NCBI GenBank assembly: GCA_035553895.1
Contig: DATMJI010000211.1
Coordinates: 1-44,938 of the forward strand
Length of the DNA: 44,938 nt
Direction: 5' to 3'
Source of the DNA: Acidimicrobiales bacterium
GTDB taxonomy: Bacteria > Actinomycetota > Acidimicrobiia > Acidimicrobiales > CADCSY01
A program made the position numbers and the translations under genes. Position 1 is the first letter of the stretch, and each line of letters starts with the position of its first letter. Of this stretch, positions 1 through 44,938 are shown piece by piece. Under the pieces are notes generated by a model. The model did no database searches and was not told where the DNA came from. It worked only from the letters and a program-made list of their open reading frames with translations.

Positions 1-2
1 GG

Positions 3-1382
3 CCCGGCCCCCCCTTCCCCACCGCCGACGGCCGGCTGGTCGAGATCGAGACCCTGGATCCTGAGGCGTGGAAGACGTTCTGGACCGAGCTGGGAGCGGC
101 CGGCGCCGACCTGGGCCGGGCCTGGGCGCTGTTCCGGGCCCGCTACTACGCCGGCGCCTGCTCGCTGCCCCCCGGCCTGCGCCAGGCCACGGCCCGCTTC
201 CCGCTGGCCGAGCTGGACGGCATCGCCCGGGCCTGCCGGGTGAGCCTGACCCCGGTGCGCTCCTACGCCGAGGTGCTGGCCGAACCCGGGTGGTCGAGCG
301 GCCACCCGGCGCTGGCCGAGCTCGACCCGGCCGGGGGCATGGCCGGCGGCCCGGCTCCGGCACCGTCGGCCCCGGCCGGCTACGACCTCCCGCTGGCCGG
401 CATCCGGGTGGTGGAGACCACGACCCGCATGCAGGGCCCGCTGGCCGGCCTGCTCCTCAGCCAGCTCGGTGCCGAGGTGATCAAGGTGGAGCCGCCCGGC
501 GGTGACTTCGGCCGGGTCGTCCCTCCGGCGGCCGGTGACCGCGGGTCGTTCTTCTCCTGCTTCAACCGGGGCAAGCGCAGCGTGGAGATCGACCTCGCCC
601 GCCCCGAGGGGCGGCGGGAGCTGACCGAGCTGGTGGCCGGCAGCGACGTGTTCCTCCACAACTGGCGTCCGGGCAAGGCCGCCCAGTGGGGCCTGGAGGC
701 AGCCGACCTGGCGCGGATCAACCCCCGGCTCGTCTACACCGAGGCGTCGGGGTGGGGCGACCTGGACCGCCCGGCTGCCCTGATCGGGACCGACTTCCTG
801 GTCCAGGCCTACGCCGGGGTGGCCGACGGGGTCTGCCCCGAGGGCGAGGAAGCCGTCCCCAGCCGGGTCCTGCTCACCGACGGCATGGGGGCGCTCAACA
901 CCAGCGAGGGCATGCTGGCCGGCCTGGTGGCCCGGGAGCAGACGGGCCGGGGCTGGCGGGTGTCGACCTCTCTGTTCCGCGGGGCCATGACCCTGCAGGC
1001 CCACGTCCTCGAGGCCCTGGCCGCCGGCCACGAGACCGGCCGGCGCAACGGTCGCCCGCGGTGGGGCCCGCTCGACCGTCCCATCGACACCGCCGAGGGC
1101 ATGCTGGTGGTGGGGGCCGACGACGGCGACACCCGCCGCCGGCTGGCCCGGGCGTGTGCCGCGCCCGCCACCGCCACCGACCAGGAGGTGGCCGGCCACC
1201 TGGCCCGGGGCCGGGCCCCGGAGTGGGAGCAGGCGCTGGCCGATGCCGGGGTGCCCTGTGCCGCGCTCGATCCCGGCAGTGACCTGGCCGCCCTGGCTGC
1301 CGATCCCCGCCTGGCCGAGCTGTTCGAGCCCCTGGGCGGCACCGCTGTCGTCCCCCGCTCGCCCTGGTCCTTCACCACCTGA
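3..1382 (+). CDS. Family III CoA-transferase (CaiB/BaiF type), 5'-truncated at the window edge; looks like a tandem two-domain fusion
   Basis: Track ORF is 240..1382. The same frame stays open with GC-rich third positions back to nt 3 (PGPPFPTADGRLVEIETLDPEAWKTFWTELG..., typical of the mid/C-terminal part of this family). A second complete domain starts with the hallmark GIRVVETTTRMQGPLAGLLLSQLGAEVIKVEPPGGD. Confidence 0.75.
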   Translation, partial: PGPPFPTADGRLVEIETLDPEAWKTFWTELGAAGADLGRAWALFRARYYAGACSLPPGLRQATARFPLAELDGIARACRVSLTPVRSYAEVLAEPGWSSGHPALAELDPAGGMAGGPAPAPSAPAGYDLPLAGIRVVETTTRMQGPLAGLLLSQLGAEVIKVEPPGGDFGRVVPPAAGDRGSFFSCFNRGKRSVEIDLARPEGRRELTELVAGSDVFLHNWRPGKAAQWGLEAADLARINPRLVYTEASGWGDLDRPAALIGTDFLVQAYAGVADGVCPEGEEAVPSRVLLTDGMGALNTSEGMLAGLVAREQTGRGWRVSTSLFRGAMTLQAHVLEALAAGHETGRRNGRPRWGPLDRPIDTAEGMLVVGADDGDTRRRLARACAAPATATDQEVAGHLARGRAPEWEQALADAGVPCAALDPGSDLAALAADPRLAELFEPLGGTAVVPRSPWSFTT

Positions 1383-1404
1383 GCGCCCCCTCCTCGTAGG
1401 GAAA

Positions 1405-2832
1405 ATGGCGGTAGCGTTCCCGCCGGCCATGCGCCCCCTTCCCGCCCCGGCGCTCGATGCCGACCAGGTCCTGGCCTTCGTGCTGGTCGACGTGGCCGTC
1501 ATCCTCGTCGCCGCCACGCTCCTCGGGGCGCTGGCCCGGCGGCTGCGCCAGCCCACCGTGGTGGGACACATCGTGGCCGGCATCGCCCTCGGCCCCACGC
1601 TCCTCGGCCCCGGCGTGTTCACCTGGGGCCGGCCCTGGGCGGCGCTGCACTGCGACGCCGCCCTGGCCGCCAGCGGCGCCCTGCCCAGCGTGGGCAGCTG
1701 CCTGTTCCCGCCCCAGGCCCGCAGCGTGCTGGGCATCCTCGGCCAGATCGCCCTGGTGCTCTACATGCTCCTGGTGGGCCTCGAGCTCGACCCCCGGATG
1801 CTGCGGGGCCGGGGCCGGGGGGTCGCCACCGTGGCCGTCGGCGCCCTGGCCGTCCCCCTGGCCTTCGGCCTGCTCATCGGTCCCCTGCTCTACGGCGCCA
1901 CCTTCACCGGCGCCTTCGGCACCCCCGCCCAGCCCTCGCGGCTGGCCTTCTCCCTCATGGTGGGGGCCATCCTCTCCGTCGGCGCCTTCCCGGTGATGGC
2001 CCACATCCTCAACGAAAGGGGGATGGCCCGCACGACCATGGGATCGACCGGCATCGCCGCCGCCGCCGCCCTCACCGTACTCATGTTCCTGGCTGTGGCC
2101 GCGGCCGACGCCATCGCCCGCCAGGAGGGCGTGCCGGAGATCCTGGCCACGGTGGCACTGGCGGGCGGCTACGTGGCGGTGATGCTGGTGGTGGTGCGCC
2201 GGGCCCTGGCGCCCCTCGGCCGCGCCGTGGAGGCCAGGGGGACGCTGTCGAGCACCCACTTCGCCGTGATCCTGGCCTTGGCCTTCGCCTCGGCCCTGGT
2301 GGCCGAGCGCATCGGCATCAACGTCATCACCGGCGCTTTCCTCCTCGGCGCCGTGATCCCTGCCAGATCCATCGTGTTCCCCGAGATGGCCGCCCGGATC
2401 CAGGAGGTCACCGTGACAGCCCTGCTGCCCATCTTCTTGGCCTTCTCCGGCCTGAACACCGACCTCTCCAGCGTGCCCTGGTCGGCCGCCGGCGGCATCC
2501 TCGTGCTGCTGGTCGCCGGGGTGGTAGCCAAGCTGGGAGGCGGAGCGGTCTCGGCTCGCCTGGGAGGCCTCGGCTGGGGCGAGGCGTCCCTTCTGGGCGT
2601 GCTCATGAACTGCCGGGGGCTGCTGGTGCTGGTGGTGGCCTTGGTGGCGGTCGACGCCGGGGTCATCTCGCCGGTGCTGCAGGTCGGTGCGGTGGTCATG
2701 GCCCTGGTCACCACGGCCATGACTGGACCGCTCTTCGACGCCCTGGTCCGGCGCGTGATCCTGGTCGACGTCACCTACATTGGAGGTGCCGCCAAAGCGA
2801 CGTGGGTACGTCCCGGGCAAGGAGGATCGTGA
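1405..2832 (+). CDS. Cation:proton antiporter (CPA2 / Kef-NapA-like Na+/H+ exchanger family)
   Basis: In-frame ATG at 1405 within track ORF 1156..2832. Polytopic hydrophobic protein with N-terminal LARRLRQPTVVGHIVAGIALGPTLLG and later LGAFLLGAVIP-type motifs typical of CPA2. Its stop overlaps the next start (GTGA at 2829-2832). Confidence 0.85.
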   Translation: MAVAFPPAMRPLPAPALDADQVLAFVLVDVAVILVAATLLGALARRLRQPTVVGHIVAGIALGPTLLGPGVFTWGRPWAALHCDAALAASGALPSVGSCLFPPQARSVLGILGQIALVLYMLLVGLELDPRMLRGRGRGVATVAVGALAVPLAFGLLIGPLLYGATFTGAFGTPAQPSRLAFSLMVGAILSVGAFPVMAHILNERGMARTTMGSTGIAAAAALTVLMFLAVAAADAIARQEGVPEILATVALAGGYVAVMLVVVRRALAPLGRAVEARGTLSSTHFAVILALAFASALVAERIGINVITGAFLLGAVIPARSIVFPEMAARIQEVTVTALLPIFLAFSGLNTDLSSVPWSAAGGILVLLVAGVVAKLGGGAVSARLGGLGWGEASLLGVLMNCRGLLVLVVALVAVDAGVISPVLQVGAVVMALVTTAMTGPLFDALVRRVILVDVTYIGGAAKATWVRPGQGGS

Positions 2833-4247
2833 GCGCAACCGAGACGTGCGACGTGGTGGTGATCGGCGGGGGACCCGCCGGTTCCACCACCGCCTCCTTC
2901 CTTGCCCGCCAGGGCCACGACGTCACCGTCTTGGAGCGAGCCCGCTTCCCGCGCGAGCACGTCGGCGAGTCGCTCCTTCCCTTCTGCTACGGCATCCTCG
3001 ACGAGCTGGGCCTGATCGCCGAGATGAAGCAGCGCTTCGTGCGCAAGCCCGGCGTTCGCTTCCTCGACACCGACGGGGTGACCCAGACGACCTGGTGCTT
3101 CGGCTCCAAGATCCAGGACCCGAGCTTCCTCTCCTTCCACGTCATCCGCTCGGAGTTCGACCAGCTCCTCCTCGACCACGCCGCCGAGGAGGGAGCGACG
3201 GTGCGGGAGCAGACCAGGGTCGACGCCGTGGACCTGGACGGCCCCGACGGGAGGGCGGTCGTCGAGGCCTGCGGTGCGGACGGCCAGCGCCTGCGCTTCA
3301 GCGCCCGGTACGTCGTCGACGCCAGCGGGCGAGACACCTTCCTGGCCAATCGCATGCGGACCAAGACGGCGCACAAGGAGCTCGAGCGCACGGCCCTGGG
3401 GAGCCACTGGCAGGGTGTCGACTATGCCGGCGGCCTGGCCGACGGGTTGATCCAGATCGTCTACACCGGCGGCGACAAGCAGGGCTGGATCTGGGTCATC
3501 CCGCTCGGCACCGACCGGGTCAGCCTGGGGGTGGTGATGAACACGGCCCACTACCGCCGGCAGCGGCAGCTGCTCAAGGACCAGGGCCACGGCGACTGGC
3601 AGCTGGCGCTCTACCTCCAAGAGATCCTGTCGTCGCCCTTCATCGAGCGCATCACCTCGGGGGCGACACGGACATGGCCGGTCGCCGTCAACGGCGACTA
3701 CTCCTACACGGTGGGGGCGAAGTGGGGGCCCAACCACGCCCTGGTGGGTGACGCCTCTGCCTTCATCGACCCCATCTTCTCCAGCGGGGTGTACCTGGCC
3801 ATGAACAGCGCCCGGCTCCTGGCGGGGGCGCTCGACACCCAGCTCCGCACGGGGGGCGCCGACGGCGCCGCCGCCATGGAGGAGGTCTACGAGCGCATCG
3901 TGGGGGCCTACTCGCTGGTCGACAAGCTCATCCGCCTCTTCTACACCCCCGAGACCATCAACTTCGCCCAGCTGGGGAAGGCGAGAGAGGCCTTCTCCGA
4001 CACCGACCACTACGTCAACGCCATGTCCCTCCAACACTTCCTCCTGGCCGGCGACTTCTTCGAGCAGAGCCACCGCTACTCCTCCTTCGTCGACTCGCTG
4101 CGTGACCCCAAGCTCTTCCGCCGGTACCAGAAGCTGGTCATCGATCGCCCGGAGTTCGACGAGGACACGTGCGACCACGGCTGCGAACCCGTCTTCCATC
4201 CCGACCTCGCCGGGCACGAGCTCCGGCGGGCCGAGCTCGGCATCTGA
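2829..4247 (+). CDS. FAD-dependent oxidoreductase, flavin-dependent-halogenase-like (tryptophan-halogenase family fold)
   Basis: GTG at 2829 preceded by AGGAGG. Motifs seen: dinucleotide fold DVVVIGGGPAGS, FPREHVGESLLP, Lys in RFVRKPGVRF, WxWxIP-type GWIWVIP, and GDASAFIDPIFSSGV. Confidence 0.75.
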   Translation: MSATETCDVVVIGGGPAGSTTASFLARQGHDVTVLERARFPREHVGESLLPFCYGILDELGLIAEMKQRFVRKPGVRFLDTDGVTQTTWCFGSKIQDPSFLSFHVIRSEFDQLLLDHAAEEGATVREQTRVDAVDLDGPDGRAVVEACGADGQRLRFSARYVVDASGRDTFLANRMRTKTAHKELERTALGSHWQGVDYAGGLADGLIQIVYTGGDKQGWIWVIPLGTDRVSLGVVMNTAHYRRQRQLLKDQGHGDWQLALYLQEILSSPFIERITSGATRTWPVAVNGDYSYTVGAKWGPNHALVGDASAFIDPIFSSGVYLAMNSARLLAGALDTQLRTGGADGAAAMEEVYERIVGAYSLVDKLIRLFYTPETINFAQLGKAREAFSDTDHYVNAMSLQHFLLAGDFFEQSHRYSSFVDSLRDPKLFRRYQKLVIDRPEFDEDTCDHGCEPVFHPDLAGHELRRAELGI

Positions 4248-4256
4248 GGAGATCCC

Positions 4257-5513
4257 ATGCAGACAGACGTGGCCATCGTGGGTGGAGGGCCGGGGGGAGC
4301 AGCCACCGCCGCCTACCTGAGCCGGGCCGGCATCGACTCGGTCATCATCGAGAAGGCGGCCTTCCCCCGCTTCCACATCGGCGAGTCCCTGACCGGGGAG
4401 TGCGGCAACCTCCTGCGCGAGCTGGGCCTCGAGGAGGAGATGGCGGCCATGGGCAACCCGGTCAAGTACGGGGTCCGGGTCATCGGCCCCAGCGGAGCCA
4501 ACAGCTTCTGGATCCCGGTGAAGAAGCGGGTCCCCGGTGTCGGCCTCCAGGACGGCTTCACCTGGCAGGTTCGCCGCAGCGACTTCGACCGCGTCCTGCT
4601 GGACAAGGCCCGCTCCACGGGCGCAACGGTGCTTTCCGGGCGAGCGCTGGCGCCCATGGCCACCGGCGACGGTGGCGTGGGTGGGGTCCGGGTCCACCTC
4701 GAGGGCGGCGAGGAGGTCGATGTCGAGTCGGCGGTGGTGGTCGACGCCTCGGGCCAGCACACCTTCCTGGCCAACGCCGGCATCACCAGCCGCAAGGACC
4801 GGGGCAACTACGACCGCCAGATCGCCATCTACTCCCACTTCAGCGGCGTCCGGCGGGATGCCGGCGACGCCGCCGGCAACACCTTGATCTTCTTCCAAAA
4901 GCCCCACCACTGGGCCTGGTCCATCCCCATCGACGGGAAGACCGACAGCATCGGTGTGGTCGTCCCGTCGGCGTACTACCGCTCGACGGGCGAGTCCAAG
5001 CGGGACTTCCTGGTGCGGGAGATGGCGGCGCTCAATCCCGATCTCGCCAGCCGGGTCGCCGGGGCGACGCTGGTGGAGGAGGTTCGGGCCAGCTCCAACT
5101 ACTCCTACCACGTGCGGGAGTTCAGCGGCCGGGGCTGGCTCTGCGTGGGCGACTCCCACCGCTTCATCGATCCCATCTTCTCCTTCGGGGTCCACCTCTC
5201 CATCTCGGAGGCCAAGATGGCGGCAGCCGCCATCGAGCGCTACCTCGGGGGCGAGGGTGCCGGCCAGGACCGGCCCTTCCTGGCCTACGAGCAGGCGGCG
5301 GAGCGGGGCACCGACGTCTTCCAGAGCGTGCTCGACGGCTTCTGGGAAAACAACCTGGCCTTCGCCGTCCTCGTGCACGAGCGCTACCCGGAGGACTTCA
5401 TCGACATGTTCGCCGGACGGGTCTACGTCGAGCACGAGTACGAGGGACTGCGGGCCATCCGCAAGGTGCTGGCCCGCACCCGCGGCCAGCACCAGCAACC
5501 GGTCGCCGGCTGA
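4257..5513 (+). CDS. FAD-dependent oxidoreductase, flavin-dependent-halogenase-like (paralogue of 2829..4247)
   Basis: Motifs seen: DVAIVGGGPGGA, FPRFHIGESLTGE, NPVKYGVRV, WxWxIP-type HWAWSIP, GDSHRFIDPIFSFGV. Same motif order as the upstream gene. Confidence 0.75.
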   Translation: MQTDVAIVGGGPGGAATAAYLSRAGIDSVIIEKAAFPRFHIGESLTGECGNLLRELGLEEEMAAMGNPVKYGVRVIGPSGANSFWIPVKKRVPGVGLQDGFTWQVRRSDFDRVLLDKARSTGATVLSGRALAPMATGDGGVGGVRVHLEGGEEVDVESAVVVDASGQHTFLANAGITSRKDRGNYDRQIAIYSHFSGVRRDAGDAAGNTLIFFQKPHHWAWSIPIDGKTDSIGVVVPSAYYRSTGESKRDFLVREMAALNPDLASRVAGATLVEEVRASSNYSYHVREFSGRGWLCVGDSHRFIDPIFSFGVHLSISEAKMAAAAIERYLGGEGAGQDRPFLAYEQAAERGTDVFQSVLDGFWENNLAFAVLVHERYPEDFIDMFAGRVYVEHEYEGLRAIRKVLARTRGQHQQPVAG

Positions 5514-5530
5514 ACACCCCCTCGTCCCCA

Positions 5531-5567
5531 GTGCGGCCGGGACCCCCCTGCGGGGGCTCAGCCGCAC
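5531..5567. terminator. Imperfect GC-rich hairpin between convergent genes (possible bidirectional terminator)
   Basis: GTGCGGC..CCCCC-tgc-GGGGG..GCCGCAC. The outer 7-bp and inner 5-bp stems were read directly. It lies in the 78-nt gap between the stops at 5513 (+) and 5592 (-). No U-tract. Confidence 0.4.
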
Positions 5568-5591
5568 CGAGAACGAACAACCGGGCCGTGG

Positions 5592-6077
5592 TCAGCGGCC
5601 GTCGGGGCCGAGGGTGATGCAGGCCACCGAGTGGCGCCCGGGCATGGTGGCGTGGCCATGGAAGTTGGGACCTTGGTGGACCAGCTCGGCGGTGCGCACC
5701 TGGTTGGGTCCGGGTCCCAGGGTGTAGGGCGGGTCGGCCTCGAAGGTGTTGAGCCGGGGCCCGTAGGCCTGGGTGAAGACGAAGGGGTAGCTGGCAATGG
5801 CGTCGTTGCAGGTGGTGTCGCGGTGCAGGACCATGTCCCACTCGTCGGCCGAGACCGCATCCGGGGCGATCGAGTCCACCAGGCTGGCGTAGGTCCGGTG
5901 GGTACCGGGGTACTTGGTCAGGCTCACCTGACCGAGGCCCAGGGAGCTCCCGGAGAGGACGAGCTCGACGTTTCGCTCCGGCCCGTCGTTGGCCACGGCG
6001 GGAAAGGCAGCGCCGGTGGCGAGCGCGGCGGCGGCGGCCAGGGCGGCGACGGCGGGAAAGACACGGCGGGTTCTCAT
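5592..6077 (-). CDS. Small secreted protein of unknown function (paralogue of 19302..19784)
   Basis: ATG at 6077 with AGAGGAGAA 5 nt upstream on the minus strand. Signal-peptide-like N-terminus MRTRRVFPAVAALAAAAALATGAAFPAVA. Shares VANDG, SA(D/S)EW, VH.GP and GRH..AC..L with the 19302..19784 product. Confidence 0.7.
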   Translation of the reverse strand: MRTRRVFPAVAALAAAAALATGAAFPAVANDGPERNVELVLSGSSLGLGQVSLTKYPGTHRTYASLVDSIAPDAVSADEWDMVLHRDTTCNDAIASYPFVFTQAYGPRLNTFEADPPYTLGPGPNQVRTAELVHQGPNFHGHATMPGRHSVACITLGPDGR

Positions 6078-6316
6078 TGTTCTCCTCTATTCGTGATCGT
6101 TGCTCCGAAAGGACCAGAGCAGTTTTGCCCCTGGATCGACGTGGCTGATCGATGCCTTGAGCAATAACGGAGGGGGGTTGCCGATTACGGTCACGACGCC
6201 GAGCACCGTCACGACATTTCGGGCACTTACTCCCAGATCGGGGGGCAGTGCCGTGATATCAGGAACGGACCACGCAGTTCGGTACGCAGGGGAATATCAC
6301 GCCCAAGTGCGCTGGG
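6078..6316 (-). promoter_or_regulatory. Noticeably less GC-rich non-coding spacer; presumed promoter/5' leader of the 5592..6077 gene
   Basis: Inferred from arrangement and composition only. It is the longest (about 240 nt) gap I accept as non-coding, and the only ORF in it (6100..6342) has poor third-position GC. No -10/-35 boxes could be assigned with confidence. Confidence 0.3.
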
Positions 6317-7675
6317 TCAAGGATGCAGCGGGGCCCCTGTAGGCCGGTCCCGGCGGCGAAGATCGCGGTGAATCGCCGGAAGAGTAAGCAAAACCAGAAC
6401 CAATGGATAGACCAACGATCGCTGGCGGGCCAGGATCCCGAAGTTGGAGATGGTCGAGAAGGCCACGACGTAAAGCAATGAATAAATCACCACGAAGGCG
6501 ACATACGGTGAAAGAAGGGCGGAACGCAGCGAGGCGACCACCCGCCGGGCCGACCACACGAAGAGCACCAGCAGGGCCATTCCCTCGAGCGAGGTCGCCA
6601 GCGCCTGGGCGTTGTTGGCCTCGAAGGGGAACGGGCGGAAGAGCACGGCCAGTGCCGCCTGGGGCAACGTCCAGGGTTGCTGGGCGGCGCTCACCGCCGC
6701 GAAGTCCGACTCGCCACCGGTGCTCTTGTCGGCGGTGTTCTCGATGAGGGCGTTCACCGAGTCGGTGTCCAGCTCGTCGAGGTTGAAGAAATCCTGGAAG
6801 CGCCCGGCGACGAGCACGCCGAGCAGGAGCAGCACCGCCATGCCGAGCACCTTGGCGCCGGTCAGCACCCGTCCTTGCGGTCCCGGGCTCCGGCGCAGGA
6901 GGTAGCCGCCCGCCAGGGCGAGAAAGACGAGCACGCTCAGGTGGGGGCGGACCAGGGCGGTGGTGGCGAGTCCGAGGGCCAGGATGAGGAATCCCCCCCG
7001 GCGCCCGGGGCTGAGGACCAAGGTGGCGCCGTAGACGGCGACGCCCAGCGTCAGCATCATGGCGGCCTCCTTGCCCAGGCTGGAGGGCCAGAACAGCACC
7101 GTGGGCAGGAAGAACAAGAGCAGGGCATAACGGTGATGATCGCCCTGGGGCAGGGCCCGGCGGTAGGCCAGGAAGAACAGGTACAGCCCGAGGAAGGCCA
7201 TCCAGGAGAACACGAAGAACCCGCCCAACTTGGTGGGCCCGATGACGGCGTAGACCACCCCGGTGAGCACGTTGATGGCCTGGGTGCCCTCTCCCCCGCC
7301 ACCGGCGTCGAAGGCCAGGCTCCCGGAGCGCAAGGAGGCGGCGATGGTCCGCCCGGCCCCGTGGTAGCCCTGGGCGTCGCCCGTGCCGTAGACCCCGAAG
7401 ATCACGACATAACGCACCACGGTGCCGGCCACCACCTTGGCCAGCACCGCCAGCTGCAGGATTCGCACCAGGCGGATGTCGCCCTGGCGCCGGGCCTGGA
7501 GGGTCACCAGGGGCAAGGTGACGGCGAGCAGCACCGGCAGCACGATCAGCCCTCCCCAGATGTCGTAGCTGGTGCGCTGCATGGCCCAGGACAGGGCGGC
7601 CAGATAGGCGACGGCGCCGCCGATCACCGGGACCGAGGCCAACTCCGGCCGCGAGGGCAACGAGATCGAGGTCAC
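6317..7675 (-). CDS. Polytopic membrane protein, putative polysaccharide polymerase/ligase (Wzy / O-antigen-ligase-like)
   Basis: GTG at 7675 overlaps the upstream stop (GTGA). About 10-12 hydrophobic segments and one large loop (DELDTDSVNALIENTADKSTGGESDFAAV). It sits last in a minus-strand operon behind two GT4 genes. Function is inferred from topology and context, not from a diagnostic motif. Confidence 0.5.
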   Translation of the reverse strand: MTSISLPSRPELASVPVIGGAVAYLAALSWAMQRTSYDIWGGLIVLPVLLAVTLPLVTLQARRQGDIRLVRILQLAVLAKVVAGTVVRYVVIFGVYGTGDAQGYHGAGRTIAASLRSGSLAFDAGGGGEGTQAINVLTGVVYAVIGPTKLGGFFVFSWMAFLGLYLFFLAYRRALPQGDHHRYALLLFFLPTVLFWPSSLGKEAAMMLTLGVAVYGATLVLSPGRRGGFLILALGLATTALVRPHLSVLVFLALAGGYLLRRSPGPQGRVLTGAKVLGMAVLLLLGVLVAGRFQDFFNLDELDTDSVNALIENTADKSTGGESDFAAVSAAQQPWTLPQAALAVLFRPFPFEANNAQALATSLEGMALLVLFVWSARRVVASLRSALLSPYVAFVVIYSLLYVVAFSTISNFGILARQRSLVYPLVLVLLTLPAIHRDLRRRDRPTGAPLHP

Positions 7676-8877
7676 GACCGGGCCAGGACCTCGTCGTAGG
7701 CATCCTGCTGGCGGCGCACCGCCACCTCGAGGTCGAAGTCGCCCGAACGGATCCTGGCCTCCCGGGCCAGGCGGGCCCGCCGTTCCGGCTCGTCGAGTAG
7801 CCCAGCCAGGGCGGCCACCAGGGCCCGCTCGTCTCCGGGCGCCACCAGGAGCCCGTGCACGCCGTGGCGGACGACCTCGCCCACCCCCCCCACGTCGGTG
7901 GCCACGCACGCCACGCCGGAGGCCATGGCTTCGAGCAGGGCGATGGGCAGGCCCTCGTGGCGGGAGCTGAGGGCGAACACGTCGAAGGCGGGCAGGATCT
8001 CCAACACGTCGTCGCGGGAACCGGCGAACACCACCCGGCCGGCCAGATCGGGCTCCTCGGCCCGCGTCCGCAGCGATGCCTCCAGGGGACCTGATCCGAC
8101 CAGCACCAAGCCGAGATCGGGATGGTCCGGCGCCAGGGCCGCCACGGCCCCGAGCAGGGCCAGCTGGTCCTTCTTGGCGGTGAAGTTGCCGACGCTGCCG
8201 ATCACCTGGCGGTCGGCGGCCAGCCCCAGCGCCCGGCGGGCAGCGACGCGCGCCTCCTCGCCGTGGTGGGCCGCCAGGGGATCGATGCCGTGGACGAGCA
8301 CCTCCAGGGGCGGCAGGCCCCGGCGCCGCCTCCCGGCGCCGGAGCGGATCGACTCCGCCACTCCCTCCGAGACGCTCAGCACCAGCCGGTTGCGGTGGTA
8401 GGTGGCGGCGTTGGACCAGCAGGTGAGGCGCCGGTAGCGGTCCCAGACGTTGTGCTCGGTGTGGACGAGGGCGGGGCCCCCTCGCCGGGGAGCGATCAAG
8501 CGGGCCGCCACCGCCGGGACCGGCATGTGGGTGTGGACGATGTCGAAGCGGCCCTGGCGGACGAGTCGGCCCAGGCGGGGTACCCAGCCCGGCCCCCGGC
8601 CCCGGCCCAGGCAGTGCACGGGCACCCCGCAGGCTTCGACGTCAGCCACCAGTGCGTCCTTCCAGTCCAGGACGTAGGCCACCTCCACCTGGTGGCGGCT
8701 GCGGTCGTGGTGGCGGGCGGCCCCCAACAGGAGCCGTTCGGTCCCGCCCCGCCCCAGGCCCTTGGTGAGCCACAGGACGCGCGGAAGTCGGCTCCCGGGG
8801 GTGCGGTCCGGCGCCGGGGCGCGTCCCTGCGCTCCCACCTCCTCTCGCCCAGCCGTGCCGGCTCCCGATCGCTGCAC
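7672..8877 (-). CDS. Glycosyltransferase family 4 (GT-B, Glycos_transf_1)
   Basis: N-terminal VLWLTKGLGRGGTERLLL and C-terminal SRHEGLPIALLEAMASGVACVATDVGGVGEVV (EX7E-type region). The GTG start at 8877 is uncertain; an in-frame GTG at 8838 is possible. Confidence 0.85.
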   Translation of the reverse strand: MQRSGAGTAGREEVGAQGRAPAPDRTPGSRLPRVLWLTKGLGRGGTERLLLGAARHHDRSRHQVEVAYVLDWKDALVADVEACGVPVHCLGRGRGPGWVPRLGRLVRQGRFDIVHTHMPVPAVAARLIAPRRGGPALVHTEHNVWDRYRRLTCWSNAATYHRNRLVLSVSEGVAESIRSGAGRRRRGLPPLEVLVHGIDPLAAHHGEEARVAARRALGLAADRQVIGSVGNFTAKKDQLALLGAVAALAPDHPDLGLVLVGSGPLEASLRTRAEEPDLAGRVVFAGSRDDVLEILPAFDVFALSSRHEGLPIALLEAMASGVACVATDVGGVGEVVRHGVHGLLVAPGDERALVAALAGLLDEPERRARLAREARIRSGDFDLEVAVRRQQDAYDEVLARS

Positions 8878-8979
8878 GTGGTCCTCGTCGCCTGACCGAT
8901 CCCCTCCGCCGGCGCCAGCGTAGGCGAGGGGTCCGCCACCGGGCAGTCGTCGCCCTCCGGCCCGCCGGCCGGCCCGCGC

Positions 8980-10053
8980 TCAGCCGAGGACCTCCTCGAG
9001 GAGGTGGGTCCAGGCCGAGGCGACGGAGGTGAGCTCGAAGCGGTCCAGGCACCGGCGCCGGGCGGCCGCCACCAGCGCCCCGGGGGCTTCCAGGACCTCC
9101 GTCACCGCCGCAGCCAGGGCCCGCCCGTCCGCGGGAGGTACCAGCCGGCCCGTCTGCCCGTCCACCACCACCTCGGCCACGCCGCCTACGGCGGTGGCCA
9201 CCACGGGGATTCCGCTCAGGCCGGCTTCGATGAGCACGCCGGGCATGCCCTCGCTGCGGCTGGGCAGCACCAGGACATCGGCTGCCGCCAGCACCGATGC
9301 CGGCTCGGCGGCGACGCCGAGGAAGCGGACCCGGCCCGGTGCCACCGCCGCCGCCAGCGCCTCCAGGCCGGCCCGCTCGGGCCCGTCCCCCGCCACCACC
9401 AGCTCGACGCCGTCCAGGTGGACGAGAGCCCGGATGGCGACCCCGACATCCTTCTCGGGGGTGAGGGACCCGACGAAGACGGCCACGGCGCCGCCGGGGG
9501 CCAGAGCCAGCGCCCGGCGGGCGGCGAGGCGGTGGGGTTCTTCCACCAGGGGGAAGCGCCCGGCGGGCACCCCGTTGGGGATGACGTGGATCCTCGACGC
9601 CGGCACCCCGTAGCGGCGGGACAGCTCGCCGGCCGCTCCCGGCCAGAGGGCGGCCACCGCCCGGGCCCGCCGCAGGAGCAGGCCCGCCCGCAGGCGCCGG
9701 CCCGGCGAGGCCGACCAGTACCCGGGGTCCCCGATGTTGCGGTAAACGAAGGGCACCGGGCGTCCCAGCAGCCCGAGGGCGCAGGCCGGCAGGGTGCGGG
9801 ACCCGTGGGCCACGACGACCGCCACCCCGGCGGCCTCCGCCCGCAGGCGCCCGAGGGTGGAGGGGGACAGCGCCCGGGTGCCGAGGTGGGCCACGTCGAG
9901 GGCAGCGCCGTGCCCGCCGGGGACGAGGGCCACGGACCGCACGTCCAGTCCCCGGCCGGTAAGGGCGCGGCCGAGGTCGGTGGCGAACACCTCGGCCCCG
10001 CGCCGCTGGCTGGACGCCAACACCTGGAGCACCGCCGGGTGCGACCCGTGCAC
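8980..10053 (-). CDS. Glycosyltransferase family 4
   Basis: In-frame GTG at 10053 with GGAGGTGGG just upstream (track ORF extends to 10305). Motifs: VLQVLASSQRRGAEVFATDL and SRSEGMPGVLIEAGLSGIPVVATAVGGVAEVV. Confidence 0.85.
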   Translation of the reverse strand: MHGSHPAVLQVLASSQRRGAEVFATDLGRALTGRGLDVRSVALVPGGHGAALDVAHLGTRALSPSTLGRLRAEAAGVAVVVAHGSRTLPACALGLLGRPVPFVYRNIGDPGYWSASPGRRLRAGLLLRRARAVAALWPGAAGELSRRYGVPASRIHVIPNGVPAGRFPLVEEPHRLAARRALALAPGGAVAVFVGSLTPEKDVGVAIRALVHLDGVELVVAGDGPERAGLEALAAAVAPGRVRFLGVAAEPASVLAAADVLVLPSRSEGMPGVLIEAGLSGIPVVATAVGGVAEVVVDGQTGRLVPPADGRALAAAVTEVLEAPGALVAAARRRCLDRFELTSVASAWTHLLEEVLG

Positions 10054-10275
10054 GAACCCACCTCCGGTCGACAGCCCGTCGCTCTTGCTGACCCGGCGTC
10101 GCACTGTACTTCCCGGGCGGGCAGCCACGCCCCGTCGCCCGCCGCCGGCGCCCGGGGCACCTTGCCGCAGTCGGCGGCCAACCCGTACCCTGGCCCGGGC
10201 AGTCGCTCGACGAGATGCCTTCCCACCGGACCCCCCCACGTTCTGGATGCGGAGGCCCGCACACGGAGGAACCCG
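10054..10275. promoter_or_regulatory. Divergent intergenic region (GT4 operon <-> ACAD/adenylation/carrier operon)
   Basis: A 222-nt gap between divergent starts at 10053 (-) and 10276 (+), so it must hold promoters for both operons. No boxes assigned. Confidence 0.3.
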
Positions 10276-11421
10276 GTGGACTTCGGGTGGACCGAGGAAC
10301 AGCAACGCCGCCGCCAGGAGGTCATCGACTTCGCCCGGCGGGAGCTCAACGACGACGTGCGGGAGCGCGACGCCGGCGCCGCCTTCTCGGCCGAGGCGTG
10401 GAAGCGCTGCGCCGGCTTCGGCATCCAGGGCCTTCCCGTCCCTGAGGAGTACGGCGGCCAGGGTGCCGACCCCATCACCATCATGATGACGATGGAGGCG
10501 CTCGGCTACGGCTGCGCCGACAACGGCCTGCTCTTCGGCCTCGGCGCCCAGATGTGGTCGGCCGAGACCCCTTTGGTGCGCTTCGGCACCGAGGAGCAGA
10601 AGCGCCGCTTCCTCCCCGGCCTCTGCGACGGCTCGCTCGTCGGGGTCCAGGCCATGACCGAACCGGAGTCGGGCTCGGACGCCTTCGCCATGTCGACCCT
10701 GGTGGAGCAGCGCGGTGACCGCTACGTCCTGGACGGGACCAAGACCTTCATCACCAACGCCCCGGTGGCCGACGTGATCGTCGTCTTCGCCACCTCGGCG
10801 CCGGGCAGGGGCTTCGGCGGTGCCTCGGCCTTCCTCGTCGAACGAGGCACGCCGGGCCTGGAGATCGGTCCCCCGCTGGCCAAGATGGGCCTACGCACCA
10901 TCCCCATGGGCGAGGTCAGGCTCTCCGGCTGCGAGGTGCCGGCCGAGAACCGGTTGGGACCGGCGGGCGCGGGCCTGGCCATCTTCAACCACTCCATGGA
11001 CTGGGAGCGCAGCTACATCCTGGCCGGCGCTGTCGGCACCATGCAGCGCCAGCTCGACCGCTGCATCAGCCGGGCCCGGGAGCGCCGCCAGTTCGGCCAG
11101 GCCATCGGGAAGTTCCAGGCCGTGGCCCACCGCATCGTCGACATCCACACCAGGGTGCGCACCGGCCGCCTCCTGCTCTACGAGCTGGCTTGGCTGCGCA
11201 CCCAGAAGAAGTCGACCACCGTGGAATCGGCCCTGGCCAAGCTGTGGGTGAGCGAGTCGTTCCTGGCCTCGAGCCTCGACGCCCTGTTCGTCCACGGGGG
11301 TGCGGGCTACCTCACCGAGAACGAGCTCGAACGCGACGTGCGCGATGCGGTGGCCGGCTGCATCTACTCGGGGACCTCGGACATGCAGCGCAACATCATC
11401 GCCGCTCGCCTCGGTCTGTGA
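10276..11421 (+). CDS. Acyl-CoA dehydrogenase family flavoprotein (possibly acting on a carrier-protein thioester)
   Basis: GTG at 10276 after GGAGGA. ACAD-typical blocks: AMTEPESGSDA, TKTFITNAPVADV, RRQFGQAIGKFQAVAHRIVD, and C-terminal IYSGTSDMQRNIIA. Confidence 0.85.
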   Translation: MDFGWTEEQQRRRQEVIDFARRELNDDVRERDAGAAFSAEAWKRCAGFGIQGLPVPEEYGGQGADPITIMMTMEALGYGCADNGLLFGLGAQMWSAETPLVRFGTEEQKRRFLPGLCDGSLVGVQAMTEPESGSDAFAMSTLVEQRGDRYVLDGTKTFITNAPVADVIVVFATSAPGRGFGGASAFLVERGTPGLEIGPPLAKMGLRTIPMGEVRLSGCEVPAENRLGPAGAGLAIFNHSMDWERSYILAGAVGTMQRQLDRCISRARERRQFGQAIGKFQAVAHRIVDIHTRVRTGRLLLYELAWLRTQKKSTTVESALAKLWVSESFLASSLDALFVHGGAGYLTENELERDVRDAVAGCIYSGTSDMQRNIIAARLGL

Positions 11422-13025
11422 GCGCCCACCTGCTGCACCACCTGCTGGACGCCGCCGCCGAGCGCCGGCCCGGCGCCGGCGCCGTGGTCGACCGCCAGCG
11501 CCGCCTCACCTACGCCGAGCTGGCCGGCCGGGCCAACCGGGTGGCCCGCCTGCTGGTGGCGTGCGGCGTGGCGCCGGGCGAGCGGGTCGGCCTGTACCTG
11601 GAGAAGTCGCCCGAGGCCATCGCCGGCCTGTTCGGGGTACTCAAGGCGGGCGCCGCCTACGTGCCGCTGGACCACCACGCCCCGGCCGAGCGCCTCGCCT
11701 ACATCGCCGCCGACTGCGGGATCCGGACCCTGCTCACCACCTCGGCGCAGTTGCCGGCGTGCGGCGAGCTGGTCGCCGCCGGTGCCCCGCTGGAGCGCCT
11801 GGTCGTCCTCGACGCCACGGGTACCGAGGCCGACGGGGACCAGCCGGGCGTCGAGGTGCCGGGAGTGGAGGTGCTGGGCCCGGTGGAGCTGGCCGCCCAG
11901 GAGGCCTCGCCTCCACCGGTCCGGGTCATCGACCTGGACCTGGCCTACATCCTCTACACCTCCGGCTCCACCGGGCGCCCCAAGGGGGTGATGCTGACCC
12001 ACCGCAACGCCTTGACCTTCGTCGAGTGGGCGGTGACCCGCTTCGCCGTGAGCCCCGAGGACCGGCTGTCGAGCCACGCCCCCCTGCACTTCGACCTGTC
12101 CGTCTTCGACGTCTTCGCCGCCTCGGCCGCCGGGGCCGGGCTGTTCCTGGTTCCCCCCGAGGCCTCGGTCCTGCCCCTCGAAGCCGTCCGTTTCATGGCC
12201 GCCCACGAGCTCACGGTGTGGTACTCGGTGCCCTCCATCCTGGTCATGATCGCCCTGCGGGGCGGCCTGGCCGCCGGTGACCTCCCCCGGCTACGGGCCG
12301 TCCTCTTCGCCGGCGAGGTGCTGGCCCCCAAGCACCTGCGCCGGCTCATGGAGCTCCTGCCCCACGCCGACTTCCACAACCTCTACGGCCCGACCGAGAC
12401 CAACGTCTGCACCCACCACCAGGTGCGCCAGCCCCCGGGCGACGGCGACGGCATCCCCATCGGGCGAGCCATCGACCGGGTCGAGGTCTTCGCCCTGACC
12501 GACGACGGGCAACGGGCGGCGCCGGGGCAGGTGGGTGAGCTCTACGTGCGGGGCACGACGGTGATGAGCGGCTACTGGGGCGACCACGACCGCAGTGCCC
12601 AGGTGCTGGTGCCCGACCCGCTGGGCCGCCCGGTCGGGGACCGGGCGTACCGCACCGGCGATCTGGTGCGGGAGGATGCCGGCGGCAATCTCCACTTCCT
12701 CGGCCGGCGCGACGCCCAGATCAAGAGCCGGGGCTACCGCATCGAGCTGGGTGAGATCGAAGCCGCCCTCCACGCCCATCCGGCCGTGCTGGAGTGTGCC
12801 GTGGTGGCCGTCGCCGACGAGCTCGTCACCAACCGCATCACCGCCTACGTGGCCCGGCGCGACGATGTCGGCCGGGACGAGCTGGTGGCCTTCTGTGGCC
12901 GGCGAATTCCGAAGTATATGATCCCCGAGACGTTCGAGTTCCGGGAGAAGCTGCCCAAGACATCGACGGGAAAGATCGACCGCTTGGCCCTGGCGAGGGG
13001 CGAACACGGAACGGATGGGACATGA
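11418..13025 (+). CDS. Stand-alone NRPS-type adenylation enzyme (DltA-like amino-acid--carrier-protein ligase)
   Basis: GTG at 11418 overlaps the ACAD stop (GTGA). Core motifs: LAYILYTSGSTGRPKGV (A3), HFDLSVFDVF (A4), NLYGPTETNV (A5), YRTGDLV (A7), GRRDAQIKSRGYRIELGEIE (A8), PKTSTGKIDR (A10). Confidence 0.9.
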   Translation: MSAHLLHHLLDAAAERRPGAGAVVDRQRRLTYAELAGRANRVARLLVACGVAPGERVGLYLEKSPEAIAGLFGVLKAGAAYVPLDHHAPAERLAYIAADCGIRTLLTTSAQLPACGELVAAGAPLERLVVLDATGTEADGDQPGVEVPGVEVLGPVELAAQEASPPPVRVIDLDLAYILYTSGSTGRPKGVMLTHRNALTFVEWAVTRFAVSPEDRLSSHAPLHFDLSVFDVFAASAAGAGLFLVPPEASVLPLEAVRFMAAHELTVWYSVPSILVMIALRGGLAAGDLPRLRAVLFAGEVLAPKHLRRLMELLPHADFHNLYGPTETNVCTHHQVRQPPGDGDGIPIGRAIDRVEVFALTDDGQRAAPGQVGELYVRGTTVMSGYWGDHDRSAQVLVPDPLGRPVGDRAYRTGDLVREDAGGNLHFLGRRDAQIKSRGYRIELGEIEAALHAHPAVLECAVVAVADELVTNRITAYVARRDDVGRDELVAFCGRRIPKYMIPETFEFREKLPKTSTGKIDRLALARGEHGTDGT

Positions 13026-13276
13026 CGAACGAGGACCGGGTGCGGAACTTCATCCGCACCGACCTGGGCGCCGGGGCTTCGGTGGAGCTCTCCGACGACT
13101 ACCCCCTGATCGAGAACGCGGTGATCGACTCGCTCGGCATCTTCGAGATGGTCCGCTTCATCGAATCGGAGTTCGACGTCGAGGTCGACGACGAGGATCT
13201 GCTCCTCGACAACTTCGCCACCATCGCCGACATCGCCCGCCTGGTCGATGCCAAGCAGGCCCAGCAGGCGACCTGA
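13022..13276 (+). CDS. Acyl/peptidyl carrier protein
   Basis: ATG at 13022 overlaps the upstream stop (ATGA). 84 aa, acidic, with phosphopantetheine-site motif VIDSLGIFEMV. Confidence 0.85.
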   Translation: MTNEDRVRNFIRTDLGAGASVELSDDYPLIENAVIDSLGIFEMVRFIESEFDVEVDDEDLLLDNFATIADIARLVDAKQAQQAT

Positions 13277-13362
13277 GCAGCCCCGCCAAGCGCCTTCCCG
13301 GCCGGTCTGGCCCCAGGAGACCATGGATTGCCGCGGTTCCCGGGAGCCAGAAGCGGCTGGTT

Positions 13363-14250
13363 TCAGACGTCCCAGGCCAGCTCCTGGCCCAGGAGCTCGC
13401 CCAGGCGCCGGTTGTGCGGGCGGAAGTGCTCGATCAGCTCGGCCCGGGTGTCGCCGGCCATGGGCCGGTAGCTACCGGCGTAGAGCCGGGGGTAGCTCGG
13501 GAGGGCGACCTCGGCCAGGCCCAGGAAGGCCAGGACGCCGGCCATGGCCCCGGCCGCTTCCTCGAAGAGATCCTCGCTGCGAACGACGAGGAGCTGGTGG
13601 CGGGGCAGTACGTTCAGGGCTCGCTCCACCCCGTCGGCATAGGCCCCCCGCGCCAGGTAGGAGTACCGGCGGTAGGCGTCGCCCGGGTAGGCCGGATCGG
13701 CCGCCAACCGGTCGAGCTCGCCGGCCAGGCGCTGCGGCTCGGCAGCCAGGGCGTCCTCGAAAGAGAGGGGCTCGGCGCCCTGCTTGCGCACGTGGTGGTA
13801 GTGGGAGTACGCCCGGTCCACGGGGTTGCGGAGCAGGGCGATCAGCCGCACCTCGGGCAGGGTGGCGGCGATGCGCTCGGGCGCCCGGGGGTGGAAGAGG
13901 TAGTCGGTGCTGGCCTCACCGGTGCGTATCCCGCCCCCGCCGGGCCCGGCCCACCTCCCCGGCAGGGCGAGGGGGAACTGGCTGCGGTACCAGCGCAGGC
14001 CACGCTGGTAGTGCCAGTCGAAGAAGTGGAGCTCCTTCTTGCGGGCCTTGGCGATCTCGGGGTGCTGCCCGAGGTAGTTGTACAGTGACGTGGTGCCGCA
14101 CTTCATGGCGCCGGCGATGAGGAAGTCGGGGAGCTGGCGCAGCGGGCTGGTGAGCAACCGCAGCGGGTCCCGTTCCCGGCACTGGCGGCCCAGCGCCCTC
14201 GCCCGGGCCGGTACCCGGCGGGCGGCCCGCTCCACGGCTCCGGGATGCAT
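13363..14250 (-). CDS. Sulfotransferase, heparan-sulfate-type (Sulfotransfer_1-like), class A copy 1
   Basis: C-terminal third of track ORF 13363..15471. Motifs: LPDFLIAGAMKCGTTSLYNYL (5'-PSB P-loop), KELHFFD, WYRSQF, GEASTDY, RLIALLRNPVDRAYSHY (3'-PB). The start is either ATG 14250 or TTG 14157. Confidence 0.8.
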   Translation of the reverse strand: MHPGAVERAARRVPARARALGRQCRERDPLRLLTSPLRQLPDFLIAGAMKCGTTSLYNYLGQHPEIAKARKKELHFFDWHYQRGLRWYRSQFPLALPGRWAGPGGGGIRTGEASTDYLFHPRAPERIAATLPEVRLIALLRNPVDRAYSHYHHVRKQGAEPLSFEDALAAEPQRLAGELDRLAADPAYPGDAYRRYSYLARGAYADGVERALNVLPRHQLLVVRSEDLFEEAAGAMAGVLAFLGLAEVALPSYPRLYAGSYRPMAGDTRAELIEHFRPHNRRLGELLGQELAWDV

Positions 14251-15363
14251 GGCGCCGGCCAGTGTAGATGGACCGGGGCCCTGAAGGTCCTTTACGTCTG
14301 CAAGGCGGTGGACGAATCGAGCCCGGTCCTGGCCAACCAGGTGCGTTGGATCCGGGCCCTGGCCCGCCAGCCCGGGGTGGACGAGGTCCGGGTGCTCACC
14401 CCTCGCCGGGGCCGGGCCGACTTGCCCCCTGGGGTCACCGTGCACCCCTTCGGGTCCCGCCCGCCCCTGCAGGTGGCCCGGGCCAGCGCCCGCTTCTACG
14501 CCCGCCTGGCCCGGGTGGTGCGGGGCGTCGACCTGGCCTTCGTCGCCCAGGGGGGCCACTACCCGGCCCTGCTCCTGCCCTGGAAGCTGGTGTCCCGCCG
14601 GCCCGTCTACCAGTGGAAGGCCATGCCCCACATCTCGGCCCGCATGCGTTTCTACGCCCGCTACTGCGACGACCTCGTCTTCACCGCCACCCCCGGTTCG
14701 TTCCCCCTGGCGGGGGACAGCGTCCGGGTGGTGGGCCACGGGATCGACACCGAGCTGTTCGCGGCGCCACATCCCGGTGCCCCCGCCCCCGGGCGCGACC
14801 TGGTCACCGTCACCCGCATCGCCCCGGTGAAGCGGTTGGAGGAGATGATCCGGGCCGTCGCCGAGGTGCGCCGGCGCTTCGGTCGGGCGCCCGGCCTCGA
14901 CATCGTCGGAGCGTGCGACGCCCGCAGCCAGGACCACCGCCGCCACCTGCTGCAGGTGATCGACGCGCTCGACCTGGGGGCATCGGTCCGCCTGGTCGGC
15001 GCCGTCGAGCAGGCCCGGCTGCCGGCACTGCTCGCCGACTACCGGGCCACGCTCAATTTCGCCGAGACCGCCTTCGACAAGGCGGCGGGCGAGGCCATGG
15101 CCAGTGGGCTCCCCGTGCTCACCACCAACCCCCGGGTGGCCGAGGTCGTCCCGGCCGAGCTCCACCCCGAGTTGGTGCTGGCGGCCGGCGACCCGGTGGC
15201 CCAGGCCGAGGCCATCCACCAGGCGCTGTCGTGGGGAGAGGCGACGCGTACGAGCATCGGCGAACGCCTGCGCCAGGCCGTCGTCGACCACCACAGCCTC
15301 GACGCCCTGTTCGCCAAGATCCTCGCCGCCCACCGCCATCTGGTGGTCCAAAGAGGGCGGTAG
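14245..15363 (+). CDS. Glycosyltransferase (GT4-like GT-B fold)
   Basis: N-terminal LKVLYVCKAVDESSPVLANQV and C-terminal AFDKAAGEAMASGLPVLTTNPRVAEVV. The ATG at 14245 shares the palindrome ATGCAT with the divergent sulfotransferase start. Confidence 0.7.
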   Translation: MHGAGQCRWTGALKVLYVCKAVDESSPVLANQVRWIRALARQPGVDEVRVLTPRRGRADLPPGVTVHPFGSRPPLQVARASARFYARLARVVRGVDLAFVAQGGHYPALLLPWKLVSRRPVYQWKAMPHISARMRFYARYCDDLVFTATPGSFPLAGDSVRVVGHGIDTELFAAPHPGAPAPGRDLVTVTRIAPVKRLEEMIRAVAEVRRRFGRAPGLDIVGACDARSQDHRRHLLQVIDALDLGASVRLVGAVEQARLPALLADYRATLNFAETAFDKAAGEAMASGLPVLTTNPRVAEVVPAELHPELVLAAGDPVAQAEAIHQALSWGEATRTSIGERLRQAVVDHHSLDALFAKILAAHRHLVVQRGR

Positions 15364-15415
15364 CGGTCCCTCTCGACCATCAGATGGGTGTTGGGCTCCG
15401 GTAGCATCGGCGCCC

Positions 15416-16306
15416 GTGCCTGCCCCCACCCGGTCGACCAGTGACCTGGCCACCCGCAACGACGCCATCACCGGTGTGCGGGAAGAGGTCGCCTACCTCG
15501 GTCCCGAGGGTGACGTCCTGGGCTTCACCTATGTGCCCGACGGCGTGGTGCGGGGCGGGGTGGTGCTGTGCCCGTCCCTCCACGCCGAGTTCCTCGGCAA
15601 CTACCGCAAAGAGGTACTTTTGGCCCGGGACCTGGCGGCGGCCGGTCTCGCCGTCCAGCGCTTCCACCACCGCGGCGAGGGCAACAGCCTGGGGGCACCC
15701 GAAGACGTCACCTTCGAGCGCCTCTGCGCCGACGCCACGGTGGCCGGCGACCGGCTGCGGGAACGGACGGGCGTCGACCAGCTGGCCTTCCTCGGGACCC
15801 GGCTCGGCGCCCTGGTGGCGGCGGCCACGTCGAGCGGTCCCCTCGTGCTCTGGGAGCCGGTGCTCGACGCCCGGACCTACTTCCGGGAGGCCTTTCGGGC
15901 CCGGCGGATGCGGGAGCTCAAGGACGGGGTGGCGGAGCCGTCGTCGGCCCCCTCCCTCGAGGCCCAGCTGAGCGACGAGGGTTCGGTGGACGTGCTCGGC
16001 TACACCATCCATCGCTCGCTCTTCGAGAGCTTGCGCCCCCAACACCTGGCGATCGGCGACGTCCCCCGCCCGGTGCTGATCGTCCAGATCGCCAAGCGGG
16101 CAGAGTTGCGCAGGGAGTACACGGCGGCGGCCGAAGCGTGGCGCAGTGCCGGGTGCCCGGTCGACACCGCGGTGGTCGACGACGACGAGTCGTGGTGGTT
16201 CGTCGGCGAGGACTGGCAGCCGGAGGAGCGCCGGTCCGGCACGGCCACCCTGGTGGCCGAGACCCGGAGGTGGCTGCTCGGGCACTACGGAGGGACAGCG
16301 GCATGA
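15416..16306 (+). CDS. Alpha/beta-hydrolase-fold protein (resembles exosortase-A-system-associated 'hydrolase 2' type)
   Basis: First in-frame GTG after the upstream stop (track ORF 15104..16306). Blocks: GGVVLCPSLHAEFLGNYRK, FHHRGEGNS, LAFLGTRLGALVAAA (nucleophile-elbow position). The start is uncertain (alternative GTG 15476). Confidence 0.6.
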   Translation: MPAPTRSTSDLATRNDAITGVREEVAYLGPEGDVLGFTYVPDGVVRGGVVLCPSLHAEFLGNYRKEVLLARDLAAAGLAVQRFHHRGEGNSLGAPEDVTFERLCADATVAGDRLRERTGVDQLAFLGTRLGALVAAATSSGPLVLWEPVLDARTYFREAFRARRMRELKDGVAEPSSAPSLEAQLSDEGSVDVLGYTIHRSLFESLRPQHLAIGDVPRPVLIVQIAKRAELRREYTAAAEAWRSAGCPVDTAVVDDDESWWFVGEDWQPEERRSGTATLVAETRRWLLGHYGGTAA

Positions 16307-17265
16307 ACGCCACGGCGCTGACCACCGCGGTGGAGCACATCCCCGTGTTCTTCCCGGCCGGGACCGAGACCCTCTTCGGCGTCTACACCCGCCCGGTCCA
16401 CTCGCCCCGTGATGTCGCCGTCCTCATCTCCTCGGGGGGGCTCACGGGAACCTCCACCGTCGGGCGCAACCAGATGTTCGTGCGCCTGGCGCAGCGCCTG
16501 GCCGCCGACGGATTCCCGGCCCTGCGCTTCGACTACCACGGCATCGGCGAGAGCACCGGCGTGCTGGACGAGTTCCGCCTCGATGCCGCCGAGCCCTTCG
16601 TGGACGACATCGTGGGCGCGGGTCGCCGTGTTCACGACCTCGGCGCGCGGCGCCAGGTGCTCCTGGGCAAGTGTTTCGGCTCCCGCATGGCCCTGTCGGC
16701 GGCGGCGGCGCTCGACCACCTCGACGCCGTGGTACTCATCGGCGCCCCGGTGCGAGACTTCGGCAAGGGGGAGCGGGCTGTGACCCGCCTGGCCGACCAG
16801 GTGAGCATCTGGGACGGGATCCGGCGGGTCCTGCGCCCGGCGTTCCTGCGGGGCCTGACGGACCAGCGCCGGCGCAAGACCCTGGTGCGGGCGGCCCGGG
16901 CCAAGGCCCGGGCCCTCTCGAGTCGCATCCCCGGGCAGGCCACCCCCGCCGCCCGCCAGTCGAGCGACGGGGTGAGCCGGCGCTTCATCGAGCCCCTGGA
17001 GGCGCTGATGGCGCGGGGGGTGCCCGTCCAGTTGATCTACGGGCGAGACGACGACTTCTACCGGGAGTTCCTCGCCGCCAGCCAGCGGGGGCGCCTGGCC
17101 CGCCTCCTGGCCGAGCACGCCGGCCTCGTGGAGATCACGGTGACGCCCGGCCAGGTCCGCGGCTTCGTCCAGTGCGAGGTCCAAGACGCCATCATCGACG
17201 CCGCCTGCACCTGGATCGCCCGGCGGTCGGGCGAGGGGGCCCACCCGGCGCCGGCCGGGACCTGA
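16303..17265 (+). CDS. Alpha/beta-hydrolase-fold protein with Cys at the nucleophile elbow (resembles exosortase-A-associated 'hydrolase 1' type)
   Basis: ATG at 16303 overlaps the upstream stop (ATGA). Blocks: VAVLISSGG, LRFDYHGIGES, LLGKCFGSRMAL (GxCxG instead of GxSxG). Confidence 0.65.
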   Translation: MNATALTTAVEHIPVFFPAGTETLFGVYTRPVHSPRDVAVLISSGGLTGTSTVGRNQMFVRLAQRLAADGFPALRFDYHGIGESTGVLDEFRLDAAEPFVDDIVGAGRRVHDLGARRQVLLGKCFGSRMALSAAAALDHLDAVVLIGAPVRDFGKGERAVTRLADQVSIWDGIRRVLRPAFLRGLTDQRRRKTLVRAARAKARALSSRIPGQATPAARQSSDGVSRRFIEPLEALMARGVPVQLIYGRDDDFYREFLAASQRGRLARLLAEHAGLVEITVTPGQVRGFVQCEVQDAIIDAACTWIARRSGEGAHPAPAGT

Positions 17266-17270
17266 GACCG

Positions 17271-18125
17271 GTGGCGGGAGTGGTGGACGAGCAGGCCGAC
17301 GCGCCGCCGGAGGACCTGCTCTTCCGGCGCCGGGTGCAGCCGCTGGCCGTGCTCAAGGAGCTGTGGCAGGCCCGGGAGCTGGCCCGCACGCTGGCCGAAC
17401 GGGAGCTGCGGGCCCGCTACAAGCAGACCTTCCTCGGCTTCGCCTGGGCGGTGATCACCCCGGTCATGTTGATGATCGTCTTCACCCTCTTCTTCGACAA
17501 GGTGGCCAACATCGATACGGGCGGCGCTCCTTACCCGCTCTTCTCCTACGTCGGCCTGCTGCCGTGGACCTTCTTCTCCTCGTCGGTGTCGTCGGCCTCC
17601 CAGAGCCTGGTCAGCAACATGTCCCTGCTCAACAAGGTGTACTGCCCCCGCGAGGTGTTCCCGATGGGAAGCATCCTGGTGGCCGGGCTCGACACCGTCA
17701 TCGCCACGGGTGTCCTCGGCCTGCTCTTCGCCGTCACCCAGTACGCCCCCCGGATCACCAGCGTCTACGTCCCCATCCTGCTCGCCGTCCAGCTGTGCTT
17801 CACCCTCGGTGTCGCCCTGCTGGCGGCCATCGCCACCGTCTACATCCGCGACCTCCGCCAGAGCCTGCCGATGTTCCTCCAGCTCGGCCTGTTCGCCACC
17901 CCGGTGGCCTTCGGCCTGGAGGAGATCCCCGCCAGCCTGCGTCCCCTGTACGCCGTGCTCAACCCCCTCGGCCCGGTGATCGACGGCTACCGCGACACCG
18001 TCCTGCTCGGCCAGGCCCCCGACTGGGGACTCCTGGGCCTGGGAGCAGCGTCGTCGCTGGTGCTGCTGCTCGGGGGCTACACCCTCTTCAAGCGCCTGGA
18101 GACGGGCATCGCCGATGTTGCCTGA
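17271..18125 (+). CDS. wzm: ABC-2 type polysaccharide export permease
   Basis: Blocks: ELARTLAERELRARYKQTFLGFAWAVITPVMLM and LLNKVYCPREVFP, with six hydrophobic segments. GTG 17271, 17280 or 17283 are all possible starts. Confidence 0.85.
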   Translation: MAGVVDEQADAPPEDLLFRRRVQPLAVLKELWQARELARTLAERELRARYKQTFLGFAWAVITPVMLMIVFTLFFDKVANIDTGGAPYPLFSYVGLLPWTFFSSSVSSASQSLVSNMSLLNKVYCPREVFPMGSILVAGLDTVIATGVLGLLFAVTQYAPRITSVYVPILLAVQLCFTLGVALLAAIATVYIRDLRQSLPMFLQLGLFATPVAFGLEEIPASLRPLYAVLNPLGPVIDGYRDTVLLGQAPDWGLLGLGAASSLVLLLGGYTLFKRLETGIADVA

Positions 18126-19290
18126 GGGCTCGATCGCCGCCAGCCACCTCTGGAAGCGCTTCCGGGCCGACAAGCGCCACCGGGTGCTGCGCGAGCAGGT
18201 GGCCAAGGTGAGCGACCGGCTGCGGGGCCGGCGGCGGGGCTGGCGCTGGGCCCTGCGCGACGTCGACCTGCACGTCGAGCCGGGGGAGGCCGTGGGCCTC
18301 ATGGGGCCCAACGGCTCGGGCAAGTCGACCCTGCTGAAGATCCTGACCCGGGTGATGTACCCCTACGCCGGGCGCCTGGAGGTCAGCGGGCGGGTGGGCG
18401 CCCTCATCGAGGTCCGGGCCGGCATCCACCCCCAGCTCACGGGCCGGGAGAACGCCTTTCTCTACGGCAGCCTGCTCGGGCTCAACCGCCGCCAGGTGCA
18501 GCAGCGCTTCGACGAGATCGTGGCCTTCGCCCAGCTGGAGGATGCCATCGACCGCCAGACCAAGTTCTACTCCAGCGGGATGCAGATGCGCCTGGGGTTC
18601 TCCGTGGCCGCCTTCCTCGAGCCCGACATCCTCCTGGTGGACGAGATCCTGGCCGTGGGGGACTCGTCGTTCCAGCAGCGCTGCCTGGAACGGATGAGCG
18701 CAGCATTGGCCGAGGGGGTGAGCCTGGTCTTCGTCTCCCACGACCTGGCCGCCATCGAGGCCGTCACCACGCGCGGCGTCCTCCTCGACCAGGGCCGCGT
18801 CCGGATGGACGGGCCGGTGCGCGACGTGTTGAACCACTACCGGCAGTCGGTCGAGGAGGTGGCCGAGCTGCAGACCGTCGAGAGCGTGGTGAAGCTGGTC
18901 GATGCCCTGGTTGCGGGCAGCGACGGCAGGACGGTCCGGACCCAGGAGGAGGCCCTGATCTCCCTGACCCTGGACAGCCCGGGCCAGCATGCCGGGTCGA
19001 TCTGCCTCGGCCTCAGCGAGGGGACGGCGACGCCCATCGTCCTGCTGCGCTTCGACGCCAACCTCCCACCGGGCCCCACCGAGGTGCGTTGCCGGCTACC
19101 CCGCCTCCCTCTGCCCCGCGGCCGCTACTACCTCTGGGTGGCGTTCGTGCGCCGCCGGGCCGAGCTCCTGCCCTGGCACCCGGCCGCCCACTTCGACGTC
19201 ATCGGCCCCGACCTCGACAGCGCACCACTCGGGATCATGCGGCTGTCGCCCGTCCACGTGGACGCCCACTGGGAGCTGGGGCGGTCGTGA
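18115..19290 (+). CDS. wzt: ABC polysaccharide export ATPase with a C-terminal extra domain of about 150 aa
   Basis: Walker A GPNGSGKST, signature YSSGMQMRLGF, Walker B ILLVDEILAVGD. The C-terminal part (...RGRYYLWVAFV...HVDAHWEL) lies beyond the NBD. Overlaps wzm by 11 nt. Confidence 0.9.
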   Translation: MLPEGSIAASHLWKRFRADKRHRVLREQVAKVSDRLRGRRRGWRWALRDVDLHVEPGEAVGLMGPNGSGKSTLLKILTRVMYPYAGRLEVSGRVGALIEVRAGIHPQLTGRENAFLYGSLLGLNRRQVQQRFDEIVAFAQLEDAIDRQTKFYSSGMQMRLGFSVAAFLEPDILLVDEILAVGDSSFQQRCLERMSAALAEGVSLVFVSHDLAAIEAVTTRGVLLDQGRVRMDGPVRDVLNHYRQSVEEVAELQTVESVVKLVDALVAGSDGRTVRTQEEALISLTLDSPGQHAGSICLGLSEGTATPIVLLRFDANLPPGPTEVRCRLPRLPLPRGRYYLWVAFVRRRAELLPWHPAAHFDVIGPDLDSAPLGIMRLSPVHVDAHWELGRS

Positions 19291-19301
19291 TGGACACCCG
19301 C

Positions 19302-19784
19302 TCAGCGGGCCAAATCCACGCACGCCAACTCGTGGCGCCCCGAGTAGCCGGAGTCGGCGGCATGGCGGGTGGGCGTCGGACCATCGTGGACGACGACGAC
19401 TGAACCGCGGCCCGCCCGGCGGAGTAGGTGCGGGGAGAGGAACTCGTGCAGGCGCACCCCGTAGGTGGGGTCGTCGACGGCCTGGGCGGCGTAGAGGGCG
19501 TAGGCCCGCCGGGCACCGCAGGCGGTGTCGTAGACCTCGATCCCCCACTCGGACGCCGAGGCGGTGCTGCCGTCGAAGGTGTCGACCCGGAAGTCGATGC
19601 GTACCTGGGTCCGGCCGTCCGTCCAGTCGATGATGGTCCCGATGGCGAAGTAGTTGAAGTCCTGGGCCGAAAACGACTGTTCGCGAACCTTGTGGTAGCC
19701 GTCCCTGCCGTCGTTGGCTACCACGGGCTGGTCCAGTACGACCAGCAAGACCAGGAGCGGGAGGACGGGCCAGGCACGTTTCAT
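19302..19784 (-). CDS. Small secreted protein of unknown function (paralogue of 5592..6077)
   Basis: In-frame ATG at 19784 gives MKRAWPVLPLLVLLVVLDQPVVANDG (signal peptide). Shares VANDG, SASEW, VVHDGP and GRHELACVDL with the other copy. Confidence 0.65.
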   Translation of the reverse strand: MKRAWPVLPLLVLLVVLDQPVVANDGRDGYHKVREQSFSAQDFNYFAIGTIIDWTDGRTQVRIDFRVDTFDGSTASASEWGIEVYDTACGARRAYALYAAQAVDDPTYGVRLHEFLSPHLLRRAGRGSVVVVHDGPTPTRHAADSGYSGRHELACVDLAR

Positions 19785-19914
19785 GGTCGCCACTTTCGGC
19801 CAAGACACGCCCCGGCGCAACAACCTGGCGCATGAACGATCAGGTCGTGTTCCCCCGAGCCTCCCCTGGTAGCGGCGGCTCCACCCCGACATGCCCGCTC
19901 GCTAGCATGCGGGC

Positions 19915-20790
19915 GTGATGGCGGCTCGGGCCCGGCGGGTCACGGCGCCGCTGCGGGCTACATCGCGCCATTTGGTGAAGAACCGCCACCTGCCGGCCGC
20001 TTTCGTGTCGTCGTGGCGACTGGGCCGCAGCCACCAGGGTGTCTTCGCCGGTGTGCAGACCTACTGCATGTTCGTGGGCTACCCGCGTTCGGGCCACAGC
20101 CTGGTCGGCTCGCTCCTCGACGCCCACCCCGACGCCGTCATCGCCCACGAGCTCGACGCCCTGCGCTACGTGCGGGCCGGCTTCAGCCGCGACCAGGTCT
20201 TCGCCCTCATCCTCGACAAAGACCGCGAGTTCTCCCGCCAGGGACGCCAGGCCAAGGTGGACTACACCTACGTCGTACCCGGGCAGTGGCAGGGCCGGTA
20301 CCGCGAGCTGGTGGTCATCGGGGACAAGAAGGGGGGCCACTCCACCGCCGCCCTGGCCGGTCATCCGCCGCTCCTCGACCGGCTGCGATCCCGGGTCGGG
20401 GTGCCCCTGCGGCTCGTCCACGTGACCCGCAACCCCTACGACAACATCGCCACCATCTTCACCCGCAGCCCCAAGGCCGACCTCGGGGCGGCGGTGGAGC
20501 ACTACCTCTCCTTGCGCCGGGGGATGGAGGGGATTCGCCGGCGGCTGGCGCCCGGCGAGTTGCTCGACCTGCGCTACGAGTCGTTGCTGGAGGATCCGGC
20601 CCCCCAGCTGGAACGGCTCTGCGCCTTTGCCGGCCTCGAGGTACCACCCGACTACACCAGCGCCTGCGCCGCCGTGCTGCGGCCACCGCGCCCGACCCGC
20701 CACCAGGCACCGTGGACCTCCGACCTGCGCCGCCGGGTGGACCGGGAGGTCGCCGCCGGCGCCGATCTGTCGGGTTACGCATTCGAGTGA
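19915..20790 (+). CDS. Sulfotransferase-family protein, class C copy 1
   Basis: P-loop-like CMFVGYPRSGHSLVGSLLDAHPDAVIAHE, later LVHVTRNPYDNIATI and YESLLEDP. Start is GTG 19915 or ATG 19918. Confidence 0.65.
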   Translation: MMAARARRVTAPLRATSRHLVKNRHLPAAFVSSWRLGRSHQGVFAGVQTYCMFVGYPRSGHSLVGSLLDAHPDAVIAHELDALRYVRAGFSRDQVFALILDKDREFSRQGRQAKVDYTYVVPGQWQGRYRELVVIGDKKGGHSTAALAGHPPLLDRLRSRVGVPLRLVHVTRNPYDNIATIFTRSPKADLGAAVEHYLSLRRGMEGIRRRLAPGELLDLRYESLLEDPAPQLERLCAFAGLEVPPDYTSACAAVLRPPRPTRHQAPWTSDLRRRVDREVAAGADLSGYAFE

Positions 20791-20910
20791 CGGCGCCACG
20801 GGGAGTGAGCCCATCCCCTAGCTGAGCCGCGCGCCCGTCGCAGGCCGGTAGTGCCGCTACCGTGGCGGGTTCTGCGGCCGGGCGGCGGCCACCAGGCGAA
20901 GGGGCTCGCT

Positions 20911-23900
20911 ATGGCAAATTCAGGTTCGAGGATGAAGCAGGGGCTGCGCCTGGCTGTCGTCCTGGGGCTGCTGGCCACGGCGCTGGCCGTGCTGCCGGCG
21001 GCCGGGCCGGCCCAGGGTGCTCCCCGCCTCGACACCACCTACGGCCGGCTTCCCCTCGCCTTCGAGGCCAACCGGGGCCAGACCGACCCCGAGGTGGCGT
21101 TCCTGTCGCGAGGCAATGGCTTCGGCCTGTTCCTCAGCGCCGACCAGGCGGTGCTCTCCCTGGCCCGGGTGACCCCCGAGGAGACATCGCCGAGCGACCC
21201 CCTGGGGGAGTCCGATGATCTGGTCGAGCGCACGGTCGTGGGGATGGAGCTTGTCGGCGCCGACCCCGGGGCCGAGGGGACCGGGCGGGATCCGCTGCCG
21301 GGGCGGAGCAACTACTTCGTGGGCAACGACCCGGCCCGGTGGCAGACCGGCATCCCGAGCTTCGCCACGGTCTCCTTCGCCGACGTCTACCCGGGCATCG
21401 ACGTCGTCTACTACGGCAACGAGGGGGCCCTCGAGTACGACTTCGTGGTGGCGCCCGGCACCTCCTTTGAGGACATCGCCATCCGGATCCTGGGCGCCGA
21501 CCGCATCACCATCGACGAGTCCGGCGACCTGGTGCTGGACGTACCCGGCGGTGAGGTCCGCCAGCGGCGGCCGGTCGTGTACCAGAAGGTGGACGGCCGC
21601 CGCCAGAGCGTCCCCAGCAGCTTCGTGATCCGCAGCGACGAGACGGTCGGCTTCGATGTCGGCGGCTACGACACCGACCTGCCCCTGGTGATCGATCCCG
21701 TGCTGGCCTACGCCACCTTCCTCGGCGGAAGCGGCGCCGAGCTGGGCAGCGACATCGCCGTCAACGACGCCGGCGCCGCCTACCTCACGGGCATCACCTC
21801 GTCGGCCGACTTCCCCGACAGCTTCGGGAAGCTGTACCAGGGGGGCGACGACGCCTTCGTGGCCAAGCTCAGCCCCGACGGATCCAGGCTGGAGTACGCC
21901 ACCTACCTCGGCGGCGACGACGAGGAGAAGGCCCGAAGCATCGCCATCGACGACGCCGGCAACGCCTACGTGGCCGGCTCCACCGACTCCACCAACGTGG
22001 CCGGCACGCCGTTCCCCACCACCCCGGGCGCCTACAACAGCGTGCCCGGCGGCCAGCAGGACATCTACGTCACCAAGCTGGACGGCACCGGTGCCATGGT
22101 GTGGTCGACCTTCCTCGGGGGCGACTCCAACGACGGCCGGGCCAACGTCACGGTGGACGGGGCGGGAACGCCCTACGTCGCCGGCTACACCAAGGCCAGC
22201 AACTTCAAGACCACCGAGGGAGCCTTCCAGTCCAAGGCCAGCGGCAAAGCCGACATCGTCGTGGTCAAGCTGAAGCCCGACGGCTCGGGAGCGGACTACG
22301 CCACCTACGTGGGTGGCAACCACCACGACACCGGGCGGGGGATCGCCATCGACGGCGCCGGCCACGCCTACGTGTGCGGGTGGTCGTGGTCGGACAACTT
22401 CCCGACCACCGGTGCCGGCGGGGCCCCGGCCTACCAGTCGACCCGCCAGGGCCCCGGAGACATCGTGGTGTTCAAGCTGGCCCCCGACGGCAAGACGATG
22501 GTGTACTCCACCCTGGTCGGCGGCAACCGCTACGACTGGCCCTACCTCGGGTCGTGCATCGACGTCGACGAGCAGGGCAACGCCCACGTCACCGGCTACA
22601 CCGACTCCCCCGACTTCCCCTTGGTCAACCCGGCGCGCCCGGCCTTCGGCGGGGGCAGCGCCGACGCCTTCGCCATCAAGGTGAACCCCACCGGCACCGG
22701 CCTCATCTACTCCACCTACCTGGGCGGCACCGCCCACGACGAAGGCATCGCCGTGGCCGTCGACGGTGCCGGCAACGCCCACTACACGGGCTTCACCGAG
22801 TCCCGCGACTTCACCCCGATCGTCGACCCCGTCCAGGCCAGCTTCGGGGGCAGCCAGGACGCCTTCGTCACCAAGATGGGCCCCGCCGGGGGTGAGCCCA
22901 TCTACTCCACCTACGTGGGCGGTTCCCGCCAGGACCACGGGCGGGGCATCGACACCGACGCCCAGGACAACGCCTACGTGATCGGCCACTCCGAGTCCGA
23001 CGCCAACTTCCCCATCCGGGGCAACCCCGTCCAGCCCTCCTTCGGCGGCTCCAAGGACGTGGTGGTCTTCAAGCTCGACGCCTCGGGTGACCCGCCGCCC
23101 ACGACCACCACGTCGGGCCTGACCACCACCACCTCGACCACCTCGCCGTCCAGCACCTCCACCACCTCGACCTCGACCACCTCGCCGTCCAGCACCTCCA
23201 CTACGTCGACCACCGCCCCCGGGGTGCCCTCGCTCTCGATCTCCGACACGACGGTCACCGAGGGCGACTCGGGGACGTTGCCCGCCACCTTCGACGTCAC
23301 CCTGTCGCCGGCCAGCAGCCAGACGGTGAGGGTGAAGTACCGCACCCAGGGTGTCACGGCCACCGCCAACCAGGACTTCTTCGACACGTCGGGGACGCTC
23401 ACCTTCGCCCCGGGTGAGACGTCAAAGACCATCACCGTGGCCGTAGCCGGGGATGTCACCACCGAGCCCGACGAGACGTTCCAGGTCCAGCTGGGCAAGG
23501 AGTCGGGGGCCATCGTGGCCAAGCGCTTCGGCACCGGGACCATCCTCGACAACGACGGTGGTTCCCCGACCCCGACGACCACCAGCACGACCTCGCCGCC
23601 GCCCACGACGGAGCCCACGACGGCGCCCACGACGGCGCCGTCCACCACCTCGCCGCCCACGACGGCCGCCGGGACGTCGCTGTCGATCGCCGACGCCTCG
23701 GTCATCGAGGGCAACGCCAGGACCACCTTCGCCGGCTTCCAGGTCACCCTGTCGGCGGCCAGCAGCCAGACCGTGACGGTGAAGTACCGCACCCAGGGTG
23801 ACACGGCCACCGCCAACCAGGACTTCTTCGACACGTCGGGGACGCTCACCTTCGCCCCGGGTGAGACGTCCAAGACCATCGCCGTGGCCGTGGCCGGCGA

Positions 23901-24006
23901 CGAGCGGGTGGAGGGGAACGAGACCTTCCTGGTGGAGCTGGGCAAGGAGTCGGGCGCCACCGTGGCCAGGCGGGTCGGCACGGGCACGATCGTCGACGAC
24001 GACTGA
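20911..24006 (+). CDS. Large secreted SBBP beta-propeller-repeat protein with Ser/Thr/Pro linkers and two C-terminal Calx-beta domains
   Basis: Signal peptide MKQGLRLAVVLGLLATALAVLPAAGPAQG, then YGRLPLAFEANRGQTD N-domain. Seven repeats of the form D..GNAYV.G.T.S.DFP. Linker SPSSTSTTST x2. Two modules of the form VKYRTQG.TATANQDFFDTSGTLTFAPGETSKTI.VAVAGD. Start is ATG 20911 or 20932. Confidence 0.85.
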   Translation: MANSGSRMKQGLRLAVVLGLLATALAVLPAAGPAQGAPRLDTTYGRLPLAFEANRGQTDPEVAFLSRGNGFGLFLSADQAVLSLARVTPEETSPSDPLGESDDLVERTVVGMELVGADPGAEGTGRDPLPGRSNYFVGNDPARWQTGIPSFATVSFADVYPGIDVVYYGNEGALEYDFVVAPGTSFEDIAIRILGADRITIDESGDLVLDVPGGEVRQRRPVVYQKVDGRRQSVPSSFVIRSDETVGFDVGGYDTDLPLVIDPVLAYATFLGGSGAELGSDIAVNDAGAAYLTGITSSADFPDSFGKLYQGGDDAFVAKLSPDGSRLEYATYLGGDDEEKARSIAIDDAGNAYVAGSTDSTNVAGTPFPTTPGAYNSVPGGQQDIYVTKLDGTGAMVWSTFLGGDSNDGRANVTVDGAGTPYVAGYTKASNFKTTEGAFQSKASGKADIVVVKLKPDGSGADYATYVGGNHHDTGRGIAIDGAGHAYVCGWSWSDNFPTTGAGGAPAYQSTRQGPGDIVVFKLAPDGKTMVYSTLVGGNRYDWPYLGSCIDVDEQGNAHVTGYTDSPDFPLVNPARPAFGGGSADAFAIKVNPTGTGLIYSTYLGGTAHDEGIAVAVDGAGNAHYTGFTESRDFTPIVDPVQASFGGSQDAFVTKMGPAGGEPIYSTYVGGSRQDHGRGIDTDAQDNAYVIGHSESDANFPIRGNPVQPSFGGSKDVVVFKLDASGDPPPTTTTSGLTTTTSTTSPSSTSTTSTSTTSPSSTSTTSTTAPGVPSLSISDTTVTEGDSGTLPATFDVTLSPASSQTVRVKYRTQGVTATANQDFFDTSGTLTFAPGETSKTITVAVAGDVTTEPDETFQVQLGKESGAIVAKRFGTGTILDNDGGSPTPTTTSTTSPPPTTEPTTAPTTAPSTTSPPTTAAGTSLSIADASVIEGNARTTFAGFQVTLSAASSQTVTVKYRTQGDTATANQDFFDTSGTLTFAPGETSKTIAVAVAGDERVEGNETFLVELGKESGATVARRVGTGTIVDDD
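23218..24003 (+). repeat. Two near-identical Calx-beta-encoding modules (about 23218-23556 and 23668-24003) within the 20911..24006 CDS
   Basis: Long runs are identical at nucleotide level, e.g. gtgaagtaccgcacccagggtg..acggccaccgccaaccaggacttcttcgacacgtcggggacgctcaccttcgccccgggtgagacgtc in both copies. They are separated by a Pro/Thr linker. Confidence 0.8.
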
Positions 24007-24010
24007 GCTG

Positions 24011-24703
24011 GTGACGAACACCCCGGGCCGCCGGGCCATCTGGGAGCAGCGCTGGGACGAAGGAACCGAGTCGGGCTTCGCCTGGCACATGACCGAGGTC
24101 CCCGCCGACCTGCCCGAGCTGCTCGACCATCACCAGCTCTCCGCCGGGGCCGCCCTCGACCTGGGGTGTGGGGGCGGGGTGGCGACCGCCTACCTGGCCG
24201 GCCGCGTCGCCACCGCCGTGGGCCTCGACATCGCCTACGGCGCCGTGGCCGAGGCTCGCCGGCTGGCCCGTGAGACCGCCGCGGCCGCCCACTTCGTGGT
24301 GGCCGACGCCACCGCCCTGCCCTTCCGCCCCGGGGCCTTCGCCCTGGTCTTCGACCGGGGCTGCCTGCAGAACCTCCCCCAGCCGGCGTGGCCCGGCTAC
24401 TTCCCTGCTATCGAGGCGGCCCTCCAGCCCGGAGGCCACCTCCAGCTCTACTGCTCCAAGGCGGCGGGGCCGGCGTCGCCCCCGTGGTCGTGGCGGGGCC
24501 TGCGAGCCCGCCTGGCCTGGCTACGGGGCCGCCGGGGGCCCGGTCCCCAATTCCTCTCCCGCCAGCTCATCGGCCGCCTCGCCCAGGAGCACGTCCAGGT
24601 GTTGACCCTGGAGGACCGGGACTTCCGCACCGCCAAGGGGAACCGGCGAGCCCTCGTCTACGGGCTGTTCGCCACGTCCGGGAAGGCCCGGAGCGCGTCG
24701 TGA
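24011..24703 (+). CDS. Class I SAM-dependent methyltransferase
   Basis: GTG at 24011, 5 nt after the upstream stop. Motif I ALDLGCGGGVATAYL, then VGLDI and FDRGCLQN. Confidence 0.8.
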   Translation: MTNTPGRRAIWEQRWDEGTESGFAWHMTEVPADLPELLDHHQLSAGAALDLGCGGGVATAYLAGRVATAVGLDIAYGAVAEARRLARETAAAAHFVVADATALPFRPGAFALVFDRGCLQNLPQPAWPGYFPAIEAALQPGGHLQLYCSKAAGPASPPWSWRGLRARLAWLRGRRGPGPQFLSRQLIGRLAQEHVQVLTLEDRDFRTAKGNRRALVYGLFATSGKARSAS

Positions 24704-25545
24704 GGTGGCGGTCCGGACTCGGCGGGCTGGTGGCCGCCGCGCTGCTCGTGGGCGCCTGTGCCACTGGTGCCGAGCCGGCGGGCGAGGCGGCGCCCTCCTC
24801 CAGCACACCAACCATGGTCGCCGGCCGGCAGACCCAGGAGGGGGCCCAGGCTCCCGGCGCCATCCTGCTCGCCTCCAGCTTCGAGGGTGCCGTCTGCGGC
24901 CGGTGGCGCAGGCCCAAGGCGGGTTGCGAGTTCGGCGTCGAGGGGGGTGTGGAGGCGGGACCGTTCGGGCCTCGTACCGGGGTCCAGGCGGTCAGGATCG
25001 ACCGCACCAGCCCCAACCACATGGGGGTGATCGCCGACCTCCCCCTGCCGGAGGGCCGGGCCTTCATCGGGGTCGCTCACCGGGTTCCCGCCTTCTCGCC
25101 CGCCGCCATCCCGCCCGACCCTGGCCACCTCCAGCTGGAACAGCTGTCGGTGACCGACGGTGAGCTACCGGGCATGGCCCTCGAGGTCCGCCTCTACCCG
25201 GACCGCCGCCTCGGCCTCGGCCTGTTCCGCGACGACGCCGTGACCATGGCCGAATGGGCCGTCCCCGAGGACGAGTGGTTCTACGTGGTGGTCGAGGTGG
25301 CGAACGGCGCGGCCGCCACCCAGCGCATGTGGGTTTTCGACGAAGCTGACCAGCTCAAGGCCCAGGTCGAGGTCGCCCTCGAGACCCGCCAGTCCTGGGC
25401 CCACGAGGGGCGGACCGCACAAAAAGTCGGGGGGAGCACGGCGTCCCTCGAGCCCCTCTTCACCTACGCCGACGACTGGTACGTGGCCACCGAGCTGCTG
25501 GGCCCACTGCGCATCGGTGAGGACGGGGAACCGATCTCCTCGTGA
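24700..25545 (+). CDS. Lipoprotein of unknown function (possibly a concanavalin/LamG-like beta-sandwich)
   Basis: GTG at 24700 overlaps the upstream stop (GTGA). Lipobox LLVGAC after a basic N-terminus VRWRSGLGGLVAAA. No diagnostic catalytic motif recognised. Confidence 0.6.
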   Translation: MRWRSGLGGLVAAALLVGACATGAEPAGEAAPSSSTPTMVAGRQTQEGAQAPGAILLASSFEGAVCGRWRRPKAGCEFGVEGGVEAGPFGPRTGVQAVRIDRTSPNHMGVIADLPLPEGRAFIGVAHRVPAFSPAAIPPDPGHLQLEQLSVTDGELPGMALEVRLYPDRRLGLGLFRDDAVTMAEWAVPEDEWFYVVVEVANGAAATQRMWVFDEADQLKAQVEVALETRQSWAHEGRTAQKVGGSTASLEPLFTYADDWYVATELLGPLRIGEDGEPISS

Positions 25546-26375
25546 ACGAGGACCGGTCGGCCCACCTCCCGGCCGAGCACCGGGCCGCACCGGATCACCG
25601 GGTGATCTTCGTCGGGGGCCTGCACCGCAGCGGCACGTCTTTGCTGGCCGCCGCCCTGGCCGCCCACCCCGGCGTCAGCGGGTTCCACGGCACGGGCGCG
25701 GCCGAGGACGAAGGTCAGCACCTCCAGCGGGTCTACCCCCCGGTGCGGGCCCACGGCGGGCCGGGTCGCTTCGCCAACCGGGCCGAGGCCCACCTCACCG
25801 AGACCAGTCCGCTGGTGACGCCCGCCTCGGCCGCTGCCCTGATGGAGGCCTGGGGACGGCACTGGGACCTCACCAAGCCCGTCCTGGTCGAGAAGTCGCC
25901 CCCCAACCTGATCCAGGCCCGGTTCCTCCAGGCGCTGTTCGCCCACCCCTCTTTCGTCATGATCGTGCGCCACCCCCTCGTCGTCGCCCTGGCCACCCAG
26001 CGTCGGGCCCGCCGGGCGCGTCTCGGGGCGCTGCTCGACCATTGGTTCTGTGCCCACCGGATCCTCCAGGAGGATGCACCCGCCATCGAGCGCCTCCTGG
26101 TGGTCCACTACGAGGACCTGGTGGCTCACCCCGAGGCCTGTTTGGCGCGCATCGCCGCCTTCGCCGGTCTGGCCAGCCCACTCCCCCCCTTGGCCCCCGA
26201 CCTCCGGGTGAGCCAGCGCTACGGAGAGCTCTGGTCGCAGCGCCGGCGCTCGCCGGCCGGGCGAGTCCAGGCAGGGCTCCTCGCCCGCCGGTACGAGGGG
26301 CAGGCCAACCGCTACGGATACACCCTGGCCGACCTCGAGCGGTGGGCACCCGGCGAGCTCGCCAGCTCTCCATGA
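25542..26375 (+). CDS. Sulfotransferase-family protein, class C copy 2
   Basis: GTG at 25542 overlaps the upstream stop (GTGA). Blocks: VIFVGGLHRSGTSLLAAALAAHPGV, LVEKSPPNL, VMIVRHPLVVA, HYEDLVAHPE. Confidence 0.65.
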   Translation: MNEDRSAHLPAEHRAAPDHRVIFVGGLHRSGTSLLAAALAAHPGVSGFHGTGAAEDEGQHLQRVYPPVRAHGGPGRFANRAEAHLTETSPLVTPASAAALMEAWGRHWDLTKPVLVEKSPPNLIQARFLQALFAHPSFVMIVRHPLVVALATQRRARRARLGALLDHWFCAHRILQEDAPAIERLLVVHYEDLVAHPEACLARIAAFAGLASPLPPLAPDLRVSQRYGELWSQRRRSPAGRVQAGLLARRYEGQANRYGYTLADLERWAPGELASSP

Positions 26376-26380
26376 CCAGG

Positions 26381-27232
26381 TCACGAGCGCCAGGCGGAGA
26401 GGTCGCGCCCGAGCCAGCGGGCCAGGGCCTCCACCTCCGGCTCGAAGGTGGCGACCAGGTGGCGGCGGGTGGCGGGGTCGAGGGCCGGGTACAAAAGGGG
26501 CCGCTCGTTGACCCGGGCCAGGGCCCGGCGCACCGGTGCCATGTTCCGGGGGAGGCGGCGGCCCAGCCGCCACAGGGCGGGCGAGCGTAGGGCAGTAGGG
26601 GCGTTCACCGGCCGGCCCAGGGTGGCGGGCCGGAACCCGTCGTCGACGCCCAGGAAGCGGCAGAGCTCGGCGTAGACCGACGCCGGATCGGCCCGGAGGT
26701 CGTCGAAGATCACCACGTGGAGTTGCCGGCGGGGATAGCGGTGGCAGATCTCGTTCAGCTGGCCCAGGTACCGGCCCCCGCCGACGTAGGCGAAGCGCCG
26801 GGCGGCCAGGCCACCGGAGCGCAGCCGCTCGGCCTCGGCGTTTAGCGCATCGGTGAACGGGAGCGCCTCCCGGCCCTGGCCCCGGTTCATCCAGTAGTGG
26901 GAGTAGGCCCGGTCGACGGGATGGCGCAGGAGGGCGATGAGGCGGGCGTCAGGGAGCACGGACGCCAACCGGTCCAGCCACCGCGGGCTGAACATATACG
27001 ACGGCGTGGCCTCACCTACGACCGCCTGGTGACCCGCCTGGCGGAACTGGCTGCGGTACCACCCGATCCCCCGGTGGAAGTTGTTGTCGAAGTAGTGAAG
27101 CTCCTTGCGGGGGGGGAGGTACACCTCGGGGTGGTCCGAGAGGTAGGCGTGCAGGGCGGTGCTGCCGGCCCGGGCGGCACCGACGATGACGAAGTCGGGG
27201 AGCCGGCCGTCTGATCGCCGGGCGGGGGGCAC
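26381..27232 (-). CDS. Sulfotransferase, heparan-sulfate-type, class A copy 2
   Basis: Motifs: LPDFVIVGAARAGSTALHAYL, KELHYFD, WYRSQF, GEATPSY, RLIALLRHPVDRAYSHY. I prefer GTG 27232 (2 nt after the upstream stop). The track start 27271 would overlap the upstream gene by 37 nt. Confidence 0.8.
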   Translation of the reverse strand: MPPARRSDGRLPDFVIVGAARAGSTALHAYLSDHPEVYLPPRKELHYFDNNFHRGIGWYRSQFRQAGHQAVVGEATPSYMFSPRWLDRLASVLPDARLIALLRHPVDRAYSHYWMNRGQGREALPFTDALNAEAERLRSGGLAARRFAYVGGGRYLGQLNEICHRYPRRQLHVVIFDDLRADPASVYAELCRFLGVDDGFRPATLGRPVNAPTALRSPALWRLGRRLPRNMAPVRRALARVNERPLLYPALDPATRRHLVATFEPEVEALARWLGRDLSAWRS

Positions 27233-27234
27233 CG

Positions 27235-28083
27235 TCAGCGGTCCCACCCCGAGAGGTCCCGGCCGAGCCACGCGGCCAGGGCGGCGTTATCCGGGCGAAA
27301 GTGCTCCACCAGCCGGTTGCGGGTGGCGGGGTCCAGTGCGGTGGTGGTGGCCGGCCGCTGGTTGAGCCGGGCCAGCGCCCGGCCGAGCGGCCGGGCCGGT
27401 CCCTGGAGGCGCCGGGCCGCCCGGCGCAGGGCCAGGGACCGGAATCCGGTCGCCACATTGAGGGGCTGGCCCAGGTTGGGTGGGACGAAGGTGTCATCGA
27501 TGCCGAGGAAGCGACAGACCGACCGGTAGCTCTCGAGCGGCGCCTGGCACAGGTCGTCGAAGAGCACCACCAGCAGCTGGCGGCGGGGAAAGTGCCGGCC
27601 CACCTCCTGGAGCTGCGGCAGGTAGTGCCCGGGCCCGAGGTAGCGGTAGGGCGCCGGACCCTCGTCCCCGGCACCGGCCGGCCCCGTCTCCCCGCCGGCC
27701 AGCTCGTCGTCCACCGCCTGCTCGAAGCTGCGGGGCTCCCGCCCCTGGCTGCGGTTCATCCCGTAGTGGGAGTAGGCCCGCTCGACCGGATGGCGCAGGA
27801 GGGCGATGAGTCGGGCGTGGGGCACCACCCCGGCCATGCGCTCGATGGCGTCCGGGCGGAACAGGTAGGACGGGGTGGCCTCCCCCACCGCCCGCTCGCC
27901 GGCGGCTCCGGCGAAGTGCTCCCGGTACCAGTCGAGGCCCCGGTCGAAGTTGACGTTGAAGAAGCGCACCTCCTTGCGGGGCGAGAGGTAGACGTCGGGA
28001 TGGGGCCGGAGGTAGTGGTGCAGCGCCGTGCTCCCCGCCCGGGTGGCGCCGATGACGAGGAAGTTCGGGAGCCGGCCACTCAT
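27235..28083 (-). CDS. Sulfotransferase, heparan-sulfate-type, class A copy 3 (tandem with copy 2)
   Basis: Motifs: MSGRLPNFLVIGATRAGSTALHHYL, KEVRFFN, WYREHF, GEATPSY, RLIALLRHPVERAYSHY. ATG 28083 is chosen because the track start 28215 would overrun the divergent GT2 start. Confidence 0.8.
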   Translation of the reverse strand: MSGRLPNFLVIGATRAGSTALHHYLRPHPDVYLSPRKEVRFFNVNFDRGLDWYREHFAGAAGERAVGEATPSYLFRPDAIERMAGVVPHARLIALLRHPVERAYSHYGMNRSQGREPRSFEQAVDDELAGGETGPAGAGDEGPAPYRYLGPGHYLPQLQEVGRHFPRRQLLVVLFDDLCQAPLESYRSVCRFLGIDDTFVPPNLGQPLNVATGFRSLALRRAARRLQGPARPLGRALARLNQRPATTTALDPATRNRLVEHFRPDNAALAAWLGRDLSGWDR

Positions 28084-28156
28084 GCCGGTGCAGGCAGAGT
28101 CGTCATGGCGATCTTCCCGAGGCCGGCGCCCAGGACCTGGCAGGATAGCAGCAGGG

Positions 28157-29038
28157 ATGGATGCGACGGCTGCCGAGGAACCCGCCGGCACGCGGGTCGC
28201 CGCAGTGGTCGTCACCTACGCCCGGCCCGATGCGCTGCGGCGGTCGTTGCTGGCCATCGCCGCCCAGTCCCGCCGTCCCGATGAGGTGCACGTCGTCGAC
28301 AACGCCGGGGACCTCGACGCTGCGGTCTGGTCGGACCGGGCGGAGCTCGCCGTGCACTACCACCGCATGCCCGAGAACCTCGGGTACGCCGCCGGGTTGA
28401 GCGTGGGCATGCGGGCCGCCGTCGACGGGGGGGCTCGGTACTGCTGGCTCCTCGACGACGACAGCGTCCCTGCCGGTGATGTCCTCGAGCGCTGTCTCCA
28501 GGTGGCGGGCGCCGACCCGGGCGTCGGCATCGTCGGCCTCGACGGCGGATCGGTCCGACGGGGCATCCCCCGCCACGAGGGGCCGACCGGTGCTGAGGTC
28601 GTCCGCCACTGCGACTTCGTGCTGGTGGATGGCGCCCTCGTAACCAAGCCGGCAATTGATGACATTGGCCTTCCTCGGGCTGACTTTTTCATGATGATGG
28701 AGGACGTGGAGTACTGCCGGCGGCTCCGGCGGGCCGGTTGGGACGTGGTCCGCCTGGACGACACCTCCATCGAACGGGCTCACCTCGGCTCGGGTGCCGG
28801 GGCGGTCCCGGCTCCGCCCTGGCGGGGCTACTACCAGACCAGGAACCAGCTGCGTATGGCTCTCGAACCCCTTTCCATCAGCGAGTTGAGCGGTTGGTGC
28901 ACCCGCCAGGCCAAGTTCCTGGTCGGTGCCGCCCTGCACTCCGACCGCCGCCGGGAGCGCATCCGCCTCCGGCTGCGAGGGGCCTGGGACGGGGCCCGCG
29001 GCGTGTCCGGCCGCACCGTCGAACCGACCGATACCTGA
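28157..29038 (+). CDS. Glycosyltransferase family 2
   Basis: In-frame ATG at 28157. Blocks: VAAVVVTYARPDALRRSL, VVDNAGD, NLGYAAG, WLLDDDSVP (DxD), MMEDVEYCRRLRRAGW. Confidence 0.85.
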   Translation: MDATAAEEPAGTRVAAVVVTYARPDALRRSLLAIAAQSRRPDEVHVVDNAGDLDAAVWSDRAELAVHYHRMPENLGYAAGLSVGMRAAVDGGARYCWLLDDDSVPAGDVLERCLQVAGADPGVGIVGLDGGSVRRGIPRHEGPTGAEVVRHCDFVLVDGALVTKPAIDDIGLPRADFFMMMEDVEYCRRLRRAGWDVVRLDDTSIERAHLGSGAGAVPAPPWRGYYQTRNQLRMALEPLSISELSGWCTRQAKFLVGAALHSDRRRERIRLRLRGAWDGARGVSGRTVEPTDT

Positions 29039-29132
29039 CCGTAACATGCAGATCCCCACTTTTCCGGGGCCCGTCCGGGGGGTAGCGTGCTCCTGGGCCC
29101 GACCTTCGGGCGCGACGAAGGGAGCATCCTCC

Positions 29133-29567
29133 ATGCTGAAGAAGGTTATGACCACATTGGCCACAGCCACGGTGGCACTGGGCGTCATGGCCGGTCCGGC
29201 GGCAGCACATGTCGTCTTCGGGTCGCTCGACATCGACTCGCCGGCGTCCGGCACCCCGACCACCGTGAAGGTCAGCGGCGATGTGACCTGTACCGCCGGC
29301 GAGAAGTTCCGGGCTGGGGTCTTCCTGACCCAGGGCGCCAGCGAGGGATTCGGGAACGACCCCGGCAACAACTGCACCGGCTCGTCCCAGTCGTGGCTGG
29401 CGACCGTCAACCTCACCTCGGGACCGGGCTTCACCTCGGGTCCGGCCGAGGCGTGCGTGCGGGTGCAGACGGGGCTGCCCGGCGGGAGCACCACCCACGG
29501 CGCCAACCCGCAGCACTGCGAGACCATCACCCTCGAAATTTCCCCGTCGCCCCAGCCCCCGCTCTAG
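29133..29567 (+). CDS. Small secreted four-Cys protein of unknown function
   Basis: ATG at 29133 after GAAGGGAG. Signal peptide MLKKVMTTLATATVALGVMAGPAAAH. The mature part has 4 Cys and a Pro-rich tail. Confidence 0.6.
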   Translation: MLKKVMTTLATATVALGVMAGPAAAHVVFGSLDIDSPASGTPTTVKVSGDVTCTAGEKFRAGVFLTQGASEGFGNDPGNNCTGSSQSWLATVNLTSGPGFTSGPAEACVRVQTGLPGGSTTHGANPQHCETITLEISPSPQPPL

Positions 29568-29580
29568 TCCGAGCATCGCA

Positions 29581-29607
29581 GCCGCCGGGCGCTTAGCGCC
29601 CGGCGGC
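29581..29607. terminator. Perfect 12-bp GC hairpin between convergent genes (possible bidirectional terminator)
   Basis: GCCGCCGGGCGC-tta-GCGCCCGGCGGC. The loop tta is the TAA stop of the minus-strand GT4 gene. The hairpin starts 13 nt after the plus-strand stop at 29567. Confidence 0.5.
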
Positions 29608-30750
29608 CCGCTCGTACAGCCGCACCATGGCGGCGGCCACCTCGTCGATGGTGAAGCGCTCCAGGAAGCGGCGCCTCCCCTCCCCGGCTCGGCGCCGGCA
29701 CCCCGTCGGGTCTCCCAGGGCGGCGCCGATCGACGAGGCCAGCGCCGCCGCATCGCCCGGGGGCACGAGGCACGCCGCATCGGGCCCCCCCACCACCTCC
29801 CGGACGCTGGGAAGATCGCTCACCACCATCGGCGCCTCCAGAGCCATCGCCTCCAGCAGTACGCTGCCCAGCCCCTCCCAGCGCGACGGAAGGACGAAGG
29901 CATCGGCGGCGCACAACAGCTCAGCGACATCGGAGCGGGCCCCGAGGAAGCGCACTTCGTCGCCGAGGCCCAAGCGGTGCCGGGCGGCCACCAGGGCCGG
30001 GGTCTGGTTCCCCACTCGACCGGCGACGAGCAGCCGGGCGCGGGGCACCGCCGCCTGCACCGCCGGCCACGCCTCCACCAACACGTCCAGCCCCTTCTGG
30101 TGCTCCTGGCGGGCGGCGGCGAGGACGGCAAGGTCGCCCTCAGCCAGTCCCAGGCCGGCCCTGGCCGCCGCCCGGCGAGCCGGGGTGCGCCGCCCCAGGC
30201 GCTCGGGATCTCGACCCCGCGGCACCACCTCGATCCGGGTTCGGGGGATGAGCAGGCGGCGGGCCATGGTGGCGGCCACGTGGGAGGAGATAGCATGGAA
30301 GCGCTCGACCCAGCGGGCCGTGAGGAGATCGATCGCCTGGGCACCGCGGACCTTCCACGCCCGCAGGTCGGGGTTGGTCATCTGCTCGGGCCCGTAGGCC
30401 ACGTTGGCCAGGGTGGAGACGATGGGGACCCGGTGGCGGCGCCCGGCCAGCCGCCCGGCCACATCGGCCTCGAAGAGGGTGGTGTGGACCACGTCGGGGC
30501 GGCGCCGGCCGACCAGGGCGACGGCCGACCGGGCCCAGTCCCGGCGCCCGGTCCCGCCGCCCAGCGAGAGCACCTCGGCCCCTGCCGCCCGCAAGTCGTC
30601 GCCGACACCGGGCCGCTCGTGCAGGTAGGCCACATCGAGACGCACTCCCCGCGCCACCAGCGGCCGGGCCAGGCCGGCCAGCGAGGTCTCGGCCCCACCG
30701 GCGGCCAGGCTGTCGATGACGTAAAGGACGTGCACGACGGGGTAGTTCAC
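29593..30750 (-). CDS. Glycosyltransferase family 4
   Basis: GTG start at 30750. N-terminal VVHVLYVIDSLAAGGAETSL and C-terminal SRWEGLGSVLLEAMALEAPMVVSDLPSVREVV. Confidence 0.9.
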   Translation of the reverse strand: MNYPVVHVLYVIDSLAAGGAETSLAGLARPLVARGVRLDVAYLHERPGVGDDLRAAGAEVLSLGGGTGRRDWARSAVALVGRRRPDVVHTTLFEADVAGRLAGRRHRVPIVSTLANVAYGPEQMTNPDLRAWKVRGAQAIDLLTARWVERFHAISSHVAATMARRLLIPRTRIEVVPRGRDPERLGRRTPARRAAARAGLGLAEGDLAVLAAARQEHQKGLDVLVEAWPAVQAAVPRARLLVAGRVGNQTPALVAARHRLGLGDEVRFLGARSDVAELLCAADAFVLPSRWEGLGSVLLEAMALEAPMVVSDLPSVREVVGGPDAACLVPPGDAAALASSIGAALGDPTGCRRRAGEGRRRFLERFTIDEVAAAMVRLYERAAGR

Positions 30751-30773
30751 CAGATTTGCCGGTCGGTACCCTG

Positions 30774-31667
30774 ATGGGCCGGTTGGCCGACGCCGTCAAG
30801 CCCGCCGTTCCCCGCCGGGTGCGTGCCTCCATCGTCCGGAGCCGCCTCCGGACCCGCCAGCGCCTCCCCGGCGGGCGGGCGCTCCCGGGCGTCCTGGTCA
30901 TCGGGGCCCAGCGCTGTGGCACCAGCTCGCTCTACAAGTACCTGGGCCGCCACCCGGCCGTGCTGGCCCCCCTGCGCAAGGAGACGGAGTACCTCTCCCG
31001 CTTCCACGTCCAGGGCATCGAGTGGTACCGGGCCCAGTTCCCGACCCAGGCCCGCCTGGACTGGGTCTCCTGGCGGCGGCGGTGCCAGGCCCTCACCTTC
31101 GAGGCCACGCCCGACTACCTCTGGCACCCGCTGGCGGCCGAGCGGGCGGCCCAGCTCCTCCCCGGCGCCCGCATCGTGGTCCTCCTGCGCGATCCGGTCG
31201 AGCGGGCCCTGTCCCATCACCAGCACATGACCCGACTGGGCTTCGAGACCCTGCCCTTCGAAGCGGCGCTCGATGCCGAGGAGGGCCGGCTGGCCGGCGA
31301 GCGGGAGCGCATCCTCGCCGACGGTGCCTACCCGGGGCGCAGCTACCTGCGCTTCTCCTACGCCTCCCGGGGTCGCTACCTCGAGCAGCTGCTGGCCTGG
31401 ACGGACCGCTACCCGAGCGAGCGCCTGCTGGTGCTCCGCAGCGAGGACCTCTACGCCGATCCGGCGGCGACGTGGGTCCAGCTCGTCGAGTTCCTCGGAC
31501 TGCCGCCGTGGGACCTTCGCCGGTTCCGCAACCACAGCCGGTCGCCGGGGCCATCGCCGCCGATGGCCGCCGGCACCCGGCGGCGCCTGGAGGCCTACTT
31601 CGCCCCCCACAACGAACGGCTCTCGGCTCATCTGGGACGGGACTTCGCCTGGGCGGGCCCCGGGTGA
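30774..31667 (+). CDS. Sulfotransferase, heparan-sulfate-type, class A copy 4
   Basis: Motifs: LPGVLVIGAQRCGTSSLYKYL, KETEYLS, WYRAQF, EATPDY, RIVVLLRDPVERALSHH. Start is ATG 30774 (the track gives TTG 30756). Confidence 0.8.
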   Translation: MGRLADAVKPAVPRRVRASIVRSRLRTRQRLPGGRALPGVLVIGAQRCGTSSLYKYLGRHPAVLAPLRKETEYLSRFHVQGIEWYRAQFPTQARLDWVSWRRRCQALTFEATPDYLWHPLAAERAAQLLPGARIVVLLRDPVERALSHHQHMTRLGFETLPFEAALDAEEGRLAGERERILADGAYPGRSYLRFSYASRGRYLEQLLAWTDRYPSERLLVLRSEDLYADPAATWVQLVEFLGLPPWDLRRFRNHSRSPGPSPPMAAGTRRRLEAYFAPHNERLSAHLGRDFAWAGPG

Positions 31668-32623
31668 CCCCGGCCCTCCCGCCGTTCCCCTTCCTGATCG
31701 GCTGCGGGCGCTCGGGCACCACCCTGGCCCGGGCCCTGCTCGACGCCCATCCGGCCCTGGCCGTCCCCGGGGAGTCCTACTTCCCCATCTGGCTGGGCCG
31801 CCAGATCAGGCGATACCAGCGCCAGGGAACCTTCGACGCCCGGATTCTGGCCGGCGACCTGGTGGGCGACCCCTGGTTCCGCCGCTGGCAGCTGCCCGAC
31901 GACGAGGTGCGCGCCGTTCTGAGCGAGCCCGGGATCACCACCTTCGCCGACGCCCTGCGCCGGGTCTACGCCCTCTACGCCCGCCACCACGGCAAAGCCC
32001 GCTACGGGGACAAGACGCCGACCTTCGTCCTCCATGTCGAGGCGCTGGCCCGGCTCTTCCCTGAGGCCGTCTTCGTCCACATCGTGCGCGACGGGCGCGA
32101 CGTCGCCCTGTCCCTGCTGGAGGCCGACTGGGGACCCGACCGGCTGGACCGGGCCGCGCTCCACTGGCGCCATCACGTCGAGCGGGGGCGCCAGGCGGCC
32201 GGGCGCATCGAGCCCGGCCGCTACCGGGAGGTGCGCTACGAGGACCTCCTCGACGATCCCGAGGGCACGGCCCGCTCGCTGTGCGACTACCTGGCCCTGC
32301 CCTTCGACGCCGCCATGCTCGACTACGCCGAACGGGCGCCGGCGCTGCTGCGCCTGCTGCCCGATGCCGACGAGCACCAGAACCTCCGGCTGCCTCCCAC
32401 CAAGGGGCTTCGGGACTGGCGCCGGGAGATGGAGCCCGCCGACGTGGCCACCTTCGAGGCCCTGGCCGGCGATGCGCTGGCCGCTCTCGGCTACGAGCGA
32501 CGTACTCCCGTGCCGGTCACCGGCGCCGCCCGGCTCGTGGCGGTCCGGGCCGGGCTGGAATGGCACCTGCGCCAGGGGGCCCGGCGCCTCCGGACCACGG
32601 CGGGACGGATCCTCGGTCGCTGA
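31664..32623 (+). CDS. Sulfotransferase, TPST/Stf0-like (Sulfotransfer_3-type), class B copy 1
   Basis: GTG at 31664 overlaps the upstream stop (GTGA). Blocks: PFPFLIGCGRSGTTLARALLDAHPALAVPGESYF, YGDKTP, FVHIVRDGRDVALS, YEDLLDDPE. Confidence 0.8.
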   Translation: MTPALPPFPFLIGCGRSGTTLARALLDAHPALAVPGESYFPIWLGRQIRRYQRQGTFDARILAGDLVGDPWFRRWQLPDDEVRAVLSEPGITTFADALRRVYALYARHHGKARYGDKTPTFVLHVEALARLFPEAVFVHIVRDGRDVALSLLEADWGPDRLDRAALHWRHHVERGRQAAGRIEPGRYREVRYEDLLDDPEGTARSLCDYLALPFDAAMLDYAERAPALLRLLPDADEHQNLRLPPTKGLRDWRREMEPADVATFEALAGDALAALGYERRTPVPVTGAARLVAVRAGLEWHLRQGARRLRTTAGRILGR

Positions 32624-32640
32624 GAGCCGCCGGCGGCCGC

Positions 32641-33609
32641 TCAGCGCCGGGACGCCCAGCGCCGCCAGCGACGGAGGGTCCGCCTGCGGACCTTGCTGGC
32701 CCGGCGCCGCACCCGACCCCCCTGGACCGCCAACCAGCGCCCCCCGGCGCCGAGGCGCACCCCCACGCCGGCACCGCAAGATGCCCGCCCGTAGCCGAGG
32801 GTGGCCAGGAGGTCGCCGGCGATGAGCTCGAAGCGGGCGACGTCGCCGGGCTCCATCTGCCGGCGCCAGTCCCGCAGCCCCTTGGTGGGCGGTCGGTACA
32901 GGCCGGTGCGGGTCTCGGGCCGGCCCATGGTGGCGGCCACCTCGCCGGCCCGCTCGTAGTAGCGCAGCATGGCCGGGTCGAAGTCGAGCTCGAGGAACCG
33001 GCACAGTTGGCGGACCGTGCCCTCGGGGTCGTCCACCAGGTCCTCGTAGCGGACCTCGAGGTAGCGCTGCGGACCCAGGGCCCGACCGTCCCGCCGGCCC
33101 GTCTCGACCGCCCGCTTCCAGAGGAAGGCCGCCTCTTCGACGGACTCGGCCCCCCACGGGACGTCGAGGTAGGACAGGGCGACGTCACGACCGTCGCGGA
33201 TGATATGGACGAAGCGGGCGTCGGAGAAGGTACGGGCCAGCTCGGGGAGGTGCAGGACGTGGAGGGGCGTCTTGTCGCCGTAGCGGGTCTTGCCCCGGGA
33301 GGCGGCGTAGCAGGCGAACACGGCCCGCACGGCAGCGGCGTAGTCGAGCGGTGGCGCCGCTTCCAGGTGGCGGCGGACCTCGCCGGGGGACAGGCCGAAG
33401 CTGGCGAAGCCGGGGCGGGCGACCAGGTCGTCCACGAAGGCCCCGACGCAAAACCCGCCGCCGAGCTCGAAGCGGTCACGCATCCCGGCCATGCCCACCA
33501 AGAAGTGGGTCTCGTCGGGGATGGCCAGCTGCGGATGGGAGTCGAGGATGGCCCGCAGTAGGGTCGTCCCCGAACGACCCCGGCCCACGAGGAAGGCGAA
33601 GGGCGCCAT
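32641..33609 (-). CDS. Sulfotransferase, TPST/Stf0-like, class B copy 2 (convergent paralogue)
   Basis: ATG at 33609 within track ORF 32641..34626. Blocks: MAPFAFLVGRGRSGTTLLRAILDSHPQLAIPDETHF, YGDKTP, FVHIIRDGRDVALS, YEDLVDDPE. Confidence 0.8.
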   Translation of the reverse strand: MAPFAFLVGRGRSGTTLLRAILDSHPQLAIPDETHFLVGMAGMRDRFELGGGFCVGAFVDDLVARPGFASFGLSPGEVRRHLEAAPPLDYAAAVRAVFACYAASRGKTRYGDKTPLHVLHLPELARTFSDARFVHIIRDGRDVALSYLDVPWGAESVEEAAFLWKRAVETGRRDGRALGPQRYLEVRYEDLVDDPEGTVRQLCRFLELDFDPAMLRYYERAGEVAATMGRPETRTGLYRPPTKGLRDWRRQMEPGDVARFELIAGDLLATLGYGRASCGAGVGVRLGAGGRWLAVQGGRVRRRASKVRRRTLRRWRRWASRR

Positions 33610-33633
33610 GGTGGGGCAGCCTAGGAGGATGCC

Positions 33634-35589
33634 GTGGAGCAGGACCGGAAAGCCAAGCTGAGCCGGCGGCGCCTGCTGGCCCTGGCCGGGGCCGGTGGTG
33701 CCGGCCTGGTGGCCACCCGGGTTGCCCGTTCGGACCCCTCCCCTTCCCCGCCGCCTCCGGTGCCCACGTCGATCACGGTCCCCGAGGGGCCGGCAGGCCC
33801 CAGCCCCGCCATCCCGCTCGGCGCCCGGCGCTGGAGCGATCCCCTCACCTGGACCGGGCCGGTCCCGGGACCCGGTGATACCGCCTCGGTCCGAGGCGAG
33901 GTCTACCTGGACACCGATGCCGAGGTGGCCGGGGTGATCATCGGTCCCGACGACGCTCTGGTCTTCGATCCTGGCGCCAGCCGCAGCCTGCGCAGCACGG
34001 GCAACGTCGTGGTCGAGGGCCGGTTGGCGCTGCGTCCGGATTCGCCTGCAGTGATCCACCGGCTCGGCTTCGCCGGCATCGACGAGTCCCGCTTCGAGGG
34101 CGGGGGCAATGACGTGCTGGACTCCGACGTGGGGCTGTGGGTCATGGGCGAGGGTGTCCTCGACGTGGCCGGGTCCCCGAAGTCGGCCTGGACCCACACC
34201 GCCGGGACGGTGCCGGCGGGCGCCGCCACCATCACCCTCGCCCCGGCCCCGTCGGGCTGGCAGGTCGGCGACGAGATCGTCCTGACGCCCACCGGGCGGC
34301 CGGGTGAGCAGGGGGTCGAGCACTGGTCCTCCTATGATCTGGCCACCGTGACCGGCATCGACGGGGCGGAGGTCAGCCTCGACCGACCGGCGGCCTTCGC
34401 CCACCCCGAGGTGGTGACCGCCGACGGCACGGCCCGCCGGGCCGAGGTCCTCAACCTGTCCCGCAACGTGGTCATCGAAGGGGAGGAAGCCGGTCGCTCC
34501 CACATCTTCCTGCGCTCGTCGGTGCCCCAGAGCGTCCAGTACCTCGCCATCCGCCACCTCGGTCCCCGCCAGAAGGCCGGGGGCGCGACGGAGTTTGTCG
34601 GCGGGCGCTACGGCATCCACCTCCACACGGTGGAGGATGCATCACGGGGATCCATCTTCGAGGGGGTGGTCGGCCGCCAGATCGGGAGCCACACCTTCGT
34701 CACCCACCGGAGCCACGGCGTGACCTGGCGGGACTGCATCACCCACGACACTCTCGAGGATGCCTACTGGTGGGACCCCCGTGATCCGGCCACGGGCAAG
34801 GAGGACCCCACCGACGACGTGCTCTACGAGCGCTGTGTGGCGTCCATGGTCGCGGCCGACGGCGCCGGCAATTTCCGCCTGGCCGGCTACTTCCTCGGTG
34901 CCGGGTCCGGCAACACGGCGCGCCACTGCATCGCCGTCGGGGTCAAGGGACGTTCCGACGCCTGCGGCTACCTCTGGCCCAACGAGTCCGAGGGCGTGTG
35001 GACCTTCGAGGACTGCCTGGCCCACAACAACAAAGTCAACGGCATCTTCGTGTGGCAGAACACCGAACGGCTCCACGTGGTCACCCGCTTCACCGGCGTC
35101 CACAACGGGTCATTCGGCATCAGCCACGGTGCCTACAAGAACTCCTACGTGTACGAGGACGCCATCCTGCACGCCAACGGCGAGGGGGCACTGCGGCTGA
35201 AGGCGGTATCGAGGACGGTGACGGGCCCGCTGCAGTTCATCCGCTGCGACGGCGACGCCGGCGGCCTCTCGCCCTACGCCGTCCAGGTCGACGGTCACAC
35301 CCAGCCGCCCGACCTGCCCACCGAGTTCGCCGGCTGCGCCTGGCGGGGTGCCACAGACGCCGCCTTTGGCTTCGCCGGCGCCGGCAGCAACCCCCATCTT
35401 TTGGACATCATCGACAATCGCTTCGAGGGCAATGAGTTCTGGCTGGCCGACGGCGTCCCTCCCGGCACCCGCATCCGCGTCGACGACGAGGAGCACGGCG
35501 CCATCGCCCTTGAGGGGATGAACGGCTCCGGTGAGGTGAACCCGGCGTGGAACGCCCGGGTGACGCCCATCGACCCGCTCGGTGATTGA
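33634..35589 (+). CDS. Tat-signal secreted G8-domain / right-handed beta-helix protein (putative glycan-degrading or -modifying enzyme)
   Basis: GTG at 33634, 5 nt after AGGAGG. Twin-arginine leader KLSRRRLLALAGAGGAGLVA. G8-like RWSDPLTWTGPVPGPGDTASVRGEVYLDTDAEVAGVIIGPDDALVFDP, followed by a repetitive beta-helix-like region. Confidence 0.7.
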   Translation: MEQDRKAKLSRRRLLALAGAGGAGLVATRVARSDPSPSPPPPVPTSITVPEGPAGPSPAIPLGARRWSDPLTWTGPVPGPGDTASVRGEVYLDTDAEVAGVIIGPDDALVFDPGASRSLRSTGNVVVEGRLALRPDSPAVIHRLGFAGIDESRFEGGGNDVLDSDVGLWVMGEGVLDVAGSPKSAWTHTAGTVPAGAATITLAPAPSGWQVGDEIVLTPTGRPGEQGVEHWSSYDLATVTGIDGAEVSLDRPAAFAHPEVVTADGTARRAEVLNLSRNVVIEGEEAGRSHIFLRSSVPQSVQYLAIRHLGPRQKAGGATEFVGGRYGIHLHTVEDASRGSIFEGVVGRQIGSHTFVTHRSHGVTWRDCITHDTLEDAYWWDPRDPATGKEDPTDDVLYERCVASMVAADGAGNFRLAGYFLGAGSGNTARHCIAVGVKGRSDACGYLWPNESEGVWTFEDCLAHNNKVNGIFVWQNTERLHVVTRFTGVHNGSFGISHGAYKNSYVYEDAILHANGEGALRLKAVSRTVTGPLQFIRCDGDAGGLSPYAVQVDGHTQPPDLPTEFAGCAWRGATDAAFGFAGAGSNPHLLDIIDNRFEGNEFWLADGVPPGTRIRVDDEEHGAIALEGMNGSGEVNPAWNARVTPIDPLGD

Positions 35590-35615
35590 CCACCCGGCCC
35601 CAGGATCGATAGTCT

Positions 35616-36332
35616 GTGGGGACAACGCGGGTCAGCCGCGACAGCCCAGAGGCGGAGGCCGTGGACGAGACCCCAGAGCGTACGCGACGAGTGTTCCTCC
35701 GGCGCCTCGGTACGGCCAGTGCCGTGGCCGTCACCACGCCATGGGTGGCCCCCACGATCGTGACCCGCAGCATCGCCTCGGCGGCGGTGGGTAGCCCTCC
35801 CCCAGGCGGGGGCACCACGACCACCACCCAGCCGGGCGGGGGCACCACGACCACCACCCGGCCCGGCGGGGGCACCACGACCACCACCCGCCCCGGCGGG
35901 GGCACCACGACCACCACCCGCCCCGGGGGGGGCAACACCACCACCACCCAGCCGGGCGGGGGCACCACGACCACCACCCGGCCCGGCGCCACCACGACCA
36001 CCCGGCCTGGCGGGGGATCGACCACGACGCAGCCGGGCGGCGGGCGGGCACCCGAGGCCCAGCGCACGACCACCACCACGGGGGGTGGCCCATCCGGCAC
36101 GGGAACCGGGAGCGGCCAGCAGGGTGGCGGCCAGCAGGGTGGCGGCTCCCTGGCCCGGACCGGCGCCGAGCTGCTGGGCATGGCCGGGGTGGGCACGGCG
36201 GCAGTGGCCACCGGTGCCGCCGCCCGGGCGGCCGCCCGCCGCGGGGCGGCAAGGGCCGAGGCCGACCAGGACGATGCCGGCGACCCCGGGTCCGGGGAGG
36301 CCGACGGGTCCGACGTCCCGCCCGGCGACTGA
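35616..36332 (+). CDS. Thr/Gly/Pro tandem-repeat surface protein with an LAxTG sortase-type sorting signal
   Basis: Tat-like leader ERTRRVFLRRLGTASAVAV and (PGGGTTTTT[QR]) x6 plus degenerate copies. LARTG is followed by the hydrophobic stretch AELLGMAGVGTAAVATGAAA and the basic RAAARRGAAR. Start is GTG 35616 or GTG 35661. Confidence 0.7.
   Translation: MGTTRVSRDSPEAEAVDETPERTRRVFLRRLGTASAVAVTTPWVAPTIVTRSIASAAVGSPPPGGGTTTTTQPGGGTTTTTRPGGGTTTTTRPGGGTTTTTRPGGGNTTTTQPGGGTTTTTRPGATTTTRPGGGSTTTQPGGGRAPEAQRTTTTTGGGPSGTGTGSGQQGGGQQGGGSLARTGAELLGMAGVGTAAVATGAAARAAARRGAARAEADQDDAGDPGSGEADGSDVPPGD
35802..36032 (+). repeat. In-frame 30-nt tandem repeat (six full units plus degenerate units)
   Basis: Units ccNggcgggggcaccacgaccaccaccc(ag/gg/gc) at 35802, 35832, 35862, 35892, 35922 and 35952. 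Shortened copies follow to about 36032. Confidence 0.9.
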
Positions 36333-36437
36333 CGCCAGCCTTGTCCCCGGCACCGAGCGGCGCGCCTGCGCCGCACCGGCAGCGGAGCACGGCGGCGAAG
36401 CGGTCCCGTCCCGGCGGCTACGGGCCTTGCGCCGGGC

Positions 36438-37394
36438 TCAGAACAACTCGACGTCGCCCAGGCTGAGGGCCCAGGTGGCCGGCGGGGGGACGTCGGTGCC
36501 GGCCAGCGGTCGCCACAGCAGGGTCGGGCCCTGGCCCGGGAGCGGGAAAAAGCCACGGGCGCCGGGCCCGGCCAGGCGGATGGCGTAGTCGCTGCCGGCC
36601 AGGCCCGCCACCCGGCGGGCCAGCTCACCCGCCAGGCCAGGATCGTCACCGGGAACCACGGTGTCGGCCACCACCGCCTCCACCGCCCGGCCCCGGCGCC
36701 GCAGCCGGAACAGAACGAAGCCTTCGCCGGCAGCGCTGCCCGCCAGCAGGGCGCGGTAGTGCAGGGGGGCGAACCCGTAGCGCCAGGCCAGGACCTCGGG
36801 GCGGCGGCGGGTGCGCAGGACCGAGCCGGGCGGGGCGGTGGCGAGCAGGGCGGCCACCGCTTCCCGGTCGGCCAGCACCTCGGCGGCCGGCACTCCGGCA
36901 CCCGTGGGCAACGACCAGCGCCCGGCCGGGCACCGGGAGCGGGCCATGGGCCACAACGACCACGGCCGGCGGGGACGGGCGAGGACCCCCAGGCGGCCGG
37001 CCTGGCGCCAGCCCATCTTGAGGTAGCCCGGCCGGCTCCGCTCGTTGGGGGTGTTGAACACCAGCGCCACTCCCTCGGCGGTCAGCTCCTCGACCGCCTG
37101 GCGGGTGAGCCGGGTGAACAGGCCCTGGCCCTGGTGGTCGGGATGGGTGGCGGTATCAACGGCCCGTACGGCGGGGATGACGGCTCCGCCGTGCTCGAAC
37201 TCCCAGCGCATGAAGGTGCGCAGGGCCACCACCTCGGCCCCGACAGCGGCGATCCAGGTGGGCGAGGGCCCAAAGGCGTTGCCCTGGTGTTTCCAGGCCA
37301 GCAGATCGGCGTCGGGCCCGCCGGCCGGCCAGCCCATGGTCGTGCGCAGGAGCCGGACGATCCCGGCCTCGTCAGCGGTGGTCGCCCGGCGCAC
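36438..37394 (-). CDS. GNAT-family N-acetyltransferase with a C-terminal extension of about 170 aa
   Basis: GNAT start VRRATTADEAGIVRLL and motif A HPDHQGQGLFTRLTRQAVEE. GTG 37394 is preferred over the track TTG 37547 because 37395-37547 has many A/T third positions. Confidence 0.7.
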   Translation of the reverse strand: MRRATTADEAGIVRLLRTTMGWPAGGPDADLLAWKHQGNAFGPSPTWIAAVGAEVVALRTFMRWEFEHGGAVIPAVRAVDTATHPDHQGQGLFTRLTRQAVEELTAEGVALVFNTPNERSRPGYLKMGWRQAGRLGVLARPRRPWSLWPMARSRCPAGRWSLPTGAGVPAAEVLADREAVAALLATAPPGSVLRTRRRPEVLAWRYGFAPLHYRALLAGSAAGEGFVLFRLRRRGRAVEAVVADTVVPGDDPGLAGELARRVAGLAGSDYAIRLAGPGARGFFPLPGQGPTLLWRPLAGTDVPPPATWALSLGDVELF

Positions 37395-37565
37395 GACGGC
37401 GGCTCCGGGCGCCGGGGATGGTGACGGCGAGGTGATGCCCGGGCAGCCTAGGGCTGCTCGCAGACTCACGGCGTTGGCGCCCCCCGACCGCCCCTCCCGT
37501 TTCGCCTGCGCAACGACGCCGAGATCGAGGCGCTCTGCAGGCCGCAAGCAGATGTGAGACGGCGC

Positions 37566-38387
37566 TCAGGTGGTGGCGCCGGCGTGGCGGCGCCGGTTCA
37601 GCGCCGCCCGCAGCTGCTCCTCGAGCACCATGCCGCCCTCGATCTTGTGGGCGTACCAGCGCATGCCGTCGGCCACCTGGATGGCCGAACGGTTCAGCCG
37701 GTAGATGTCGCTAGCGCCCCAGCGGTTGGGGCGGGCACCGCCCACGGCGGCGGAGCGGAACCGGGCCCGCACTGCGGCCTCGGCCGCCGCCGATCCGGCC
37801 ACCGCCTTGGGATAGGCGAAGTGCCGGGCCGTCACCCCCAACCGCTCGCCGATGAGCTCGATCGAGCGGTCGAGCTCGCTGGCGGCGAGCCCGGGATCGG
37901 CCCGGTCGAGGAGCAAGTGGGTGTGGGTGTGGGAGCCGATGCTCACCAGCCCGGTGGTCAGGGCGTCGCCCAGCGACCCCCACGAGGCCGGGGCACCGTC
38001 GTCGGGAAATGAGCATCCCCGCTCCACGAAGTCGGTGGCCAGGTACAAGGTGGCGGGGATGCCGTGGCGGACCAGGACCGGCACGGCCTCCTCGACGAAG
38101 TCGGCGGTGCCGTCGTCGAAAGTGACCACCACCGGGCTGGCGACGTGGTCCGGAGCCGTCCCGGCGATCAGGGCATCGACGGCGTCGTCGAGCGTGATCA
38201 CCCGCCCGCTGGCGGCGAGCACGGCCATTTGGCGCTCGAAGAGGTCGGTCGGCAGGTCGACCTGCACGGCGGTGCGGGCCCCGACCCGGTGGTAGATGAG
38301 CACGATCACCCCGGCACCCGGCGAGCGCAGGCGGTCGGCGGCGGCGGCGGCGACCTTGATCGCCCGCAGACCGAGGCCCGTCCCCAT
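37566..38387 (-). CDS. Polysaccharide deacetylase (NodB homology domain, CE4)
   Basis: Blocks: VVVTFDDGTADFVEEAVPVLVRHGIPATLYL, IGSHTHTHLLLDR, FAYPKAVAG. Confidence 0.85.
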   Translation of the reverse strand: MGTGLGLRAIKVAAAAADRLRSPGAGVIVLIYHRVGARTAVQVDLPTDLFERQMAVLAASGRVITLDDAVDALIAGTAPDHVASPVVVTFDDGTADFVEEAVPVLVRHGIPATLYLATDFVERGCSFPDDGAPASWGSLGDALTTGLVSIGSHTHTHLLLDRADPGLAASELDRSIELIGERLGVTARHFAYPKAVAGSAAAEAAVRARFRSAAVGGARPNRWGASDIYRLNRSAIQVADGMRWYAHKIEGGMVLEEQLRAALNRRRHAGATT

Positions 38388-38450
38388 CCCCGGTGTCTAC
38401 CGCGTCGGCCGTCCGACGACAACGCCCGTCTACGCGCCGCACCGTCGGGC

Positions 38451-39110
38451 ATGCGACACTGCCAGATCGTGCACGCCCCGACCCACCTTCCCGCAGCGGG
38501 CGCCAAGCGTGCCCTCGACCTGGTGCTGGGCGGGCTGGCCCTGGCGGGCACGGCGCCGCTCAGCGCCGCTGCCGCCGTGGCCATCCGCTGCTCCCTGGGC
38601 TCGCCGGTGCTCTTCCGCCAGCGCCGGGCCGGCCTGGGAGGCGAGGCCTTCGACCTGGTCAAGTTCCGCACCATGCGTCCCGCCGCACCGGGCGCCGAGG
38701 ATCCCGCCTTCGACGGCGAGCGGATGTCCAAACTGGGGCGGTTCCTCCGGGCGACGAGCGTCGACGAGCTGCCGTCGCTGTGGAACGTGCTCAGGGGTGA
38801 CCTCAGCTTGGTGGGACCTCGCCCGCTCCCGGTGCGCTACCTCGATCGCTACGACGAGCACCAGGCCCGGCGCCACGAGGTCCGCCCCGGCCTCACCGGG
38901 TGGGCCCAGGTCAACGGGCGCAACCGGCTCTCGTGGCCCGAGCGCTTCGAGCTGGACGTGTGGTACGTCGACCACTGGACCCTCGGTCTCGATCTGCGGA
39001 TCCTGGCCCTGACCGCCGTCAGGGTACTGCGGGGCGGGGGGGTGAGCCACGAGGGCCACGCCACCATGCCCGAGTTCACCGGCGGTGACGGCGCAGCCCA
39101 TGGACGCTGA
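38451..39110 (+). CDS. Small monotopic phosphoglycosyl transferase (bacterial sugar transferase, PglC/WbaP C-terminal type); likely initiating enzyme
   Basis: ATG at 38451 within track ORF 38064..39110. Blocks: AKRALDLVLGGLAL, SPVLFRQRRAGLGGEAFDLVKFRTM, DELPSLWNVLRGDLSLVGPRP, PGLTGWAQVNGRN. Confidence 0.9.
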   Translation: MRHCQIVHAPTHLPAAGAKRALDLVLGGLALAGTAPLSAAAAVAIRCSLGSPVLFRQRRAGLGGEAFDLVKFRTMRPAAPGAEDPAFDGERMSKLGRFLRATSVDELPSLWNVLRGDLSLVGPRPLPVRYLDRYDEHQARRHEVRPGLTGWAQVNGRNRLSWPERFELDVWYVDHWTLGLDLRILALTAVRVLRGGGVSHEGHATMPEFTGGDGAAHGR

Positions 39111-40092
39111 GACGTGCACCGTGCTCATCTCGGCGGCCGGCCGCCGGGTGGCCCTGCTGGAGCTGTTCCGGCGCAGCCTGGCCGAGCTGGGCCTGCGCGG
39201 TCGGGTGCTGGCGACCGACGTCACGCCGCTGGCCGCCGCCTGGCACGCGGCCGACCAGGGCTTCCTGGTGCCGCGCAGCGACGATCCGGCCTTCATTTCG
39301 GCCATGATCGAGTTGTGCCGCAGGGAGCACATCGACCTGATCATCCCGACCAATGACGTCGAGCTGCCCGTCTACGCCGCCGCCCGGGAGTGCCTCGCCA
39401 CCGCCGGCACCGCGGTGGCCGTCTCCGCCCCAGAGGTCATCAGCGTGGCCAACGACAAGGTGGCGACCCATGCCTGGCTGGTCGACCACGGCTTCCCCAC
39501 CGTGCGCCAGGCCCCGCTGGCCGAGGTCCTGGCGGCACCCCAGCACTGGCCCCTGCCCCTCGTCGTCAAGCCCCGCGGAGGAAGCTCGGCCGTCGGGGTG
39601 GCGGTGGTCGACGACCTCGCCACGCTCCGGGCCGCCGCCCGGGACGGGGCCATGGTGGCCCAAAGCATCGCCCCGGGAGTGGAGTACACCGTCGACGTCT
39701 TCGTCGATCGTTCGGGACGGTGCCGCTGCGCCGTCCCCCGCCGGCGGCTGGAGGTGCGTGCCGGCGAGGTGAGCAAGGCCGTGACCGTGCGCCACCCTCG
39801 CCTGGAGTCCCTGGTCCGGGAGCTGGTCGAGGCCCTGCCCGGGGCGTCCGGCGCCCTCAACGTCCAGGTCTTCGTCACCGACGGCGGCGACATGTCGGTG
39901 ATCGAGATCAACCCCCGCTTCGGCGGTGGCTTCCCCCTCAGCCACCGGGCCGGCGCCGCCTTTCCGGTATGGATCCTCGAAGAGATGCTCGGCCGGACAT
40001 CCAGCGCCGACGGCGGGGCGTGGGAATCTGGGGTGGTCATGCTCCGCTACGACGACGCCGTGTTCGTGCCCTCGGCGGCCGCCGGTCTCTGA
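39100..40092 (+). CDS. ATP-grasp enzyme (carboxylate-amine/thiol ligase superfamily)
   Basis: Blocks: VLISAAGRRVALLELF, NDKVATHAWLVDHGFPT, PLVVKPRGGSSAVGV, IEINPRFGGGFPL. ATG 39100 overlaps the upstream gene by 11 nt (alternative GTG 39085). Confidence 0.8.
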   Translation: MDAETCTVLISAAGRRVALLELFRRSLAELGLRGRVLATDVTPLAAAWHAADQGFLVPRSDDPAFISAMIELCRREHIDLIIPTNDVELPVYAAARECLATAGTAVAVSAPEVISVANDKVATHAWLVDHGFPTVRQAPLAEVLAAPQHWPLPLVVKPRGGSSAVGVAVVDDLATLRAAARDGAMVAQSIAPGVEYTVDVFVDRSGRCRCAVPRRRLEVRAGEVSKAVTVRHPRLESLVRELVEALPGASGALNVQVFVTDGGDMSVIEINPRFGGGFPLSHRAGAAFPVWILEEMLGRTSSADGGAWESGVVMLRYDDAVFVPSAAAGL

Positions 40093-40102
40093 GGGCTCGG
40101 AG

Positions 40103-40774
40103 ATGCCGGCGCTTCGCTGCGTGGTGTTCGACCTCGACGACACGCTCTACCTCGAGCGCGACTACGTCCGCAGCGGTATGGCCGCCGCCGGGAGCTGGGC
40201 CCGGCGGGAGCTGGGCGTGGAGGGTCTCGGCGAGCAGGCGTGGGCCGCCTTCGAGGAGGGGGTGCGGGGACGCATCTTCGACGTGGCCCTGGCCCGCTGC
40301 CAGGTCGAGCCCACCCCGGCCGTCGTCGAGGGGTTGGTCACCTGCTACCGGAACCACGTCCCGGACATCGAGCTGCTCGGAGACGCCCGGGGCTGCCTCG
40401 ATCGCCTCCGGGGCCGGGCGCTGGCGGTGATCACCGACGGTCCGGTCGCCAGCCAGCGAGCCAAGGCCACTGCCCTGGGGGTGAACGGCTGGGCCGCAGT
40501 GGCCGTGTTCACCGGTGAGCTCGGCGACGGGTTGTCCAAACCCCACCGCCGGGCCTTCGAGCTGGTCGAGGAGGCCACCGGCCATCACGGCGGCGCCTGC
40601 GCCTACCTGGCCGACAACCCGGCCAAGGACTTCATCGCCCCCCGGGCCCTCGGCTGGGTCACGGCCCGGGTCCGCCGGCCCGGGGGCCTGCACCACGGCG
40701 TGCCCACGGGCGACGATGTCGACGTGGAGCTGGCCGATCTGGCAACCGTGCCCTCCTGCCTGGAGCAGCCCTAG
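40103..40774 (+). CDS. HAD-superfamily hydrolase/phosphatase
   Basis: ATG at 40103. Motif I VVFDLDDTLY, ITDG (motif II region), SKPHRRAF, LADNPAKD. Confidence 0.8.
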   Translation: MPALRCVVFDLDDTLYLERDYVRSGMAAAGSWARRELGVEGLGEQAWAAFEEGVRGRIFDVALARCQVEPTPAVVEGLVTCYRNHVPDIELLGDARGCLDRLRGRALAVITDGPVASQRAKATALGVNGWAAVAVFTGELGDGLSKPHRRAFELVEEATGHHGGACAYLADNPAKDFIAPRALGWVTARVRRPGGLHHGVPTGDDVDVELADLATVPSCLEQP

Positions 40775-41967
40775 TGCGGGTCGCCCACCTCACCACCGTC
40801 GACACCAGCCTGCGCTACCTCTTGTTGCCCCAGCTGCTCGCCGTGGTGGCCGAGGGTGGGGTCGCCATCGGCATCAGCGCACCTGGGGACAGCGTCGACC
40901 ACCTGGCCGGCCTCGGAATCGAGCACCGCCCGCTGGCGTCTTCCACCAGAAGCGCCGATCTGCGGGCCGACCTACGGGCGGCCGCCGAGCTGTGGTCGGT
41001 CCTGCGCCGGGAGCACTTCGACGTCCTCCACACCCACAACCCCAAGCCCGGTCTCTACGGGCGGGTGCTGGGACGCCTGGCGGGGGTGCCGGTCGTCGTG
41101 CACACCACCCACGGGCTCTACGCCACCACCGAGGACCGCTGGCCCAAGCGCCTGGCGGTATATCTGGCCGAGGCGCTGGCCGCCCGCTTCTCCCACGCCG
41201 AGCTGGTCCAAAACCCCGAGGATCTGGCCCTCATGACCCGGCTGCACATCCTCCCCCGGGGCCGGGGCGTGCTCCTCGGCAACGGGATCGACCTCGAGCG
41301 CTTCGATCCCGACCGGCACGGCAACGCCCGGGCGGTCATGCGCCGCCGGCTCGGCATCGGCGACGACCAGCTGGTGGTCGGCACGGTCGGCCGGCTGGTG
41401 GCCGAGAAGGGCCACCGGGAGCTGTTCGAAGCCATGACCCTCCTGGACCGGCACTACCAGCTCGTCGTGGTGGGCCCCGAGGACCCTGAGAAGGCCGACG
41501 CCCTGCCGGCGGAAGTCCTGGATGCGGCCCGGGCCCGAGGGGTGCGCCTCCTCGGGATGCGCAGCGACGTCGAGGAGCTCTACGCCGCCATGGACATCTT
41601 CGTGCTGGCTTCCCACCGGGAGGGGTTCCCCCGAGCGGCCATGGAGGCGGCCGCCATGGGCCTCCCGGTGGTGGCGACCGACATCCGGGGGTGCCGGGAG
41701 ATCGTCGTCGACGGGGACAACGGCCTGCTCGTCCGGCCCCGTGACCCGGCGGCGCTGGCCGCGGCCATCGCCCGGCTGGGGCCCGACGCCGGCCTGCGGG
41801 CCCGGATGGGCGCTCGGGGCCGGGCCCGGGCCCGGACCGACTTCGACGAACGCCAGGTGGTGGCGAGGGTCCTCGACACCTACGCCCAGATCCTCCAGGC
41901 CGGTCCGTCGGGCCGCCGCCGGCGAGCCCGCGCCACGCCCCGCGGCAGGTCGTGCGGCAGAGGATGA
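40774..41967 (+). CDS. Glycosyltransferase family 4
   Basis: GTG at 40774 shares one nt with the upstream TAG. N-terminal MRVAHLTTVDTSLRYLL and C-terminal SHREGFPRAAMEAAAMGLPVVATDIRGCREIV. Confidence 0.9.
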   Translation: MRVAHLTTVDTSLRYLLLPQLLAVVAEGGVAIGISAPGDSVDHLAGLGIEHRPLASSTRSADLRADLRAAAELWSVLRREHFDVLHTHNPKPGLYGRVLGRLAGVPVVVHTTHGLYATTEDRWPKRLAVYLAEALAARFSHAELVQNPEDLALMTRLHILPRGRGVLLGNGIDLERFDPDRHGNARAVMRRRLGIGDDQLVVGTVGRLVAEKGHRELFEAMTLLDRHYQLVVVGPEDPEKADALPAEVLDAARARGVRLLGMRSDVEELYAAMDIFVLASHREGFPRAAMEAAAMGLPVVATDIRGCREIVVDGDNGLLVRPRDPAALAAAIARLGPDAGLRARMGARGRARARTDFDERQVVARVLDTYAQILQAGPSGRRRRARATPRGRSCGRG

Positions 41968-42121
41968 TTCGGGCGCGATAGGATCACCGGCGACCGACGT
42001 CACCATACCCGGCGCTTCCCCGCCCCCCGTTGCCGCAGCGAACCCCACGCGCCACGACCAAGGATGCTCCGGGCCTCCTGCTGCCTCGGCCCGCTGGCCT
42101 CTCGCGACTGGAGCACCCGCT

Positions 42122-44779
42122 TTGGATTCCGTCAGCTATCTGAGAATTGCCCGGGGGCGCTGGAAGATCATCGCCGCGCTGTGCCTCGTCGGCATCGTCG
42201 CCGGCTGGTTCACCACGCCCGCCCGGGTGGCGGTGACCGGCCCCGGGGCCTTCACCGCCACCCACACCCTGCGGGTGGAGGAATCCGACGACGCCCGGTC
42301 CCGGTCGGGCTCCGTCCAGAACCTCGAGGTCACCGCCCTGATGGCCACCGTGGGCGACGTACCGGAGCGGGCGGCAGCCGCCCTCGGCATCGATGAGGCC
42401 GAGCTGACGGCCATGCTCCAGACCCGAAGCGACCCCGCGGTGGGGACCGTGTCGATCCTGGCGACCGCCGCCGACCGCCAGCGGGCGGTCGACGTGGCCA
42501 ACACGGTGGCCGGTGAGCTCCTCGCCGTCCTGGGCGAGCAGGCCCAGCAGGCCTACACTGCTGAGGTCGAGGAGAAGGTGGCGTTGGTCGCCGAGCTGCA
42601 GGCCGAGCTCGATGCGCTCCCGGCCAGCACCGGCCGGGAGGATCCCCAGCGCAGCGCCGTGATCCGGCGCTTCGAGGCGGCCAGCGACGAGCTGCAGCGC
42701 CTGGAGAGCCAGGGCACCCCGACCTCCGGCTTGATCAGCCTCCAGGAGGCGACGCCCCAGCAGTCGGTGCCGGCCGGCAGCGTCGCCGACTCCCCCGCCC
42801 GCGACCAGGGCAACCGGCGCAGCGGGACCGATGGCGCCGGAGGTTCGCCGGCGGCCGGGTCCGCGGCGGCACGGCCCGAGCCCGAGGAGCCTCCCAGCCG
42901 GCCGCTGCGGATGCTCGTCGGTGGCCTCACCGGGCTCCTGCTCGGGGCCGGGCTGGCCCTGGCCCGGGAGCGCTTCGATCCCCGCATCAGGAGCCGGGAG
43001 GCAGCCGAGCAGGCGTTCGGCCTCCCCGTGCTGGCCGAGGTCCCGCCGCCCGGCCGCCGCCAACGCCGGACCGGTGCCCAGCTGGCCATGGCGGCGGAAG
43101 AGCGGACCCTGGAGGCCGAGGCCTACCGGGTGCTGCGCACGGCGCTGCTGTTCAAGGGCCTCGACGGGAGCCGCTCGCCGGGCGCAGCGGACGGCACCGC
43201 AGCGGCGCGGGGGGGCGGGAACGGCCCCGTCCCCGGGGTCATCGCCCACGCCGGCGACCTGGCGTCGGTCGCCCCCGGCCTGCCCTTGTTGAGCTCCGTG
43301 CCCGACGTGGCCGGGTGGCGATCCCCGCCAGCCACGGCGTCGGCCGTGCGCAACCCTCCGCCGCCGGTCCTCGGGGCCCATCGCCGCCTGTGGGCGTCGC
43401 TCCAGGCCTCGGGTTTCGACGGTCACGCCCGGACGCTGCTGGTCACCAGCCCGCTCTCCGGCGACGGCCGTACCACCGTGGCCGCCAACCTGGGGGCGAC
43501 CCTGGCCCGGGCCGGGCGGCGGGTGATCGTCGTCGACTGCGACCTGCGCCGGCCCCGGCTGCACGAGGTGTTCGGGATCTCGGGCACCGCCGGGCTCACG
43601 TCCATGGCCACCGGCGCCGCCAGCGTCTCCGTGGCGTGCCAGGCGGCGCCGGGTGAGGATCGCCTGTCGGTGGTGCCCGCCGGTCCGCCACCCGACGATC
43701 CTCCCGGCTTTTGGACCTCGGACCGCGCCGCCGAGGTGCTCGCCACCCTGGTGGCCCAGTCCGACATCGTCGTGCTGGACGCTCCGCCGGCCCTGGAGTT
43801 CGACGATGCGCTGGCCCTGGCCGGGCTGGCCGACGGCGCCGTGGTGGTGGTCAAGGGCAACCAGACGCCCGGGCCCGCCCTGCGCCGCACCCTGGACATG
43901 CTCGACGTCGCCGGGTCACGGCTGGTGGGGGCGGTGCTCAACGAAGCACCCCTGCGGGGCGGTGCCCCGCCGGGGCCGTCCGGCCTCGGGGCGGGCCCAG
44001 CGGCGCCGGCCCTGCCGGGCCAGCCCGTCGGCGTCATCCTGGTCACCTCGCCCGGCGCCGGGGAGGGCAAGACGACGACGGTCGCCAACCTGTCCGCCGC
44101 CTTTGCCGAGTCGGGCCGCGACACCCTGGCCATGGACCTGGACCTGCGCCGGCCGCGGCTGCACGAGTTCTTCTCGCTCCCGTTCCAGCCCGGGCTCAGC
44201 GACGTCCTGGCCTCCGGCAGCCCGAGGCTGGCCGACGTGGTCCAGGCCACCTCGATCCCCGGGCTGAGCCTGGCCCCCAGCGGGGCGGTGATCCCGGGTC
44301 CGGCGGGCCTGCTGACCCAGGCCCCGGAGCAGATCGCCGCCGCCCGCCGCGGCCGCGACGTGGTGGTGGTCGACACGCCGCCCGTGCTGGCGGCCAGCGA
44401 CGCCGGCCAGCTTCTCGCCGCCGCCGACGGGGCCGTGGTCGTCTGCCGCATGGGCGCCACCCCGGTCGACGACGCCCGGCGTACCGCCGAGCGCCTGGCC
44501 CGCTTGGGGGCACCGATCCTCGGCGTGGTGGTCATCGGCGCCCCGGTCACCACCGCCGCCCGCACCTACTACAAGAGCTACCGGAGCGCCGTCTCGGGCT
44601 CGAAGAACCACCGGGCCGGCGTCACCGCCGAATCGGGGACCGGGGCCAGGTCTCCGACACAGCCGGCGGTGGCCCCCGCCCCGAGTGCGCCCGCGGCCGC
44701 CAACGGCACCGGCGCCGCCCGGACCAAGGCCAAGGCTTCCAAGAAGCCGGCCAAGAAGCGGGCCGGTCAGCGCAATTGA
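42122..44779 (+). CDS. Wzz-type chain-length-determinant domain fused to two tandem BY-kinase (CpsD/Wzc-like) P-loop domains; C-terminal Tyr cluster and basic tail
   Basis: Best start is TTG 42122 (GGAG 9 nt upstream); the track ORF begins inside the previous gene. TM1 WKIIAALCLVGIVAGWF, a coiled region, TM2 LRMLVGGLTGLLLGAGLALA, then EAYRVLRTALLF. Domain 1: TSPLSGDGRTT / VVDCDLRRPRLH / DIVVLDAPP. Domain 2: TSPGAGEGKTT / MDLDLRRPRLH / DVVVVDTPP. Tyr cluster: TYYKSYRS. Confidence 0.8.
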   Translation: MDSVSYLRIARGRWKIIAALCLVGIVAGWFTTPARVAVTGPGAFTATHTLRVEESDDARSRSGSVQNLEVTALMATVGDVPERAAAALGIDEAELTAMLQTRSDPAVGTVSILATAADRQRAVDVANTVAGELLAVLGEQAQQAYTAEVEEKVALVAELQAELDALPASTGREDPQRSAVIRRFEAASDELQRLESQGTPTSGLISLQEATPQQSVPAGSVADSPARDQGNRRSGTDGAGGSPAAGSAAARPEPEEPPSRPLRMLVGGLTGLLLGAGLALARERFDPRIRSREAAEQAFGLPVLAEVPPPGRRQRRTGAQLAMAAEERTLEAEAYRVLRTALLFKGLDGSRSPGAADGTAAARGGGNGPVPGVIAHAGDLASVAPGLPLLSSVPDVAGWRSPPATASAVRNPPPPVLGAHRRLWASLQASGFDGHARTLLVTSPLSGDGRTTVAANLGATLARAGRRVIVVDCDLRRPRLHEVFGISGTAGLTSMATGAASVSVACQAAPGEDRLSVVPAGPPPDDPPGFWTSDRAAEVLATLVAQSDIVVLDAPPALEFDDALALAGLADGAVVVVKGNQTPGPALRRTLDMLDVAGSRLVGAVLNEAPLRGGAPPGPSGLGAGPAAPALPGQPVGVILVTSPGAGEGKTTTVANLSAAFAESGRDTLAMDLDLRRPRLHEFFSLPFQPGLSDVLASGSPRLADVVQATSIPGLSLAPSGAVIPGPAGLLTQAPEQIAAARRGRDVVVVDTPPVLAASDAGQLLAAADGAVVVCRMGATPVDDARRTAERLARLGAPILGVVVIGAPVTTAARTYYKSYRSAVSGSKNHRAGVTAESGTGARSPTQPAVAPAPSAPAAANGTGAARTKAKASKKPAKKRAGQRN

Positions 44780-44876
44780 GGCCTGGATACTCGATGTCCG
44801 GTGACGCTATGGTGCCGGCCATCGCCAGTACGGGTGCTCCCCGCTCGGCGGGGAGACTGGATGCAAGGAGTGGCAG

Positions 44877-44938
44877 GTGACGAAAGGAGCCAAGATCGCC
44901 AGCTCCGTCGCACGCGTCCGCAGCGATCTCACGCTGGG
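44877..44938 (+). CDS. Possible 5' end of a further gene (runs off the window)
   Basis: GTG at 44877, 6 nt after AAGGAG. Open to the window end (VTKGAKIASSVARVRSDLTL). Too short to assign. Confidence 0.3.
   Translation, partial: MTKGAKIASSVARVRSDLTL

Follow-up and report, generated by a model that had tools for sequence, protein, structure and literature searches.

What is a carrier-protein module doing among genes for the assembly and export of a sulfated glycan? The window analysed here, a stretch of 44,938 nucleotides from an uncultured soil actinobacterium, poses this question, and its preliminary description answered that an amino acid or acyl group is loaded on the carrier, oxidised, and then transferred to the glycan by two hydrolase-fold proteins. 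The first two of these steps are supported and can be specified as predicted proline loading and oxidation by an enzyme of the prolyl-carrier dehydrogenase group, whereas the transfer is something that we, too, infer. Our reading, to which we assign a probability of roughly 0.55, is that a thiotemplated proline-to-pyrrole pathway has been set in a glycan assembly line.

Gene calls, made by third-position GC and codon scoring, reproduced the coordinates described earlier (Table 1). The trio at 10276-13276 (ACAD, adenylating enzyme, carrier protein) is exactly as first reported, its two junctions reading GTGA and ATGA, respectively, and the two alpha/beta-fold genes at 15416-17265, here H1 and H2, are confirmed with a 4-nt ATGA overlap between them. 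A sulfotransferase and a glycosyltransferase (GT) do lie between carrier and hydrolases, but the sulfotransferase gene is on the minus strand, convergent with the carrier gene, so that the module comprises two transcription units, ACAD-adenylating enzyme-carrier and GT4-H1-H2-wzm-wzt. Spacing is tight throughout the latter run; the start codon of its GT4 gene is uncertain and possibly further downstream than listed. An independent assembly, made from a soil metagenome run, has the stretch 1400-18328 on a single contig, and pieces of that stretch were present in several other soil runs.

Table 1. Features of the window on which the analysis draws, with the evidence for each assignment.
Feature	Position	Strand	Evidence
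CPA2-family cation:proton antiporter	1429..2832	+	Pfam Na_H_Exchanger 1.3e-40; TIGR00932
Flavin-dependent halogenase 1 (GGGPAG, WIWVIP)	2829..4247	+	Pfam Trp_halogenase and FAD_binding_3
Flavin-dependent halogenase 2, Bmp2-like (GGGPGG, WAWSIP)	4257..5513	+	PDB 5bva
Putative prolyl-carrier-protein dehydrogenase (ACAD fold)	10276..11421	+	AnaB 4irn; PigA/RedW families
Stand-alone adenylating enzyme, predicted L-proline--carrier protein ligase	11418..13025	+	TIGR01733, PltF match, pocket code
Stand-alone carrier protein, 84 aa	13022..13276	+	Pfam PP-binding 3e-6; NCBIfam ACP families
Sulfotransferase	13363..14235	-	Pfam Sulfotransfer_1 1e-18; strand from frame plot and translation
GT4 glycosyltransferase, first of GT-H1-H2-wzm-wzt run	14245..15363	+	Pfam Glyco_trans_1_4, Glycos_transf_1
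H1, alpha/beta-fold, hydrolase-2 (TIGR03101-like) lineage	15416..16306	+	TIGR03101 5e-20
H2, alpha/beta-fold, hydrolase-1 (TIGR03100-like) lineage	16303..17265	+	TIGR03100 2e-14
Wzm-like ABC-2 permease	17280..18125	+	Pfam ABC2_membrane; galactan Wzm and KpsM models
Wzt-like ABC ATPase, ~140 extra C-terminal residues	18115..19290	+	Pfam ABC_tran; TagH and Wzt models
Thr-rich, mucin-like LAxTG surface protein	35691-36332		

The first step would be the activation of L-proline by the adenylating enzyme and its loading onto the 84-residue carrier. Among the TIGRFAM models that had been suggested for this locus, TIGR01733 is passed by the adenylating enzyme (406 bits; cut-off 317), whereas TIGR03098 (the same enzyme, 347 bits; cut-off 592), TIGR03101 (H1, 72 bits; cut-off 203) and TIGR03100 (H2, 53 bits; cut-off 168) are matched below their cut-offs. 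The enzyme carries the A-domain motif GRRDAQIKSRGYRIELGEIE as well as HFDLSVFDVF, both as described. Its top single-domain PDB match is PltF (6o6e; 2.6e-99), which also leads over the pocket region alone (159 bits vs 123 for the runner-up), and the 10-residue specificity code, DLFYLALVCK, is of proline type, being identical at 9/10 positions to that of the L-proline ligase PltF (DLLYLALVCK). The amino acid loaded is thus predicted to be L-proline. The carrier has the serine of the DSL motif (Ser37) and is the sole copy in the window, a tblastn search having found no second one.

The likeness of the A4 region to DltA, pointed out in the preliminary description, is misleading, as it is general to all amino-acid adenylation domains. 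Identity with DltA was considered and rejected: a partial match to the DltA models reaches 284 bits vs a cut-off of 560, and the pocket code is not that for D-Ala. That D-Ala or another simple amino acid is put on the glycan, in the manner of teichoic-acid alanylation, is accordingly very improbable in spite of this partial match and the similar A4 motif; the pocket is of the proline type, the partner ACAD of the prolyl-carrier type, and Pfam scans of the window detected neither an MBOAT protein (DltB) nor DltD. The PltF-like pocket and this type of ACAD together argue that the trio is a thiotemplated proline-to-pyrrole cassette rather than a DltA-like system.

In the second step, the ACAD would oxidise prolyl-S-carrier to pyrrolyl-2-carboxyl-S-carrier, or to the pyrroline stage at least. 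Judged by homology, the protein, encoded from a GTG start with GGAGGA upstream, is a member of the prolyl-carrier-protein dehydrogenase group: it matches the AnaB prolyl-ACP dehydrogenase (PDB 4irn) over the full length at 2e-127 and ~47% identity, while ordinary ACADs fall far below at 1e-74 or weaker. The Glu of the 'WER' motif (Glu244) is retained and Ser stands in for the canonical YEG Glu, a pattern shared with AnaB and PigA. Its top NCBIfam families are PigA (405 bits; cut-off 500) and RedW (398 bits; cut-off 650), both cut-offs being missed. Such specific homology, together with the pocket residues of the adenylating enzyme, makes proline loading and ACAD oxidation highly probable.

Pyrrole formation is nonetheless not guaranteed, because AnaB, the closest solved relative (428 bits vs 282 for the pyrrole-forming PigA), halts after a 2-electron oxidation. 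Should the window ACAD do the same, a dehydroprolyl (pyrroline-5-carboxyl) group would be transferred and the halogenases of the window would serve another substrate. We regard this as rather unlikely, given that no family model outscores those of PigA and RedW, that halogenases of the Bmp2/PltA type require an aromatic pyrrole, and that such halogenases lie right beside the H1-H2 pair in four further loci, among them L007 with its proline cassette.

Two flavin halogenases, overlooked in the preliminary description, lie 5-8 kb upstream of the trio, with ~4.7 kb of opposite-strand genes in between. The antiporter gene is translationally coupled to the first of them by a GTGA junction, and the second starts 9 nt past the first, with GAGGAG as its ribosome-binding site. 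WxWxIP and GxGxxG are carried by both. The best PDB matches of halogenase 1 are CndH (3e1t), ChlB4, CmlS, Mpy16 and PltA, several of which are carrier-substrate halogenases; halogenase 2 has the pyrrolyl-carrier halogenase Bmp2 as its top match (5bva; 3.6e-77, 263 bits) and matches PltA and Mpy16, which are of that type too. Halogenase homologues directly follow H1-H2 in related loci L006, L007, L008 and L012. In the canonical order, adenylation, carrier loading and 4-electron ACAD oxidation precede halogenation (PMC10849742), and the third step proposed here is halogenation of the carrier-bound pyrrole by these two enzymes. Homology and the conserved neighbourhood render this step probable; most likely both enzymes act on the same carrier-bound pyrrole, although they could have some other substrate.

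Removal of the acyl group from the carrier would fall to the H1/H2 pair, Cys124 of H2 attacking the thioester to give an acyl-S-enzyme and H1 serving as a non-canonical partner subunit. The GxCxG motif noticed earlier in one of the two proteins is GKCFG of H2 and, as modelled by AlphaFold, is a true nucleophile elbow, with Cys124 between strand 117-123 and helix 125-134. Cys occupies this position in 147/147 representatives of the H2 family. Asp250 is present, and the canonical His, found in 125/147 representatives, is missing from the sub-clade of the window protein, which has Arg286 in its place; the chemistry of H2 may thus be altered or weakened. H1 and H2 are remote paralogues, hhalign pairing Cys124 of H2 with Arg129 of H1. 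In the AlphaFold model (pLDDT 89) the latter sits at the turn from strand 123-128 to helix 130-138, and the G-x-R-x-G elbow of the H1 lineage is retained across phyla, with Cys52 and Glu58 invariant in the alignment. Fold searches with either protein yield generic esterases only, the nearest to H1 being feruloyl/cinnamoyl esterases (TM ~0.6). The two are fused as a single hydr2-hydr1 protein of 633 aa in L023, and five fusions 600-621 aa long were found in the nearest representatives. Fused forms are found in Betaproteobacteria.

The pair keeps company with proline cassettes elsewhere. The code DLFYLALVCK recurs in the adenylating enzymes of L001 and L015, and L017 has the variant DLFYVAWVCK; all three genes adjoin H1, and in L001 and L015 H2 as well. 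Gene orders include adenylating enzyme-carrier-ACAD-(two unknowns)-H1-H2-halogenase, on one strand throughout (L007), H1-H2-ACAD-adenylating enzyme-carrier (L015) and H1-H2-ACAD (L014), and a carrier protein lies near H1-H2 in L009, L010, L011, L044 and L045. In other actinobacterial MAGs, H1-H2 directly adjoin the proline cassette, halogenases, sulfotransferases and wzm/wzt. Some related loci have H1-H2 with neither adenylating enzyme nor ACAD visible, on contigs that are short. From conserved synteny and the gene fusions, it is likely that H1/H2 act on this carrier.

The main rival to transfer onto the glycan is hydrolytic release, in which H1/H2 would cleave (halo)pyrrolyl-S-carrier to free (halo)pyrrole-2-carboxylate or a decarboxylated halopyrrole, to be secreted or re-activated elsewhere, the glycan genes being mere neighbours. 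Bromopyrroles are indeed released by the thioesterase domain of Bmp1. The alpha/beta-hydrolase ChmF, similarly, frees the acid from N-hydroxypyrrolyl-S-ChmI by hydrolysis (PMC10849742). Small molecules, too, are carried by ABC-2 exporters, and the DrrA and NodI models match the window ATPase. A second AMP-binding enzyme adjoins the pair in L007 and L045, and that of L007, with its non-amino-acid pocket (AYGFLAGHHK), could re-activate a free acid. The window itself, however, has no second AMP-binding enzyme to use such an acid, and searches of it turned up neither a PKS nor an NRPS condensation enzyme nor another carrier that could take over the pyrrolyl thioester. A Cys nucleophile with a dedicated, fused partner subunit would be unusual in a simple thioesterase, and in several genomes H1-H2 are set tightly between a GT and wzm/wzt. 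The pair also occurs with adenylating enzymes of other codes, Gly-like in L029, which has H1 as well as H2, and of unassigned type in L021, L023, L024 and L030; there, freeing a common amino acid would be pointless. Release is on these grounds a distinctly less likely outcome, and transfer to the glycan, itself a tentative reading, gains support from the conserved synteny and the Cys nucleophile.

In the transfer that we favour, the acyl group would pass in the cytoplasm to an undecaprenyl-linked sulfated glycan, onto either a hydroxyl or a de-N-acetylated amine, and this glycan would then be exported by Wzm/Wzt. The window holds eight sulfotransferase genes. Sulfotransferases and GTs flank H1-H2 in 12 of 21 actinobacterial-type loci, and the H1-H2-wzm(-wzt) adjacency recurs in L001 and L042-L044. 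A PF01522 deacetylase is encoded in the island; one lies upstream of H1-H2 in L002 and L004. Transfer to a protein, such as the LAxTG surface protein, or to a lipid would fit the presence of this mucin-like protein within the island and the long-standing suspicion, voiced in family descriptions, that the exosortase-related cassette modifies something tied to sorted surface proteins. It is improbable, as the pair shares its operon with a GT and a glycan exporter, the surface-protein gene is 18 kb off, and the GT, sulfotransferase and wzm context is kept in related loci. The glycan as acyl acceptor is itself a tentative assignment, at slightly less than even odds. If it is correct, a heavily sulfated exported sugar polymer would bear pyrrole acyl groups, probably halogenated; to our knowledge, (halo)pyrrole acyl decoration is known for no bacterial glycan.

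Among known systems, the cassette resembles those of pyoluteorin (PltF/PltL/PltE), prodiginines (RedM/RedO/RedW and PigI/PigG/PigA), the bromopyrroles (Bmp4/Bmp1/Bmp3 with halogenase Bmp2) and anatoxin-a (AnaC/AnaD/AnaB), with which it shares a stand-alone adenylating enzyme for proline, an ACAD-fold dehydrogenase of the prolyl-carrier kind and a small carrier protein, and its WxWxIP halogenases resemble Bmp2, PltA and Mpy16. Unlike these, it lacks a downstream PKS, NRPS or thioesterase domain and sits amid genes for glycosyltransferases and sulfotransferases and for ABC-type glycan export. The exosortase A (PEP-CTERM) cassette, made up of an acyl-CoA ligase (TIGR03098), an ACP, hydrolase 1 (TIGR03100) and hydrolase 2 (TIGR03101), likewise combines an adenylating enzyme and a small ACP with an alpha/beta-fold pair in an EPS locus, with Cys in the elbow of hydrolase 1, Arg in that of hydrolase 2, and the hydrolase-2 gene first, as H1 is here, or fused to that of hydrolase 1, as in L023. 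The homology pointed out in the preliminary description is real but distant: the adenylating enzyme, H1 and H2 all score under the curated cut-offs, the window has an ACAD and halogenases besides, its ligase pocket is of proline type vs the D/NYYPTTMRVK type of the proteobacterial ligases, and neither an exosortase, as had been stated, nor PEP-CTERM proteins were detected among the window genes that were scanned.

The shuttles SyrC and CmaE, and also CysB, use an active-site Cys. These hydrolase-like proteins, comparable to H2 in its proposed function, take carrier-bound, often halogenated aminoacyl groups as covalent intermediates (PMC7966384) and deliver them to another carrier domain, whereas a single carrier protein is encoded in the window. 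In the Nod-factor pathway (NodB deacetylase, NodA N-acyltransferase using the ACP NodF, NodH sulfotransferase, NodIJ ABC-2 exporter), an acyl group on a dedicated ACP passes to a sulfated oligosaccharide, onto a sugar that has been de-N-acetylated, before ABC-2 export; the logic is alike by analogy only, as acyltransferase fold, acyl group and glycan all differ. The aminocoumarin enzyme CouN7 works without a partner on a small-molecule glycoside and has a Ser-His-Asp triad, whereas H2 has a Cys nucleophile, Arg at the usual His position and, as proposed, an obligatory paralogous partner subunit. It is CouN7, together with CloN7, that offers a likeness in reaction: these non-condensation-domain acyltransferases move pyrrolyl-2-carboxyl from a carrier to a sugar, the 3'-OH of noviose (PMC8748450), and the reaction proposed for the window would match theirs.

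The window has a G+C content of about 72%, which makes raw lists of open reading frames unreliable, and genes were called from third-position G+C together with a codon-usage score. Gene calling and the reading of junction sequences reproduced the coordinates and overlaps that the preliminary description had given for the trio of ACAD, adenylating (A) enzyme and carrier protein (CP), and for the two alpha/beta-fold proteins downstream, H1 and H2. The trio junctions are exactly GTGA and ATGA, and the motifs quoted in that description were found in the translations, the elbow of H2 reading GKCFG. No promoter or terminator was found in a scan of 10050-15450. The possibility of a chimeric contig, with the upstream halogenase genes wrongly joined to the trio, was considered; one independent Logan contig, possibly from the same sample, covers 1400-18328.

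Positions of the genes discussed, in window coordinates
Gene	Position	Strand	Remarks
CPA2-family cation:proton antiporter	1429-2832		GTGA-coupled to halogenase 1
Flavin-dependent halogenase 1	2829-4247	+	WIWVIP, GGGPAG
Flavin-dependent halogenase 2	4257-5513	+	WAWSIP, GGGPGG
Small secreted protein	5592-6077	-	
ACAD	10276-11421	+	GTG start, GGAGGA upstream
Adenylating enzyme	11418-13025	+	GTGA/ATGA overlaps with its neighbours in the trio
Carrier protein	13022-13276	+	84 aa, translationally coupled to the A enzyme
Sulfotransferase	13363-14235	-	convergent with the carrier gene
GT4	14245-15363	+	opens the second co-directional run; 52-nt gap to H1
H1	15416-16306	+	ATGA overlap with H2
H2	16303-17265	+	gap of 5-14 nt to wzm
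wzm	17280-18125	+	overlaps wzt
wzt	18115-19290	+	last gene of the GT4-H1-H2-wzm-wzt run
Small secreted protein	19302-19793	-	
Polyprenyl-phosphate sugar transferase	38469-39110		Bac_transf

The trio is a putative thiotemplated proline-to-pyrrole cassette of the PltF/L/E type. Extraction of the ten-residue specificity code of the A enzyme, which the preliminary description had proposed, gave DLFYLALVCK, identical at nine of ten positions to the DLLYLALVCK of PltF, with the ten Stachelhaus positions placed by what we take to be the GrsA numbering. The comparison rests on the PltF alignment because a full-text literature search on pocket codes found no paper. PltF, an L-proline--carrier ligase, is also the top single-domain PDB match of the A enzyme (6o6e, 2.6e-99) and scores 159 bits over the pocket region alone vs 123 for the runner-up. 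The A enzyme itself scores above the TIGR01733 cut-off (406 vs 317 bits). The carrier matches PP-binding (3e-6), with its phosphopantetheine serine at Ser37 of a DSL motif; a search of the window for a second carrier protein found none. The earlier reading of an ACAD-A-CP module is thus supported in part and made more specific, the loaded amino acid being predicted from the PltF-like code to be proline. Its suggestion of a DltA-like enzyme did not survive, since TIGR01734 gave 284 vs a cut-off of 560 and the enzyme has a proline-type pocket. D-alanylation by a DltA/DltC pair was rejected on the same grounds and for want of its partners, Pfam scans of the window finding neither the DltB (MBOAT) nor the DltD family.

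The ACAD aligns over its full length with AnaB, a prolyl-ACP dehydrogenase (4irn; 2e-127, about 47% identity), a match far above those to ordinary acyl-CoA dehydrogenases. It retains Glu244 of the 'WER' motif, and Ser replaces the classical catalytic Glu of YEG, as in AnaB and PigA. Among NCBIfam models it scores highest with PigA (NF053553) and RedW (NF045652), both prolyl-carrier dehydrogenases, at values under the equivalog cut-offs (405 vs 500 and 398 vs 650 bits, respectively); the sequence does not separate a 2-electron from a 4-electron oxidation. In the canonical route, proline is adenylated and loaded onto the carrier, undergoes a 4-electron oxidation by the ACAD, and is then tailored, for example by halogenation (PMC10849742). 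Some uncertainty attaches to the oxidation step, as the ACAD may halt at the pyrroline stage in the manner of AnaB; the recurrence of Bmp2/PltA-type halogenases favours the aromatic pyrrole.

Two such halogenase genes, which the preliminary description had left unconnected to the module, lie next to each other upstream of the trio. Both products carry GxGxxG and the diagnostic WxWxIP. Halogenase 2 is closest to Bmp2 (5bva, 3.6e-77), a halogenase of the pyrrolyl-S-carrier, and then to PltA and Mpy16, while halogenase 1 is closest to CndH, ChlB4, CmlS, Mpy16 and PltA. By these motifs, a conserved Lys and their closest similarities, both are predicted to be carrier-substrate halogenases of the Bmp2/PltA/Mpy16 type. 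The antiporter gene coupled to halogenase 1 makes an odd pairing, and raises the question of a part in ion or halide handling.

The remainder of the window encodes five GT4 and one GT2 glycosyltransferases, a polysaccharide deacetylase, a GNAT protein, an ATP-grasp enzyme, a HAD hydrolase, a methyltransferase, a Wzy-like membrane protein, a Wzz/BY-kinase, and secreted beta-helix and SBBP/Calx-beta proteins. Between 13363 and 33609 lie eight genes for sulfotransferases (types Sulfotransfer_1 and Sulfotransfer_3), unusually many for one bacterial glycan locus; genes for PAPS synthesis were not seen in the window. The products of wzm (permease) and wzt (ATPase) match PF01061 and PF00005, their top models being Wzm, KpsM, TagH and Wzt, all under equivalog cut-offs. 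Adjacent permease and ATPase genes, a GT-rich locus and a polyprenyl-phosphate sugar transferase point to ABC-dependent glycan export. The two small secreted proteins are paralogous at a low level of similarity (32% identity over 97 aa, E 1e-5), and their genes, on the opposite strand, lie at either side of the GT/trio/hydrolase/exporter core. Scans of the window for users of a pyrrolyl thioester or free pyrrole acid found no PKS, NRPS condensation enzyme or second AMP-binding enzyme, which leaves H1 and H2 as the sole candidates for taking the acyl group off the carrier.

H1 matches exosortase hydrolase 2 (TIGR03101; 72.1 vs a cut-off of 202.75 bits) and H2 matches exosortase hydrolase 1 (TIGR03100; 53.5 vs 168.45 bits), in the gene order hydrolase 2 then hydrolase 1, and the A enzyme scores 347 vs 592 bits against TIGR03098. 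The likeness to the exosortase-associated cassette noted in the preliminary description extends to all three families, but every score is under its curated cut-off and no match to the exosortase (EpsH/XrtA) family was found in Pfam and NCBIfam scans of the window genes, so that the proteins were not assigned to the exosortase families. The lineage of the host is Actinomycetota/Acidimicrobiia-like. What is common to the two pairs is the active-site architecture, with a Cys elbow in hydrolase 1 and an Arg elbow in hydrolase 2. The GxCxG and GxRxG motifs of the window proteins are shared by the proteobacterial homologues and by a betaproteobacterial fusion protein encoded at 9899-11797 of L023, one of 45 related loci that were fetched. 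A full-text literature search found no functional study of the TIGR03100/TIGR03101 pair.

BLASTP gave no significant match between H1 and H2, and their paralogy is visible only by profile-profile comparison (99% probability, E 9e-18), which pairs Cys124 of H2 with Arg129 of H1. In the AlphaFold models both residues lie at the strand-turn-helix elbow (pLDDT 78.5 for H2, 89 for H1). PDB sequence searches with either protein returned only weak generic esterase matches, and fold searches with both models only generic alpha/beta hydrolases (TM 0.5-0.6), with no informative nearest neighbour. The H2 family is large, with 908 representative clusters at E<=1e-30. Among the window sequence and the best 146 of these 908, Cys124 is present in 147/147, position 250 is Asp or Glu in 142/147, and the canonical His position is His in 125/147, counts that argue for a Cys-His-Asp triad in the family at large. 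The sub-clade of the window has Arg286 or other residues instead of the canonical His; residue 286 is an Arg in the window protein and in the majority of the sequences nearest to it, in which Cys124 and Asp250 are unchanged. H1-type proteins have G-x-R-x-G from Actinomycetota to Proteobacteria, with Cys52 and Glu58 invariant. Cys52 ends strand 3, the usual position of the oxyanion hole, and Cys52, Glu58 and Arg129 may make up an additional site for reaction or binding.

The L023 protein, of 633 aa, joins an N-terminal hydrolase 2 to a C-terminal hydrolase 1, and its gene adjoins those for a TIGR03098-like ligase and an ACP. Five fusions of 600-621 aa are found among the closest representatives. 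Because of this paralogy and these fusions, H1 and H2 are best seen as probable halves of one enzyme that has only one canonical nucleophile. Open reading frames of about 600 aa resembling the L023 fusion occur in L027, L031, L033, L035 and L037-L040, and as the representatives P0046, P0051, P0057, P0080 and P0142.

The close relatives of H2 were found in MAGs of uncultured Acidimicrobiia, Actinomycetota and Chloroflexi, and in metagenomes of soil. All window proteins were compared with the 45 fetched loci by local tblastn, with Pfam in addition on L007.

Gene arrangements at the fetched loci
Locus	Arrangement
L001	syntenic with the window
L007	A-CP-ACAD-(2 unknowns)-H1-H2-halogenase, single strand
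L015	H1-H2-ACAD-A-CP
L014	H1-H2-ACAD
L017	A-ACAD close to H1
L006, L008, L012	H1-H2-halogenase
L009, L010, L011, L044, L045	H1-H2, carrier protein nearby
L001, L042, L043, L044	H1-H2-wzm, then wzt where the contig extends that far (shown for L044)

Most of these loci are flanked by sulfotransferases or GTs, and a polysaccharide deacetylase lies upstream of H1-H2 in L002 and L004. The proline code of the window recurs in the A enzymes of L001 and L015, and the L017 enzyme has DLFYVAWVCK. In other phyla, A enzymes beside hydrolase pairs have DILQLGMVWK (L029, 3745-5232) and DLTKVGEVGK (L020, 4391-5887), which we take to be Gly-like and Asn-like, respectively, or pockets of the D/NYYPTTMRVK type (L021, L023, L024 and L030). 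Because the codes of the adjoining A enzymes differ, the hydrolase pair may serve several acyl donors, and the arrangement fits an off-loading or transfer unit with interchangeable donors. L007 (6420-10537) and L045 (2819-6858) have, beside H1-H2, a conserved trio of genes that is not in the window, namely two DAHP-synthase/NeuB-like genes and a second AMP-binding enzyme, which in L007 has the non-amino-acid pocket AYGFLAGHHK. The H2 homologue at 9530-10425 of L015 is in two overlapping pieces (9530-9907 and 9892-10425), which suggests a frameshift or a MAG assembly error. The MAG loci L008, L010, L011 and L012 carry two or three H2-type copies or two H1-H2 pairs, suggestive of duplication and diversification of the pair.

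The most far-reaching reading, to which we give a probability of roughly one in three, is that the hydrolase-2/hydrolase-1 heteromer represents an unrecognised class of carrier-dependent envelope-glycan acyltransferase, acting here to place a halopyrrole-2-carboxyl group on a sulfated polysaccharide. In the mechanism that we prefer, L-proline would be loaded onto the carrier and oxidized by the ACAD to pyrrolyl-S-carrier, and the pyrrolyl group would be halogenated by the two halogenases. The acyl group would then pass by transthioesterification to Cys124 of H2, with H1 as partner, and from there, still in the cytoplasm, to a hydroxyl or free amine of the lipid-linked sulfated glycan, which Wzm/Wzt would then export. 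The proposed class would combine a Cys-nucleophile subunit with an Arg-elbow pseudo-active-site subunit, fused in some cases; it would take in the exosortase-associated cassette as well, and A enzymes of differing specificity would supply its acyl groups. The halopyrrole-2-carboxyl group might serve as a chain-end cap recognised by the extended Wzt.

The chief alternative is that the pair hydrolyses the thioester and sets free a halopyrrole acid, for which ChmF provides a known precedent (PMC10849742). We rank it below transfer because H2 has a Cys nucleophile, because the GT-H1-H2-wzm arrangement is conserved, and because the same pair occurs alongside A enzymes for which a free product would be trivial.

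Taken one by one, the enzyme families involved are known; the combination of a (halo)pyrrole module with an exosortase-type hydrolase pair in a sulfated-glycan ABC-exporter locus is undescribed, and literature searches for pyrrole-acylated polysaccharides found nothing relevant. If transfer is correct, soil Actinomycetota attach a halogenated aromatic acyl group to a heavily sulfated exported glycan, which would be the first bacterial glycan both halogenated and pyrrole-acylated. The locus makes the role of the hydrolase pair testable and, on the same condition, would offer a testable function for the paired hydrolases 1 and 2 that occur in exosortase EPS loci. To our knowledge, carrier-bound pyrroles are used solely in building small-molecule antibiotics and pigments, and we know of no description of a halogenated aromatic acyl group on any polysaccharide. 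The systems known to us in which a dedicated carrier supports acyl decoration of bacterial surface polymers are few, and comprise D-alanylation, lipid A glycine and Nod factors. The Nod pathway, with NodB, NodA/NodF, NodH and NodIJ, follows the same overall logic as that proposed here. Individual steps have their own precedents, since CouN7 moves a pyrrolyl group from a carrier to a sugar (PMC8748450), and SyrC, CmaE and CysB shuttle carrier-bound aminoacyl groups (PMC7966384).
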